This document shows, piece after piece, positions 1 to 64,000 of a DNA stretch of 64,000 nucleotides. Each line of letters begins with the position of its first letter. The first letter of the stretch is position 1. Made by a program: the position numbers and the translations under genes. This DNA comes from Urechidicola croceus. GTDB lineage: Bacteria > Bacteroidota > Bacteroidia > Flavobacteriales > Flavobacteriaceae. The DNA lies in assembly GCA_905181865.1 (NCBI GenBank), contig CAJIZG010000005.1, forward strand, positions 414,705 to 478,704. The letters run 5' to 3'. The notes beneath the pieces were generated by a model. That model had not been told where the DNA came from. It did no database searches and saw only the letters and a list, made by a program, of their open reading frames with translations.

Positions 1-177
1 GAAGATGCTTCTTTCGAGTTTCCTATTAAAAAAATGGCTGACATGGCAGAAGCAGGATACTTCGATTATCAAATGCATAGAATAGCAAAAGACTTAGAAC
101 TAAGGCCACATTATAGTCCATATGCTGCAATACTGAGAATGACAACAAATGAAATGATAAAAGGCTGGTTTAGATAA
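1..177 (+). CDS. 3' end of an unidentified CDS running in from the window edge
   Basis: Frame 1 is open from base 1 (EDASFEFPIKKMAD...MIKGWFR) to TAA at 175-177; family not recognised. Confidence 0.6.
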   Translation, partial: EDASFEFPIKKMADMAEAGYFDYQMHRIAKDLELRPHYSPYAAILRMTTNEMIKGWFR

Positions 178-228
178 AAAATTTATGATGGAACATCATG
201 GATTTAAATCTTTATAACAGTAAAAATG

Positions 229-580
229 CTATTTTTTTAGTAAATCCCTACTTTCTGAAAGTAAATCGTTGTCACTTGCGCCAGAAGTTGCAGCTGCTGG
301 AGGAGGCGTTTTTATTTCACTTACTGTTCTAATAACCATAAACATTACAAAAAATACTATTGCAAAATCAATAACGTTGGGGATAAATTCACCCCTATAC
401 TACGGCAAATTCTCCTTCAATTTTCGCGTCAGTATTGGCCATACCCTCATTTATTACTAGTTTTAAATCCTTAAAATTAGTATTGAAAATTCATTCTATA
501 GGTGGAGAAATAATCCCAGCTGTAATATCAGCCAAACCAATCTTCATACCGAAGGCCTTAAACTCTTTTAGTATTTTCAT
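229..580 (-). pseudogene. mscL: Large-conductance mechanosensitive channel pseudogene
   Basis: Manual translation gives the MscL N-terminus MKILKEFKAFGMK and C-terminus NVIDFAIVFFVMFMVI...NDLLSESRDLLKK*. Most of TM1 (GNVVDLAVGVIIG) is missing, there are internal TGA/TAG stops and a frameshift, and it sits downstream of alr as usual in Flavobacteriaceae. Confidence 0.88.
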
Positions 581-624
581 ATTTTAAGATTTAAATTAAT
601 CATAGAACTTTAATATAACTAAAA

Positions 625-1731
625 TCAAGAAATAACAACTCTTCTGACGCGTTGGGATATTGCGGTTAATAGTTCGTATGAAATTGTATCTGATTGTTTC
701 GCGAGAAATTCTACACTTTGTTGATTATCAAAAATGATAACATCGTCTCCTGGTTTACAATTTATATTTGTAATATCTACCATCATCATATCCATACAAA
801 TATTTCCAACAATTGGAGCTCGTTGATTATTGATTTTTACGCAAACTTTTCCATTTCCAAGCCTTCTGCTTAATCCATCAGCATGGCCGATGGCCACAGT
901 AGCCGTTTTCATCTTATTTGAAGCCGAAAAAGATCTGTTATAACCTACACTTTCTCCTGGTTCAATTTCGTGAATCTGTGTGATAACGGTTTTTAAAGAA
1001 ATCACATTTTTTAGATTGTTAGTTTCAGAGACATCATTTGCAAATCCATAGACACCAATGCCAAGGCGGACTAAATCAAAATGGGCTTCTGGATAATTGA
1101 TTATGCCAGAAGTATTACATAAATGGCGGGTAGGAACGAATCCAAATATTAATTTAAATTGAGTTGTAATATTATTGAATTTCTCAATTTGATTTTTTGT
1201 AAATTCGATTTCATTTTTATCTTCAGAAGCAGCTAAATGTGAAAAGAGTGATTGTATAAAAATGGTCTGATTTAGTTCTAATTCTTTATGTAAATAGGGA
1301 AGGTCGTTTATAGAAAATCCGAGTCGATTCAATCCAGTATTAAATTTAAGATGAATCGGGTAATTTTTTAGTTTATTCTCCCTTGTTAATTTAAGAAAAC
1401 TTGAAAAAACATGTTTATTATATAAACTTGGTTCTAGATCATTTACAATAAGTGACTCTAAATTGTCGGCTTGGGGATGTAGAACTAATATTGAAGTTTT
1501 AATACCTGCATTTCTCAACGCAATACCTTCCATCGCATAGGCTACGGCAAAATAAGAGACATGTTGTTCGATGGATTTTGCAATTTCAATAGCGTCACTT
1601 CCATATCCAAAAGCCTTAACAACAACCATGATATCAGTCGTGTCTTTAAGTTTAGATTTAAAATAATTTAAGTTGAATTCTACCGCTTTTAAATCAATTT
1701 CTAGCGTTGTAACATGGTTATTATTAATCAT
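625..1731 (-). CDS. alr: Alanine racemase
   Basis: [11 protein letters not shown]-lysine motif, SHLA, GYADG-like GHADG, GNICMDM. Confidence 0.97.
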
Positions 1732-2344
1732 TAACTTCTTCTAAGTTCGATGGATTTTGCTTAGTATCAGGATGCGTTGCTTGGTAATATGCAGCACGAC
1801 TAAGAGGTTCATACTCTTGAGTTTCTCCTAGCATTACAATGTTTTCATTTGAAGATTTTCTATGGCTAAAATGTGCTAAATTTCCTGTATGAGTGCAGAC
1901 GGCATGTACTTTAGTTACATATTCAGCCGTGGCCATTAAAGCAGGCATAGGACCAAAAGGGTTGCCTTTAAAATCCATATCTAAACCAGCAATTATAACG
2001 CGAACCCCTCTATTTGCCAAATCATTACAAACAGAAACTATTTCATCATCAAAAAATTGCGCTTCATCAATACCAACAACATCTACATCACTTGCCAATA
2101 ATCTGATATTAGCTGAAGAAGGAACAGATGTTGATCTTATTTCATTAGAATCGTGTGAAATTACTTTTTCTTCATCATATCTTACATCAACAGATGGTTT
2201 GAATATTTCTACTTTCTGTTTTGCAAATTGGGCTCTTTTAAGCCTACGTATTAATTCTTCCGTTTTACCAGAGAACATAGAGCCACATATAACTTCAATC
2301 CAGCCAAATTGTTCTGTATGATTTACGGTGTTTTCGAGAAACAT
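1724..2344 (-). CDS. tdk: Thymidine kinase
   Basis: [12 protein letters not shown]-loop, IDEAQFF, GLDMDF; overlaps the alr start. Confidence 0.97.
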
Positions 2345-2399
2345 TTTGTAATTTTCGGACTTGTAAGGGTTAAAATGAATTATTTATTTGGTAACCATA

Positions 2400-2407
2400 C
2401 AAATGTA
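2400..2407 (-). promoter_or_regulatory. Bacteroidota -7 promoter element (TACATTTG) for tdk-alr
   Basis: Matches TAnnTTTG about 55 bp upstream of the tdk ATG. Confidence 0.55.
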
Positions 2408-2448
2408 TTAAAATATATATTATCAATACTTAATAAAACTATCAACTT

Positions 2449-3246
2449 ATGCACAAAAAATTAGAAGCTGAACTTGTTAGTCTTGCTCATAATATTCTAC
2501 AGATGAAGAATAAAAGCGATGCCATTGCCCTTAGGGAAAAGGCTCGACTTTTGTATGAGAGATTGTCCGTTTTAACTTTTGTAGATGAGTATCTAAAGAC
2601 CACTCCAAATGCGGTTGAAACTAAGGAAAAAATTATTGCCAAAATCGAGGCTATTGAAAAAGTAGAATTGATTGGTGGAAAAGATGAAGTTGAGGAACTA
2701 ATAGAGCAATTAGTTGAGGATAAAATTGAGAATCCTGTTAAGGTTGAAATCAAAGAAGAAAAGGAAATAGTTACTGATATTGAAAATGATTTTATTGAAG
2801 AACCTGAAGAACCTGAAGAACCTGCAGAACCTGAAGAACCTGTTGAAGTTGAAATTGAACAGACGATTTTTTTAGAAAAAGAGATTTCAGAATCAAAGAA
2901 GCAAATAACTTTGCAAGAAGAGTTTAAAGATTCTGTTTCGGTAGATGTTACCACAAATTTATTTACAAAAATTGAAGATAAAATTTTAAAAGGAAAACCT
3001 TCTCTGAATGACACCTTAAAAAGTAATATTCAGGTGGGGCTTAATGATAGAATTGCTTTTGTAAAGTATTTATTTGATCACTCACAAGCAGATTTTAATA
3101 GAGTATTGTCTCAATTAAATTCTTTTAAGACGGAACAAGAGGCTATGAGCTTTATAAATAAAATGGTGAAGCCGGACTATGATTGGAGGGGAAAGGAAGA
3201 ATACGAAACCAGATTTCTGGAATTGGTCAAAAGAAAATTTTTATAA
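2449..3246 (+). CDS. Conserved Flavobacteriaceae hypothetical protein with acidic linker
   Basis: 265 aa ORF with a conserved-looking C-terminus (IQVGLNDRIAFVKYLF...RFLELVKRKF) and an E/P-rich middle. Confidence 0.75.
   Translation: MHKKLEAELVSLAHNILQMKNKSDAIALREKARLLYERLSVLTFVDEYLKTTPNAVETKEKIIAKIEAIEKVELIGGKDEVEELIEQLVEDKIENPVKVEIKEEKEIVTDIENDFIEEPEEPEEPAEPEEPVEVEIEQTIFLEKEISESKKQITLQEEFKDSVSVDVTTNLFTKIEDKILKGKPSLNDTLKSNIQVGLNDRIAFVKYLFDHSQADFNRVLSQLNSFKTEQEAMSFINKMVKPDYDWRGKEEYETRFLELVKRKFL
2797..2841 (+). repeat. 9-bp coding tandem repeat (GAAGAACCT x5, one variant) encoding EEPEEPEEPAEPEEP
   Basis: Read directly from the sequence. Confidence 0.9.
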
Positions 3247-3265
3247 TTTAGAATAGCAATACACA

Positions 3266-3883
3266 ATGTTTACAGAAGGAGCAATAGCAATTTTTCAAAG
3301 GGTCATAGATACATATCATGTTATTAATGCGGTAGATCAAAATTACTCGAACCCTTATAATAAAGAGGAATCATTATTAGATTTTTTATTACATAGAAAG
3401 TGTTGGATAGATACTGTTCAATGGCATTATGAAGACATTATTAGGGATCCTGAGATTGATACAGTGGTGGCTTTAAAGTTAAAGCGACAAATAGATGCTT
3501 CTAATCAAGATAGAACAGATATGGTTGAATATTTGGATAATTATTTTCTTGAAAAATATAAAAGTGTTGAGACGAAACCCGTTGCAAAAATAAATTCTGA
3601 AAGTCCTGCTTGGGCAATTGATCGTTTGTCTATATTGGCTTTGAAAATTTATCATATGCAAGAAGAGGCGGATCGATATGATGCATCTGAAGACCACAGA
3701 GTCAGTTGTCAAAAGAAATTAAATATATTAGTAGAGCAAAGAGTTGATCTGACTACTGCTATTGATGATCTGTTACATGACATTGAAAATGGCGACAAGT
3801 ACATGAAAGTTTATAAACAAATGAAAATGTACAATGATGACGAATTAAATCCTGTACTTCGCTCTCAAAATAAGGGGCACTAA
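3266..3883 (+). CDS. DUF4254 family protein
   Basis: WIDTVQWHYEDIIR, IDASNQDRTD and NSESPAWAIDRLSILALKIYHM are typical of this family, which usually precedes a GT9. Confidence 0.85.
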   Translation: MFTEGAIAIFQRVIDTYHVINAVDQNYSNPYNKEESLLDFLLHRKCWIDTVQWHYEDIIRDPEIDTVVALKLKRQIDASNQDRTDMVEYLDNYFLEKYKSVETKPVAKINSESPAWAIDRLSILALKIYHMQEEADRYDASEDHRVSCQKKLNILVEQRVDLTTAIDDLLHDIENGDKYMKVYKQMKMYNDDELNPVLRSQNKGH

Positions 3884-3890
3884 TAGTATC

Positions 3891-4916
3891 ATGGCTCATT
3901 TACCGAAACATATTCTTGTAATTCGACTCTCGGCGATGGGCGACGTAGCTATGACCATACCAGTTTTACGTGCTTTTATTGAAAAATACCCAAATGTTAA
4001 AATAACAGTACTGACGAGATCCTTTTTCTCTCCATTTTTTAGGGATTTGAATACTGTGACAGTATACCCCATAGATGTGAAAGGAAAGCATAAAGGAATT
4101 ATTGGTTTGTACAGATTGTCTAAAGAACTTAGAAAATTACGTATTGATTTTGTTGCCGATTTGCATAATGTGCTGCGAAGTACTTTGTTAAATATTTTTT
4201 TATTTGGAATTAAGGTAGTGCAGGTTGATAAGGGTAGAAGTGAAAAAAAAGCCTTAGTAGCGGGATCAGTATTTAAGCAACTAAAAACAACACATCAACG
4301 GTATGCAGAAGTGTTTGAAAAATTAGGCTTTTATCTTGATCTGAAGAATCCTGTATATCCTAACAAGTATTCTTTGAGTCAATCATTGATCTCAATTCTT
4401 GGTGAAAAGAGTACTAATTGGATTGGTATTGCTCCGTTTGCTAAACATGAATCTAAAATGTATCCATTAGAGTTGATGAAAGAAGTCATTAAGACACTCT
4501 CAACATCGTATTCAATATTATTATTTGGTGGTGGCCAAAAGGAAGTTGAAGTTTTAAAATCAATTGAAAAGGATAATGAGTCTGTAACGAACTTGGCAGG
4601 AAGACTCACCTTAAATGAAGAATTGGATATAATTTCAAATTTGGATGTTATGCTTTCTATGGATTCTGGAAATGCTCATATAGCGGCTATTTATGGTATA
4701 CCGGTTGTGACAATTTGGGGTGTTACACATCCTTATGCTGGTTTTTATCCTTTTAATCAACAAAGTGCCAATTCACTATTAGCAGATAGGAAGAAATACC
4801 CAAGAATACCTACTTCTATTTATGGAAATAAGTACCCAGAGAATTATAAGGATGCCGCTGGTTCGATTCACCCGAGATTAGTAATTGAAAAAATAAAATT
4901 CCTTATTGAAGTATAA
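3891..4916 (+). CDS. Glycosyltransferase family 9 (heptosyltransferase-like)
   Basis: VIRLSAMGDV, DLH, DSGNAHIAA motifs. Confidence 0.92.
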   Translation: MAHLPKHILVIRLSAMGDVAMTIPVLRAFIEKYPNVKITVLTRSFFSPFFRDLNTVTVYPIDVKGKHKGIIGLYRLSKELRKLRIDFVADLHNVLRSTLLNIFLFGIKVVQVDKGRSEKKALVAGSVFKQLKTTHQRYAEVFEKLGFYLDLKNPVYPNKYSLSQSLISILGEKSTNWIGIAPFAKHESKMYPLELMKEVIKTLSTSYSILLFGGGQKEVEVLKSIEKDNESVTNLAGRLTLNEELDIISNLDVMLSMDSGNAHIAAIYGIPVVTIWGVTHPYAGFYPFNQQSANSLLADRKKYPRIPTSIYGNKYPENYKDAAGSIHPRLVIEKIKFLIEV

Positions 4917-4928
4917 AGGTTGTTGGTA

Positions 4929-5279
4929 TTATTTGTTTAGATTGGCGGCTAATTTCTCTAGAACTTTTGGACTGTTTCCAATAAAAATTTCGTCATCGAC
5001 TATAACTACAGGTCTTTTTAAAAATGTATATTCATCTAGAATCAATTGGCGGTAATCTTCTTCACTTAGGGCTTGATTTTTTAAATCCATTTGTTTGTAT
5101 TTTTTGGCACGTCTGCTAAAAAGAGTCTCGAAACGACCACTTAGTTTACCCATTTGTTCTAATTGAGAAACTGTGATTGGATTTGTTTTAATTTCATGAT
5201 ATTCAAAACCATCTAACTTCAATGATTTTATAATCTTTCTACAGGTGTCACAAGTTTTGAGGTGGTAAATTTTTTTCAT
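4929..5279 (-). CDS. ArsC/Spx family protein
   Basis: CDTCRK and LKRPV motifs. Confidence 0.9.
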   Translation of the reverse strand: MKKIYHLKTCDTCRKIIKSLKLDGFEYHEIKTNPITVSQLEQMGKLSGRFETLFSRRAKKYKQMDLKNQALSEEDYRQLILDEYTFLKRPVVIVDDEIFIGNSPKVLEKLAANLNK

Positions 5280-5335
5280 GAAGTAAAATTAGTTTCTTTC
5301 TTGAAAAAATCAATATTTTTGAGGAAAATTTAAAG

Positions 5336-5791
5336 ATGACCAATCACTTCGATCTACTTTCAAAGGGAAGAGTACTTATTTTAAAAGTTATAAATGATTT
5401 TTCGATGGACCAATTGAATAAAATTCCGGAGGGATTTAATAATAATATTGCTTGGAATGTGGCACATTTGTTGGTTACACAGCAATTACTGTGTTATAAG
5501 TTTTCGGGATTGCCATTAGCGGTTTCTGATAAAATGGTTAAGACTTTTGTAAAAGGGACTTCTCCTCAAGAGGATATTTCACATCAAGAGTTTGAAGAAA
5601 TTAAAAGACTGTTTATAGAACTTCCTGAAAAATTAGCAGCTGATTTCAATAATGAATTATTTACAAGTTATACACCATATACCACAAGTGTAAATGTGAC
5701 CATATCAGATATTTCTTCGGCTATCGTTTTTAATAACTTTCATGAAGGGATTCATCTTGGTATTATTTTAGGGTTGAGAAAATTAGTATAA
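5336..5791 (+). CDS. DinB family protein
   Basis: NNIAWNVAHL and FHEGIHLG metal-binding His motifs. Confidence 0.88.
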   Translation: MTNHFDLLSKGRVLILKVINDFSMDQLNKIPEGFNNNIAWNVAHLLVTQQLLCYKFSGLPLAVSDKMVKTFVKGTSPQEDISHQEFEEIKRLFIELPEKLAADFNNELFTSYTPYTTSVNVTISDISSAIVFNNFHEGIHLGIILGLRKLV

Positions 5792-5866
5792 TTTCTCTCC
5801 CTTTTATTGAAGGTAAAAAAGGAGAATTGAAATAATGTTATTTGTATTTCTGAAATTAAGAAAGCA

Positions 5867-6680
5867 TTAATTGAGATAGTAGATGTAGCCTACATGAAGC
5901 CAAATAAGCCAATCAACAAATTTATTGGCAACATCGTCACGGGCATTTAGCCCATCCACCCAGTTTGAAAAGAAGTATTGATGCCTACTTTCAATAAAAA
6001 AATCGGAGTATTCGCTCAATTTATAACGGGTACCTACTCCTAAAGTAGCAGACATGGTAATTCCTCTAGAATCTCTCGCCCTGTCTGGTCCAGCCCATTT
6101 GGGAAACAAGAGGCTGTAATCAGCTTTCCAATCTCCATCTCCATATCTAGTTGAAATAGTTGGGTTATAAAAATTGACCATAGCCCCTAAACTGATGTAG
6201 GGAGACCATTTTAAATTTGGATTTCTTCGAGAGGCAAAATCATTAATATCTACGAAATGGTATTCTATGGCAGAGCCTAAATTCCAGGTGCGAGCTTTAC
6301 CATGCATTGCCCGCAGTTTCTCACCATATAACTCCTTTATTGATTTTTATCCATTTGCCATAATGTTCAAGAGGTGCAGAATGGTACGATAGTTCAGATC
6401 GAATCTTAAAATGTTGCGCCCAATAACTAATTTGATGATTCCATCGGTAGCGATAATTAGTAAATGTTAAATAATGTATAATTCCAAAACCTATACCATA
6501 GTTTTTCGTAATATTAGAATCTGTATTATATCTTGCTCCATAATCCGTAGTGTAATTAGACATACCAAAAGCAGCAGCTATCTCATGACTCCTTTCGCTT
6601 CGAACTTTCTGCGAATGAGAAGGGAGTACAAACAAGGATACAATTAGTAATGGGGTGATTATTTTTATTATATGATTCAA
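5867..6680 (-). pseudogene. Outer-membrane beta-barrel protein (THC0290_0291-like), split by a frameshift
   Basis: Two consecutive ORFs (6321-6680 with signal peptide; 5867-6307 ending in GYIYYLN) join by a frame change near 6330-6345. A single lesion, so a sequencing error is not excluded. Confidence 0.65.
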
Positions 6681-6733
6681 TCGCTTTTTCTATTAACCAA
6701 ATGTAATAAATTCATAGAGGTATGTTTAGAACG

Positions 6734-8326
6734 TTATTCTAATATAAATGTTTTGTCAGATATCCAATTGGATTGAACTTCAATTTTTTCAGGAAAATAA
6801 ATGATTTTTTCTGGTTGAATTCTATTCAAAAAATTTCCAGAATCCCATTTTTTATTTTTGTTAGTATCAAAAATTATCCGAATCCAATAATTAGATGTTT
6901 CAAGGTTTTCGAACCGAAAGTAAGATTCGTTTTCAGAATATATACTTTCAATAATAGCATCTTGATTATCTAAAAGTTGAACTATAATAGGGAAGTTTCT
7001 AATATTTTTTACTGTAAAGGAAATAATACCATAATCGTCTGGTGCCTTGGTTTTTATGTTAAAATTCAAGGTGTCATTCACATTGCCAAATAAATCCGTA
7101 ATCGCCTCAGGGAGAAATTTGAATTTGTATTCTTGGTTCGATTGTACTTCAAAATCGAATTTTAATTTCATTTTAGACTGATCAAACGAAGTAATGTATG
7201 AAACATCAAGAGAGTCCTTATCAAGAATAGTTATTTTCCTTCTGTTTATTTTGTCAATAGGAATGTTAGTCGCTATCGAAAAAGTATCTTTTAGATTTAA
7301 TGTCCCACTATATTTTGACGAAACCATTAAAGAATCAAGTTCTTTAGACCTCAATCTAACCGTAAATTCTTTCATATACTCATTCTGGGAAACTTTAAAA
7401 ACAAGAGAGTCTCTTTCCATTGGAGTGTACCAATAACTAACAGAATCTTTTCCTTCTTCATATACCAGGGCTGATTTAAAATCTGGAATAGAATCAGAAA
7501 GCAAGTCGATTTTCATGTTCTTCGGATCACCTTCATAGCCAAAATAAATACGTCCCTTTTTAACTTCAGAAGGTCTAGTTGCTTCAAAGGCAGGAACTTC
7601 CTTAAACAAGGATATATCATAGGTATCTTCAGTTGGTAACGTTATGAATTCTGAGTAAAACCCAATTTTATCTTGTCTGGGGTCATACCTGTAATTGCTC
7701 GTAAAATCTCTTAGGGCAATTATTAGGTATTTACCTTCTTTTAAATTTGTAATCTCAAAGTTAACACTGTCTATCGTTTTTCCTGCGTAAGTTGGTTGCT
7801 CCTTAAAGATAATTGAATCGGTATATGCTTCGGTAATTTTATACAATAGCACAGAAAAATTTTCTATGGTATCTTTTCGAATAGCATCTTTAATACTTCC
7901 TTTTATTTTTAAGGAATCAATATAATCACCAGTAGAAAAAACATATTTGTAATTAATTATAGCGTTTCCTTCATTATTATCTTCTACACTATTTCCAAAA
8001 TTTAAAGTATAGGTCGTGTTTTTTTGTAGTGTATCTAATATTCTAATTTTGAGCGTTTTGCTCGCCGAACCAGCCGGCGTAATAATTGGTCTGTTTTTCA
8101 TGGGAGGAGAAATGACCAATTGATTATTCACATCTTTTAATTTAACATATTCGTTAAAATTAAGTCTTATTTTTTCTTCTTTAAAATGTATTGATTCGTG
8201 AGATGGTTCTGCATTCAAAAAAATAGGTGGATCCACATCTTCTTCTCCGCCTTCAGGCTTTCCTCTTCGGGCGCAACCAACAAATATTAAAATACCAACA
8301 AGAATAGATAAAAAACGAAAAATCAT
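6734..8326 (-). CDS. Ig-like domain-containing lipoprotein
   Basis: Lipobox FVGC followed by ARRGKPEGG...DPP; FNEYVKL, YTLNFGNSVEDNNEGN. Confidence 0.85.
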   Translation of the reverse strand: MIFRFLSILVGILIFVGCARRGKPEGGEEDVDPPIFLNAEPSHESIHFKEEKIRLNFNEYVKLKDVNNQLVISPPMKNRPIITPAGSASKTLKIRILDTLQKNTTYTLNFGNSVEDNNEGNAIINYKYVFSTGDYIDSLKIKGSIKDAIRKDTIENFSVLLYKITEAYTDSIIFKEQPTYAGKTIDSVNFEITNLKEGKYLIIALRDFTSNYRYDPRQDKIGFYSEFITLPTEDTYDISLFKEVPAFEATRPSEVKKGRIYFGYEGDPKNMKIDLLSDSIPDFKSALVYEEGKDSVSYWYTPMERDSLVFKVSQNEYMKEFTVRLRSKELDSLMVSSKYSGTLNLKDTFSIATNIPIDKINRRKITILDKDSLDVSYITSFDQSKMKLKFDFEVQSNQEYKFKFLPEAITDLFGNVNDTLNFNIKTKAPDDYGIISFTVKNIRNFPIIVQLLDNQDAIIESIYSENESYFRFENLETSNYWIRIIFDTNKNKKWDSGNFLNRIQPEKIIYFPEKIEVQSNWISDKTFILE

Positions 8327-8447
8327 CTGGTTAAACGGGCTCTTTTAGAGGTTATTACTTTATGTTGATTAACAACTTTCTTAAAAAATTATGTGATGCA
8401 AAGAAACGATTTATTTTTTTCATACCTGTATGAAAGGTTTAGATATT

Positions 8448-9134
8448 TTATTCTGTATATGCTATAACAGCAATACTTACTGTAGCGTTTTTACACTTCA
8501 AGAATTGGTTTGAACACGCCTCTAAAGTAGCACCTGTTGTAATCACATCATCAATTAAAAGTACATGACAGTTTTCAAAGAAAGAAAGATCTTTTATTTC
8601 AAAATGGTTCTGAACATTTAACCAGCGTTCCATTTTTCCTTTCCTTGTTTGTGTTTCTGTACTATCAATTTTTTGCAATTCATTTTCAATGAGTGTTTTG
8701 GAAAGCGTTTGAGCGAGTGCTTCTCCAAACTTAGTCAATTGATTATAGCCTCTTTTTCTTCTTTTTTTTGGATGGATGGGAACTGGGACAATATAATCGA
8801 TAGATTTAAACCGATTACTGGATTTTAGATCTTCACCAAGCCAATACCCGAGTACTTCTCCTATTTCTTGATGGTTGCGGTATTTTAATTGGTGTATTAA
8901 TTCTTGAACCTTGCCTTTTTTATGAAAGTAAAATAAAGCAGTAGCCTCTTTAATTGGTGATCTACCGTGAAAAAGTTTTTCCAATTGATTATTTGACACA
9001 TTTGTGAAATCTGTTTGTGGAAAGTCATGCCTGCAAAAAGTACAAATACTCGACTCATTAGAATACAATTGATTTTTGCATGCTAAGCAGACTTCGGGAA
9101 AGAACAGATCAAATATGTCTTTAAATAATTGCAA
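8448..9134 (-). CDS. ComF family phosphoribosyltransferase-like protein
   Basis: N-terminal CxxC pairs, RGYNQ, LLIDDVITTGATL. Confidence 0.92.
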   Translation of the reverse strand: MQLFKDIFDLFFPEVCLACKNQLYSNESSICTFCRHDFPQTDFTNVSNNQLEKLFHGRSPIKEATALFYFHKKGKVQELIHQLKYRNHQEIGEVLGYWLGEDLKSSNRFKSIDYIVPVPIHPKKRRKRGYNQLTKFGEALAQTLSKTLIENELQKIDSTETQTRKGKMERWLNVQNHFEIKDLSFFENCHVLLIDDVITTGATLEACSNQFLKCKNATVSIAVIAYTE

Positions 9135-9298
9135 TTTTTTTTATGTGGTTGTATCAAAGCAGTAATTTAAGAATTAAATAGTAGAAATATTGATCTTATT
9201 TTTAGAATTTTAAAATAGTTTTTCTCTATTTAATTACTTGTAAATTCAAATAATATGTTGATTTGTGAAATTTTGAGTAAGTTTGACCGTTAATAAGG

Positions 9299-10210
9299 GT
9301 GTCAATATTAAAACTAGAAATTATGGAAAACAAAAAACCGCTAATTAAGCAAATTGTTATAGGTGTTCTAATAGTATTACTTTTAGTCTCCTTAGGGTAT
9401 ACCTATCAAATTAAAAATGAAGCGTCAGAAATGAAGGTGTACTTGACAGAGGAGAAAGAAAATATTCAGGGGGAGTTGGACAAAATGATTTCGCAATATG
9501 ATGATGCTATTGCCCAAAATTCTAGTTTGTCTGAAGAGTTGGAAGAGGAGCGAGCGCTAATTATTGTTTTTCGTGATTCGGTTAGTAATTTGAAAGATAC
9601 CAATAAAAGTATCATTCGTAGATACCGCGGTAAAATTGCCTCCATTGATGCCTCTAATAAAGAATTGTTTGAGCGTATTGAACAATTACAAGCAGAGAAT
9701 GTAAGTTTGAATAAAAATATTAAAGAAGCATATGTTGAAATTGAAAATAGAGATAAGAAAATAGATACTTTAAATCAGTTTAACACAGAGTTAACAGATA
9801 AGGTAACAACAGGGTCAATTTTAAAAGTGAATGCTGTTAAGGTGAATGTCATGCGCAGAACAAATGGCGGGCAATTAAAGGAAACTACGCGATCTAGAAA
9901 TACGGATGCTCTTCGCGTTAGTTTTACAATTTCAGAGAATCAATTGGCAGAAGTTGGCTCTAGAGAAGTTCATGTTCAAGTATTGAATCCAGCGGGTGAT
10001 TTGGTTTTAGACAAGGGTACGACTGTATTAAATGATGGAGCCACTGAAATTCAGTACTCAGATGGATTTGATGTAGAATTTGTCAATGATAAGTTAGAAG
10101 TGATTAATGTTGTAGAAGTAAATAGAAAAGAAATTGACAAAGGAAAATATACCGTCAACGTATACCTCGATGGTAGATTTGTAGGCCTTACTAATTTTAC
10201 ACTAAAATAG
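9299..10210 (+). CDS. Membrane-anchored coiled-coil hypothetical protein (likely start ATG 9323)
   Basis: N-terminal TM helix, long heptad region and beta-rich C-terminus; TAAGTTTG promoter at 9278-9285. Confidence 0.75.
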   Translation: MSILKLEIMENKKPLIKQIVIGVLIVLLLVSLGYTYQIKNEASEMKVYLTEEKENIQGELDKMISQYDDAIAQNSSLSEELEEERALIIVFRDSVSNLKDTNKSIIRRYRGKIASIDASNKELFERIEQLQAENVSLNKNIKEAYVEIENRDKKIDTLNQFNTELTDKVTTGSILKVNAVKVNVMRRTNGGQLKETTRSRNTDALRVSFTISENQLAEVGSREVHVQVLNPAGDLVLDKGTTVLNDGATEIQYSDGFDVEFVNDKLEVINVVEVNRKEIDKGKYTVNVYLDGRFVGLTNFTLK

Positions 10211-10235
10211 AGAGAAAATAATTTTTTTAAAGAAG

Positions 10236-10266
10236 ATGGCGGTACATTTGTTACCGTCATTTTTTT
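10236..10266 (+). terminator. Rho-independent terminator
   Basis: Stem ATGGCGGTA/TACCGTCAT followed by a T-tract. Confidence 0.7.
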
Positions 10267-10300
10267 GATTTTAAATACTTTAAATTGTTAAAACCTTTAC

Positions 10301-10308
10301 TATTTTTG
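10301..10308 (+). promoter_or_regulatory. -7 promoter element TATTTTTG immediately before glyQS
   Basis: TAnnTTTG consensus 4 nt upstream of the ATG. Confidence 0.6.
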
Positions 10309-10312
10309 CAGC

Positions 10313-11854
10313 ATGGCAAAAGAACAAGATAAATTTAAAAGAGTAATATCACATGCTAAGGAATATGGATATGTATTTCAGAGTAGTGAAATTTACGATG
10401 GATTAAGTGCGGTTTATGATTATGCACAAAATGGTGTAGAATTAAAAAAGAATATTAGAGAGTATTGGTGGAAAGCCATGGTACAAATGAACGAGAATAT
10501 CGTTGGTTTGGATTCGGCTATTTTCATGCATCCAACGATATGGAAGGCTTCTGGTCACGTAGATGCTTTTAATGATCCTTTAATCGACAATAAAGACTCA
10601 AAAAAGAGATATAGAGCAGATGTATTGATTGAAGACTATGTTGGAAAATTAGATACTAAAATTGAGAAAGAAGTTAAAAAAGCAGCCAAAAGATTTGGTG
10701 AGTCTTTTGATAAAGTTCAATTTTTAGCTACGAATCCAAGAGTTTTAGGATATAAAGAAAAAGGGGATGCTATTTTAAAACGCATGGGACAATCTTTAGA
10801 AAAAGAAGATTTAACCGACGTAAAAGTATTGATTGAGGAGTTGGAAATTGTATGTCCATTATCTGGTTCAAAAAACTGGACAGACGTAAAGCAGTTTAAC
10901 TTGATGTTTGGCACCAAACTAGGTGCGAGTGCTGAAAGTGCCATGGATTTATATTTGCGTCCAGAAACGGCGCAAGGGATCTTTGTTAACTTTTTAAATG
11001 TTCAGAAATCAGGACGTATGAAAATTCCTTTTGGAATTGCACAGACTGGAAAAGCATTTCGGAATGAAATTGTGGCACGCCAGTTTATCTTCCGTATGCG
11101 TGAATTTGAACAAATGGAAATGCAATTTTTCATTAAGCCTGGAACTCAACAAGATTGGTATAAGTATTGGAAGGAAACACGAATGAAATGGCATTTGTCA
11201 TTAGGTATGGGAGAGGATAATTATCGTTTCCATGATCATGATAAGTTAGCGCATTATGCAGATGCGGCTGCAGATATTGAATTCCGTTTTCCATTTGGAT
11301 TTAAAGAGTTGGAAGGAATCCACTCTAGAACTGATTTTGATTTAAAAGCACATGAAGAATTTTCTGGGAAGAAATTACAGTATTTCGACCATGAAGAGAA
11401 TAAATCATATGTACCATATGTGTTAGAAACGTCTATTGGGTTGGATAGAATGTTCTTAGCGGTTTTCTCAAATTCATTACAAGAAGAAGAACTGGAAAAT
11501 GGGACTTCGAGAACGGTTTTAAAATTGCCAGCAGTATTAGCACCTACAAAAGCGGCAATATTACCATTGGTAAAAAAAGATGGTTTACCAGAGGTTGCTC
11601 GTGAAATTGTTGAAGAGTTAAAATGGGATTTCAACATCGCATATGACGAAAAAGATGCTGTTGGAAGGCGCTATAGAAGACAAGATGCAAACGGAACGCC
11701 ATTTTGCATTACTGTAGATCACGATACGTTGACCGATGATTCTGTAACAATTCGTTATAGAGATACGATGGAACAAAAGAGAGTAAAAATTTCTGAACTA
11801 AAAGGTATAATTTCTGAAGAAGTTTCCATAAGAAATTGGTTGATGAAAATGTAA
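10313..11854 (+). CDS. glyQS: Glycine--tRNA ligase (homodimeric, eukaryote-like type)
   Basis: LRPETAQGIF, FRNEI, FRMREFEQME, ETSIGLDR, anticodon-binding domain GRRYRRQD. Confidence 0.97.
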   Translation: MAKEQDKFKRVISHAKEYGYVFQSSEIYDGLSAVYDYAQNGVELKKNIREYWWKAMVQMNENIVGLDSAIFMHPTIWKASGHVDAFNDPLIDNKDSKKRYRADVLIEDYVGKLDTKIEKEVKKAAKRFGESFDKVQFLATNPRVLGYKEKGDAILKRMGQSLEKEDLTDVKVLIEELEIVCPLSGSKNWTDVKQFNLMFGTKLGASAESAMDLYLRPETAQGIFVNFLNVQKSGRMKIPFGIAQTGKAFRNEIVARQFIFRMREFEQMEMQFFIKPGTQQDWYKYWKETRMKWHLSLGMGEDNYRFHDHDKLAHYADAAADIEFRFPFGFKELEGIHSRTDFDLKAHEEFSGKKLQYFDHEENKSYVPYVLETSIGLDRMFLAVFSNSLQEEELENGTSRTVLKLPAVLAPTKAAILPLVKKDGLPEVAREIVEELKWDFNIAYDEKDAVGRRYRRQDANGTPFCITVDHDTLTDDSVTIRYRDTMEQKRVKISELKGIISEEVSIRNWLMKM

Positions 11855-11889
11855 GAGTTGTATTTTTAGAATAAAATTTAAATATTAAG

Positions 11890-11916
11890 AGACTCCAGCA
11901 TAGGAGTCTTTTTTTT
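11890..11916 (+). terminator. Rho-independent terminator of glyQS
   Basis: AGACTCC/GGAGTCT stem plus T7. Confidence 0.85.
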
Positions 11917-12011
11917 ATAGTAAACCTTTTGATTTTTTTAAACGAGCTATTTATTTATAACTTAGTACAAAAGTTTGTGATTTGTCTAAAATTTACTTAT
12001 ACCTGATATAA

Positions 12012-13205
12012 ATGAGAGAAAAACATTTAGTGTTTATACTTGTTGGATTCATTTCTATGAGTTCGTATTCACAGTCGGTTGTGACCGAAAACGAAATAAA
12101 TTCTAATATTCAGTTTAATAATATCCGAAAAGTAAAGGATATTGTTATTTATGAAGACGCTCAGTTTTATGCTGCGTTTCCTTCTGTCATTAAAAAACCA
12201 GATGGAGAAATTATGGTCGCCTTTCGTCATGCTCCGGATAGAAAGATATTTGGAGAAAAAGGTACGAATCACACAGACCCGAACAGTTATTTAGTTTCGG
12301 TAAGTTCAAAAGATGGCGAAAATTGGACAAAGCAACCGGAATTAATTTATGCGCATCCGTTTGGAGGGTCGCAAGATCCTTGTTTACTCCAATTAAAAGA
12401 TAGCACTATTTTATGTGCCAGTTATGGTTGGGCATTCGTTCGTCCAAGCGGGATTTCTAATTTGAAAGAACCATATTTCAAATCTGGAGAGGCAATCTTC
12501 TTAGGAGGGTATATTGTAAGGTCAACCGATGGTGGTACATCTTGGTCTAAACCTATCTATCCACCTCATATAGTGCCAGAAGTAAACTTCAATGCTTTGG
12601 GAAATCCGGTTCCGGCATACAATCGAGGGGCAATGTATGAAGGAAAGAATGGAAGGATTTATTGGATTGTAGCGGCAATGGATTCAAGTAGTTTAAAGAA
12701 AACGTCTAATCATTTATTGATTTCTAATGACAAGGGTTTAAATTGGGAATATGAGTCGGTAGTGGCAATGGATGATAAGATATCTTTTAATGAGGCGTCT
12801 ATTTATCAAACTCCTAAAGGAGATTTGGTTGGTTTTTTAAGAACAAGTGGTATGGACGATCAGGCCTGTATTGCACGTTCTACTGATGGTGGTAAATCAT
12901 TTAATTGGGAGCAGATGGGTTTTCAAGGGCATCCATTAAATGCGTTTCGATTAACTGATAACCGGGTATTGCTAACGTATGGATATAGACATAAACCCTA
13001 TGGAATACGAGCTCGAATTTTAAATGCTGAATGTACAGACTTTAAAACGGCATCTGAGATAATTATAAGAGATGACGGCGGTTCTAGAGACCTTGGTTAT
13101 ACTTGGCCTGTACAATTAGATAATAATCGTGTTTTAGTCACCTATTATTTTAATTTAGAAAATGGCACTCGTCATATAGCAGGAACTATTTTAGAAATAA
13201 AGTGA
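12012..13205 (+). CDS. Secreted sialidase-like BNR/Asp-box beta-propeller protein
   Basis: Signal peptide; Asp boxes SKDGENW, STDGGTSW, SNDKGLNW, STDGGKSF; the canonical F/YRIP is replaced by YAAFPS. Confidence 0.75.
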   Translation: MREKHLVFILVGFISMSSYSQSVVTENEINSNIQFNNIRKVKDIVIYEDAQFYAAFPSVIKKPDGEIMVAFRHAPDRKIFGEKGTNHTDPNSYLVSVSSKDGENWTKQPELIYAHPFGGSQDPCLLQLKDSTILCASYGWAFVRPSGISNLKEPYFKSGEAIFLGGYIVRSTDGGTSWSKPIYPPHIVPEVNFNALGNPVPAYNRGAMYEGKNGRIYWIVAAMDSSSLKKTSNHLLISNDKGLNWEYESVVAMDDKISFNEASIYQTPKGDLVGFLRTSGMDDQACIARSTDGGKSFNWEQMGFQGHPLNAFRLTDNRVLLTYGYRHKPYGIRARILNAECTDFKTASEIIIRDDGGSRDLGYTWPVQLDNNRVLVTYYFNLENGTRHIAGTILEIK

Positions 13206-13216
13206 AATCAGCCATT

Positions 13217-13690
13217 TTAAAACAGTGATTGTTGTTTCAATCTACTTTTAGGTTCTAGCATCCATTTTTTCGCTAAACACCCCATTATATCTGTTAAGGA
13301 AACATCGGAGCCAATAGTTCTATGACATGGTATAACAATCCAAATAGGATTTTTTCCGCTGTATGAGGCAACGGCTCTAATCGCCTTTATATTTTTCAAT
13401 TGATTTGCTTCCTCCAAATATGAACGCGTTTTTCCAAATAGAATATTTTGGCGTCCTTTCCAAACTGATTTTTGGAATTCAGTTCCTTTCGGATTCAGTT
13501 TTAGGTCAAATTCTTTTCTTTGGTTATTAAAAGATTCTTCTAATTGATTTGCACATTCTTTTAAACAATTTGAAACTTACGATTGAATACTGACTGTTGA
13601 ATGTTGAATGGAGTCGAAACGTGTCGAATTATCATTTAGAATTGAAATGGAAGAAACACCATTTTCATTCCCTAATATTTTTTACGGTTC
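13217..13690 (-). pseudogene. ogt: Methylated-DNA--protein-cysteine methyltransferase pseudogene
   Basis: GTEFQKSVW, GKTRSY, AIRAVAS and IPCHR are retained. There is an in-frame TAA at 13577-13579, a frameshift in the GYAGG region and no intact N-terminus. The upstream boundary is approximate. Confidence 0.88.
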
Positions 13691-13723
13691 CAATGAATGG
13701 TTTGATATATATATATAATTTGA

Positions 13724-14491
13724 TCAGATCCCAAAAATACTTTTTGAGTTTTGCGTAGTAATATTTGCGATTTCTTCAAAAGTCAACCCGTATATATCAA
13801 CTAATTTATCCAGTATATTTGTAATGTAACTGCTTTCATTTCGTTTTCCTCTATATGGTGTTGGTGCCAAATATGGAGCGTCAGTCTCTAGAACAATATG
13901 CTCTAGCGGAATTTGATCTAGGAACTTGTCAATCTTTCCATTTTTAAAGGTTGCAACACCTCCTATCCCTAGTTTCATGTTAAAAGAAATAGCCCTTTGA
14001 GCCTGTTCCAGAGTTCCTGTAAAGCAATGAAATATTCCAAATAATTTATCATCTTTTTCTGTTTCTAAAATAGTAAAAATTTCATCAAAAGCATCTCTAC
14101 AATGAATAACAATAGGAAGGTTTAATTCTTTTGCCCATTGAATTTGAGTTTTAAAGGCTTCTTGTTGTTTGGCTAAAAAAGATTTATCCCAATATAGATC
14201 AATTCCAATTTCTCCAATAGCATGAAACTTGCGAGAAGAAATCATTTCTTTTACATGTAAAAGTTCCTCTTTGTAATTCTCTTTAACCGACGTTGGGTGC
14301 AATCCCATCATTAAAAACACATTGTCAGGATAGTTTTTTTCCAAGTCAAGCATCGATTTTGTATGGGTAGAATCTATAGCAGGAATAAAAAAACGAGAGA
14401 CTCCCAGACCTAAAGCTCGTTGCATCATTGTATCCCTATCTTCATCAAATTGCGAACTATATAAATGTGTATGCGTATCGGTGATATTCAT
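13724..14491 (-). CDS. tatD: TatD family deoxyribonuclease
   Basis: DTHTH, IGEIGID, IHCRDA, HCF, LETDAPYLAP. Confidence 0.95.
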   Translation of the reverse strand: MNITDTHTHLYSSQFDEDRDTMMQRALGLGVSRFFIPAIDSTHTKSMLDLEKNYPDNVFLMMGLHPTSVKENYKEELLHVKEMISSRKFHAIGEIGIDLYWDKSFLAKQQEAFKTQIQWAKELNLPIVIHCRDAFDEIFTILETEKDDKLFGIFHCFTGTLEQAQRAISFNMKLGIGGVATFKNGKIDKFLDQIPLEHIVLETDAPYLAPTPYRGKRNESSYITNILDKLVDIYGLTFEEIANITTQNSKSIFGI

Positions 14492-14525
14492 AGAGATTAT
14501 TTACTTTTGGTAAAAATACCACTAA

Positions 14526-14981
14526 ATGATAAGCCTAAAAAGTATCCTTTTGAAAAAAAGATATATCAAAATAAAACTAAAAAAAACAAATACAAATCAT
14601 TTTGAAATTAAAGTAAAAATTAATGGAATTAAAGGGCGGTTCATTTTAGATACTGGTGCTTCAAGTTCATGTGTTGGGTTTGATCGGATCGAATATTTTG
14701 GGTTAGATGCTTTCGCTTCAAAAATAAAGGCGGCTGGAGCGGGAAATTCGGAAATGGATACACAAGAAGCAAGGAATAACAAGATTGAAATAGAAAGTTG
14801 GAAATATGAAGGGTTGGATTTGGTTCTTTTTGATTTAACACATGTAAACAAGGCTTTAAAAAATCATGGAGCCAAAAAGGTACATGGTATTATTGGTTCA
14901 GATGTTTTGGAGAAGGGTCATGCGATCATTGACTACCAAAAAAAGCGATTGTTTCTTAAAAAGTTAATTTTTAAATATTAA
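14526..14981 (+). CDS. Retropepsin-like aspartic protease
   Basis: FILDTGAS catalytic motif and GIIGSD. Confidence 0.9.
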   Translation: MISLKSILLKKRYIKIKLKKTNTNHFEIKVKINGIKGRFILDTGASSSCVGFDRIEYFGLDAFASKIKAAGAGNSEMDTQEARNNKIEIESWKYEGLDLVLFDLTHVNKALKNHGAKKVHGIIGSDVLEKGHAIIDYQKKRLFLKKLIFKY

Positions 14982-15009
14982 GAAGGCCTCAGGCAACTTT
15001 TTTGCAAAG

Positions 15010-15900
15010 GTATATGTCCATAGGTGAATAGAGTTGAGGTTGCCTTATAAAGCCCAAAGAGACCATCAAGGGGTTATTTGTAAGCGTTTGAAGCAACAGC
15101 GCACTATTGGTTAATTAATAAATGGAGTTATCAGTGTAAAACTTCTAATCCTATGGCATCACTTCGCAGCGGGACAATAATGGAAAGTTCTAAGTTATCT
15201 TTTATGATATAGTATAAGACTATATTTTTGATGAATGTTACTAAAAAAAGGTTTTCAAGTAAGGAGATAGAGCGTCAATTAGGATTAAAATGTTATGAGC
15301 CGTTATGGTTCGTGGTTCCTCAGTTGTGCAAAGCGATGGGGCAAAGTGATGATCGTTATATTTTGGAAGGAATGATAGAAATGAATGAAGGTTATTTATC
15401 ATAGAATCTTCAGAGTAAGTCCATAAAAATTAAAAGGCTAGACGTGGTAGTAAAACCAAGTCAAGTGTTATGATTATCGCAGAAAGTACCATTATTCAAA
15501 ATATTAACACAGGGAGAGTAGATAGGCAATTTAGATATTTTGGAGGGGAGGCACTTCAAGTCCATAAAATAGAAGACACAGATCGAACGCCCCGACAAGC
15601 CATAGAGATTGAAGAATTTATCGTTTTTACAGACTAAAGTACCTCATATGTCAATATTGCTGATTATCTCGATATCCATATTAGTAAAAATAAATAAACA
15701 GACTACTTAAGAAACTTTAATATGGGTACATATTGCTATAAGCAACGCTAAGAGAAGTTTTGTAGGAACGTATCATAAAATAAAAGCGAAATTTCTTCAA
15801 CTTTACCTGAATGAATTCATTTAGAAACTCAATAGAAGGTACTTCTGAGAAAAAATATTCGATAGATTAGTGATAACTTGTATTAGAGGTAATAGACATT
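15010..15900 (+). mobile_element. Decayed IS1595-family (ISXO2-like) transposase remnant, 5'-truncated
   Basis: Fragments across frames: SLRSGTIMESSKLS, FSSKEIERQLGLK, LEGMIEMNEGY, WVHIAISNAKR, LQLYLNEF, NRRY; many stops. Ends approximate. Confidence 0.85.
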
Positions 15901-15924
15901 TAAGGTGTGTACAAAAAAATTCAA

Positions 15925-16050
15925 TTAATACTCAAAATCTTCAGATTCTTTTACTTTAATTCTACGAATAATCAGAAAAATTAAAATCAACAAAGATGTT
16001 AACCAGAACCATCCGTGCATACTAAATACAGCCGTCGTCAAAAAATCCAT
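15925..16050 (-). CDS. Small 41-aa membrane protein downstream of ybjQ
   Basis: MDFLTTAVFSMHGWFWLTSLLILIFLIIRRIKVKESEDFEY*: one hydrophobic helix and a charged tail. ATG lies 1 nt after the ybjQ stop. Below the ORF-track length cutoff. Confidence 0.45.
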   Translation of the reverse strand: MDFLTTAVFSMHGWFWLTSLLILIFLIIRRIKVKESEDFEY

Positions 16051-16051
16051 A

Positions 16052-16341
16052 TCATTTCAATTTTACCGCAGTTCCGTGCGCTAATATTTCTGAACAACCT
16101 TGCGTCACTATAGAATGGGTGAGTCTAACATTCACCAAGGCATCTTCGTTTAATCTTTTCGTATCTCTCACCATTCTTTGTATGGCCTACTCCGAAAATT
16201 CAGCCTGTAATTTCGTATATTCTTGAGTCCTACGAAAATATCACGCCCTATATTTCGCGCTCTTACAGCAGTTCCTGGAGCGATTTCAAGGTGTTCTGTA
16301 ATTTATTTATTGGTAATTATTTCCGTAGTTGAGAATAGTAT
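16052..16341 (-). pseudogene. YbjQ/UPF0145 family pseudogene
   Basis: STTE..NK*ITEHL...AVRARNIGRDIFVGLKNI, SE*AIQRM...DALVNVR...QGCSEILAHGTAVKLK*; two nonsense codons and a small deletion. Confidence 0.85.
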
Positions 16342-16484
16342 AATACCTAATTTAATTTGAATTATAAATGTAATTAATTTGAACTGGAAACTAACTTAAT
16401 TAGAATGCTATTTATAATTATTATAAATAATGAATATTCTATATATAAATGTAGAATTAACTTCCCTATAAAATCAATTTTGGC

Positions 16485-16492
16485 TAAATTTG
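16485..16492 (+). promoter_or_regulatory. -7 promoter element TAAATTTG of the nqr operon
   Basis: TAnnTTTG about 40 bp upstream of nqrA. Confidence 0.65.
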
Positions 16493-16534
16493 CAGCGCTT
16501 TTTAGAGGCAAAAAACTTAATTCAAATTTAGAAT

Positions 16535-17887
16535 ATGTCAACAGACATCCGAATCAAGAAAGGGTTGGACATTAAATTGAAAGGCGAAGCAGCTCAAGTT
16601 ACCACCAACGCTTTAGCCAGCAACGTATATTCATTGCTACCCGCAGATTTTCACGGAATTATTCCTAAGCTTATTGCAAAGGCAGGCACCAAGGTAAAAG
16701 CAGGTGAGGCTATTTTTCACAATAAAGAGAACGATCAAATGGTGTTTGTTTCTCCTGTGAGCGGTGAGGTCTTGGAAATTATTCGTGGGGAAAAAAGAAA
16801 GATCTTAGCAGTAAAAATTACTGCAGATAAAGATCAATCTTATTTTGAAAATAAGGCGATTGATGTGAAAGTAGTTGATGCCGAAACCATCAAGAGTATA
16901 TTGCTTTCTTCTGGCTGTTGGCCTTTTATAAAACAACGTCCTTACGATGTAATTGCAAATCCGAATGTTGCACCAAAAGCAATTTTCGTTTCAGCATATT
17001 CAAGCGCTCCTTTAACAGCAAATTACGATTATGTGTTAGAAGGAAAAGAAACTGAGTTGCAAGCAGCAATTACTGCTTTAGGGAAATTGACAGAAGGTGC
17101 AGTTCACGTTTCTGTAGGTGCAGATTCTAATTCACCTTTGGATGGCCTAGATGGAATTACTTTACATAAAGTTTCAGGTCCGCATCCATCAGGAAATGTT
17201 GGAACTCAAATTGCGCAAATAGATCCTGTTAATAAAGGAGAAGTTGTTTGGACAGTTACTCCTCAAGATTTGGTAATTATTGGCGAGACATTATTAACTG
17301 GGAAATTCAACGCAGAACGTATCATCGCGGTTGGAGGATCTATTGTGAAAACTCCGAAATACTATAGAACTATAATCGGAGCTGAAGTTTCTACATTTGT
17401 GTATGACGCTGGTGTTGAAAGTGATGAATTTAGATTGATTTCAGGAAATGTATTAACTGGACGTGCAATCAAACCAGATGGGTTTTTAGGATACTATGAC
17501 AATACTGTGACTTTAATTCCTGAAGGAAATTATTACGAATTATTTGGATGGAACAAACCGGTGTTTGAAAAGGTCTCTACTACGCGTGCATTAACTTTTT
17601 CTTGGCTAAACAAAAATAAAGTATATGATTTAGATACCAATACAAACGGTGAGCATAGAGCATTTGTTTTGACTGGAAATTACGAAGAGGTATTCCCTCT
17701 AGATATCTATCCATTGCAATTATTAAAGGCTTGTATGTACCAAGATTTAGATGAAATGGAAGCACTAGGAATGTACGAAGTTGCTCCTGAAGATTTTGCT
17801 TTGACTGAATTTATATGTGTGTCTAAGCAACCACATCAAGATATTATTAGAAAAGGGTTGGACTTAATGATTAAAGAAATTGGATAA
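16535..17887 (+). CDS. nqrA: Na+-translocating NADH:quinone reductase subunit A
   Basis: IRIKKGLDIKLKG, SPVSG, GPHPSGNVG; first gene of a six-gene operon. Confidence 0.96.
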   Translation: MSTDIRIKKGLDIKLKGEAAQVTTNALASNVYSLLPADFHGIIPKLIAKAGTKVKAGEAIFHNKENDQMVFVSPVSGEVLEIIRGEKRKILAVKITADKDQSYFENKAIDVKVVDAETIKSILLSSGCWPFIKQRPYDVIANPNVAPKAIFVSAYSSAPLTANYDYVLEGKETELQAAITALGKLTEGAVHVSVGADSNSPLDGLDGITLHKVSGPHPSGNVGTQIAQIDPVNKGEVVWTVTPQDLVIIGETLLTGKFNAERIIAVGGSIVKTPKYYRTIIGAEVSTFVYDAGVESDEFRLISGNVLTGRAIKPDGFLGYYDNTVTLIPEGNYYELFGWNKPVFEKVSTTRALTFSWLNKNKVYDLDTNTNGEHRAFVLTGNYEEVFPLDIYPLQLLKACMYQDLDEMEALGMYEVAPEDFALTEFICVSKQPHQDIIRKGLDLMIKEIG

Positions 17888-17908
17888 TTATTCATTTCGC
17901 TCAGCGAA

Positions 17909-19135
17909 ATGAAAAATACTAAATATATGGCTCTAAAAGATAAATTACATAACCTAAAAGAAAAGTATAGAGGGACTAAAATGGCACCGTTGTTTAACGG
18001 ATTCCATACCTTTTTATATACTCCAAATGAAACGACACATTCTGGGTCGCATATTCGTGGGGCAGATGATTTAAAGAGAACAATGAACACAGTCATTATG
18101 GCATTGGTTCCTTGTTTAATTTTTGGAATGTTTAATGCAGGGTATCAACATCATTTGGCTGCAGGTGAAATTGAAAGAGTTTCTAGTGGATTCTTTAGCG
18201 CTGAATTTTGGAATGCTGCAAACTTTTGGATAGGATTTGCAAAAATACTTCCTTTGGTATTTGTTTCTTATGTTGTTGGATTGGGAATTGAATTTTTATT
18301 CGCAATCAAAAAAGGACATGAGATTGAGGAAGGATACTTGGTAACAGGAATGTTAGTTCCTTTAATTGTTCCTGTAGATATACCTCTTTGGATGTTATCA
18401 GTAGCCATAATTTTTGGTGTTGTTATAGGAAAAGAAGTATTTGGTGGAACTGGAATGAACATTTTAAATCCGGCTTTATTAATTCGTGCGTTTTTATTCT
18501 TTGCTTATCCAACTTGGATGAGTGGTGATAAAGTATGGGTTGCAGAGGCAGTTGAAAGAACTGGAACTGCAGATGCTATGTCTGGTGAAACTGTTTTAGG
18601 TGCTTTGGCACAGGGGCAAGAAGCCGCATATTCTGCACTAGAAATGTTCTACGGATTTATTCCGGGTTCTGTTGGAGAAACGTCAACCTTATTAATAATA
18701 TTAGGAGCATTATTCTTAATCTTTTCTAAAATTGGAAGTTGGAGAGTCATGCTATCATCAGTAATAGGAGCCATTGTAATGGGGTTGATTTTTAATCAAA
18801 TTACAGCTGCTGGAATCATTGGAGAAAACAGTAAGTTTTATGCTTTAATGAATACGGAGTTTTGGCAGCACTTAGTCTTAGGTGGTTTTGCTTTCGGTAT
18901 AGTGTATATGGCAACAGATCCTGTAACGGCATCACAAACAAATAAAGGTAAATGGATTTACGGTTTCTTAATAGGATTTATTGGAATTTTGATTCGTGTA
19001 TTTAACCCGGCATATCCAGAAGGTATAATGTTATCAATTTTGCTAATGAATGTGTTTGCACCAACAATTGACCATTATGTGGTTCAGGGAAATGTAAAAA
19101 GAAGAATGAAACGGTTAAAAGTTAAATCTGCATAA
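17909..19135 (+). CDS. nqrB: NQR subunit B (likely start ATG 17927)
   Basis: DLKRTM, KEVFGGTGMNILNPAL, SGET FMN site, MATDPVT. Confidence 0.96.
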   Translation: MKNTKYMALKDKLHNLKEKYRGTKMAPLFNGFHTFLYTPNETTHSGSHIRGADDLKRTMNTVIMALVPCLIFGMFNAGYQHHLAAGEIERVSSGFFSAEFWNAANFWIGFAKILPLVFVSYVVGLGIEFLFAIKKGHEIEEGYLVTGMLVPLIVPVDIPLWMLSVAIIFGVVIGKEVFGGTGMNILNPALLIRAFLFFAYPTWMSGDKVWVAEAVERTGTADAMSGETVLGALAQGQEAAYSALEMFYGFIPGSVGETSTLLIILGALFLIFSKIGSWRVMLSSVIGAIVMGLIFNQITAAGIIGENSKFYALMNTEFWQHLVLGGFAFGIVYMATDPVTASQTNKGKWIYGFLIGFIGILIRVFNPAYPEGIMLSILLMNVFAPTIDHYVVQGNVKRRMKRLKVKSA

Positions 19136-19137
19136 CG

Positions 19138-19887
19138 ATGGAAAAAAGAACTGATAAAAATTCTTATACGATCCTATTTGCTGTTATTATGGTGTTTGTT
19201 GTAGGTGCTTCATTAGCATTCTTAGCAACATCATTAAAAGGCAAGATAGACGAGAATAAACGTTTAGAAAAGCAACAAAACATTTTGTATGCTATGGGTG
19301 TTAATGATAACGATGAAAAAAGCGTTGCATTTATTTCTACAGATAATGTTGCAAAAGAATTCAGTACATATATTACGAAGCAGGTCATAATTCAAGGTGA
19401 TAATGTAACCGAAGATGACGAAGCTTATTTAATAGACTTAAAAGTTGAATCGGCGAAATCAAAAGAGGCTTCTTACCAAAGGCGTTTGCCATTATTTATT
19501 GGCGAAAAGGAGGGTGCGCCTTATTATATCGTTCCTATGCGAGGAAAAGGATTGTGGGATGCTATTTGGGGTTATATTTCTTTAGATAAGAACCTAGTTG
19601 TACAGGGTGTGTTTTTTGATCATAAGGGAGAGACACCTGGATTGGGAGCAAATATCAATCAACGATTCTTTATGGATGATTTTACTGGTGAGCATATTTT
19701 AAATCAAAAAGAAAATTTTGCAGGAATTGCAGTTTCAAAATCAAATATAGATCCTAAAAACGAACGCAAAACCGATAATGCGGTAGATGCGATTGCAGGA
19801 GCAACAATTACTGGAGACGGTATTGCAGCGATGATTAGAAAAGATTTGAGAATGTACATGCCTTATTTACAAACTTTAAAAAACTAA
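19138..19887 (+). CDS. nqrC: NQR subunit C
   Basis: [31 protein letters not shown] site. Confidence 0.96.
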
Positions 19888-19891
19888 TTAT

Positions 19892-20536
19892 ATGGGACTT
19901 TTATCAAAAAGAGATACAAAATTAATTACAGACCCATTAGCAGATAATAATCCAATTACAATTCAAGTATTAGGTATTTGTTCTGCCTTGGCAATTACAG
20001 CTGAGTTAGAAGCATCAATAGTAATGTCTATTGCAGTGCTGTTTGTATTAGGATTAGGAAACGTGGTAATCTCTTTAATGAGAAATATCATTCCATCGAA
20101 AATTAGAATTATTGTACAACTAATTGTTGTGGCAACATTGGTAATTATTGTGGATTTAGTTTTAAAAGCATTTGCGTATCAATTAAGTAAAACCTTATCT
20201 GTATTTGTTGGGTTAATTATTACCAACTGTATCATTATGGGACGTTTTGAAGCATTCGCTTTGGCAAACGGTCCTTGGAAATCATTTTTAGATGGTATTG
20301 GGAACTCATTAGGATACGCAGTAATCTTGATTATTGTGGGATTCTTTAGAGAGTTATTAGGATCTGGTTCTTTATTAGGATTCCCTGTATTAGGAGATGC
20401 TATCGAAAAAACTGGCGTATACGCATACGGTTATGAAAATAATGGGTTTATGCTATTGGCACCTATGGCACTGATTACAGTAGGTCTCATTATTTGGGTA
20501 CAACGTAATAAGAGTAAAGCATTAATCGAGGATTAA
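19892..20536 (+). CDS. nqrD: NQR subunit D
   Basis: [26 protein letters not shown]. Confidence 0.96.
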
Positions 20537-20600
20537 ACTTAGTTGACGGTTTATGGTTGTTTGTAAATAACTAAAGACTAACCACTAAAAACTAAAATAT

Positions 20601-21308
20601 ATGGAACATATAGAATTATTTTTCAAATCAATATTTATAGATAACATGGTATTTGCCACCTTCTTAGGAATGTGTTCTTACCTTGCTGTATCTAAAAAAG
20701 TAACAACAGCTGTAGGTTTAGGAGCGGCAGTTATTTTTGTAATGGCAATTACAGTTCCTTTAAACTGGTTATTGGATACGTATCTTTTAAAAGATGGGGC
20801 TTTGGCTTGGTTAGGTCCAGAATATGCCGAATACGATTTAAGTTTCTTATCGTTTATCATGTTTATTGCAACCATTGCAACCATGGTACAATTGGTAGAA
20901 ATTATTGTCGAGAAGTTTTCACCTTCGTTATACAACTCATTAGGTATTTTTTTACCATTAATTGCAGTAAACTGTGCCATTTTAGGGGGGTCGTTATTTA
21001 TGCAGTCTAGAGAAATTCAATCGCTCGGGTTGGCTTTTAATTACGGCGTGAGTTCTGGAATTGGATGGTTCTTAGCAATTTTGGCAATAGCCTCTATTCG
21101 TGAGAAAATTAGATATTCAAATGTACCACCAGCCTTAAGAGGTTTAGGAATTACATTTATTGTAACTGGTTTAATGGCGATCGGATTTATGAGTTTTGGC
21201 GGAATGTTAACTGGCGGAGATGAAGAAGAGGTACCAGCAGAAACAACAGTAGTTATTTCAGTGGAACAACAAAACGATATTGCAAATAATACTAAAGTAA
21301 TAGAATAA
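20601..21308 (+). CDS. nqrE: NQR subunit E
   Basis: [25 protein letters not shown]. Confidence 0.96.
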
Positions 21309-21312
21309 AAAA

Positions 21313-22620
21313 ATGATATTAGCAACAAGCACAGGAGGTACAATGGCAGTAACGGTAGTTATATTTCTACTGATTTCACTTGCCTTGATCGGACTTTTAC
21401 TATTCATAAAACAAAAATTATCACCATCAGGACCTGTAAAGATTTTGATTAATGGTGAGCGCGAAATTATAGTGGGTTCTGGAGATTCTTTATTGAGTAC
21501 TTTAGGAGCACAAAAAATATTTTTACCCTCTGCATGTGGGGGAGGTGGTACTTGTATTCAATGTGAATGCCATGTAACAAGTGGCGGTGGGGAAGCACTT
21601 CCTACCGAAACTCCACACTTTTCTAGAAAAGAATTAAAACACGGAGCAAGATTGTCCTGTCAAGTTAAAGTAAAACAAGACATGGAAATTATGATTCCAG
21701 AAGAGGTTTTCGGAATTAAAAAATGGGAAGCTACCGTTGTAAGAAATTATAACGTTGCATCTTTCATTAAAGAATTTGTTGTTGAGATTCCGGAAGATAT
21801 GGGTTACAGAGCAGGAGGATATATTCAAATTGAGATTCCACCTTGCGAAGTAAAATATTCTGATATGGATATTACAGCACACCCCGAAGAACACGATACT
21901 CCGGATAAATTTCAAGCCGAATGGGACAAGTTTAAACTTTGGCCATTGGTAATGAAAAATAAAGAGACTATTGAGAGAGCATACTCTATGGCTTCTTATC
22001 CTGCAGAGGGAAGAGAAATCATGTTAAATGTACGTGTCGCTTGTCCTCCTTTTGATAGATCAACAGGTGGTTGGATGGATTTAAATCCAGGGATCGCGTC
22101 TTCATATATCTTTAACCAAAAGCCAGGAGACAAAGTAACTATTTCTGGGCCTTATGGTGAATTCTTTATCAACGAATCTGAATCAGAAATGCTATATGTA
22201 GGTGGTGGAGCTGGTATGGCGCCATTGCGTTCTCACTTGTACCAATTGTTCAGAACCTTAAAAACTGGTAGAAAAGTCACCTATTGGTATGGTGGTCGCT
22301 CTAAAAGAGAATTGTTCTATTTAGATCACTTTTATAACTTAGAGAAAGACTTCCCGAACTTTAAATTTTACTTAGCCTTATCTGAACCTATGGAAGAAGA
22401 TAACTGGAAAGTGAAAGAAAATATTGATGCTCCAGGAGATGGATTTATAGGATTCATTCACAATTGTGTGATTGAAAATTACTTGAGTCTTCATGAATCA
22501 CCAGAAGATATTGAATTGTATTTCTGTGGCCCACCATTAATGAACAATGCTGTTCAGAAAATGGGAGAAGACTTTGGTCTTGCCGATGAGAACATCAGGT
22601 TCGATGACTTTGGAGGATAA
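21313..22620 (+). CDS. nqrF: NQR subunit F
   Basis: [12 protein letters not shown] 2Fe-2S, RAYSMA, GGAGMAP, CGPP, FDDFGG end. Confidence 0.97.
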
Positions 22621-22638
22621 TATTACATGATAGAATTG

Positions 22639-22679
22639 ATATAAAAGCCCAACATTCAGTGTTGGGCTTTTATATTTTA
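22639..22679 (+). terminator. Terminator of the nqr operon
   Basis: Perfect 16-bp stem ATATAAAAGCCCAACA/TGTTGGGCTTTTATAT. Confidence 0.85.
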
Positions 22680-22707
22680 ATAATGGTATCTTTGCCCAAA
22701 ATTAAAT

Positions 22708-24063
22708 TTGATGAGTACTTTTCAAGAATTAAATCTATCCAATCAATTGCAATATGCAGTTAATGATTTAGGATTTAAACAGCCAACACCAATACAAGAG
22801 CAATCTTTTAATGTAATTCTTTCTGGTAAAGATATGGTAGGTATTGCTCAGACCGGTACAGGGAAGACTTTTGCCTATATGCTGCCCATACTGCGCGATT
22901 TAAAATTTTCCAAACAAGAAACTCCAAGAGTTTTGGTAATGGTTCCAACTAGAGAGTTGGTATTGCAAGTTGCTGAGGAGATTGAAAAAATAGCAAAATA
23001 TATCAATGTACGTGTTTTAGGTGTTTATGGGGGAACGAATATCAACACCCAAAAACAAGCAATTGCGCAAGGTGTCGATATCATTGTTGCAACTCCTGGT
23101 CGCTTATACGATTTAGCATTGAGTAGAACACTGAAAATGAAATCGATTCAAAAATTGGTAATTGATGAAGTTGATGTAATGCTCGATTTAGGGTTTCGTT
23201 TTCAATTGATGAATATCTTCGAAATCTTACCGGTGCGTCGACAAAATATCATGTTTTCTGCTACAATGACGGAAGATGTTGATTTGTTAATTACCGATTA
23301 TTTTAAAACTCCAGAGAAGATTTCTATTGCTTTAAGCGGTACACCTCTCGATAACATTTCCCAAGTATCTTATAACGTTATAAATTTTTACACCAAAGTG
23401 AATTTGGTCTCACATTTACTAGAAGATAAAGACGCGTTTAGCAAGGTCTTAATTTTTGTTTCTAACAAGAGAAGTGCAGATCGCTTATTTGAAGCCTTAA
23501 ACGAACGCTATAATGACGAATTATGTGTAATTCACTCCAATAAAACACAGAATTATAGAATTCGATCTATCAATCAATTTGATAAAGGTGAGAATAGAAT
23601 ATTAGTTGCTACAGATGTAATGGCTCGTGGATTAGATTTAGACGAGATTAGTCATGTTATTAATTTTGATACGCCTAGTTTTCCTGAAAACTATATGCAC
23701 AGAATTGGTAGAACAGGTCGTGCCGAAAAGGAAGGAAGAACAATATTATTTTCAACAGAAAAAGAGCAAGAGGCAAAGGATACTATTGAAGCCTTGATGG
23801 ATTTTAAAATTCCTGTTTTAGAATTGCCTTCAGAAGTTGAAATATCTGACCAATTAACTCCGGAAGAACGTCCGAAAGAAGTTGAAATTGACAATCCACA
23901 TAAAAGGAAAGAGGATACTGTGGGTGCTGCATTTCACGAAAAAAGTGAAAAAAATAGTCAAGTCAATGAGGGAGGTTCTTACCGAAGATTGATTGCGAAA
24001 AAATATAAGAAACCTAGAACTCGAGGCGATAAAAATTATAACAAAAGAAATAAGAAAAAATAA
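22708..24063 (+). CDS. DEAD/DEAH-box RNA helicase
   Basis: Q motif, AQTGTGKT, PTREL, TPGR, DEVD, SAT, ARGLD, HRIGRTGRA; TATCTTTG promoter at 22687-22694. Confidence 0.95.
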   Translation: MMSTFQELNLSNQLQYAVNDLGFKQPTPIQEQSFNVILSGKDMVGIAQTGTGKTFAYMLPILRDLKFSKQETPRVLVMVPTRELVLQVAEEIEKIAKYINVRVLGVYGGTNINTQKQAIAQGVDIIVATPGRLYDLALSRTLKMKSIQKLVIDEVDVMLDLGFRFQLMNIFEILPVRRQNIMFSATMTEDVDLLITDYFKTPEKISIALSGTPLDNISQVSYNVINFYTKVNLVSHLLEDKDAFSKVLIFVSNKRSADRLFEALNERYNDELCVIHSNKTQNYRIRSINQFDKGENRILVATDVMARGLDLDEISHVINFDTPSFPENYMHRIGRTGRAEKEGRTILFSTEKEQEAKDTIEALMDFKIPVLELPSEVEISDQLTPEERPKEVEIDNPHKRKEDTVGAAFHEKSEKNSQVNEGGSYRRLIAKKYKKPRTRGDKNYNKRNKKK

Positions 24064-24437
24064 TGACGGCTTTAACAAATCAAGAATTACATTATTTGGC
24101 CATGAATATGGTGGGTAAGGATTTAGAGAAAAGAGGTTTTGAGTTTATTGCAATTGAAAGCAAATTAGGAAAGCAACCGCAATTTGTATGTATAGATAAA
24201 AAGAACCAACGCTTTTTTGTAATTGTAAAAGCAATCATTTTACCCAAAGATCCAGAAAAATATGATGTTATTTGGATGGAAACCTTTAAAAAGCATGCAC
24301 GAGAGCACGAGGCGAAAGTCTTATTTGCTGGTGTTGGTATAGGTAATTCAGAAGATCCATCACTGCCTATTTATAAAAATGAAGAATATCTGCTCGACTA
24401 TAGAGGTATTCAATTCTTAGACGTCTCCTTGAACTAG
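24063..24437 (+). CDS. Conserved Flavobacteriaceae hypothetical protein
   Basis: 124 aa, translationally coupled (TAATG) to the helicase; no redox-cofactor motifs. Confidence 0.7.
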   Translation: MTALTNQELHYLAMNMVGKDLEKRGFEFIAIESKLGKQPQFVCIDKKNQRFFVIVKAIILPKDPEKYDVIWMETFKKHAREHEAKVLFAGVGIGNSEDPSLPIYKNEEYLLDYRGIQFLDVSLN

Positions 24438-24946
24438 TGATGTTTTTGTTTTCAATAAGTTAATTATTTTTTTATTTGAATTACTAACTAAACCAATCCT
24501 CACTTTTTCTAATTACCCAACTTGGGTATTTTTTGCATTAATTTTAGTGAACTTATTAACTTTTTAAAAATATAGAATCATGGAATTTAGTCAAAACAAA
24601 ATGAACTACCTCGAGACAGAGCCATAGAGGTGTCCAATAATTGCAGTAAAATAAAAGTCGAAATATAACTATTGGCATTAAACGGAACAGGAGAACAGTT
24701 TATCTATTTCCAATTTTAATAGAAATTCTAATACTGTTAAGACTTACACAGATTGAATAATTTTAAGATATATTTAGTGTTTTTGGTTAAAACCGAATGA
24801 TATTCTTATTCATTTTAAAGTTAGTTAAACACTGTAAATAAGATAATTATAACATAAGGGTAAAATCGATTAAAGCGGGCGAATTCCATTTCAGATAATT
24901 ATTAAATATTTTCACAAAAAATCCTTTGGATATTGAAGAATTGTTT

Positions 24947-24954
24947 TAAATTTG
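24947..24954 (+). promoter_or_regulatory. tRNA operon promoter (-7 TAAATTTG; -33 TTTG at 24925-24928)
   Basis: Both Bacteroidota consensus elements are present upstream of tRNA-Gly. Confidence 0.75.
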
Positions 24955-24997
24955 CCACCCGTTTGAATGGCAAACGGGACGTTCATTGATAATGACT

Positions 24998-25069
24998 GCG
25001 AAAGTAGCTCAGGGGTAGAGCATCACCTTGCCAAGGTGGGGGTCGCGGGTTCAAATCCCGTCTTTCGCT
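24998..25069 (+). tRNA. tRNA-Gly(GCC)
   Basis: Acceptor GCGAAAG/CTTTCGC, anticodon loop TTGCCAA, T-loop GTTCAAATC. Confidence 0.95.
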
Positions 25070-25118
25070 CAACTCATATATAAAAAATACCAAGTTGATT
25101 GCGCTGCGCAATCAATAT

Positions 25119-25202
25119 GCTCAAGTGGTGGAATTGGTAGACACGCCGGACTTAAAATCCTGTGCTCTTTGGGGCGTGCGGGTTCAAGTCCCGCCTTGAG
25201 TA
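25119..25202 (+). tRNA. tRNA-Leu(TAA)
   Basis: Acceptor GCTCAAG/CTTGAGT, D-loop GGAATTGGTAGAC, loop CTTAAAA, long variable arm, GTTCAAGTC. Confidence 0.93.
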
Positions 25203-25205
25203 CTG

Positions 25206-25852
25206 AAAACCTTCTTAATCCTTTGATTTTGAGGGTTTTTTAGATTTGTACACCTGCATTTTTCCAACCATTTGCCAACCATTTTAAAAATTAGACGATT
25301 TCTACCTTAATATAAGGTTTCTATATTAGGAAAGTACTTCTCCAAATACTTACCAGTTTTGAAACTATGAACCTCAACTATCTTATTTGTATCTCTATTG
25401 TAAACTAATTCAACATAAAATTTATCAATTACATAGTGAGATTTCAAAGTAAGATCTCCGATAACTTTTACCTTTATCGATATTAATTATTAAAAGTACA
25501 CTGCGTTTCGCAATTGCAAAATCTGGAAACCCTTATGATGAAAAGTATGTTTCTGTTTTACCAAAATAAGTAGTATTTATATAAAAAATAAAAGCTCAAA
25601 ATACTAATTAATAGAATTATGAGCCTAGAATAATTATGCATAAATTTAATGATGAAAAGAGTTGTTTTTTAGCTCAGTTCTTCTAAAGTGAAACAAGCAA
25701 GAAAAAAGCAGTTCCAAAAAAATCAATTAAATTTGTGAAAGTGCTCTCTTAAATTTTAACCTAAAAAGTTCAAATTTGTTTAACGACATACATAAAATCT
25801 ATTAGGCATAGTGCCAAAACCTTCTTAATCCTTTGATGTTGAAGGTTTTTAG
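25206..25852 (+). repeat. Direct repeat AAAACCTTCTTAATCCTTTGAT (25206-25227 and 25816-25837) downstream of tRNA-Leu
   Basis: 22 bp perfect, extending to about 37 bp imperfect; each copy can also fold as a terminator-like hairpin. Confidence 0.8.
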
Positions 25853-25945
25853 TTTATAAAACTTTCTTTAGTAACTTTTAAACATTTCATAAAAAAACAA
25901 CTACCGAAAAAAGTCTTCAATCTTCGCTTCGAATTTACCAAACGC

Positions 25946-28264
25946 TCAACTATCAAATCCCCTTAACCTACTAATTTTTTTTATCGTTATAATGACGCTT
26001 TTCGATGCAGGAGTTTTTGCCGTATGTGCATAACTGTCTATTGGAACTAAAACATTGGTTTCTGGGAAATAGGTAGCACAACAACTTTTTGGAATGTCAT
26101 AGGGAATTACTTTAAAATTATTGGCTCTCCGAGTAATCCCATTAAAAACAGATGTTAAATGTACCACTTGATGTTTTGTCAAACCTCTTGATTTTATATC
26201 TGAGCGGTTCATTAAAATAATTCTTCTTTCGTTAAAAATTCCACGATATCTGTCATCTAATCCATAAATAGTGGTGTTAAATTGGTCATGACTTCTAATG
26301 GTCATCATGATCAATTCAGTATCTTTTAATTTCCATTCAGGGAGTTTGTTCCTAGAGAATTTAGCTTTTCCCGATTGGGTGTTAAATTTTCGAATTCTTG
26401 CTCCGTTGGGTAAATAAAATCCAGCAGGTTGTTTTAGTCGTTCATTGTAACTCTCAAAACCACTCACCACTTCTTCAATATCATCTCGAATCACACTATA
26501 ATCCTTTAAATAATCAAGCCAATTAATTTTTGATTTATCCTTTAAAGTTGCATATGCAGTATTACAAACAACGGCGACTTCACTCATTAAATTTTCAGAA
26601 CAAGGATGCAAGATTCCTTTTGTAGAAGAAACAATTCCCATAGAATTTTCTACACTTTGAGTTTGATAACCGGATTTTTGGAAATCTTTTTCAGAGCGAC
26701 CCAAACATGGTAAAATCAACGCTTCTTTCCCTGTTACTAAATGAGACCTATTTAATTTTGTACTCACATGCACGGTTAACTCACAATTTACCATTCCTTG
26801 AGCCGAGTATTCAGTGTCTGGCACTGCAGAAATAAAATTACCCCCTAAACCAAAAAAGACTTTTACTTTTTTTTCATTCATGGCTTTTATGGCATCAATG
26901 ACAGAATAACCATGTTTTGTTGTTGGCTTAAAACCATATTTAGATTCAATTTTATCCAAAAAAGCTTGAGGTGCTGCTTCCCAAATTCCAACAGTTCGAT
27001 CTCCTTGAACATTTGAATGACCCCTTACTGGACACGTCCCTGCTCCTTCCTTACCTATACTCCCCTTCAACAATAATAAATTTACCAATTCTCGAATATT
27101 GTCTACCGCATTTTCATGCTGCGTAAGCCCCATAGCCCAGCAAATAATAATTTTATCATTCTCTAAAATAAGTTGTACAACTTGCAAGATGGTCTCTTCA
27201 GAAACTCCAGATAATTCAACACATTCGTAAAAATTATATCGCGTTAAATCTTCGATAAAATCCTTATAATTATAAGAATACTCATTTATAAAGTCCCAAT
27301 CAAACACTCCTCCTTCTAATTCTTCCCTTTCCAAAAGTTTCAGAAGTATAGCCTTCGTAAAAGCAACATCTCCATTTATACGTACCTGTGCATGAATATC
27401 CGCTATTTTCGTTCCTCCTGAAAGCACTTTATACGGACTTTGAGGGTTTGTAAATTTAATAAGACCCGCTTCTGGCAGAGGATTAACTGAAATTATTTTA
27501 CCTCCATTCTTTTTACATTTCTCCAAAGCCGTTAACATTCTAGGGTGATTTGTCGCAGGGTTTTGACCTATTACCATTACCAATTCTGCTTTGTACAAAT
27601 CATCTAATATTACTGAACCTTTTCCAATTCCCAATGTTTCGGACAATGCTTTTCCGCTAGCTTCATGACACATATTTGAACAATCTGGCAAATTTGCTGT
27701 ACCAAACTCTCTCACAAAAAGTTGATATAAAAAAGCAGCTTCGTTCGTAGTTCTTCCCGAAGTGTAGAATACTGCTTCATCGGGATTTGATAAGTTCCGT
27801 AGATGACTTCCAACTTTAGAAAAAGCGTCTGTCCAAGAAATTGACTGATAATGAGTACCTCCTTCGGGCAAATACATGGGTTGTGACAAACGCCCAGATT
27901 TTCCGATTTCATAATCTGGCATTTCTGCCAATTCATTTACAGAATTCGAAGCAAAAAAATCTGCACCAATAGTTTTGTCCTGAGCCTCCTCAGCCATGGC
28001 CTTCATACCATTTTCACAATATTCTCCTAATGAAGATCGTTCATCGTCTGGATCTGGCCAGGCACATCCTGGGCAGTCAAAACCTCCTTTTTGGTTAATT
28101 TTAGTAGAAATTTTTATAGCATCTTTTAGCCTTACATATTTAAAAGCATGTTTCAAAGCAGCCTTTACAGCTCCTAAACCCACAGAATTCTTAAGTGGAT
28201 CCCTAATCTTTAGTTGTTTGAATCTTTCTGAAGTAAAGGCATTCTTAAAAGAGGAACTACTCAT
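25946..28264 (-). CDS. FdhF/YdeP-family molybdopterin oxidoreductase
   Basis: GFDCPGCAWPD, EYCENG, FYTSGR, PDCSNMCHE, RGHSNVQG, RSHDQFNTTIY. Confidence 0.92.
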   Translation of the reverse strand: MSSSSFKNAFTSERFKQLKIRDPLKNSVGLGAVKAALKHAFKYVRLKDAIKISTKINQKGGFDCPGCAWPDPDDERSSLGEYCENGMKAMAEEAQDKTIGADFFASNSVNELAEMPDYEIGKSGRLSQPMYLPEGGTHYQSISWTDAFSKVGSHLRNLSNPDEAVFYTSGRTTNEAAFLYQLFVREFGTANLPDCSNMCHEASGKALSETLGIGKGSVILDDLYKAELVMVIGQNPATNHPRMLTALEKCKKNGGKIISVNPLPEAGLIKFTNPQSPYKVLSGGTKIADIHAQVRINGDVAFTKAILLKLLEREELEGGVFDWDFINEYSYNYKDFIEDLTRYNFYECVELSGVSEETILQVVQLILENDKIIICWAMGLTQHENAVDNIRELVNLLLLKGSIGKEGAGTCPVRGHSNVQGDRTVGIWEAAPQAFLDKIESKYGFKPTTKHGYSVIDAIKAMNEKKVKVFFGLGGNFISAVPDTEYSAQGMVNCELTVHVSTKLNRSHLVTGKEALILPCLGRSEKDFQKSGYQTQSVENSMGIVSSTKGILHPCSENLMSEVAVVCNTAYATLKDKSKINWLDYLKDYSVIRDDIEEVVSGFESYNERLKQPAGFYLPNGARIRKFNTQSGKAKFSRNKLPEWKLKDTELIMMTIRSHDQFNTTIYGLDDRYRGIFNERRIILMNRSDIKSRGLTKHQVVHLTSVFNGITRRANNFKVIPYDIPKSCCATYFPETNVLVPIDSYAHTAKTPASKSVIITIKKISRLRGFDS

Positions 28265-28302
28265 ATAGTTTTATTTTTACGACTACTTTATCTTATTAAA
28301 TT

Positions 28303-29369
28303 TTATAATTTCATCCATGAAATCTCATTATCCTTTGTAACATCCGAGTCTTTAGGGCCAATATTAATACTAAAGGCACCTATAAAAACATCTAAATCTC
28401 CATCATTATCTATATCTTTTAACTGAAAATCTGTAGCGCCATATTCAGGTTGAAATTGAAGAATTTTTTCACCTTTAAATGAATTAGATTCTAAATTGCA
28501 AATCATAAGTGTTTCGTGTTCCTGAGCAAATAGTACAACAATCTTCTTTTCTTCATCCATATTCTCATACTCCATTCTAATTGCTCCTGACAATGTAGGA
28601 ATAATTTCCTTTTCATACGATCCATTTTTTAAATTTTTATATATAGAAAAATCACCTTTGGAATATCCAAAATTACAGATAAATACATCATCGAATCGCT
28701 CATTATTCATATCCGTGACTAAAAAATCAACGGGTCGTATTAACCCATAAATTTTATCTTTATTAATTCTCAAAAAACCAGTAGCCTCATCTGAAGGGGG
28801 TAAGGAGCCTATGCCAAGAAGATACTCCAAAGAATCCTTTTTAAAAACCTTAACCGAAGGACTATTTGTAGGACTTTCCTTTATAATTTCACCAGCTAGA
28901 TTAACGGCAACTAAATAAGAACTATACGTCTCTCCAACTACAAATCTTGACTTTCCTTATCAAATGATATCATGGTTATCATTGAAGATAATTTGGGACT
29001 CGATAGAAAAATTTCTGATTTAAATATATTGCTAACTTTTTTATTTTCTTCCTTGGGTATGTCTAATTATTTTGGAGAACTTGTGATGTAGTAACGAACT
29101 ATTTTTCCTCAATCTTCTTGAGATATAGTAGATTTCCCTGCTGAAATCAACGAATTCCCATTGAAGGTAAAACATCATTAGCCCATGTATTTACAGGCAA
29201 TGAAGACGGTGAAGGCGCCATATGACAAGAGGCACAATGAACTTCTGCCAACTTTCTACGCTCTTCAAACTTACGCCTCCTCATTTGAACAACTTACAAC
29301 AAGTTGAACGAAGAATAACCCAAATAAAAACCTATATAATATAAAAATATTGGCGATATGTTTATTCAT
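28303..29369 (-). pseudogene. Cytochrome c + FG-GAP/VCBS repeat protein pseudogene
   Basis: ATG at 29369 with a signal peptide, CASCH haem motif (29222-29236) in a shifted frame, several stops, and an FG-GAP fragment (DIDNDGDLDV) in ORF 28303-28830 that ends prematurely. Confidence 0.8.
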
Positions 29370-29474
29370 ATAGAAAAAAATCATATTAAAAATCTCTAAA
29401 ATTAGAGATAAAAATCAAAAAGAGATACTAATTGAGCTTTCTAATTAAAATTCAATCACTCAGAAATTCAATGA

Positions 29475-30275
29475 CTATGAACTCAATTTATTAAAAAATA
29501 AGAGACTCTTTAAAATGTGTTCCTTCCAATAATCTGCTGTATGTCCGCCAGAAAATTCTTCATAAATATGGGGGATTTGTAATTCTTTTAGTTTTAAATG
29601 AACTTTTCGATTCGACGCAACCAATTCATCCTCTGATCCACAATCAAATCGAAACGGGGAAAGATATTTTTTATTGGATAAAATAGTATCCAATACAGAA
29701 CTCGCCTCTTCCTCTTTTGTAGCATAAAAATCTGGTCCGTCGTCAATAAACAAACTTAAATCTTTAGGATTTGTTACTGAGGAATGACCTGAAAAAGCAT
29801 TAAATATAGATTGATATTTCGCCCCAATTCGCAACGCCCCATATCCTCCCATTGACAGACCGGTAATGAATAATTTTGATTTTATGCTTACCTGTGGGAT
29901 ATTTGATTGAATCGCTGCTACAACATCTTCTACAATCCACTTTTCGAAATCAAATCCGCCTTGTGCAATATATCCGCTACCTCCACCTTTTAATCCATCG
30001 GAAGGCATTACCAAAACCATCGGTTCCAATTCTCCCAACTCAATCAATTTTAATGTTTCGTTATGAACATTCATCTGTCTTGTCCAAGCCCAGTGACTTC
30101 CATACACCCCATGAAGTAAAATTACAACAGGTAAATTCGATGTTTTTTCATTTCCTGGTGGCACAAAAACAGTAATATCACCTCTTCCTTTTAGATGGGT
30201 ACTTTGAACAGTTAAATATCTTAAATTTTCAACTTCATAATCTGGGGTTGAAATACTAACTTCTCTTGTAATCAT
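29475..30275 (-). CDS. Alpha/beta-hydrolase esterase (Fes/S-formylglutathione hydrolase-like family)
   Basis: ILLHGVYGS, GLSMGGYG nucleophile elbow, DCGSED, GGH. Confidence 0.88.
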   Translation of the reverse strand: MITREVSISTPDYEVENLRYLTVQSTHLKGRGDITVFVPPGNEKTSNLPVVILLHGVYGSHWAWTRQMNVHNETLKLIELGELEPMVLVMPSDGLKGGGSGYIAQGGFDFEKWIVEDVVAAIQSNIPQVSIKSKLFITGLSMGGYGALRIGAKYQSIFNAFSGHSSVTNPKDLSLFIDDGPDFYATKEEEASSVLDTILSNKKYLSPFRFDCGSEDELVASNRKVHLKLKELQIPHIYEEFSGGHTADYWKEHILKSLLFFNKLSS

Positions 30276-30286
30276 TCAATATATTT

Positions 30287-31396
30287 TTAAAAAAGAATCA
30301 CTCCTTTTGCATTTTTACCAGAAAGCATATCATCAAACGCCTCTTGAACATTATTTATACGATACCTTTTTGTAATCATTTCATCCAATATTAAATCGCC
30401 CCCTTTATAAAAATCAATCAATCGCGGAAAATCAATTTTAGGTTGACATTTACCATAAAGTGGATTAATATAAATTTTATCCCATTCAAATAAATTCATA
30501 TCAAATACAATCGCTTCCTCTATACCGCTAACTTGAACAGCCATTCCCGCATTTCGAATCATCGCTAAAGGCGCGGCTCCCAAACTCGGAACTCCTGTGC
30601 ATTCAAAAGAAAAATCTGCCCCCCTATTTCCTGTTAATTCTTTTACTTTTTTCGCTACGTTTAATAAACCCTGATCATTTCTATCAGCTAATATTGTATG
30701 CGTTGCCCCATATATCTTGCTCATAGTAAGTCTATCCTGATTTACATCAACAGCAATAATCTTTGACGCTTTTGAAATCCGAGCACCTTGAACCACATTC
30801 AACCCAACTCCACCGGTTCCAAGCACAACAACTGATGCGTTTTCAGTAACCTTAGCAACCTTTAAAACCGACCCTACTCCTGTCATAACTCCACATCCCA
30901 TGATACTGGCAACGTCAAACGGAATCGCCACTTTTGTTTTATGAAGGGCTACTTCTCTCACAACGGTATGTGTAGACATTGTTCCTAAATTAAATGAACG
31001 TTGTATTCCTTTATTTTTAAACAAAGTTCTCTCCAATGGTACGTGACCTTCACTAATTTCTCCTACACCTGTGACTGGAGATTGAACTTCACAAATATTT
31101 TCATTTCCATTTTTACACTGAAAACATGATCCACAGGGCATTGCCCAATTTAAAATGACTTGATCTCCTTTCTTTACTGAAGTAACCTTCTCCCCAATCG
31201 AAATAACAATACCCGCACCTTCGTGTCCCATTACAAATTGATGTCCCCAATTTTTATAAGAATCATAATCTGTATGACAAACACCAGCGGCCTTCATTTC
31301 AACAAGAACTTCATCTCCCTTTGGTTCATCTACTTTAATTTCTTCTAAGGAAAAAGACCCATTTCCATCAGCAATTATTGCTTTAGCATTCATCAT
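30287..31396 (-). CDS. Zn-dependent medium-chain alcohol dehydrogenase
   Basis: GVCHTD, GHEGAG, structural Zn CGSCFQC...C, GCGVMTG, GTGGVG Rossmann fold. Confidence 0.93.
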   Translation of the reverse strand: MMNAKAIIADGNGSFSLEEIKVDEPKGDEVLVEMKAAGVCHTDYDSYKNWGHQFVMGHEGAGIVISIGEKVTSVKKGDQVILNWAMPCGSCFQCKNGNENICEVQSPVTGVGEISEGHVPLERTLFKNKGIQRSFNLGTMSTHTVVREVALHKTKVAIPFDVASIMGCGVMTGVGSVLKVAKVTENASVVVLGTGGVGLNVVQGARISKASKIIAVDVNQDRLTMSKIYGATHTILADRNDQGLLNVAKKVKELTGNRGADFSFECTGVPSLGAAPLAMIRNAGMAVQVSGIEEAIVFDMNLFEWDKIYINPLYGKCQPKIDFPRLIDFYKGGDLILDEMITKRYRINNVQEAFDDMLSGKNAKGVILF

Positions 31397-31590
31397 TTAC
31401 TTTTTTTTATGTGATTTTTTATCCTCATTTGTAATAAAAAAAATCATTTCAATCCCCAAAAATATAGCTGTCAAAATCTAATTCAAAAAATACTATATTT
31501 AAGGTCGGATAAATGTATTGCAAATTTAATACTTCTTATCATTGATTAACTATTAATAAAAACGGGTATTCATTTAAATATTTAAAAAAC

Positions 31591-33057
31591 ATGAAGGGAA
31601 AAAAAAAGAAACCATCAATTACTTCTCGTAGGTCATTTATTAAAACTGGGGCAATAGCCTCATCAATTTTTATAGTCCCTAGACATGTGCTTGGAGGTGT
31701 AGGTTATACGTCACCTAGTGATCAATTAAATTTAGCAGCTATTGGTGCAGGAGGAAAGGGATCGAGCGACATTCGTAATGCTTCGGTGAATGGTAGAGAA
31801 AGAGTGACAGCTCTGTGTGATGTAGATTTTTCTGGATCTGCAAAAAAATCCGTTGAACGTTTTCCAAACGCAAAGTTATATGCTGATTACCGAGTAATGC
31901 TGGAAAAAGAAAAAGATATAGATGCAGTCACCATTTCAACTCCAGATCATGTCCACGGTCCAGCAGCGCATTATGCGATGCAACGAGGAAAGCATGTATA
32001 TGTTCAAAAACCTATGACACATAATATTAGAGAAGCAAGAATTCTTACTGAAATGGCAAGAGAGCGAAAAATTGTAACTCAAATGGGGAATCAAGGAGGT
32101 TCAAACCCTTTGTTAAATATGGTTCAAAAATGGATAGATGATGACAGATTAGGGAAAATTTCAAAAGTTCAAATCTGGACAAATAGACCCGTTTGGCCGC
32201 AAGGTTTTGCGATGCAACCTTCAGATGAATCTAAAAAACCAAGTGCTTTAAATTGGGATTTATGGTTAGGTCCTTCACCTCAAATACCTTATACTCCGAA
32301 CTTACATCCGTTTGGCTGGAGAGGCTGGTGGGATTATGGAACAGGAGCTTTAGGTGATGTAGGATGCCATTTAATAGATATTCCATTTAGAACACTCGGA
32401 TTGAAATATCCAACAGATGCTGAATCTAGTGTTGGATCTGTATATACCAAAATGTGGAACGCAGATTATCATCCAGAAGGATGTCCCGCTTCATCGTTTA
32501 CTACCCTGCATTTTGCAGAAACTAAGAAAAGTAAATCTCCAATAGAAATGACTTGGAATGATGGAGGAATACGGCCTGCACATCCTGAAATCATTCCTGC
32601 TGATAGTGATATTGGAGGTAAGAATAGTTTGAATGGCGTTTTAATAATTGGGGATAAAGGACTTATTTCTACCAATATAAATGATAGTTCTCCTTTAATG
32701 CCAAAATTATATTTGTATGATGGTACAACCGAATTTGGTCCAGAGGTAGAGTCAAATGATGAACCAGAATATGGACATCAAAGAAGATGGGTTGATGCCT
32801 GTAAAGCTGGATTTAACAGTACAGAACATTTGGGTCTTACTTCTTCTTTTGACTATGCTGGTCCAATGACTGAAACTGTATTGATGGGTAATCTTGCTAT
32901 TAGAAGTTACTTATTGAAAAAAGAAAACAGTAAAGGTAAAATGGATTTCTTTGCGCGTAAAAAATTATTATGGGATGGCGAAAACATGAGAATAACCAAC
33001 CTTGAGGCCGCCAATCAATTTGTAGGCAGAAATTACCGAAAAGGATGGGAGGTCTAG
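31591..33057 (+). CDS. Gfo/Idh/MocA family oxidoreductase with twin-arginine leader
   Basis: SRRSFIK, IGAGGKG, ISTPDHVH, YVQKPMTH, GDVGCH. Confidence 0.92.
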   Translation: MKGKKKKPSITSRRSFIKTGAIASSIFIVPRHVLGGVGYTSPSDQLNLAAIGAGGKGSSDIRNASVNGRERVTALCDVDFSGSAKKSVERFPNAKLYADYRVMLEKEKDIDAVTISTPDHVHGPAAHYAMQRGKHVYVQKPMTHNIREARILTEMARERKIVTQMGNQGGSNPLLNMVQKWIDDDRLGKISKVQIWTNRPVWPQGFAMQPSDESKKPSALNWDLWLGPSPQIPYTPNLHPFGWRGWWDYGTGALGDVGCHLIDIPFRTLGLKYPTDAESSVGSVYTKMWNADYHPEGCPASSFTTLHFAETKKSKSPIEMTWNDGGIRPAHPEIIPADSDIGGKNSLNGVLIIGDKGLISTNINDSSPLMPKLYLYDGTTEFGPEVESNDEPEYGHQRRWVDACKAGFNSTEHLGLTSSFDYAGPMTETVLMGNLAIRSYLLKKENSKGKMDFFARKKLLWDGENMRITNLEAANQFVGRNYRKGWEV

Positions 33058-33097
33058 TTATAAATGGACTAAATGGAGATTAAATTAAGAATATTTC

Positions 33098-33134
33098 AAA
33101 TCGTAGAGCGTTTATATGCTCTGCGATTTTTTTT
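33098..33134 (+). terminator. Terminator after the Gfo/Idh/MocA gene
   Basis: Stem AAATCGTAGAGC/GCTCTGCGATTT plus T-tract. Confidence 0.75.
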
Positions 33135-33177
33135 CTATAAAATTTTGAGTTGAATAAATTTTTAACGAATATTGCAA

Positions 33178-33190
33178 TATGTTATACATA
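33178..33190 (+). promoter_or_regulatory. Putative FadR/GntR operator TATGTTATACATA upstream of nanA
   Basis: Palindrome (TATGT-N3-ACATA) that is 12/13 identical to the site before nanE. Confidence 0.7.
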
Positions 33191-33200
33191 ATGATTTAAT

Positions 33201-34106
33201 ATGATAGAAAAAAAATTAATTGCAGCAACATATACTCCATTAAAAGAAGACAGTTCCATTAATTTGGAATTAATCCCAACCTATAGTGACTTTCTACAAA
33301 GGAATAATGTATCAGGCGTTTTTGTCAATGGAACCACAGGAGATTTTACCTCATTGACTGTAGACGAGCGAAAATTGATTATTAATGAATGGGCTACAAA
33401 AAGAAATGAAAACTTTACGGTAATTAATCATGTCGGCCATACTAGTTTGAAGATAGCCAAAGAATTAACTATTCATTCAGCAGAGAAAGTAGATGGTATT
33501 TCGGCTTTACCTCCGTTTTATTTTAAACCGAGGTCATTGCAAAGTTTGTTAGATTATTGTAAGGAAATTGCCGCATGTGCTCCGAATTTACCTTTCTACT
33601 ACTATCATATTCCGATTCTTACTGGCGCGAACTTTTCAATGATAGAATTTTTAGAATTGGCAGATGAGCAGATTCCAAACTTAGGCGGAATCAAATTTTC
33701 TAATAATGATATTATAGGGCTAAGGCAGTGCTACAATTTTAAAGCGGGGAAATATGCCGTTTTTTATGGAGTGGATGAAATGTTTTTATCAAGCCTTCCC
33801 TACGGGATTAAAGGCTGGGTGGGTAGTACTTATAACCATTTAGCACCATTGTATCATAAAATTTATGAGGCTTTTAATAAGGGAGATATATCCTTGGCCA
33901 GTGAACTACAAGATAAGTCGGTTCAGTTTGTGCAAATGCTAGATGCTTTGGGTGGCTTCAATGGCGTAGGGAAATCGTTTATGAAAATAGTAGGAATTGA
34001 TTGCGGGCCGAGTAGATATCCTCATACGACACTTTCTAACAAGGATTTGTTAGAAGTAAAAACACAATTTGAAGAATTAAATATTATGAGTTACACTAAT
34101 AAATAG
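33201..34106 (+). CDS. nanA: N-acetylneuraminate lyase (DHDPS family)
   Basis: VNGTTGD, YYYHIP (catalytic Tyr), GIKFS (Schiff-base Lys), GVDE, GSTYN; sialic-acid gene context. Confidence 0.85.
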   Translation: MIEKKLIAATYTPLKEDSSINLELIPTYSDFLQRNNVSGVFVNGTTGDFTSLTVDERKLIINEWATKRNENFTVINHVGHTSLKIAKELTIHSAEKVDGISALPPFYFKPRSLQSLLDYCKEIAACAPNLPFYYYHIPILTGANFSMIEFLELADEQIPNLGGIKFSNNDIIGLRQCYNFKAGKYAVFYGVDEMFLSSLPYGIKGWVGSTYNHLAPLYHKIYEAFNKGDISLASELQDKSVQFVQMLDALGGFNGVGKSFMKIVGIDCGPSRYPHTTLSNKDLLEVKTQFEELNIMSYTNK

Positions 34107-34129
34107 TGAAAATTTAGAAACTAAGTTGC

Positions 34130-34837
34130 TTATAAAATTCTGTAAAAATGAGGATCTAAATGAGTTCTCATGGCTGATCTGAAAGTCTCTGGTGTTCCAA
34201 TTTTAAGATTGTCGAGAAGATTTCTGTGGTTAATAATCGAACCTTTTACATGGTCTTTGGAAAGTTCTTCTTGTTCATGTACAAACTCAAAAATAGGGAG
34301 TAATAAAACTTGAAATCTTTGCAGAGTCACATTTCCAGACATTTGATATAACTTTCCATGAAACTGAATTTCATGTTCTAAGCTAAAAATGGAATCGTCA
34401 ACGCCCTGTTTTTCATCTGCCTCAACAATTTGTTCTAATTCGTCAATTCCTTTTTGTGTTTTTCTAGCAAATAAGGAGTCTGCCATTCCCATTTCTAAAA
34501 TTAACCGCAACTCAAATAGGTTTTTTAACGTCTCGTTACCTAATAACTTTGGATCCAAAACACGTTCGAAATTATCAATAAAATCGGGCTGTGTTAAAAT
34601 CATTCCTCGGTGCTTTTTAGATTCAATAATACCTAAAGTTCTTAATCTAAGCGACGCTTCTCGCACAACTGTCCTGCTTACTCCTAGCGATTCAACCAGT
34701 TCTAATTCCTTAGGAAAGGCATCTCCTGGAACTAAATTATTCTCTTTAATAAATGCCACCAATCGAAGTTCAACTTTATCAACAAGTGATAAATTATCTA
34801 AGGGTTTAATTTTCTTAATAGTTTTTGTTTTTGCCAT
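34130..34837 (-). CDS. FadR/GntR family transcriptional regulator (probable nan repressor)
   Basis: wHTH ELELVESLGVSRTVVREA, FCD domain LFELRLILE...FHGKL; divergent from the nanE operon. Confidence 0.92.
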   Translation of the reverse strand: MAKTKTIKKIKPLDNLSLVDKVELRLVAFIKENNLVPGDAFPKELELVESLGVSRTVVREASLRLRTLGIIESKKHRGMILTQPDFIDNFERVLDPKLLGNETLKNLFELRLILEMGMADSLFARKTQKGIDELEQIVEADEKQGVDDSIFSLEHEIQFHGKLYQMSGNVTLQRFQVLLLPIFEFVHEQEELSKDHVKGSIINHRNLLDNLKIGTPETFRSAMRTHLDPHFYRIL

Positions 34838-34949
34838 ATCTTTAGAAGTAATTTATCTAGTAAATTGAATTTATTAAGAAATTATTTTAATGCCACTATA
34901 TTCCATTAATTTAGGCGAAAGTATAAAAAAATATTTTATATGTTTGTAT

Positions 34950-34962
34950 TATGTTAGACATA
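34950..34962 (+). promoter_or_regulatory. Putative FadR/GntR operator TATGTTAGACATA just downstream of promoter TATGTTTG (34939-34946)
   Basis: Core of a 7-bp-arm palindrome ATTATGT-TAG-ACATAAT (34948-34964). Confidence 0.72.
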
Positions 34963-36138
34963 ATGAAAGAGATCCAACTAAGCGAACTTTACAAAAGCAC
35001 TCTTTTACAAGATGTGATTCCATTTTGGGAGCAAAATTCTGTCGACTGGCAAAATGGAGGGTACTATACTTGCCTAGATAGGAAGGGGAAAGTTTTTGAG
35101 CGGGATAAGTTTATGTGGCTACAAGGTCGACAAGCTTGGATGTTTTCTATGCTGTATAATAATGTTGAGAAAAATGAAAAATGGCTGAAAATCGCAAAAA
35201 ACGGAATTGATTTCTTAATCAATAAAGGAATGGATCTCGAGGGGAATTTCTATTTTTCATCTACAGAACAAGGAGAGCCTTTAGTTCAGCCATATAATAT
35301 ATTCTCAGATTGCTTTGCGGCTATGGCTTTTAGTCAATACGCAATTGCAACTAAAGACGAATCAATAAAAAAACTAGCAATTCAAACATATTATAATATT
35401 TTAAAGAAAAAAGACAATCCAAAATTACAGTTCGAAAAATCTACCGGAGCCAGACCTTTAAAAAGTTTTGCATTTCCGATGATTCTTTCCAATTTGGTAA
35501 TTGAATTTGAAGATGTGTTAAAAAATGAGGAAGTTGAAAAAATAATTAACTTTAGTATTCATGAAGTTATGGAAGTCTTTTTAGATAAAAATTCTGGACT
35601 TGTTTATGAATTTGTAAAACCTGATGGTTCTTTAGAAGACAGTTTCAACGGGCGTCTTCTAAATCCGGGCCATGGTATCGAAGCAATGTGGTTTATGATG
35701 GATATTGGGGTTCGAAGAAATGATCAACAATTAATTCAAAAAGCAGTAAACACAACAATAAAAATATTGGAACATAGCTGGGATGATCAGTTTGGAGGCA
35801 TCCTATATTTCATGGATGCTAATGGAAAACCACCTCAACAATTAGAATGGGATCAAAAATTGTGGTGGGTACATTTAGAAAGTTTAATAGCATTATCTAA
35901 AGCGTATGAACTAACACAAAGAAAAGAAGTACTGGCTTGGTATCAAAAAGTACACGACTATGCATGGTCACATTTTTCAGACCCAGAGAACGGCGAATGG
36001 TTTGGCTATTTAAACAGACAAGGCGAGGTGTTACTAGATTTAAAAGGTGGGAAATGGAAGGGTTGTTTTCATGTCCCAAGAGCCATGTATCAGTGCTGGA
36101 AATCATTTGAAAATATTGAGAGACAATTAAAGGATTAA
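34951..36138 (+). CDS. nanE: N-acylglucosamine 2-epimerase (AGE family; likely start ATG 34963)
   Basis: [41 protein letters not shown]. Confidence 0.93.
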
Positions 36139-36143
36139 ATAGT

Positions 36144-36917
36144 ATGAATAATAAACCAAGACCTTATATTCTTTCAGAAACCAATTGGAAAACTGTTAAA
36201 GAAAATACGTATACCGTGGCAATGCTACCTTGGGGTGCTACAGAAGCGCATAATTACCACTTACCTTATGCCACAGATACCATTCAGGCTATCTATGTTG
36301 CAAGTGAATCAGCAAGACTTGCATGGGAAACAAAGGCAAAACCAATTGTACTGCCTGCCATACCGTTTGGAGTAAACACGGGTCAAATGGATATTCCATT
36401 GTGTATAAATATGAATCCATCTACACAATATGCCGTTTTAAAGGATATCGTTCAAGTATTGGACAGTCATAATATCGACAAACTTTTGATTGTGAATAGT
36501 CATGGAGGAAATAATTTTAAGCAAATGATTCGTGAGTTAAGTCTGGAATATCCTGATGTTTTTATATGTACCATAAATTGGTGGCAAGCAGTAAATGTTT
36601 CAATATATTTCGATGAGCCTGGAGATCATGCCGGTGAGTTGGAAACTTCTGCCATGCAATTTATAACCCCAGATTGGGTGTTACCATTAAAAGATGCCGG
36701 AAATGGAAAAGCCAAGCAATTTAAATTAAAAGGATTGAAAGAAGGGTGGGTTTCTTCTCAACGTAAATGGACATCCGTTACTAAAGATACTGGTGTGGGT
36801 AATCCGCAATTTGCCACCAAAGAAAAAGGAGAATTATTTTTAAAAGAAGTTACAAAATCTATCGGTGAATTTATTGTAGAACTACACCACGCAGATTTAA
36901 ATAATTTATATGAATAA
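36144..36917 (+). CDS. Creatininase-family metal amidohydrolase
   Basis: GATEAHNYHLP..TD, NSHGGN, DHAGELETS. Confidence 0.9.
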   Translation: MNNKPRPYILSETNWKTVKENTYTVAMLPWGATEAHNYHLPYATDTIQAIYVASESARLAWETKAKPIVLPAIPFGVNTGQMDIPLCINMNPSTQYAVLKDIVQVLDSHNIDKLLIVNSHGGNNFKQMIRELSLEYPDVFICTINWWQAVNVSIYFDEPGDHAGELETSAMQFITPDWVLPLKDAGNGKAKQFKLKGLKEGWVSSQRKWTSVTKDTGVGNPQFATKEKGELFLKEVTKSIGEFIVELHHADLNNLYE

Positions 36918-36940
36918 TATATCTAATCAAATTCGAAAAA

Positions 36941-38074
36941 ATGAAAAATTATATTCTAGTATTCTTATCAATTTTAACACTTTCTGTAAGTGCTCAAAAG
37001 GAAGAATTCTCGATTGCCGAGGGAGTTACTCGGTATGTCGATCTTTTTAATACAACCATGGAAGACGGAGTTTCTTGTTATCGAATTCCATCAATTGTTA
37101 CGGCTCCAAATGGAGATATAATTGCAACTATAGATGAGCGCGTTCCATCGTGCTCGGATTTAAAAGACAGTAAAGACATCAATATTGCGATTCGAAGAAG
37201 TTCTAATAACGGAAAATCATGGACACCTATTGAAATTATTGTAGATTTTCCGTTGGGACAATCTGCTTCAGATCCATCTATGATTGTTGATAATATCACA
37301 AAGGAAATTTTCTTGTTTTACAATTATATGGATTTAGACAAGGAAAAGGATGTGTATTATTTACATGTGGTAAAAAGTGCTGATAATGGAAAAACTTGGA
37401 GTAAACCAGAAGATATTACTTCTCAAATTAGTAAGCCAGAATGGCACAAGGACTTTAAATTTATTACTTCAGGCAGAGGAATTCAAACATCTACGGGTAA
37501 GTTGTTACATTGTATGGTAAACCTAGATAATGGTACGCATTTGTTCGGAAGTGATGATCATGGTAAAACATGGTTTTTTATTGATACTCCAATTTCTCCA
37601 GCAAATGAATCTAAGGTTATTGAATTGGCTGATGGAACTTGGATGGTCAATGCGAGATCCAAAGATAAAAAAGGCTTTCGATATGTACATACTTCTCATG
37701 ATGAAGGAGAAACATGGACTGCAAAGTCCGAAGAACAATTGATAGATCCAGGTTGCAATGCAAGTATTATTAGATATACATCAATTGATGAAGGCTATAA
37801 AAAAAACAGACTTCTTTTTTCAAATGCAAATTCCGTAAAAGGCCGAGTAAACATGACTGTGAAAATTAGTTATGATGAAGGTAAAACATGGCCTGTAGAA
37901 AAAATAATTTATGAAGGTGGATCAGCCTATTCCTCATTAACGATTCTAGAAAATGGAGATATAGGATTATTTTTTGAACAAGATGTTTATAAGAAAAATC
38001 CATTCGTGAGTTTTTCCTTAAAATGGTTGACCGATGGTGACGATAAATACAAAAAACCGAAGAGCCTAAAATAG
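36941..38074 (+). CDS. Exo-sialidase GH33 (1)
   Basis: Signal peptide, YRIP, five Asp boxes (SSNNGKSW...SYDEGKTW), SAYS Tyr nucleophile. Confidence 0.92.
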   Translation: MKNYILVFLSILTLSVSAQKEEFSIAEGVTRYVDLFNTTMEDGVSCYRIPSIVTAPNGDIIATIDERVPSCSDLKDSKDINIAIRRSSNNGKSWTPIEIIVDFPLGQSASDPSMIVDNITKEIFLFYNYMDLDKEKDVYYLHVVKSADNGKTWSKPEDITSQISKPEWHKDFKFITSGRGIQTSTGKLLHCMVNLDNGTHLFGSDDHGKTWFFIDTPISPANESKVIELADGTWMVNARSKDKKGFRYVHTSHDEGETWTAKSEEQLIDPGCNASIIRYTSIDEGYKKNRLLFSNANSVKGRVNMTVKISYDEGKTWPVEKIIYEGGSAYSSLTILENGDIGLFFEQDVYKKNPFVSFSLKWLTDGDDKYKKPKSLK

Positions 38075-38129
38075 AAATATTATTTTAGTAAATTGTCGAC
38101 TATTTTAAATAACTGAGTAGATTAGTAAC

Positions 38130-40994
38130 ATGAAGAAACTTTTCGAGGAATTGCAAAATACAGTATCAGGTGAAATCTTATATGATGAGCTTTCTTTAGG
38201 AATGTATTCTACCGATGCTAGTATTTATCAGATAAAGCCAATTGCCATAGTTCTACCTCGAAATGAAGACGATATCAAAAGTGCCATAAAGGTGGCTTTT
38301 GATAACGGAATAACTATTTTACCTCGTGGAGCAGGAACTAGTTTGGCAGGACAAACTGTTGGCAAATCTATTATTCTTGATTTCTCTAAACATATGAATT
38401 CCATTATTGAAATCAATGAATCAGAGAAATGGGTTCGTGTTCAACCGGGAATGGCTCGAGACGATTTAAACGCCGTTTTAGAACCCCTAGGGTTACATTT
38501 TGCTCCAGACCCAGCAACAAGTAGCAGAGCAAATGTTGGAGGAATGGTTGGTAATAACTCTTCTGGGACTAAGAGCGTACTCTTTGGTAAAACAGTAGAT
38601 CATGTATTAGAAGTCAATGTTGTTTTAGCAGAAGGGACTGAATTACATCTTAAAAATTGTTCGCCAGAAGAGTACCAAAAGAAAGCATCTCAAGAAAATA
38701 GAGAAGGAGAAATTTATCGCACCATTAAGGACTTAATCGATGCGCATACGGATGAAATCAAAGAACGATTTCCTAAGGTAATGCGTCGCGTTGGAGGCTA
38801 TAATTTAGATGAATTTGTATATACAGATCAATGGAACTTGAGTAAGTTGGTTTGTGGTAGTGAAGGAACACTTGCAACAACAGTTGATCTAAAATTAAAT
38901 CTTGTTGATTTACCCAAAAATAAATCAGTATGTGTAGTTCACTTTACTGAATTGTTGGAAGCAATTTCTGCCGTTGAAATAATATTAACATTTAATCCCT
39001 CAGCCGTTGAAATATTAGATAAAACGGTTATTGGGTTAAGTAGAAAGAATTTAATGACAAAGCATCATTGTCATTTCATAGAAGGTAATCCAGCCGCAAT
39101 ATTAATTGTGGAGTTTTATGCAGATACTGCCGAGGATGTTATGGAGCGTCCAAAAAAGATGATTACTTTGTTAGAGGAAACCAATTTTGGTTACGCATAT
39201 CCTTTATTTCCCGATGGAAAATCATACAGTGATGTTTGGATAGTTCGTAAAAAGGGATTGGGATTAATGTTAGGTTTAAAAGGAAATAAAAAACCACTAC
39301 CATTTATTGAAGATGCCGGAATTCCATCAAAATATTTACCAGAATATATAGATCAAGTTTTAAAGGTTTGTGAAAAGTACGGAACCAAAGCAGCAATGTA
39401 TGCACATGCAAGTGTAGGCGTTATTCATGTACGTCCAATTTTAGATTTGAGGTTGGCAGAGGATATTGAACGCTTAAAAAATATTACCGATGACACTTTT
39501 CAATTAGTCATGAAATACAAAGGTTCTTGGAGTGGTGAGCATGGTGATGGATTGGTAAGAAGTGCCTACAACAAACGTTTTTTTGGAGATACAATTTATA
39601 AGGTGTTTTTAGACGTTAAAAAGTTAATGGATCCAAAAAATTTAATGAATCCCGGTAAAATTATTGAAGCTCAAACTATTGAGCACAATTTAAGATATGG
39701 TGTTGCCTATAAAGATGAGGGGGTAAAAACTGAATATAATTATAAGTCAGAAGAAGGATTCGAAGCGGCAGTTCATATGTGTTCTGGTGTAGGTGAATGC
39801 AGAAAGGTTTTGGGAGGAACTATGTGTCCAAGTTTTAAAGCTACGAGAGATGAAGAACATTCTACGCGTGGACGCGCGAATGCCTTGAGGCTGGCCATGT
39901 CGAATCAACTGGGAGAAAAAGGCCTGTCTAGTAAACGATTGCATGAGGTTATGGATTTATGCTTGTCTTGCAAGGCTTGTAAGTCAGAATGCCCGAGTAA
40001 TGTAGACATGGCAAAGATGAAGAGTGATGCCTTACAAATGTATTATGATGAACACGGCATTTCATTAAGAGATAAACTAATACGAGATTCTGCTAAGGCG
40101 GCGAGTAAGATTTCAGGTTCAAAAGCAGGCCTCGTAAATGCCATTCAAAAAACAGATTTATTTAAGTTTTTCTTAGAAAAAGCGGCACGTTTTGACAAGC
40201 GAAGGACACTTCCAGATTTTGCCAAAGAACCCTTTTATAAATGGTTTAAGAAAAACGCAAGAGAAACAAATATTGGAAACAAAAAAGTAGTTTTATTTGC
40301 CGACACCTATTTAAATTATCACGAGCCTCATATCGGAATATCTGCTCTAGAATTGTTAAATTCTTGTGGGTATGAAGTCATCTTAGCAAATGTTGGTTGT
40401 TGTCAAAGACCAAAGATATCTCATGGCTTTTTAAGAGACGCCAAGCAGGAAGGTATAAAAACTATTGACGGGTTAAAACCATTTTTAGATCAAGGTTTAA
40501 AAGTTGTGGTCTGTGAACCAAGTTGTGCTTCGGCATTGAATGACGATTTACCAGATTTAATTACCGATCAAGCAATTGCAGAACAACTAAAAAATGGCGT
40601 TATGATGATTGATGTTTTCCTTGCAAATGAATATGAAAACGAAAGATTAGATGTAGACTTTGAGCCAGTTTCTGACGGTATTGTGATTCACGGTCACTGT
40701 CATCAAAAGGCATTGTATGGCACAAATACGATGAAATCGTTGTTAAAAAATTCTGATAAGGTATCGGAAATTCCTTCGGGCTGTTGTGGTATGGCTGGTT
40801 CTTTTGGATACGAAAAGGAACATTATGATCTGTCTAAGAAAATTGGTGACGAAATTTTATTTCCAGCGGTTAATAAATTAGATAAAAATCATGAATTGAT
40901 AGCTTGCGGATTTAGTTGTCGCCACCAAATAGGACACTTTACAGAGGCAAATCCAAAGCATTTTGTGGAAGTAATTAGAGCTGTTAAAAAATAA
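38130..40994 (+). CDS. FAD-binding/Fe-S 2-hydroxy-acid dehydrogenase (GlcD-GlcF/YdiJ-type fusion)
   Basis: PRGAGTSLAGQ, GSEGTL, SGEHGDG, ferredoxin CLSCKACKSECP, CCG domains GCCQ and SGCCGMAGSFG. Confidence 0.9.
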   Translation: MKKLFEELQNTVSGEILYDELSLGMYSTDASIYQIKPIAIVLPRNEDDIKSAIKVAFDNGITILPRGAGTSLAGQTVGKSIILDFSKHMNSIIEINESEKWVRVQPGMARDDLNAVLEPLGLHFAPDPATSSRANVGGMVGNNSSGTKSVLFGKTVDHVLEVNVVLAEGTELHLKNCSPEEYQKKASQENREGEIYRTIKDLIDAHTDEIKERFPKVMRRVGGYNLDEFVYTDQWNLSKLVCGSEGTLATTVDLKLNLVDLPKNKSVCVVHFTELLEAISAVEIILTFNPSAVEILDKTVIGLSRKNLMTKHHCHFIEGNPAAILIVEFYADTAEDVMERPKKMITLLEETNFGYAYPLFPDGKSYSDVWIVRKKGLGLMLGLKGNKKPLPFIEDAGIPSKYLPEYIDQVLKVCEKYGTKAAMYAHASVGVIHVRPILDLRLAEDIERLKNITDDTFQLVMKYKGSWSGEHGDGLVRSAYNKRFFGDTIYKVFLDVKKLMDPKNLMNPGKIIEAQTIEHNLRYGVAYKDEGVKTEYNYKSEEGFEAAVHMCSGVGECRKVLGGTMCPSFKATRDEEHSTRGRANALRLAMSNQLGEKGLSSKRLHEVMDLCLSCKACKSECPSNVDMAKMKSDALQMYYDEHGISLRDKLIRDSAKAASKISGSKAGLVNAIQKTDLFKFFLEKAARFDKRRTLPDFAKEPFYKWFKKNARETNIGNKKVVLFADTYLNYHEPHIGISALELLNSCGYEVILANVGCCQRPKISHGFLRDAKQEGIKTIDGLKPFLDQGLKVVVCEPSCASALNDDLPDLITDQAIAEQLKNGVMMIDVFLANEYENERLDVDFEPVSDGIVIHGHCHQKALYGTNTMKSLLKNSDKVSEIPSGCCGMAGSFGYEKEHYDLSKKIGDEILFPAVNKLDKNHELIACGFSCRHQIGHFTEANPKHFVEVIRAVKK

Positions 40995-41025
40995 AAGAAG
41001 TATACAATACATAAAATATATACAT

Positions 41026-42138
41026 ATGAAAACCTATAAAGAATTAAACACAAGCAGACGCGTATTAATGGGTCCTGGACCAAGTGATACGCATCCAAGA
41101 GTTTTAAAAGCAATGTCAACTCCTTTAATAGGTCATTTAGACCCAGAATTTTTAGAAATAATGGATGACATAAAATCTATGACACAAGAAACATTAAAGA
41201 CAAAGAACGAATTGACTTTTGTTGTATCAGCACCTGGAAGTGCAGGGATGGAAACGTGTTTGGTTAATTTATTAGAGCCTGGTGATGAAGCCGTAGTCTG
41301 TATAAATGGTGTTTTTGGGACACGTTTGGCTGATATTGCAGAACGTTGTGGCGCAAAAGTAATTAAGATAGAAGCAGCATGGGGCTCTCCAATTAACCCA
41401 GACGATGTGGAAGCTGCATTAAAGACATGTAATCCAAAATTATTAGCTATTGTCCATGCAGAGACTTCAACAGGTGTATTACAGCCTCTAGAAGAAATTA
41501 GCAAAATATCCAAAAACGCTGGAGCACTTTTAGTAGTTGATGCTGTGACTTCATATTGCGGGACTGAATTAAAAGTAGATGAGTGGGGAATTGATGCTTT
41601 ATATTCTGGAAGCCAAAAATGTTTAAGTGCGCCTCCTGGTCTATCTCCTGTAACCTTTAGTCAAGCTGCTATTGATGTACTAAATAATAGAAAAACAAAA
41701 GTTCAAAGTTGGTTTTTAGATTTAACAATGGTTAAAAATTATTGGTCAGGAGCGAAGAGAGCGTATCATCATACGGCACCAGTTTCTGCTATGTTTGCCA
41801 TGAGGGAAGCTTTAAGATTGGTTCTTGAAGAGGGGCTTGAAAACAGGTTTAAGCGTCATCAGAAAAATCACGAATTATTACGTGATGGATTAGAGGCAAT
41901 GGGCTTTAAATTCTTAGTGGATAAGGAATATAGATTACCGATGTTGAACGCCGTTACAATTCCTGCAGGAGTTGACGATGCAAATGTTAGAAAACGATTG
42001 TTAGAAGAATATAATATAGAAATTGGTGGAGGATTAGGCCCTTATGCTGGAAAAATTTGGCGTATTGGATTAATGGGTGAAAGTTCTACTAAAAATAATG
42101 TAAACATGTTATTGTCTGCATTGAAACAAGTAATATAA
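41026..42138 (+). CDS. Alanine--glyoxylate/serine--pyruvate aminotransferase (class V)
   Basis: LMGPGPS, VHAETSTG, VDAV, SGSQKCLSAPPG, YHHTAP, WRIGLMG. Confidence 0.92.
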   Translation: MKTYKELNTSRRVLMGPGPSDTHPRVLKAMSTPLIGHLDPEFLEIMDDIKSMTQETLKTKNELTFVVSAPGSAGMETCLVNLLEPGDEAVVCINGVFGTRLADIAERCGAKVIKIEAAWGSPINPDDVEAALKTCNPKLLAIVHAETSTGVLQPLEEISKISKNAGALLVVDAVTSYCGTELKVDEWGIDALYSGSQKCLSAPPGLSPVTFSQAAIDVLNNRKTKVQSWFLDLTMVKNYWSGAKRAYHHTAPVSAMFAMREALRLVLEEGLENRFKRHQKNHELLRDGLEAMGFKFLVDKEYRLPMLNAVTIPAGVDDANVRKRLLEEYNIEIGGGLGPYAGKIWRIGLMGESSTKNNVNMLLSALKQVI

Positions 42139-42151
42139 TACTAAATTAATT

Positions 42152-43036
42152 ATGTCAGTAATCACAGATTTTTCCGATTTTCATCATCAGGTTTCAACAA
42201 TATTTAAACAGCCTCAGTCCTCAGAAGAATGGGAGCAATATCGATTGACCGATGAGCAAGTAGCACATTTTCATGAATTTGGTTACGTTTCTGGAATTAA
42301 ACTCTTGGAAGAAAATCAAATAAATTTATTGAGAAAGGAACTAGAAGAGTTGAGAGATCCTAAACATCCTGCGCATCATCTTTTTTACGAGTTTCATTCA
42401 AATGAATCCACAAATAGTGATGCTGTTTTGTTTCATTCTTTAGGTCATTGGCGCATAGGTTTAAATTTTCATGACGTCCTTTGGAATCCCGCTTTTGTAA
42501 TGGCCGCTCATCAATTATTGGAAAACAAACCAGTTCGATTCTGGCACGATCAACTATTTTGTAAACCTGCAAAACATGGTGGAGTTGTTGCCTGGCACCA
42601 AGATTACTCTTACTGGACACGTACTATTGCAATGCAACATTTAACCTGTTGGACTGGGTTAGATGATGCTACAACACAAAACGGCTGTTTACATTATATT
42701 CCAAAAAGTCACAAATGGGGGCTTCTAGATGCCCCTAATTTGGCTGGTAATATGGATGAATTGCTGCAGTATCTGAGTCCCGAACAAAAAAAGGAATTCA
42801 ACCCAGTAGCGATTGAATTGAAAAAAGGGTATAGTACTTTTCACCATCCTTTGATGGTTCATGGATCCTATGAAAACAACTCTCAATTAAGAAGAAGAGC
42901 TTTTGTATTAAACGTTTTTGCTGATGGAACCATAAGCAATACAGATCAAGAATTATTACAAGGTGTTCCTATAATTTCAAAAGGAAAAAAAATGGAGGGA
43001 AAATTTTTTCCTTTGCTTTATGATCAACATTCCTAA
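42152..43036 (+). CDS. PhyH-family Fe(II)/2-oxoglutarate dioxygenase
   Basis: HxD in WHQDYSYW, distal His in MVHGS, Arg in RRRAF. Confidence 0.9.
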   Translation: MSVITDFSDFHHQVSTIFKQPQSSEEWEQYRLTDEQVAHFHEFGYVSGIKLLEENQINLLRKELEELRDPKHPAHHLFYEFHSNESTNSDAVLFHSLGHWRIGLNFHDVLWNPAFVMAAHQLLENKPVRFWHDQLFCKPAKHGGVVAWHQDYSYWTRTIAMQHLTCWTGLDDATTQNGCLHYIPKSHKWGLLDAPNLAGNMDELLQYLSPEQKKEFNPVAIELKKGYSTFHHPLMVHGSYENNSQLRRRAFVLNVFADGTISNTDQELLQGVPIISKGKKMEGKFFPLLYDQHS

Positions 43037-43078
43037 TTTATAAAAAAGAAAATAAAAAAATTGTAAACCTCTTAATCA

Positions 43079-44224
43079 ATGAAACTTAATGTAAAAACTT
43101 TTATTAAATGCCTTACCCTCTTACTATTATTCAGTATCAAAATAAATTCACAGGGTACGAAGCAATTAAATAAAGAATTATCGAAAGATATAAAAACGTT
43201 GTTCACCCCTAGTGAAGGAGACTATAATTGTTTTAGAATTCCAGCTGTTGTTGTGGCTAAAGACGGCAGTATATTAGCCTTTGCTGAGGCTAGAAAGAAA
43301 AGTTGCTCGGATACAGGTAATATCGATATAGTGATGAAAAAATCTACTGACAATGGAGCATCATGGAGTAATTTGATAGTTATTTGGAATGATGGACAAA
43401 ATGTATGTGGGAATCCTGCACCTGTAGTAGATGCTAAAACAGGTACAGTTCATTTGCTATTGACTTGGAATAATGGAGACGACCATGAATCTGAAATAAT
43501 TGCTCAAACTAGTGGAGAAACTCGAGAAGTTTATCATTTACAATCTTCAGACAACGGTGACTCTTGGTCACAACCAAAAAATATTACTGCAACTACGAAA
43601 TTAAAAAATTGGACGTGGTATGCAACAGGGCCTGTACATGGAATTCAATTGAAAAAAGGGCCATATAAAGGAAGGCTCATGATTCCTTCGGACCATATAG
43701 AAGCGGGTACAAAAAAATATTATTCTCATGTGATTTATTCTGACGACAACGGAGTATCTTGGGAATTGGGAGGAAGAACTCCACAAGATCAAGTGAATGA
43801 ATGTACACTAGTACAACTAGAAAATGGTGATTTGATGTTGAACATGCGTAATTATGAGCGAAAAGAAGATCAGGCGCGTCAGGTAGCAATAAGCAAAGAT
43901 GGAGGAGTGACATGGGGAAATCAGCATATTGACACCAATTTGCCCGAACCACGTTGTCAAGCAGCCTTACTAGCTGTTATGAGAAAACGGAAGCAAGTAT
44001 TACTTTTTATCAATCCAGCAAACCCAAAGAAAAGAGTCAATATGACACTATCTGTGAGTAGGGATCAAGGAAAAAGTTGGGATGAAAAAATCAGTGTTTT
44101 TAAAGGCCCTTCCGCCTATTCTGATCTTGTTGAATTGAATACCAATCAAATATTTGTGTTTTTTGAAGCAGGAGAAAAGAATGCGTATGAAGGAATTCAT
44201 TATAAATTAATTGATCTGGATTAA
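43079..44224 (+). CDS. Exo-sialidase GH33 (2)
   Basis: Signal peptide, FRIP, five Asp boxes, NMRN, AYSD. Confidence 0.92.
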   Translation: MKLNVKTFIKCLTLLLLFSIKINSQGTKQLNKELSKDIKTLFTPSEGDYNCFRIPAVVVAKDGSILAFAEARKKSCSDTGNIDIVMKKSTDNGASWSNLIVIWNDGQNVCGNPAPVVDAKTGTVHLLLTWNNGDDHESEIIAQTSGETREVYHLQSSDNGDSWSQPKNITATTKLKNWTWYATGPVHGIQLKKGPYKGRLMIPSDHIEAGTKKYYSHVIYSDDNGVSWELGGRTPQDQVNECTLVQLENGDLMLNMRNYERKEDQARQVAISKDGGVTWGNQHIDTNLPEPRCQAALLAVMRKRKQVLLFINPANPKKRVNMTLSVSRDQGKSWDEKISVFKGPSAYSDLVELNTNQIFVFFEAGEKNAYEGIHYKLIDLD

Positions 44225-44280
44225 TCGATGCTTAATATTTTTATTAGAATGATACGACTTAATTACGAAATCCAATCTCT

Positions 44281-46971
44281 ATGAAACAATTAGCGGTTGT
44301 TCTACTTTTATACTTCCTAAGTTTTATTAATTCAAATGCTCAAAAATCTTCTAGTATTTTTGATTGGACTTACGATAAAGAGATTCCGAATGAAGTAGGA
44401 TTGAATGGTTCATTTATGGGAATTCATAATGATGTATTAATCATTGCAGGTGGTGCTAATTTTCCAAACACTCCTGTCTGGGAAGGTGGTGAAAAAGTAT
44501 GGTATTCATCCATTTATGTTTTAGAAAAAAAAGGGACTAAGTCGAAATGGCATCTAGAACCTTCAGTTAGATTAACTAATGCATTGGCATACGGAGTTTC
44601 AATAAGCACTCCACAAGGTGTTTTGTGCATTGGTGGTGATAATGAAACAGAAGTATTCAAAGATGTCTTTTTATTAAAATGGAATAAAAAAAGCAATAAA
44701 ATAGAGATTCAAGACCTACCTCCTATGCCTATAAATTTATACAATATGGGCGCAAGTATTGTTGAAGATATTGTTTTTGTAATTGGAGGACAAGAGTCAA
44801 AAAGTACCGGAGCAACAAATCATTTTTTGTCGTTTAATTTAACTTCAACATTGACAAGTAAAGCATATACATGGGAGCAATTAGAAAATTTTCCTGGAAG
44901 AAGGAGAGTGCAACCGGTAGTTGTTGGTCAAAGTAATGGACATCAAGATTGTTTATATGTATTTAGTGGAATTTCATATGATCCCACTGCAGAAGTAACC
45001 CATACTATGCTAGATGATGTCTATGAATTTAATCCTCATAAAAATCGATGGACACAAAAGGAATCTGTTCCCAACAATGGAACACCGGGAGTAATAGGAG
45101 GTTATATTGCGGCTGCTCCAGCCATAAAAATGGGAGATTCTCACATTGTGATTTTTGGAGGAGCCGGAGGTGAACAGCAAAACCTTTCGCGACGAATTCC
45201 GATTTGGAATGCCATTAAAAAGTTAAAAAGTGAAATTAATCAAAATGAAGAAACGATTGCGAAAATTGATTCATTAAATATGATTGATAATGAATTGTTG
45301 AAAACCACTCGATTCAGTAAAATCGTTTGGTCATATCATTCAATCACAGATACTTGGAGTAAAAAAGGGGTGCTACCAAGTGACGCTCAGGTAGTAACTC
45401 AAGCATTGAATTGGAATAATAACATAGTAATATCTGGTGGAGAAATACATCCAGGTGTAAGAACTCCAAAAATTACCATTGCCACACAAAAACCCTATGA
45501 AGCCAGTTTTGGCTGGATAAATTATATAACTCTTATTACATATTTAATGTTAATGGTTTGGATGGGATGGTATTTCTCACGAAAAAATAAAACAACAGAT
45601 GATTATTTTCTTGCGGGAGGTAGAATTCCATGGTGGGCTGCTGGGTTAAGTATTTATGCTACTATGTTAAGTGCCATTACGTATTTGTCACAACCGGCAT
45701 TAGCATATTCTTTTGACTGGCAGGCATATTTGGGGTATTTTGCCATTTTGATTGTAGTCCCTGTTGTAATAGCTTTTTATCTGCCTTTTTTCAGGAAATT
45801 AAATATTACCACGGCATACGAATATTTGGAAAAAAGATTCAACTTAACTATTAGAATGTTTGGAAGTATATCTTTCATCTTATTTCAATTAGTAAGAATG
45901 GGAATTGTAGTATATCTTCCTGCCTTAGCCCTTTCAACAGTTGTCGGAATTGATATTTATTTAGCAATCAGTGTTATGGGGGTTTTAGCAATTCTTTATA
46001 CCTATATGGGTGGAATGGAAGCCGTGATCTGGACAGATGTGGTACAAGTAATTGTATTGATGGCAGGTTTAATCATTGGATTGATTTATATCGGCATTGA
46101 GATTGGAGATGTAGGCTATATTTTTGATACGGCATTGGCCGATGGTAAACTTCAAATGGTAGATTTACGATGTAGTTTTATAGAAGTAGTAACATGGTCC
46201 TTATTTATTGGCACATTTGCTTTGACATTAATTCCATACACCACAGACCAGTCAGTAGTGCAGAGATACATGACGACATCGAGTGAAAAAGAAGCACGAA
46301 AAAGTATATGGCTAACTGGAATTATTACTCTCCCAGCGGGTCTTCTAATATTTGCAATGGGTACATTTTTGTATGTCTATTTTAAAGAACATCCCGAATT
46401 TTTGAGTGTCGGTATGCAGAACGACAGTGTATTTCCTTTATTTATTACAAATCATTTACCTCCTGGGGTTGCAGGTTTGGTTATAGCTGGAATTTTTTCT
46501 GCTTCCATGTCGAGTTTAGATAGCAGTATGCACAGTATTTCTACCGTTGTGACCGTAGATTTTTATAAGAGATTTACGAAAGTCTATTCTGATACTAATG
46601 GTCTTAAAATTGCAAAATGGACTACAGTTATTGTAGGAGTTTTCGGAACCCTGATTGCATGTTTAATGGCCGCTTTCCCTGTAAAATCGTTATTCTTTTT
46701 GTTTCAAGAAGTAATTGGTCTTCTGGGAAGTGCAATGGCAGGAATATTTATTCTCGGAATTTTTGTTAAGAAAGCCAATTGGAAGGGAACACTAATAGGA
46801 GCTGTATTTAGTATTATAGTTTTAGTGTTTGTTAAATATAACACCCCTATTAACTTTTATATCTATCCTTTAATTGCAATTCCTATATGTGTCATTGGAG
46901 GATATCTTTTCAGTCTAATTTTAAAAGTTGAAGAAAAAGACATATCCGATTTGGTCTATTCAAAAAAATAA
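44281..46971 (+). CDS. Kelch-repeat sialic acid mutarotase (NanM-like) fused to a Na+/solute symporter (SiaT-like)
   Basis: Signal peptide; about 410 aa kelch propeller (IAGGANFP, LCIGG, VIGG, ISGGEIHPGVRTP); then SSS domain DYFLAGG..WWAAGLSIYAT.LSAITY, YTYMGGMEAVIWTD, DQSVVQRY. Confidence 0.88.
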   Translation: MKQLAVVLLLYFLSFINSNAQKSSSIFDWTYDKEIPNEVGLNGSFMGIHNDVLIIAGGANFPNTPVWEGGEKVWYSSIYVLEKKGTKSKWHLEPSVRLTNALAYGVSISTPQGVLCIGGDNETEVFKDVFLLKWNKKSNKIEIQDLPPMPINLYNMGASIVEDIVFVIGGQESKSTGATNHFLSFNLTSTLTSKAYTWEQLENFPGRRRVQPVVVGQSNGHQDCLYVFSGISYDPTAEVTHTMLDDVYEFNPHKNRWTQKESVPNNGTPGVIGGYIAAAPAIKMGDSHIVIFGGAGGEQQNLSRRIPIWNAIKKLKSEINQNEETIAKIDSLNMIDNELLKTTRFSKIVWSYHSITDTWSKKGVLPSDAQVVTQALNWNNNIVISGGEIHPGVRTPKITIATQKPYEASFGWINYITLITYLMLMVWMGWYFSRKNKTTDDYFLAGGRIPWWAAGLSIYATMLSAITYLSQPALAYSFDWQAYLGYFAILIVVPVVIAFYLPFFRKLNITTAYEYLEKRFNLTIRMFGSISFILFQLVRMGIVVYLPALALSTVVGIDIYLAISVMGVLAILYTYMGGMEAVIWTDVVQVIVLMAGLIIGLIYIGIEIGDVGYIFDTALADGKLQMVDLRCSFIEVVTWSLFIGTFALTLIPYTTDQSVVQRYMTTSSEKEARKSIWLTGIITLPAGLLIFAMGTFLYVYFKEHPEFLSVGMQNDSVFPLFITNHLPPGVAGLVIAGIFSASMSSLDSSMHSISTVVTVDFYKRFTKVYSDTNGLKIAKWTTVIVGVFGTLIACLMAAFPVKSLFFLFQEVIGLLGSAMAGIFILGIFVKKANWKGTLIGAVFSIIVLVFVKYNTPINFYIYPLIAIPICVIGGYLFSLILKVEEKDISDLVYSKK

Positions 46972-47069
46972 AACCATTAATATTCAATCTAAATTTATCA
47001 ATTAAAAAAGGAGCGAGTTTAAAACTAATAAACATCGCCCCCAGTGCGCACTGCAATTCAAAGAACCAA

Positions 47070-47929
47070 TTAACTTTTTTTATATTTTCTCGTTCTCTTA
47101 ATTTCAATTTCTGTTATGGTTCCATTTGCCGCTGTTCATGTAGCAATAGCATCACATGTACCGTCGCCATAATTTAACGTTGACAATTCACCACTTTTAG
47201 AAATCTCTTTAACACCAAACGCAATATACCCGCATCCCTCTGGTTTCACAAATGGTAAAATAATCTCCATTTCAAAAATACTTCCATCTGCTTTTATCAG
47301 TTCATGAGACCCAGTAATGGTTCATTCATTGTCCTCATAAGAATCGGTATCACTACCTGCGGTTACTTCAAACAAACGCGAGCCAGTTTTAGTAATTGTC
47401 TCTTCTTCAGTTTCAATGATTAAATTAGTTTCACCACTCATTTGTGGATTCCCATTCTCATTTTCATCAAGGTGTTCATATTGTCTAGTACATTAATAAC
47501 ATATCCATTTACAGAGAAATCAGTAAACAAAATGGAACGGCTTTTTGAAGATTCTAAGTTTTCTATAACAATTATAATCGTACCAGAAACTTCATTTTCA
47601 CGTTTATCAATTCAATCTTCAGCAAAAGAAATTGTTATCGTTTTAGTATTATCAACCTCCTCGACAGAAAAATTAACACAGGACGAGAAAAAATTTGCAC
47701 GATCAAATATATGACCTGTTCCCTTTCCAGAAAGGGCATCAAAGTCTAAATCTTTAGCGTATAGGGCGTATTCATCTACCACACTTTCAACTTCTTCAAT
47801 AGAAGTTTCTAGAGAAATATATTCTGAAATGGCAAAATTGTCATCCCCTATCTCCAAATTATCTTTTTCACAAGACACAAAAATTATTGCCAATACAATA
47901 CTTACTTTTAAAAAATTATTCATTTTCAT
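47070..47929 (-). pseudogene. Lipoprotein pseudogene
   Basis: Lipobox FVSC; TGA stops at 47612-47614, 47322-47324 and 47136-47138 plus a frameshift near 47490; coherent C-terminus (C.YIAFG.K, NYGDGTCD). Confidence 0.8.
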
Positions 47930-48077
47930 ATTATAGTTATTAAATTATTATACATTTATGAATTAGGGTGTTTTTAATTCGTACGAACCCCTTTCCATTT
48001 TATATAAAACAATTCATTTCTTAAAACTCCTACTCTATGGTTGCAATTATTTTTTTATTGACATAATAAATTTTTAA

Positions 48078-49235
48078 ATGAATGATTTAAAAATAGAAAA
48101 GGTCGAGCTTTTTAAAGTCCCTCCGAGATGGTTGTTTCTAAAAATAACCACCAAATGTGGTATTGTTGGATGGGGAGAACCTATAGTTGAAGGAAAAGCA
48201 GATACTGTTGCGGCGTGCATAAAAGAATTAGAACAATATATAATGGGTCGAAACGCCAATAATATCGAAGATATTTGGCAAATTTTATATAGAGGTGGCT
48301 TTTATAGAGGAGGCCCTATCTTGATGAGTGCAATATCTGGTATTGATCAAGCCCTATGGGATATAAAAGGTAAATATTTAAATGTCCCTGTTCATGAATT
48401 ATTAGGTGGAGCTGTTCGTCAAAAAATGAAAATGTACTGCTGGATTGGAGGAGATAATCCCGAAGTTGTTTTAGATCAGGCTACTAAAAAAATAAATGCT
48501 GGTTTTAATGCCGTAAAGATGAATGCAACGGGTGGAATGGAATGGGTTTCTTCCATAAAAGACATTAAGAATGTTGCAAACAATATCAAACTCTTACGAG
48601 AAGAATTCGGATATGAGTTAGACATAGGATTAGACTTTCATGGAAGGGTACACAAACCAATGGTTAAGAGACTTATAGACGAATTGGCTCCTTATGAACC
48701 TATGTTTATTGAAGAGCCCGTTTTAAGTGAAAATAATGATGCGCTACGTCATATTTACCAATACACCAATATTCCAATTGCAACGGGAGAACGTATGTTT
48801 TCAAGATGGGATTTTAAGGAGATTTTACACCAAGGGGTTGTTGATATTATTCAACCAGATCTTAGTCACGCCGGAGGTATCTCTGAAGTTAGACGCATTG
48901 CCACAATGGCTGAAGCCTATGATATTGCCATTGCTCCTCATTGTCCCTTAGGGCCAATCTCATTGGCTTCTGCACTTCACTTAGATTTTGTATCCTCTAA
49001 TGCTATCATTCAAGAGAGTAGTTTGGGAATACATTATAACAGAGGATATGACATCTTAGATTATGTCTTAAACCCAGAAGTTTTTAATGTAGAGGATGGC
49101 TCTATAAACTTACTTACAAAACCTGGTTTGGGAATTGAAATTAATGAAGAAAAACTAAAAGAAGGTCAAAAAATTGGACACAATTGGGCCAATCCCATTT
49201 GGAGAAATCCCGACGGAAATTTTGCAGAATGGTAA
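48078..49235 (+). CDS. dgoD: D-galactonate dehydratase (enolase superfamily)
   Basis: VPPRWLFLKI, GWGEP, FYRGG, DFHGR, FIEEP, ATGER, PHCPLGP, WRNPDG..AEW end. Confidence 0.92.
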   Translation: MNDLKIEKVELFKVPPRWLFLKITTKCGIVGWGEPIVEGKADTVAACIKELEQYIMGRNANNIEDIWQILYRGGFYRGGPILMSAISGIDQALWDIKGKYLNVPVHELLGGAVRQKMKMYCWIGGDNPEVVLDQATKKINAGFNAVKMNATGGMEWVSSIKDIKNVANNIKLLREEFGYELDIGLDFHGRVHKPMVKRLIDELAPYEPMFIEEPVLSENNDALRHIYQYTNIPIATGERMFSRWDFKEILHQGVVDIIQPDLSHAGGISEVRRIATMAEAYDIAIAPHCPLGPISLASALHLDFVSSNAIIQESSLGIHYNRGYDILDYVLNPEVFNVEDGSINLLTKPGLGIEINEEKLKEGQKIGHNWANPIWRNPDGNFAEW

Positions 49236-49277
49236 CCCAATTTAATACTTAGAAACGAACCAAAAACAACCATCACT

Positions 49278-50600
49278 ATGATCTTTATAATCGCGCTTAT
49301 TTTTTCTTTAGCCTTTTTAGTTGTAACCATAATTAAGTTTAAAATACATCCCTTTTTCAGTCTTTTATTAACCGCTATTATTTATGGTTTTTTTACAGGA
49401 ATGGATATAGAGTTGATCATAAATTCTATCAACTCTGGATTTGGAGATATTCTTGGAAAGATTGGATTAATTATTCTCTTTGGAGTTACTATAGGAACCA
49501 TACTAGAAAAATCTGGTGGAGCCCTTGTAATTGCAACGCGCATTCTAAATGTGATTGGGGAAAGATTTATTCATTTAGCCATGATGCTTACTGGTTATTT
49601 TTTATCCATTCCCATATTTGCAGATAGTGCACTATTAATAATGAACCCATTGAATAAAGTGCTTTCTAAAAAGGCAGGAGTCTCTTATGCCGGAACAACT
49701 GCGGCCTTAGCCATGGGGCTTACAGCGTCACATGTAATGGTTCCGCCAACACCTGGGCCAATTGCTGCGGCAGGTATTTTAGGAGCGAACCTAGGTGATG
49801 TAATACTTTGGGGGTTACTCGTTAGTACATTGTCATTGATTCCTTGCTACTTTTATGCTACCAAATTGGCATCTAAAGTTACGATTCCCATTATTATTGA
49901 ACCAATTGCAAATGTAAAACGTCAACCCAAACTAAATATTTCTTTACTCTGTATCGTTGTTCCATTAATTTTAATCCTTCTTAAATCTGTGCTAGAATAT
50001 CCTGAATTGGACTTTAATCCATCTCTATTTAAAACAGTTTTATCTTTTATAGGTACTCCCGTAATTTCATTATTAATAGGGGTTTTACTTTCTTTATTAT
50101 TACCAGAGAAATTAGATGAAAAAATAATTTCTTCAAAAGGTTGGATGGGTGAATCACTTTTAGTAGCAGCCCCAATAATTTTAATTACAGGAGCAGGCGG
50201 TATCTTCGGAAAAATGCTTCAAAACTCAGGAATTTCAGACTTAATAACTACCGGATTTACAGGACTTGAAATTGGATTATTTTTGCCATTTCTATTAGCT
50301 TCCTGCCTTAAATCTACTCAGGGCTCGTCTACGGTAGCACTTGTAACAACTGCTTCAATTGTTGCTCCAATGATTTCTGTTTTGGGATTGAATGATCCTT
50401 TTCTTCTTACAATGACCGTTTTATCTATCGGTGCAGGTTCTTCCGTAGTTACACATGTAAATGATAGTTTTTTCTGGGTGTTAATACAACTAACAGGAAT
50501 GAATGTTAAACAAGGATATCAAATTCTAACGGCGGGAACTTTTATTTTTGGAGTAGCAGCGATGTTTATAATTTTTATTATTACACAAATCATGATGTAG
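49278..50600 (+). CDS. GntP family gluconate/aldonate permease
   Basis: GTILEKSGGA, VPPTPGPIAAA, KSTQGSSTVA, HVNDSFFWV. Confidence 0.92.
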   Translation: MIFIIALIFSLAFLVVTIIKFKIHPFFSLLLTAIIYGFFTGMDIELIINSINSGFGDILGKIGLIILFGVTIGTILEKSGGALVIATRILNVIGERFIHLAMMLTGYFLSIPIFADSALLIMNPLNKVLSKKAGVSYAGTTAALAMGLTASHVMVPPTPGPIAAAGILGANLGDVILWGLLVSTLSLIPCYFYATKLASKVTIPIIIEPIANVKRQPKLNISLLCIVVPLILILLKSVLEYPELDFNPSLFKTVLSFIGTPVISLLIGVLLSLLLPEKLDEKIISSKGWMGESLLVAAPIILITGAGGIFGKMLQNSGISDLITTGFTGLEIGLFLPFLLASCLKSTQGSSTVALVTTASIVAPMISVLGLNDPFLLTMTVLSIGAGSSVVTHVNDSFFWVLIQLTGMNVKQGYQILTAGTFIFGVAAMFIIFIITQIMM

Positions 50601-50804
50601 ACTTTCACCTTTGATATCTCCTAATTTATCTTGAAAAATAAAAGTAATTTATTCGAGTTTGTTGTTATAGTTTCTTGACCTCGCTTTCTGCCTTGCAAGT
50701 TTCCTTTAAAACCATAGTCTGTATAAAATGCTGTTAACACGTATATTCTAGACTTTAATTCTTCTGTTAATTTCTTTATTCTAAATGAGCCTTTAGTTCC
50801 TATT

Positions 50805-51806
50805 AACCTGAGTTCGATTCATAAAAACTTAACTGATTAGACGCTACTTTTTGATATTTAATGGAAGGTTTTTTAGGCAGAAAACTATATGCTAAAAGGC
50901 CTGCAACTATATTTGACAAGAAGTTAGTAAAACTTCTATGTCTAGAATGTTCAATTTGACAACTATTTTTAAGTTCATCATGTACCGTTTCAATAATAGA
51001 ACGTTTTCTAAGTAATATTTTATCGCTCATAGTCATTAAAGAATTCTTCGTATTGTTTTTAATATGAGTAATCAAATGTAATCCGTGAGCAAAAAGAAGT
51101 TGCATCAAATCCTTACCAATATATCCTTTGTCAGCATATAATTTTCCGTATATTTTATCTAAAAAAATTTTCTTTTTTAGTGGTGTTCTGTCGTCAATAT
51201 TGGCTTGAGTAATGGTAAAATTCAGGATTTCTCCTTTGTCATTTATAATACTGTGAAGTTTGAATCCTTGAAACCACCCCATCGTAGATTTTCTAGTAGT
51301 AGCAATGCCTTTACATACTTTATTGTTTCTAATTCGTTTGGGTTTACAAACTCTAATAGGTGTAGAATCTACAAAAGAAATACCTGTAGAATCACCCAAA
51401 CGGCAGGTTTTTAAAAACAAAGTCATCGCCATTAAATTTTGACCAACGAGTTCTGTAAATCTGTTGTAAGAAACCGTTGAAGGAAAATCACCTTTTATCT
51501 ATTTTTGAACATAAAAAACATAGAAATGCTTGAAGGTTCTAAAACCACTTAACTGAAATAGAATACAGCGTATAATCACCTCACTTTTACTCATTATAGA
51601 CGGTCGTTTTGATGGATTTCCTAAAAGAGATGCATCAACGACTTTATCATATTCTTTGCAGAATTCGTCAACAATACAAAATATTTCTGTAATTTTAGGA
51701 TAGATTAACATAGATGAAGTTTTAGATTGATCTTCAGATCTTTAATTTACTTAAAACCTATCTTTTATCTAAAAAATGGAGCCTAAATATTAATCGAACT
51801 CAGGTT
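50805..51806 (-). mobile_element. IS982-family element with inactivated transposase
   Basis: Perfect 15-bp terminal IR AACCTGAGTTCGATT (50805-50819 / 51792-51806); transposase 51711-50803 with one in-frame TAG (51499-51501); FVDST, GFKLH, ADKGY, KRSIIETV. Confidence 0.92.
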
Positions 51807-52227
51807 CATACAGCGGCTTCTCATCAGTTTCTGACATAGCCTTTATTGGAAGTACCGTTGCTCTAATTCCGGCATTAACAACATTTTTTATAAAAGTTCT
51901 TCTTTTTTGGTGAGCTATAAGTTTATCATTTTAAAACTCTTAGAATCGAGTAGTATCTTTAAAAGGTATTCCAATGTACACAGAAATAAGAAACCTCTGA
52001 TATTAAGTAATTTAAAACAATAAAACGTGATAGATTAGTTTAACTAAAAAAAGAGTATGAAAATTCATAAAAGAGAATAAACATCTAAATTGAATTCAAC
52101 ATGCCTTCTTCTTCCTATTGAATATCACTGATGTGATATTTGCAAACACTCAATAATTTTAGAGCATGCATTTCGAATAATCTGCTACTTATCTCGATTA
52201 TTCGTAATTGCTTTTTTATATATCCGC

Positions 52228-52874
52228 TTAATGTCCATTACCTGTAATATTTGCTATCACTAGTCTATCGAATATTCTTTCTCCGGAGTATCTTCTATTG
52301 AGTTTCTAAATGAATTCATTCAGGTAAAGTTGAAGGAATTTCGCTTTTATTTTATGATACGTTCCTGAAAAACTTCTTTTAGCGTTGCTTATAGCAATAT
52401 GTACGCATATTAAAATCTCGTTAGTAGTCTATTTATTTGATTTTTCACTAATAAGGATATCGAGATAATCAGCGATACTGACATATAAGGTACTTTGGTC
52501 TGTAAAAACGATCATTTCGTTGTTCCATCGCTTTACGTAACTTATGAACCATTGCCCCTCAGGCTCATAACGTTTTAACCCTAATTGACGTTGTATTTCC
52601 TTGCTAGAAAACCTTTTTCTTAATAGCACTCATCAAAAATATAGTCTTATACCATATCATAAAGATAACTTAGAACTTTCCATTATTGTCTCGCTACGAA
52701 GTGATTTCCTAGAATTACAGGCTTTATACTAATAGCCGCATTTATTAACGAACCAGTAGTGTGCTGTTCCTTGACAACGTTTACAAATAACTCCTTCATG
52801 GTCTCTTGGACTTTAAAATGCAATCTATAACTCTTTTCATCCGTAAAGTGAATTCCAAAACTAAATATATTCAT
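52228..52874 (-). mobile_element. Decayed IS1595-family transposase remnant with internal deletion
   Basis: MNIFSFGIHF start, FSSKEIQRQLGLKRYEP, IVFTDQST, AISNAKR, LQLYLNEF; the middle region (EGMIEMDEG) is missing. Confidence 0.85.
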
Positions 52875-52997
52875 TACTAACCTTTTTAAAATCAATTAGA
52901 TATAATACATTCTAATTGACTTAGGACTCTATACGGATACACAAAAATTTTCTTAATTATAGTTAAGTTTCTCATTCTAAGTGAGATTGTTTAATTA

Positions 52998-54293
52998 ATG
53001 TTATTTTTGGTTAAACTAAATAGTGAAAGAAATTATATGAAAGTATTTAAATACACCTTTTTAGCGCTTATTATAGTTAGTACCCTTAAGATTCATTCTC
53101 AGGCGAGAGATGTTTTGGAGCCTATTAATATAAAAACCGTTATTTTAAAACCATTGGCGGCAAATAGATATGCACCCCAAATGAGAATGGGAGAAACATT
53201 TATTTTGGCATTTGATGATTTAGAGGCAAATCAAAAGGAGTATTATTATAAAATTGAACATTGCGATTTTAATTGGAATTCTTCCAATTTATCAGACAGG
53301 GAATTTATAAATGGTTATTCTGAAGATCGAATTAGAAACTATGAAAGTTCATTTAATACATTACAGTTTTATACACACTATTCGATAACATTTCCGAATA
53401 GTCAAACGAGTTTTAAAATTTCTGGAAATTATAAAATTTTAGTTTTAGACGATAATAATAATATTATTTTCACTAGAAAGTTTGTTTTATATGATTCAAA
53501 GGTAAGTGTGGGGATAACGATAAATAGAAGTAGAGATTTAGCATATTTTGATACAAAGCAATATGTGGATTTTGTTATAAATCACCCGAACTTTTTGGTA
53601 AATAATCCGTCTGCAGAAATTAAGACGGTATTGATGCAAAACAATGATTGGAATACGGCAATTAAAGATTTGAAGGCGCAGTATTATAGAGGTTCGCAAT
53701 TGATTTATAAGTACGTTAATGAGACTAATTTTTGGGCTGGAAATGAATTTCGATATTTTGATAGTAAGGGAGTAAGAGATGCAAATAATGAAATTGCTAG
53801 GGTAGACGTTGGCCCTAATTTATATCACACTATTTTGTATACAGACGAAGAACGTATTGATTTACCCTACTCTCTGAATCCAGATATTAATGGAAATTTT
53901 GTGGTGCGAACAATTGATGGGAATGATAATTCTGATATTGATGCAGATTATACTTGGGTATTTTTCTATTTGGAAAGTTTTGAGAATTTAAACGACAAAA
54001 AAGTTTATATAAATGGAAGTTTCAGTAATTGGAAAATTCATGACGATTTTGAAATGAAATATAATTCGAAATCTAACTTATACGAAGCAATATTACTAAT
54101 GAAACAAGGTTTTTACAATTATCAATATGTAACAGTTGGTGCTGATAATACTATTAGCAATTCAGATATTGATGGTTCCTTTCATTTAACTGAAAATGAT
54201 TATACGTTATTGGTCTATTACAGGCCATTCGGGAGCAGGTATGATCAGGTGATCGGGATAGGACATGGAAAGTCGGATAAATTTTTGAATTGA
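52998..54293 (+). CDS. DUF5103 / type IX secretion plug-domain protein (likely start ATG 53037)
   Basis: YYKIEHC, SGNY, GNEFRYFD, DINGNF, KQGFYNY, TENDY; lies upstream of apaG. Confidence 0.85.
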   Translation: MLFLVKLNSERNYMKVFKYTFLALIIVSTLKIHSQARDVLEPINIKTVILKPLAANRYAPQMRMGETFILAFDDLEANQKEYYYKIEHCDFNWNSSNLSDREFINGYSEDRIRNYESSFNTLQFYTHYSITFPNSQTSFKISGNYKILVLDDNNNIIFTRKFVLYDSKVSVGITINRSRDLAYFDTKQYVDFVINHPNFLVNNPSAEIKTVLMQNNDWNTAIKDLKAQYYRGSQLIYKYVNETNFWAGNEFRYFDSKGVRDANNEIARVDVGPNLYHTILYTDEERIDLPYSLNPDINGNFVVRTIDGNDNSDIDADYTWVFFYLESFENLNDKKVYINGSFSNWKIHDDFEMKYNSKSNLYEAILLMKQGFYNYQYVTVGADNTISNSDIDGSFHLTENDYTLLVYYRPFGSRYDQVIGIGHGKSDKFLN

Positions 54294-54343
54294 CCGTCTT
54301 TATAAAAAAAAGTATAAATTTGCAGTTACAAAGAATACAATAA

Positions 54344-54733
54344 ATGATGGTTCAACAAGTAACAAATGGTATTAGAATATCCGTAGAAACGAACTTCATT
54401 GGTACAAGTTATCATGATGATCGTCTTCATTTTGCTTTTAATTATGAAGTAACAATTGAAAATCAAAGCAATGATTCTGTTCAGTTACTTTCTAGATATT
54501 GGAATATCTTTGATTCATTAAACCATATTTCAATAGTAGAGGGAGCAGGTGTAGTTGGTCAAAAGCCAATTATAAAACCCAGCGAGACACATGCTTACAA
54601 GTCACATTGTCTTTTAACCAGCACTATGGGCGCGATGAGTGGTTTTTATAACATGGTTAATTTTACCACAACAAAAGCATTTAAAGTGCAAATCCCAACA
54701 TTTCAATTGTTGGCATCCGGTGCGTTGAATTAG
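54344..54733 (+). CDS. apaG: ApaG (Co2+/Mg2+ efflux-associated)
   Basis: QLLSRYW, VEGAGVVGQKP, GAMSG. Confidence 0.95.
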   Translation: MMVQQVTNGIRISVETNFIGTSYHDDRLHFAFNYEVTIENQSNDSVQLLSRYWNIFDSLNHISIVEGAGVVGQKPIIKPSETHAYKSHCLLTSTMGAMSGFYNMVNFTTTKAFKVQIPTFQLLASGALN

Positions 54734-54743
54734 ATTTTTTTTA

Positions 54744-55445
54744 TTATAAAACAGTCAACTCCTTAGAAAGAATATCATCGTAAATGAGCGTTTGTTTTTC
54801 TCCAAACTTTTTGAAAGAGGTGATGCTCAAAGTACCTCCTTTTTCACGAGACATCAATACATCGGTTTTAGGGTTTCCCTCTCCAGCATTTTTATGAAAT
54901 TGTAGAATATTTTCTTGATCAAATTCTTTGTTATTACAAAGCCATTCTTCGAACCATAGATTTCTCAATATCCTAGTCTCTTTTGAATATAGGGTCGAAG
55001 ACGACCAGATGTGTGAAGTTTTCGGGATGTTTAATAGGTGTTTTTTTTCTCCGGTCCAAACAAACTCAAATAAGGCTACGTCATTATTCCAGTCAACTAT
55101 TACTAAAGTAAAAGGCTCGATATTGTTTAAATCTATTAAAGTAAGTTTATTTGTAATATCATCAGATTTGAGTAATTCTTTTACAATGAGACCCCTGCTT
55201 ATTCTGTAAGATTGTTTAATTGCGTGGTTTTTGAATCCTCCATTTAACAAACAGATTAATCTGTTTTTCGAGCTAGTACCAATCCAAGTGCCCCCTGCCT
55301 GGCCATCTTTTGGATAGGTAATTTCAACAGAGTCTTCAATATATTTTTTTGGACGAAGTGCTTTTTTGCGAGCATATGGAACGTCCCTACTTGATGTTAG
55401 GATAAAATCGTTTTGATTTAAAGATAGAAAAGTTACGGTACACAT
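54744..55445 (-). CDS. NRDE/TANGO2 family protein
   Basis: N-terminal MCT, GGTWIG, LLNGG, SRGLIV. Confidence 0.9.
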   Translation of the reverse strand: MCTVTFLSLNQNDFILTSSRDVPYARKKALRPKKYIEDSVEITYPKDGQAGGTWIGTSSKNRLICLLNGGFKNHAIKQSYRISRGLIVKELLKSDDITNKLTLIDLNNIEPFTLVIVDWNNDVALFEFVWTGEKKHLLNIPKTSHIWSSSTLYSKETRILRNLWFEEWLCNNKEFDQENILQFHKNAGEGNPKTDVLMSREKGGTLSITSFKKFGEKQTLIYDDILSKELTVL

Positions 55446-55612
55446 AATTTAATAAACTTGGCGTATGCTCTTTTAAAATGAAACGGATAAAGAGGTACAA
55501 AGATAAATTCTATTTGATAAATTCCGATTTAAAATTGGTAAATATTGATTCATTTTAGCAAAGATCATTTTAACATAACTTTCTAAGTAACAATTTATTC
55601 ATTTAGGTATAT

Positions 55613-56488
55613 TTGCGCTCTGATATAAAAAATAAAAAAATGAAAAATTTATTTATGGCGTTATTTGCCATCTCCCTGTTATCATGTAATTCAGATGATG
55701 ATCTAGGTAAAACAGATTATACTGTAGAAAACGAGCAAGAAATAGTTGAGTATATAGCGCAACATAATTTAACAGCTACCAGAACTAACTCAGGCTTGTA
55801 TTATGTTATTGATGAGGTTGGTACGGGTGCAGAGATAATAGCAACTTCAGATGTTTCGGTAATTTATAAAGGAACTTTTAAAGATGGTTCTGTTTTCGAT
55901 GAGAGTACAGAAGACGGAGTGTCTTTTAACTTACAAGAGGTTATTCAAGGTTGGACTGAAGGGATTCAATTATTTAATGAAGGAGGTAGTGGGATACTCT
56001 TGATTCCTTCACATTTAGCTTATGGAAGTTCAAGTAATAGAGGTATTCCAGGAGGGTCAGTTCTTATTTTTGAAGTAGCGTTAATAGATTATGCCGCTAA
56101 GAACGAACAAGAAATAGTAGCTTATATCGAAGATAATCAATTGGATGCAACTCGAACTGATTCTGGGTTGTACTATGTCATTGATGTAGAAGGGACAGGT
56201 GATGCTCCGTTAGAAACATCAAACGTATCTGTAAAGTATAAAGGGTATTTTACGAATGGAACAGTTTTCGATGAAAACTTGACGAGCAGTGTCACCTTTG
56301 ATTTGGAGGGTGTTATTTCTGGTTGGACGGAAGGCGTTCAAAATTTGAAAGTAGGCGGTAGTGGGAAACTATTAATTCCATCTCACCTTGGATACGGAAG
56401 GTATGGAAGACTTGACCAATCAGGAAATGAAGTTATTCCAGAAGGGGCCGTGCTTATTTTTGAGATAGAACTTGTCTCTATTAATTAG
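55613..56488 (+). CDS. Lipoprotein with two tandem FKBP-type PPIase domains (likely start ATG 55640)
   Basis: LLSC lipobox; repeated SGLYYVI..GTG, VI.GWTEG, IPSHL.YG, VLIFE. Confidence 0.92.
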   Translation: MRSDIKNKKMKNLFMALFAISLLSCNSDDDLGKTDYTVENEQEIVEYIAQHNLTATRTNSGLYYVIDEVGTGAEIIATSDVSVIYKGTFKDGSVFDESTEDGVSFNLQEVIQGWTEGIQLFNEGGSGILLIPSHLAYGSSSNRGIPGGSVLIFEVALIDYAAKNEQEIVAYIEDNQLDATRTDSGLYYVIDVEGTGDAPLETSNVSVKYKGYFTNGTVFDENLTSSVTFDLEGVISGWTEGVQNLKVGGSGKLLIPSHLGYGRYGRLDQSGNEVIPEGAVLIFEIELVSIN

Positions 56489-56507
56489 AGCGTATTTCTT
56501 TTATAAA

Positions 56508-57146
56508 TTACGGTCTATATTTTACAGGGATATGAACTACTTTTTTGGTTTCAAAAAAGTCTTCCTCAAAAAAATTAGATAAATCATATAAAGTGACCTT
56601 TGGAAAGTTTTGAAGCTCTTCAGTCAAATCGCCACCTTTTAAGTAGAGAATTCCATTTTTCAATGGATGAATGGAGTTCTTTTTTACTTTACCCTTGGTC
56701 CATTTCGTAAAATCATTCATATTTGTAACGGCGCGGCTGACAATAAAATCAAATTGTCCCTTTACTTCTTCAGCTCTAATATGTTCTCCCTTTACATTTT
56801 TTAACCCTAAAGATTCAGCGATAGCGTTGACAACTTTAATTTTCTTTCCAATGGAATCTACCAAAATAAATTGAGTTTCAGGGAAAAGTATTGCCAATGG
56901 AATACCAGGAAACCCTCCGCCTGTTCCAATATCTAAAACAGAAGAGCCCGCTATAAAGCTTTGTACTTTTGCTATTGCTAAGGAATGTAGGACATGACGA
57001 GTATAAAGTTCGTCAATATCTTTTCTTGATACAACATTGATTTGTGCATTCCACTCTTTATACAATTTTTCTAACTGTCTTAATTGTGAAATTTGCTTAT
57101 CGGTAAGATTCGGAAAATAATTTAAAATGTGCTCCATAATTAACAT
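56508..57146 (-). CDS. rsmG: 16S rRNA m7G527 methyltransferase
   Basis: INVVSRKD, HVLHSL, DIGTGGGFPG, SRAV, LKGG. Confidence 0.96.
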   Translation of the reverse strand: MLIMEHILNYFPNLTDKQISQLRQLEKLYKEWNAQINVVSRKDIDELYTRHVLHSLAIAKVQSFIAGSSVLDIGTGGGFPGIPLAILFPETQFILVDSIGKKIKVVNAIAESLGLKNVKGEHIRAEEVKGQFDFIVSRAVTNMNDFTKWTKGKVKKNSIHPLKNGILYLKGGDLTEELQNFPKVTLYDLSNFFEEDFFETKKVVHIPVKYRP

Positions 57147-57217
57147 TGCAAAGATAGTTCTTTTAAATAAGATCTTTAATTATTTCTCATTTTAGGATTC
57201 CATTTTAAAATTAAATT

Positions 57218-57820
57218 ATGCTAGATAATTTTTTTAAAATAACTGAGAATAAATTCAATCTTAAAACGGAAATTATCGCCGGTGTTACCACTTTTATGAC
57301 CATGGTATACATTCTTGCAGTAAACCCAAGTATTCTGGGAGAAGCAGGTATGGGCAAAGATGTTGTGTTTATAGCCATCGCGCTGTCTCCAGTTGTAATA
57401 ACTTTGGTCATGGCTTTGGTGGCTAAATTGCCTTTTTGACCTGGCACCGGGGATGGGGTTAAATGCCTTCTTTGTATTTACCGTTTTTCTCGGAATGGAT
57501 ATACTTGGCAATTTTCTTTTTCTTTATTTTTCGCAACACTATTTATGATTATTCTGCCTGAAGTAAAGGCTCCAGCATTATTTGTTGTTGGCCTGTTTAT
57601 GATTTCACCTATTTTAAAAATTGATTTGAATGATTTTACAGAAGCTATTCCTATATTTTTTACTCTAATTATGATGTCTCTGACCTATAGTATCGCAGAC
57701 AGAATTGTCTTTGGTATGTTGCCGTATGTATTACTAAAACTGTTTATAAGCAGATTCTCTGAAATAAAACTAGTGATGTATGTTATAGTACTATTCTTCT
57801 TACTCAAAATTTACATATAA
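57218..57820 (+). pseudogene. NCS2/AzgA-family purine permease pseudogene with large internal deletion
   Basis: AGVTTF.TM.YI.AVNP start, LAPGMGLNAFF in a shifted frame, then a direct jump to C-terminal APAL..VG.FM...EAIP; about 200 codons in total versus roughly 430 expected. Confidence 0.88.
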
Positions 57821-57827
57821 GCTAGAT

Positions 57828-58811
57828 TCAAGTATTAAGTGCAACAGGTTGGTTAAAATTAATTAAAAACACTTCATTAGGAGTTTTATACCCTAATAAC
57901 TTTCTTGGTCTATTATTTAGTTTTGTGATTATCATGTTTATCTCATTATTGTTAATTAAATTAAAGTCTGTTTTTTTAGGTAAATATTGTCTTATTAGTT
58001 TGTTATTGTATTCATTGAGTCCTATTTGCCAAGGGGAATAGGGATCAGCAAAGTAAAAATCAACTTCGAGTTTTTGGGCAATTTCTTGATGTTTAGTAAA
58101 TTCCTTTCCATTATCAGAAGTTATTGTTTTTACGAGTTCCTTAAAAGGGGCAAGCAAATTAATCATCTGTTTTCGTATAGACTCAGCTTTAGTTGCATCG
58201 GTTTTAACCATTAATTCAAATTGACTTTTACGTTCTGTTATTGTTAAAATCGCGGTTTTATGGTTTTTCCCAATAATCGTATCTACTTCCCAATCTCCAA
58301 AACGCTCTTTTGTATCTACTATTTTTGGTCTATGATCTATCATTGTTCGATTGGGTATTCGTCCTCTTTGATGTTTTCGATTTAACCGTTTTCTACGCCA
58401 TCTGCGAGCCGTTCTGAGATGTAGATACAAGTAACCTCCTTCAGTTTGGTTTGCATAAATATATTGATAGATTCTTTCTGTGCTTACCATGGGTATTCCA
58501 TCTAAATCACAGCGGCCTTTAATTTGTTCTGGAGACCATTGATTTTGAGTTAGTTTTTTATCAATATATTGTTTCATATTCTGGTCAAAAACAGAATGCT
58601 TATAACTCTCTCTTTTACGCTCCTTACTTAGTGTCGAAGCATAATTAGCATTATAAATACGCTTTTTACTATTTCTTTTTAACTCTCTACAAATTGTACT
58701 TTTATGCACTCCTAGCTCTATGGCTATTCGTATAATTGTAAAATTTGCTTTTAGATACGCCTCTATTTGATATCTTTGAGAGTCGATTAATTGTTGGTAA
58801 TTCATCGGCAA
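57828..58811 (-). CDS. IS30-family DDE transposase
   Basis: HTH (LGVHKSTICREL), WSPEQI, GDWEVDTIIG, TSDNGKEF, NEYNNKLIR, LNNRPRK.LGYKTP. Confidence 0.96.
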   Translation of the reverse strand: MPMNYQQLIDSQRYQIEAYLKANFTIIRIAIELGVHKSTICRELKRNSKKRIYNANYASTLSKERKRESYKHSVFDQNMKQYIDKKLTQNQWSPEQIKGRCDLDGIPMVSTERIYQYIYANQTEGGYLYLHLRTARRWRRKRLNRKHQRGRIPNRTMIDHRPKIVDTKERFGDWEVDTIIGKNHKTAILTITERKSQFELMVKTDATKAESIRKQMINLLAPFKELVKTITSDNGKEFTKHQEIAQKLEVDFYFADPYSPWQIGLNEYNNKLIRQYLPKKTDFNLINNNEINMIITKLNNRPRKLLGYKTPNEVFLINFNQPVALNT

Positions 58812-58824
58812 TCAGATTTTTTTC

Positions 58825-58854
58825 AAATATCGTAAAGCGTGCTTTACGATATTT
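58825..58854. repeat. Perfect 14-bp inverted repeat in the IS30 leader
   Basis: AAATATCGTAAAGC-GT-GCTTTACGATATTT between the IR and the transposase start. Confidence 0.9.
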
Positions 58855-59030
58855 GTTCTCTGTTGCACTTATTGTTTGAACTTAGGAAAGTTAAAGTGTA
58901 ATCACAAGATTGATAATCAATTATTAGTATTGTATTTTTTAGAAGCTTAATTATTGTTAAAAAATGATAAATGTTAGTTTTTATCAATGATTTTTGGCGT
59001 AATTTTGCATAAGTTTAAAATTTTCAAAAT

Positions 59031-60119
59031 ATGACGACTATAAAATTTTCGAGAAAAGACAGTACCAAGTTCTTCAAGACTTTAAATAGAAGAGTGAATG
59101 ATTATTTTAAGGAGAATAATATCAAGAGAACGGGCAATTGGAAATTGTACGGCAAGGCTATATTTATGCTCGTATTACTACTAGCACCGCTTGCTTTAAT
59201 CTTAACTATAGAATTACCTACTTGGGCACAAATATTTGGTATGTTCCTTACGGGTGTTGGTATGGCTGGTGTTGGAATGAATGTAATGCATGATGCAAAT
59301 CACGAGTCCTTTTCGAGCAGAAAATGGGTAAATAAATTGATGGGAAGTACCATTTATATTCTTGCGGGTAACGATTATAATTGGAAAGTTCAGCACAATG
59401 TGCTACATCATACGTATACCAATATTCAGGGGCATGATGAAGATATTGATGCAGGTAGAATTATTCGCTTTTCAAAGCATACAAAATGGTTAAAAATACA
59501 TAAGTTTCAAAAGTATTATTCTTTCTTTTTATATGGTTTGCTTACGTTAAACTGGGCTGTAACGACAGACTTTAAACAATCGTATCAATACCTTAAAAGA
59601 AAGTTATCTTATGGTAAATTTCCAAATCCTGCGACGCAATGGACCAAGTTGATTATTGGTAAAATTGTTTATTACACACTTTGGGTTGTTTTACCGTTAT
59701 CTATTGGGTTTGCATGGTATGAAGTGCTCATAGGTTTCTTTATTATGCACTATACTGCTGGAATTATTTTAAGCGTTGTCTTTCAATTAGCACATGTAAT
59801 GCCAAATACAGAAATGCCTGCTCCGGATAAATTGGGGAATATAAAAAATACTTGGGCAATTCACCAATTATACACTACATCTAATTTTGCGCCGAAAAAT
59901 TGGTTGGTAAAATTTTTCACAGGAGGATTAAATCATCAGGTAGAACATCATTTGTTTTCACATATTAGTCATATTCATTATGATAAACTAGCTAAAATTG
60001 TAAAGCATACGGCTCAAGAATTTAGTTTGCCTTATAACGAATACAAAACAATGACAAAAGCTGTTATGGAGCATTATAGGCAATTGAACGTATTAGGAGA
60101 AAAACCACAACTCGCATAA
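59031..60119 (+). CDS. Membrane fatty-acid (acyl-CoA) desaturase
   Basis: His boxes HDANH, HNVLHH, QVEHH. Confidence 0.93.
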   Translation: MTTIKFSRKDSTKFFKTLNRRVNDYFKENNIKRTGNWKLYGKAIFMLVLLLAPLALILTIELPTWAQIFGMFLTGVGMAGVGMNVMHDANHESFSSRKWVNKLMGSTIYILAGNDYNWKVQHNVLHHTYTNIQGHDEDIDAGRIIRFSKHTKWLKIHKFQKYYSFFLYGLLTLNWAVTTDFKQSYQYLKRKLSYGKFPNPATQWTKLIIGKIVYYTLWVVLPLSIGFAWYEVLIGFFIMHYTAGIILSVVFQLAHVMPNTEMPAPDKLGNIKNTWAIHQLYTTSNFAPKNWLVKFFTGGLNHQVEHHLFSHISHIHYDKLAKIVKHTAQEFSLPYNEYKTMTKAVMEHYRQLNVLGEKPQLA

Positions 60120-60133
60120 ATTTAAATTAAAAC

Positions 60134-61321
60134 ATGTCACAACATTTATCAGATAGAATTCAAAGTTTGCCAACTTCTGCAACTTTGGCAATGGCGGCGA
60201 AAGCACGAGAGTTAAAGCAACAAGGAAAAGATATTATCGGATTAAGTTTAGGAGAACCAGATTTTAATACTCCTGAATTTATTAAGGATGCTGCTATTCA
60301 GGCAGTACAAGATAATTACAATTCGTATTCACCAGTTGATGGATACGGTGAATTGAAGGACGCTATTTGTTTGAAATTTAAGAGAGATAATAATTTGGAA
60401 TATACTCCAAGTCAGATCGTAGTTTCTACGGGTGCAAAACAATCAATTGCAAATATTGCACAAGTATTGTTAAACCCTGGAGATGAGGTTTTATTGCCAG
60501 CGCCTTACTGGGTAAGCTATTCTGCAATTACAATTTTATGTGAAGCAACTTATGTTGAGATTCCTTCAAGTATCGATACTGATTTTAAAATTACACCAGA
60601 GCAATTGGAAGCGGCAATTACGCCAAAGACAAAGATGATTTTCTTTAACTCTCCAAATAATCCGAGTGGAACTATTTATACAGAAAAAGAGTATAGAGCA
60701 TTGGCAGCGGTATTAGAGAAACACCCAAATATATATATCTTGTCAGATGAGATTTATGAGCATATTAGTTATGGTGAAGAAACTTTTAGTTTTGCCGCTA
60801 TTCCGAACATGTATGATAGGACGATTACGGTGAATGGAGTCGCAAAGGCATTTGCTATGACAGGTTGGAGAATTGGTTATATTGGTGCTCCTGAATGGAT
60901 TGCTAAAGCCTGTACTAAAATGCAAGGACAGATCACATCTGGGGCCAATTGTATTGCGCAGAGAGCGACTATTACTGCTTTAGAAGCACCTGTTTCTAGT
61001 ATCAATTATATGGTAAAAGAATTTCACAGTCGTAGAGATTTGATTTTAAAATTACTAGGTGAAATCGAAGGGTTTAAATTAAACGTTCCTAAAGGAGCAT
61101 TTTATGTATTTCCAGATATATCTTCTTTCTTTGGAAAAACAATTAAAGGAACAAAAATTGATAATGCTTCAGAGTTCGCATTGTTTATTTTGGAACACGC
61201 CAATGTTGCTACCGTAACGGGTGAAGCTTTTGGAGCATCTGATTGTATTAGAATTTCATATGCTGCATCTGAAGAAAACATCAGAACAGCGATATCAAGA
61301 ATTAAAGAAGCGTTGCGTTAA
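60134..61321 (+). CDS. aspC: Aspartate aminotransferase (class I PLP)
   Basis: LGEPDF, GAKQS, NSPNNPSG, SDEIY, NGVAKAFAMTGWRIG. Confidence 0.88.
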   Translation: MSQHLSDRIQSLPTSATLAMAAKARELKQQGKDIIGLSLGEPDFNTPEFIKDAAIQAVQDNYNSYSPVDGYGELKDAICLKFKRDNNLEYTPSQIVVSTGAKQSIANIAQVLLNPGDEVLLPAPYWVSYSAITILCEATYVEIPSSIDTDFKITPEQLEAAITPKTKMIFFNSPNNPSGTIYTEKEYRALAAVLEKHPNIYILSDEIYEHISYGEETFSFAAIPNMYDRTITVNGVAKAFAMTGWRIGYIGAPEWIAKACTKMQGQITSGANCIAQRATITALEAPVSSINYMVKEFHSRRDLILKLLGEIEGFKLNVPKGAFYVFPDISSFFGKTIKGTKIDNASEFALFILEHANVATVTGEAFGASDCIRISYAASEENIRTAISRIKEALR

Positions 61322-61345
61322 TCAATTATTTCGTATATTATATAG

Positions 61346-61375
61346 AGCGCTTTTGGATTCCAAAAGTGCTTTTTT
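61346..61375 (+). terminator. Terminator after the aminotransferase
   Basis: AGCGCTTTTGG/CCAAAAGTGCT stem plus T-tract. Confidence 0.8.
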
Positions 61376-61662
61376 ATTTCGTTTTTCTCAAACTCAAGAT
61401 GTAATTTAATCGAATCCGTAGTTTATTATGTGCTGAAATCACCTTGTAATTTATCGTGGTATAATCTGATTCATATGTCAATCTTAGGTTTATTAACGTT
61501 CCAATTCAAAACATAAATAAGTGTTATTCTTATCAAATTTCGGATCACTCAATCTCGAAGTAAATCGTATTCTAACTTCCTCTAAAGTAGTGCCTTTTAT
61601 TAACATTTTAAAAACATCAATATCAGAGCTGAATTCTTATATTTGAAAAAAACCTTTTTTAG

Positions 61663-63786
61663 ATGTCTAGAATATTAATTACCCTTATTATAACTATACT
61701 TATCATTTCAAGTTGTAAAAGTGAAACTAAAGATGCGAATATGGAAGAGCATAAGTATACGAATGATTTAATTCATGAAACGAGTCCGTATTTGTTGCAA
61801 CACGCTCATAACCCTGTAGATTGGAAACCATGGAAGCAAGAAACATTAGATTTAGCAAAAAAAGAGAATAAATTAATTATTATTTCTGTGGGATATGCTG
61901 CTTGTCACTGGTGTCATGTTATGGAGCACGAGAGTTTTGAAAATGATTCTGTGGCAAAGATTATGAATGACAATTTTATCAGTATAAAAGTAGATAGAGA
62001 AGAACGCCCAGATGTGGATCAGGTATATATGAATGCTGTACAATTGATGACGGGAACTGGCGGTTGGCCGTTGAACTGTATTACGTTACCCGATGGTAGG
62101 CCTATTTTTGGAGGAACTTATTTTGAAAAAGAAAAATGGATAAGTTTGCTGAATCAACTTTCAACGCTTTATAAAGAACAACCTGAAAAAGCGATAGAAT
62201 ATGCAGAAAAACTTACAGAGGGTATTCAGAATTCCGAGTTAATTACCTTGAATTCTACCGAGGCAGTTTTTACTACGGTAGAAATTAAAAAGAATGTAGA
62301 CGCTTGGACTGAAATCATGGATTTTGAATTAGGAGGAACGACTGCTTCACAAAAATTTCCGACACCTACTAATTATCATTTTTTATTGCGTTACGGCTTT
62401 CAATCTAAGAATGAAAGAATAAATGAATACACAAATACCACGCTGACAAAAATGGCTTATGGCGGACTCTATGATCAAATTGGAGGAGGTTTTTCTAGGT
62501 ATTCGGTGGATAAAAAATGGCATGTCCCACATTTCGAAAAAATGTTATATGATAATGGGCAATTGGTTAGTTTGTATTCTGATGCCTATTTGATAACCAA
62601 AAATGAGTTGTACCAAAAGACCGTTGAAGAAACACTCACTTTTGTGGAACGTGAATTGATGAGTGAAGAAGGAGGTTTTTATTCTTCGTTAGATGCCGAT
62701 AGTTTGAATGCAGCGGGTGAACTAGAAGAAGGAGCTTATTATGTTTGGACAAAGGCTGAATTAGAAAAAGTTATAGGAAGCGATTTCGAAATATTTCAAG
62801 AGTATTATAATATCAATAAATATGGGTTTTGGGAACATGACAATTATGTGTTGATTAGAAATAAATCCGATAAAGAAATTGCATCGAGGTATGATTTAAC
62901 TGTTGAAAAATTACAAACTAAAGTTGTTTCTTGGAAAGCGAATCTATTAAAAGAACGAGATATAAGGGAACGCCCTCGTTTGGATGATAAAATATTAACG
63001 TCTTTAAATGCATTAATGTTAAAAGGGTATGCAGATGCTTATCGTGTCTTTGAAAATCCTCATTACTTAGAAATAGCCTTAAGGAATGCTCACTTTTTGG
63101 TTGCAAAACTACAACGTGAGGATGGTGGGTTGAATCACAATTATAAAAACGGAAAGAGTAATATCAACGGATATTTAGAAGATTATTCGGCGCTTATTGA
63201 CGCTTTTATAAGTTTGTACGAAGTAACGCTTGATGAGCAATGGTTAATGACCTCAAGGCGACTTGCGGAGTATACTTTTGATCATTTTTACGACACTGAG
63301 AGTGGTATGTTCTTCTTTACCTCTGATGAAGATGATGAATTAATTGCTAGAAAAATGGATGTTTATGATAAAGAAATTCCATCGTCCAATTCCATTATGG
63401 CACGCAGTTTGGCTAAGCTGAGTCATTATTTTTCGAATAATTATTACTTGAAAACAAGTAAACAAATGCTGAATAATGTAAAAGAAAGCATGACGTCATA
63501 TCCTGCAGGTTATTCTAATTGGTTGCAATTAATGAGTGATTTTTCTATCGATTACTATGAAATAGCAGTATCTGGAGAGGATGCGATGTCTAAATTAAAA
63601 AAAATAAATCAAACCTATATACCTAATAAATTAATTGCGGGATCAACAAAGGATAGTTCAATACCATTGATGGAAGGACGTTTTAATGACGATATTACGT
63701 TTATTTATATATGTGTAGATGGAGCCTGTAAATTACCAGAAGAGGAGGTTTCAAAGGCGATAGAGCAACTAAAAGTTCATTATTGA
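61663..63786 (+). CDS. Thioredoxin-domain YyaL/SSP411-family lipoprotein
   Basis: ISSC lipobox, [39 protein letters not shown]. Confidence 0.93.
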
Positions 63787-63802
63787 ATAATACCTTAAGA
63801 TA

Positions 63803-64000
63803 ATGACAAAAATCATAACTGCGCTCATTATATCGGTCACCTTACTACATTTTTATTTTATGATTTTAGAAATGTTTCTATAGACAAAACCTCGTGGTTT
63901 GAAAACTTTTGGACTTAAGAAATATTTTGCAGAACAATCAAAAGTATTTGCTGCGAATTAAGTATTGTATAGCGGGTTTTTAGCGGTAGCATTAAGGTAA
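63803..64000 (+). pseudogene. DUF1304 family membrane protein pseudogene (runs to the window edge)
   Basis: LH.Y..ILEMFL*TKP.G.KTFG...FAAN*VLYSGFLA; TAG at 63881-63883 (usual Trp) and TAA (usual Gln). Confidence 0.8.

Follow-up and report, generated by a model that had tools for sequence, protein, structure and literature searches.

Does Urechidicola croceus join a sialic acid mutarotase to a sialic acid transporter in one polypeptide and, if so, how would such a protein work and is it new? The question is raised by a single gene, here designated siaF, in the window, by which we mean the whole stretch of 64,000 nucleotides that was analyzed. The gene is a new but unremarkable member, marine and flavobacterial, of the known SiaF family, and its function is predicted. 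The SiaF clade of the ST5 transporters was published with the same architecture and the same rationale by Severi et al. 2021 (PMC8461474), and the coupling of anomer conversion to Na+-driven uptake that a first-pass annotation of this DNA had proposed is therefore the existing SiaF hypothesis and not a new one. Because both architecture and hypothesis were already in the literature, siaF adds little as a discovery. What is added here comprises figures for the distribution of the fusion, the fixed length of the linker, a helical hairpin and a distal pocket particular to this branch, and a metagenomic triple fusion.

Architecture of the siaF product

The siaF frame runs from ATG to stop with zero internal stops and encodes 896 residues. 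Its start is well defined because only six more codons are open upstream (open frame of 902 aa). The product comprises, in order, a Sec signal peptide, a propeller (residues 26–403), an 8-residue linker and a sodium:solute symporter (SSS) domain (residues 412–880). Translation, Pfam and NCBIfam agree on this organization, which bears out the first-pass description of one uninterrupted ORF with signal peptide, NanM-like kelch domain and SSS domain: Pfam identifies NANM (PF24996, residues 147–404, 123.7 bits against a cut-off of 45) and SSF (PF00474, residues 442–842, 173.9 bits), and NCBIfam identifies TIGR00813 sss (257 bits). The AF2 model of the whole product has a pLDDT of 88.8 and a pTM of 0.84. 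The features of the gene are as follows.

44281..46971, plus strand: siaF, the whole 896-residue fusion ORF (signal peptide, permuted mutarotase propeller and SSS transporter), from the ORF listing, translation, Pfam and NCBIfam
44281..44343, plus strand: Sec-type signal peptide, residues 1–21, lacking a lipobox Cys, from sequence inspection and the AF2 helix at residues 2–19
44356..45489, plus strand: six-bladed kelch propeller, residues 26–403, cyclically permuted relative to Escherichia coli NanM/YjhT, from Pfam, NCBIfam, the 2UVK alignment and the AF2 model
45172..45309, plus strand: helical hairpin inserted in the propeller, residues 298–343 (helices 302–316 and 323–342), from the NanM alignment, the AF2 model and the homologue alignment
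45436..45465, plus strand: catalytic motif GGEIHPGVRT, residues 386–395, from the NanM alignment and 109 homologues
45490..45513, plus strand: 8-residue linker from the last propeller strand to the first membrane helix, residues 404–411, from the AF2 model and the homologue alignment
45514..46920, plus strand: 13-helix sodium:solute symporter domain, residues 412–880, from the 5NV9 match, alignments and the AF2 model

On inspection, the N terminus, MKQLAVVLLLYFLSFINSNA followed after the predicted cleavage site by QK, shows the three regions (n, h and c) that make up a Sec signal peptide. This segment is poorly conserved (0.29), as signal peptides are. The propeller has low sequence similarity to NanM (2UVK, E 1.5e-11), which is distributed over two exchanged pieces, residues 29–146 corresponding to 231–350 of 2UVK and residues 193–397 to 40–218. 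The TIGR03548 profile (cyclically-permuted mutarotase) aligns with residues 39–398 over positions 2–322 of its 323 (E 1.5e-61), scoring 208.3 bits against a curated cut-off of 243.2, and TIGR03547 (NanM/YjhT), whose cut-off is 256, scores 121 bits, in two swapped pieces with no colinear full-length match. E388 and R394 align with the catalytic residues E209 and R215 of NanM (2UVK numbering), and the catalytic residues of the propeller are assigned from this alignment. All of 109 homologues retain G387, E388, P391, G392 and R394; among representatives of the wider family at no more than 50% identity, where the alignment is noisy, the catalytic Glu is present in 91 of 126 and the Arg in 79 of 126. 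The claim of a NanM-like propeller is thus upheld, in the form of a permuted NanM match that keeps the catalytic Glu/Arg pair, and the mutarotase activity of the domain is predicted. To our knowledge, this activity has never been shown for any member of the cyclically permuted family.

The hairpin aligns with the helical insert of NanM, ranges in length from 15 to 57 residues in the family and is weakly conserved. Docking of the hairpin on a transporter loop was considered by asking whether its length follows that of any periplasmic loop across the 109 homologues; this gave no signal, because the eight proteins that lack the hairpin have identical loop lengths.

The segment that spans the linker (residues 395–414) is equal in length in 107 of the 109 homologues, and because the propeller is cyclically permuted, the catalytic strand is the last element before the membrane tether. 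Thirteen membrane helices can be read from the helices of the AF2 model in the SSS half, which is predicted, by analogy with SiaT, to be oriented N-out/C-in. The topology proposed in the first-pass annotation is therefore coherent, since an N-out 13-helix SSS fold, as seen in the AF2 model, in the match to the SiaT fold and in the account of Severi et al. 2021, would place a propeller led by a signal peptide in the periplasm. An error of assembly or gene calling that had joined two neighboring genes can be set aside as practically inconceivable: the frame is uninterrupted, the junction and its fixed-length linker are conserved in 107 of the 109 homologues, which derive from numerous assemblies, some of them complete genomes, and almost all of the best 150 clusters (50% identity; 1.84 billion representatives searched) are fusions of 800–960 residues with the same architecture. 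This conservation refutes an artefact.

Sialic acid anomerizes rapidly on its own under alkaline conditions (PMC8141875). Seawater has a pH near 8, and a mutarotase may bring little kinetic advantage in such a setting. This weakens the kinetic case for an enzyme, and the propeller might instead be chiefly a tethered domain for substrate capture or gating that, much as a fused binding protein would, raises the local concentration of sialic acid or docks the periplasmic sialidase. The incomplete retention of the catalytic pair in the wider family would fit such a role, as would natural fusions in which an extra periplasmic module, namely a sialidase, a second propeller or a DUF1080 domain, precedes the propeller, and the fixed tether length and the pTM value suggest a fixed position of the propeller on the transporter. 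We nevertheless consider a capture domain improbable, because E388, R394 and the GGE..PG.R motif do not vary among the 109 homologues, even at 46% identity, and such invariance is difficult to account for unless the domain is catalytic. In addition, another genus of the same family has a permuted propeller of equal length that stands alone (399-aa frame), which argues that the domain functions without a transporter. A catalytic propeller remains the preferred reading.

Transporter fold, gene setting and cargo

Proteus mirabilis SiaT is the best match of the SSS half in the PDB both by sequence (5NV9, E 1.4e-110, 41% identity over 470 residues) and by fold, the AF2 model superposing on 5NVA and 5NV9 with TM scores of 0.95 and 0.94 and rmsd values of 1.7–1.9 Å. 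The carboxylate triad S464/T467/R539 corresponds to S60/T63/R135 of PmSiaT, and the Na2 site (A460, L463, A741, S744 and S745) is identical to that formed by A56, L59, A339, S342 and S343. In the Na3 site (D586, D747 and S748), D182 and S346 of PmSiaT are kept as D586 and S748, and S345 is replaced by D747, an Asp that is invariant in the family. The roles of the carboxylate and Na+ sites have been shown by mutagenesis in PmSiaT (PMC5931594). Their positions are invariant in the 109 homologues and nearly so among 126 representatives at no more than 50% identity (S464 in 126 of 126, R539 in 124, D586 in 123 and S744 in 124).

The distal part of the pocket, M462/A482/Y486/T645/T649/P652, diverges from PmSiaT (T58M, F78A, Q82Y, F243T, N247T and Q250P). 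M462 lies at the position of the anomeric OH, and A482 and Y486 are on the N-acyl/glycerol side. The set of residues that binds Neu5Ac in PmSiaT (T58, S60, T63, Q82 and R135) is consequently incomplete, T58 being M462 and Q82 being Y486; in PmSiaT, the Q82D substitution abolishes transport and T58A does not (PMC5931594). Y486 is found in 75 of the 75 closer homologues, and the branch that includes siaF carries a distal pocket of its own, M462/A482/Y486. The designation SiaT-like for the SSS domain in the first-pass annotation holds for the carboxylate triad and the Na+ sites but not for the glycerol/N-acyl side of the pocket.

The gene is linked to nan genes: the lyase gene, AGE, both GH33 sialidase genes and the gene for a GntR regulator are no more than 11 kb away, and most of them belong to a single operon. 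The relevant neighbors are as follows.

43079..44224, plus strand: GH33 exo-alpha-sialidase, catalytic domain only plus signal peptide, 56 bp upstream of siaF
36941..38074, plus strand: second GH33 exo-alpha-sialidase with signal peptide, in the same operon as siaF
34951..36138, plus strand: N-acylglucosamine 2-epimerase (AGE/NanE-II type), opening the operon in which siaF is last
33201..34106, plus strand: DHDPS-family gene, candidate sialic acid lyase (NanA/NanL)
34130..34837, minus strand: GntR/FCD-family regulator, flanked by the lyase gene on one side and the operon on the other
16535..22620, plus strand: nqrA-F, Na+-translocating NADH:quinone reductase, outside the nan locus

The operon also holds genes for a creatininase-family amidohydrolase, a GlcD/GlcF-like FAD/FeS oxidase, a class-V aminotransferase and a PhyH dioxygenase, and nagA-like, nagB-like and ROK kinase genes are found elsewhere in the genome. 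Urechidicola vernalis and a Fodinibius relative have comparable loci that contain sialidases. Uptake had been proposed to be powered by the NQR sodium gradient; nqrA-F is indeed in the window, but the link is generic, as this operon is 22 kb away and would energize any Na+ symporter. A genomic island at the siaF locus was considered and rejected, the GC content being flat across the window. Another genome of the same genus lacks the siaF locus and, with 65–85% DNA identity and no synteny, is too divergent to define its borders. A scan of the window for promoters and terminators with a sigma-70 consensus, which is expected to fit Bacteroidota promoters poorly, gave the same counts as shuffled sequence, and Rfam identified two tRNAs in the window and nothing else.

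The distal pocket and the operon together raise the question of cargo. If the carboxylate and Na+ part is generic and the distal pocket sets the choice, the main cargo of the flavobacterial branch might be not Neu5Ac but another sialic acid, for example Neu5Gc or an O-substituted form common in marine animals. Three of the positions that differ from PmSiaT, 78, 82 and 243 (here A482, Y486 and T645), are those proposed for the Neu5Gc preference of Staphylococcus aureus SiaT (PMC6039549), Y486 is common to all the closer homologues, the amidohydrolase, oxidase, aminotransferase and dioxygenase could handle a glycolyl group, and NanM tolerates changes at C5 and acts on KDN (PMC8141875). However, the fusion of Capnocytophaga canimorsus has the same A482/G485/Y486 pocket in an orphan gene outside any such operon, which weakens the pocket as a marker of Neu5Gc and makes it look like a trait of the lineage, and U. 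vernalis has the same pocket without the oxidase and aminotransferase genes. PmSiaT, moreover, binds Neu5Ac and Neu5Gc with similar affinity (PMC6039549), so the distal pocket may not discriminate between them, and the AGE epimerase implies an N-acyl sugar without indicating which. On balance, a different principal cargo seems unlikely.

Distribution and proposed mechanism

More than 100 full-length homologues with 44–82% identity have the same architecture as the siaF product. The distribution of the fusion, for which the first-pass annotation had suggested a survey, extends to about 10% of genera in the family and, in a sample of the phylum, to about 2%. C. canimorsus, one of the species to which Severi et al. 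2021 (PMC8461474) ascribe siaF, has a protein that covers 97% of the siaF product with 60% identity, and a metagenomic contig encodes a natural triple fusion of sialidase, propeller and SSS domain in a single ORF. In trees built without the reference sequence A0A1H4AP10 (FastTree and quick IQ-TREE), the siaF product falls in clades made up solely of fused proteins, with support of 98–100, and the unfused SSS of the same genome falls outside them. An origin of SiaT from within SiaF was considered and rejected: the free trees nest PmSiaT among the fused proteins (SH-aLRT 97), but a tree constrained to one clade of all fused proteins, with PmSiaT outside, is likelier (+22 lnL) and is not rejected by the AU test (p-AU 0.77).

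Each element of the first-pass reading that the analysis covered was supported. The siaF product is a SiaF-type transporter of the ST5 family and probably works by the proposed mutarotase-to-symporter mechanism. After Sec export and cleavage of the signal peptide, the monomeric six-bladed permuted NanM-like propeller would stay in the periplasm, anchored through the 8-residue tether of rigid length to a SiaT-like Na+/sialic acid symporter, at its first (N-out) helix. The two periplasmic GH33 sialidases of the operon would release the α-anomer of N-acylneuraminic acid from imported sialoglycans, and the propeller, with E388 and R394, would speed ring opening and closing to give the β-anomer. 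The symporter would bind the carboxylate through S464, T467 and R539 and import the sugar with Na+ (Na2 and Na3) down the sodium gradient maintained by NQR, and in the cytoplasm the lyase, AGE epimerase, ROK kinase and NagA/NagB would complete catabolism. The analysis shows the architecture, fold, conserved residues, gene context and distribution of the siaF product, and from these we infer its mutarotase activity, its substrate, its coupling to Na+ and any direct transfer of sugar from propeller to transporter.

A more elaborate arrangement is conceivable but less likely. The propeller would be a fixed cap over the outward vestibule of the transporter and, with the sialidase encoded upstream, would form a line of release, anomerization and import with real hand-over of substrate; the flavobacterial pocket could shift the preference for anomer or sialic acid relative to SiaT. 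The invariant length of the tether, the position of the catalytic strand as the last before the membrane and the natural single chain of sialidase, propeller and transporter hint at such an arrangement.

[quoted passage not shown] The siaF product, being compact and modeled with high confidence, with intact catalytic and Na+ sites and an obvious candidate partner in the sialidase encoded upstream, is a reasonable candidate for a first biochemical test of whether tethering of a mutarotase improves uptake of freshly released α-sialic acid. The SiaF family is not mainly a gut trait; it is present in about 1 in 10 genera of a family whose closest named relatives are marine. Its distribution is relevant to the use of sialoglycans from animals by such bacteria.

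Comparison with known systems

Like the published SiaF, the present protein combines in a single chain a signal peptide, a NanM domain with cyclic permutation and an SSS domain of 13 TMH; the two also have in common a Bacteroidota host, a gene within a nan cluster and the proposed role of a mutarotase that feeds β-sialic acid to the transporter. No assays of SiaF activity are reported in Severi et al. 2021 (PMC8461474), and a full-text literature search for SiaF gave nothing later. The present protein differs in that it is from marine Flavobacteriaceae, whereas Severi et al. 2021 stress the gut and do not use "marine" or "Flavobacter" in their main text. It also belongs to a branch that keeps a two-helix hairpin in the propeller, whereas SiaF is described there as lacking the dimerization hairpin of NanM, and the pocket residues M462, A482 and Y486 are particular to this branch.

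With P. mirabilis SiaT (5NV9/5NVA, Wahlgren et al. 2018), the transporter half shares its fold, the carboxylate Ser/Thr/Arg, an identical Na2 site and the Asp and one Ser of Na3. SiaT lacks the N-terminal propeller, unfused SiaT being a single domain of ∼500 residues as compared with 896 residues including a 400-residue periplasmic domain here, and differs at the six distal-pocket positions and at S345, which is D747 in the siaF product. Like NanM/YjhT of E. coli (2UVK, Severi et al. 2008), the other half is a periplasmic six-bladed kelch propeller with the Glu and Arg in the motif GE....G.R and a helical insert at the equivalent place. In contrast, the last two blades of NanM come first in the siaF propeller, and NanM is a soluble homodimer, whereas the siaF propeller is tethered and probably monomeric. 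NanZ-NanM of Akkermansia (ST4 MFS, Severi et al. 2021) likewise has an N-terminal periplasmic mutarotase fused to a sialic acid transporter. That transporter, however, belongs to the unrelated, proton-driven MFS superfamily, and the fusion has an extra helix that corrects its topology, whereas the N terminus of the SSS domain in the siaF product is already outside.

Fused architecture and permuted propeller

The siaF frame (window 44281-46971, + strand) is open from ATG to stop in both the ORF listing and the translation and encodes 896 residues; because the open frame runs only six codons further upstream, the start is well defined. Pfam places NANM (PF24996) at residues 147-404 with 123.7 bits (cut-off 45) and SSF (PF00474) at residues 442-842. 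In NCBIfam, TIGR03548, "cyclically-permuted mutarotase," gives an essentially full-length match to residues 39-398 (208 bits, short of the curated cut-off of 243), and the SSS superfamily model scores 257 bits. The N terminus, MKQLAVVLLLYFLSFINSNA followed by QK, resembles, by inspection, a Sec signal peptide and contains no lipobox cysteine. This architecture is common to more than 100 full-length homologues (44-82% identity). When 1.84 billion representative proteins were searched exhaustively, nearly all of the top 150 clusters at 50% identity proved to be fusions 800-960 residues long, which rules out a product of chance or assembly. The first-pass annotation, which had described a single ORF with a signal peptide, a NanM-like domain and an SSS domain, was therefore correct as written.

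Compared with Escherichia coli NanM/YjhT (2UVK), the propeller consists of two swapped pieces, residues 29-146 corresponding to NanM 231-350 and residues 193-397 to NanM 40-218, and the same picture is repeated in the Pfam and NCBIfam profile matches; this is the cyclic permutation described by TIGR03548. E209 and R215 of NanM, reportedly its catalytic pair (Severi et al. 2008), align with E388 and R394 within the motif GGEIHPGVRT, where G387, E388, P391, G392 and R394 are invariant in 109 of 109 aligned homologues. Because the domain is cyclically permuted, the propeller ends with its catalytic strand. In an AlphaFold2 model built with the 109 homologues as input (mean pLDDT 88.8, pTM 0.84), the final propeller strand ends at residue 403 and the first membrane helix begins at 412, and segment 395-414 has an identical length in 107 of the 109. 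A stand-alone permuted propeller encoded in a different genus of this family (G173) spans SiaF residues 38-401 and then ends, so that the fusion adds almost no spacer. Within a single chain, the propeller is exported, keeps the catalytic pair of NanM and is joined to the transporter by a short tether of fixed length.

The model also includes a two-helix hairpin (helices 302-316 and 323-342) at the site of the NanM helical insert.

Window 45172-45309: propeller hairpin, residues 298-343 of SiaF, AlphaFold2 model

SiaF propellers have been described as lacking the dimerisation hairpin (Severi et al. 2021, PMC8461474). In contrast, an insert of ~50 residues is the rule in this flavobacterial branch; it is present in most of the 109 homologues, is reduced to 15 residues in eight and is poorly conserved.

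The symporter half

Among solved structures, the transporter half best matches SiaT of Proteus mirabilis, a Na+/sialic acid symporter (5NV9, E 1.4e-110), with 41% identity over 470 residues. The model superimposes on 5NVA and 5NV9 with TM-scores of 0.95 and 0.94 (rmsd 1.7-1.9 Å), and 13 membrane helices can be read from it, as in SiaT. The SiaT residues mapped here are those probed by mutagenesis by Wahlgren et al. (PMC5931594).

Table. SiaT residues and their SiaF counterparts
Carboxylate ligands: S60, T63, R135; SiaF S464, T467, R539; kept
Na2: A56, L59, A339, S342, S343; SiaF A460, L463, A741, S744, S745; 5/5 identical
Na3: D182, S346; SiaF D586, S748; kept
Na3: S345; SiaF D747; changed to Asp
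Anomeric hydroxyl: T58; SiaF M462; differs
Glycerol tail/N-acyl: F78, Q82, F243, N247, Q250; SiaF A482, Y486, T645, T649, P652; differ

The SiaT-like symporter proposed at first pass is borne out by the fold, the carboxylate ligands, Na2 and the D586/S748 part of Na3, but not by D747 or the distal pocket. S464, T467, R539, L463, A741, S744, S745, D586, D747 and S748 are invariant in 109/109 homologues, and at least 90% of them also have A460. In a set of 126 fused representatives that are far more divergent, S464 is kept in 126, R539 and S744 in 124 each, D586 in 123 and D747 (window 46519-46521) in 81. With Asp in place of SiaT S345, the Na3 site would hold two carboxylates, D586 and D747. 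Changes at SiaT positions 78, 82 and 243 have been proposed to shift Staphylococcus aureus SiaT towards Neu5Gc (PMC6039549). Across the fused proteins as a whole the distal pocket positions are highly variable, and within the flavobacterial branch they are fixed (M462 in 73 and Y486 in 75 of 75 closer homologues); since the orphan gene of Capnocytophaga canimorsus encodes the same pocket, we take it for a lineage trait and not the marker of a special substrate.

Operon, related loci and distribution

A run of nine + strand genes, separated by gaps of 5-56 bp, ends with siaF; genes for a GntR/FCD regulator and a DHDPS-family lyase directly precede the run. The run contains, in order:

Gene 1, + strand: AGE-type N-acylglucosamine 2-epimerase
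Next, + strand: creatininase-family protein
Next, + strand: first GH33 sialidase
Next, + strand: 954-aa FAD/FeS oxidase, GlcD/GlcF-like
Next, + strand: class-V aminotransferase
Next, + strand: PhyH dioxygenase
Next, + strand: second GH33 sialidase, then siaF

Four of these, the creatininase-family amidohydrolase, the oxidase, the aminotransferase and the dioxygenase, are unusual for a nan cluster; they lie between the epimerase and second sialidase genes (window 36144-43036), in a stretch that also holds the first sialidase gene. Both sialidases comprise only a catalytic domain behind a signal peptide without a lipobox and match hydrolytic exo-α-sialidases, so the α-anomer would be released in the periplasm, the site of the propeller. 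Apart from the fusion, the 3.42-Mb genome has no NanM-family sequence. Adjacent nagA-like and nagB-like genes on another contig, together with ROK kinase genes, complete a Bacteroidota-type pathway.

The 1.1-kb gap between siaF and a galactonate dehydratase gene holds a lipoprotein-like gene (window 47069-47929, - strand; MKMNNFLKVSIVLAIIFVSC...) with an in-frame stop after codon 105 and further stops, which looks like a decayed gene. A 209-aa DDE transposase (DDE_Tnp_1_3) is encoded 3.8 kb downstream of siaF (window 50803-51432, - strand), and GC content gave no sign of a genomic island at the locus.

In Urechidicola vernalis, whose protein is 74% identical, the locus reads GntR, AGE, creatininase, sialidase, PhyH, sialate O-acetylesterase, GH20, sialidase and SiaF; the creatininase and PhyH genes are common to both loci, whereas the oxidase and aminotransferase are absent from U. 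vernalis. In a Fodinibius relative, SusC/SusD, sialidase, esterase and GH20 adjoin SiaF and AGE. The C. canimorsus homologue stands alone (L005:10001-12685; 894 aa, 60% identical), and its source name, "ABC transporter substrate-binding protein," looks like a misannotation.

The survey of the fusion suggested at first pass gave these counts:

Own family, one genome per genus: full-length fusion in ~20/201 genomes
Own phylum sample: full-length fusion in 7/301 genomes

Five family matches are 64-100% identical and fourteen are 38-42% identical, which indicates two divergent branches. Some genomes of the phylum sample have two or three copies, and one from another family encodes three fused paralogues within 20 kb (G368:C2:70218-90627), 40-44% identical to SiaF. 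Another species of the same genus has neither siaF nor the locus; the gene is an accessory trait.

Larger fusions also occur. P0151, a 1262-aa single ORF on an ENA metagenome contig (L003:4001-7789), joins a GH33 BNR sialidase, a NanM-like propeller and an SSS domain. The ORF was confirmed on its own contig, downstream of SusC/SusD, and its domain order matches that of the neighbouring sialidase and siaF genes of the window; the contig is single and of low coverage (cov 4.7), and two genes merged by a sequencing error are a possible explanation. In the representative library, P0122 and P0146 comprise two NanM/kelch propellers plus SSS (1275 aa) and a 3-keto-disaccharide hydrolase/DUF1080 domain, propeller and SSS (1096 aa), respectively.

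Proposed coupling and relation to known families

The symporter of the protein has the SiaT fold, its carboxylate and Na+ sites are intact, and periplasmic sialidases are encoded in the same operon. The propeller would act as a mutarotase, converting the α- to the β-anomer, with sialic acid as the likely cargo and perhaps a hand-over of substrate between propeller and transporter. Uptake would be Na+-coupled, probably to two ions because Na2 and Na3 are both kept. The NQR sodium gradient invoked at first pass has general support from nqrA-F in the window, 22 kb upstream of siaF, as would hold for any Na+ symporter of the cell. Seawater is alkaline. Since spontaneous anomerisation of sialic acid is fast at alkaline pH (PMC8141875), this counts against a strong kinetic role of the mutarotase, although with periplasmic release beside the transporter and at low temperature there would still be a period in which the α-anomer predominates. 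Because α-Neu5Ac inhibits sialidases (PMC8141875), the propeller may in addition free the operon sialidases from inhibition by their product.

In SSS-domain trees, U. croceus SiaF groups with high support among fused proteins, and an unfused SSS transporter of the same genome (495 aa, G000:C3:791355-792698, - strand, 33% identical to the transporter half) falls outside the SiaF/SiaT group. P. mirabilis SiaT was nested among fused proteins in free tree searches. In the AU test, a tree keeping all fused proteins together was not rejected and was in fact better than the free trees; we draw no conclusion on the origin of SiaT.

The fusion architecture, the topology argument and the hypothesis that the mutarotase feeds the transporter were published in 2021 for the SiaF clade of ST5 transporters by Severi et al., who termed the experimental evidence "very scarce" (PMC8461474); a full-text search for SiaF returned no later publication. 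The finding is real and was correctly interpreted, yet it was already known. The additions made here are small and of possible use: the geometry of catalytic strand and fixed tether, the branch hairpin, the branch-specific pocket, the prevalence figures and the larger fusions. Being fused, with Q82 and T58 replaced, the U. croceus protein is not SiaT proper, and being permuted, it does not belong to the colinear NanM family; it has every sequence-level feature of the SiaF family, to which it adds a marine flavobacterial member.
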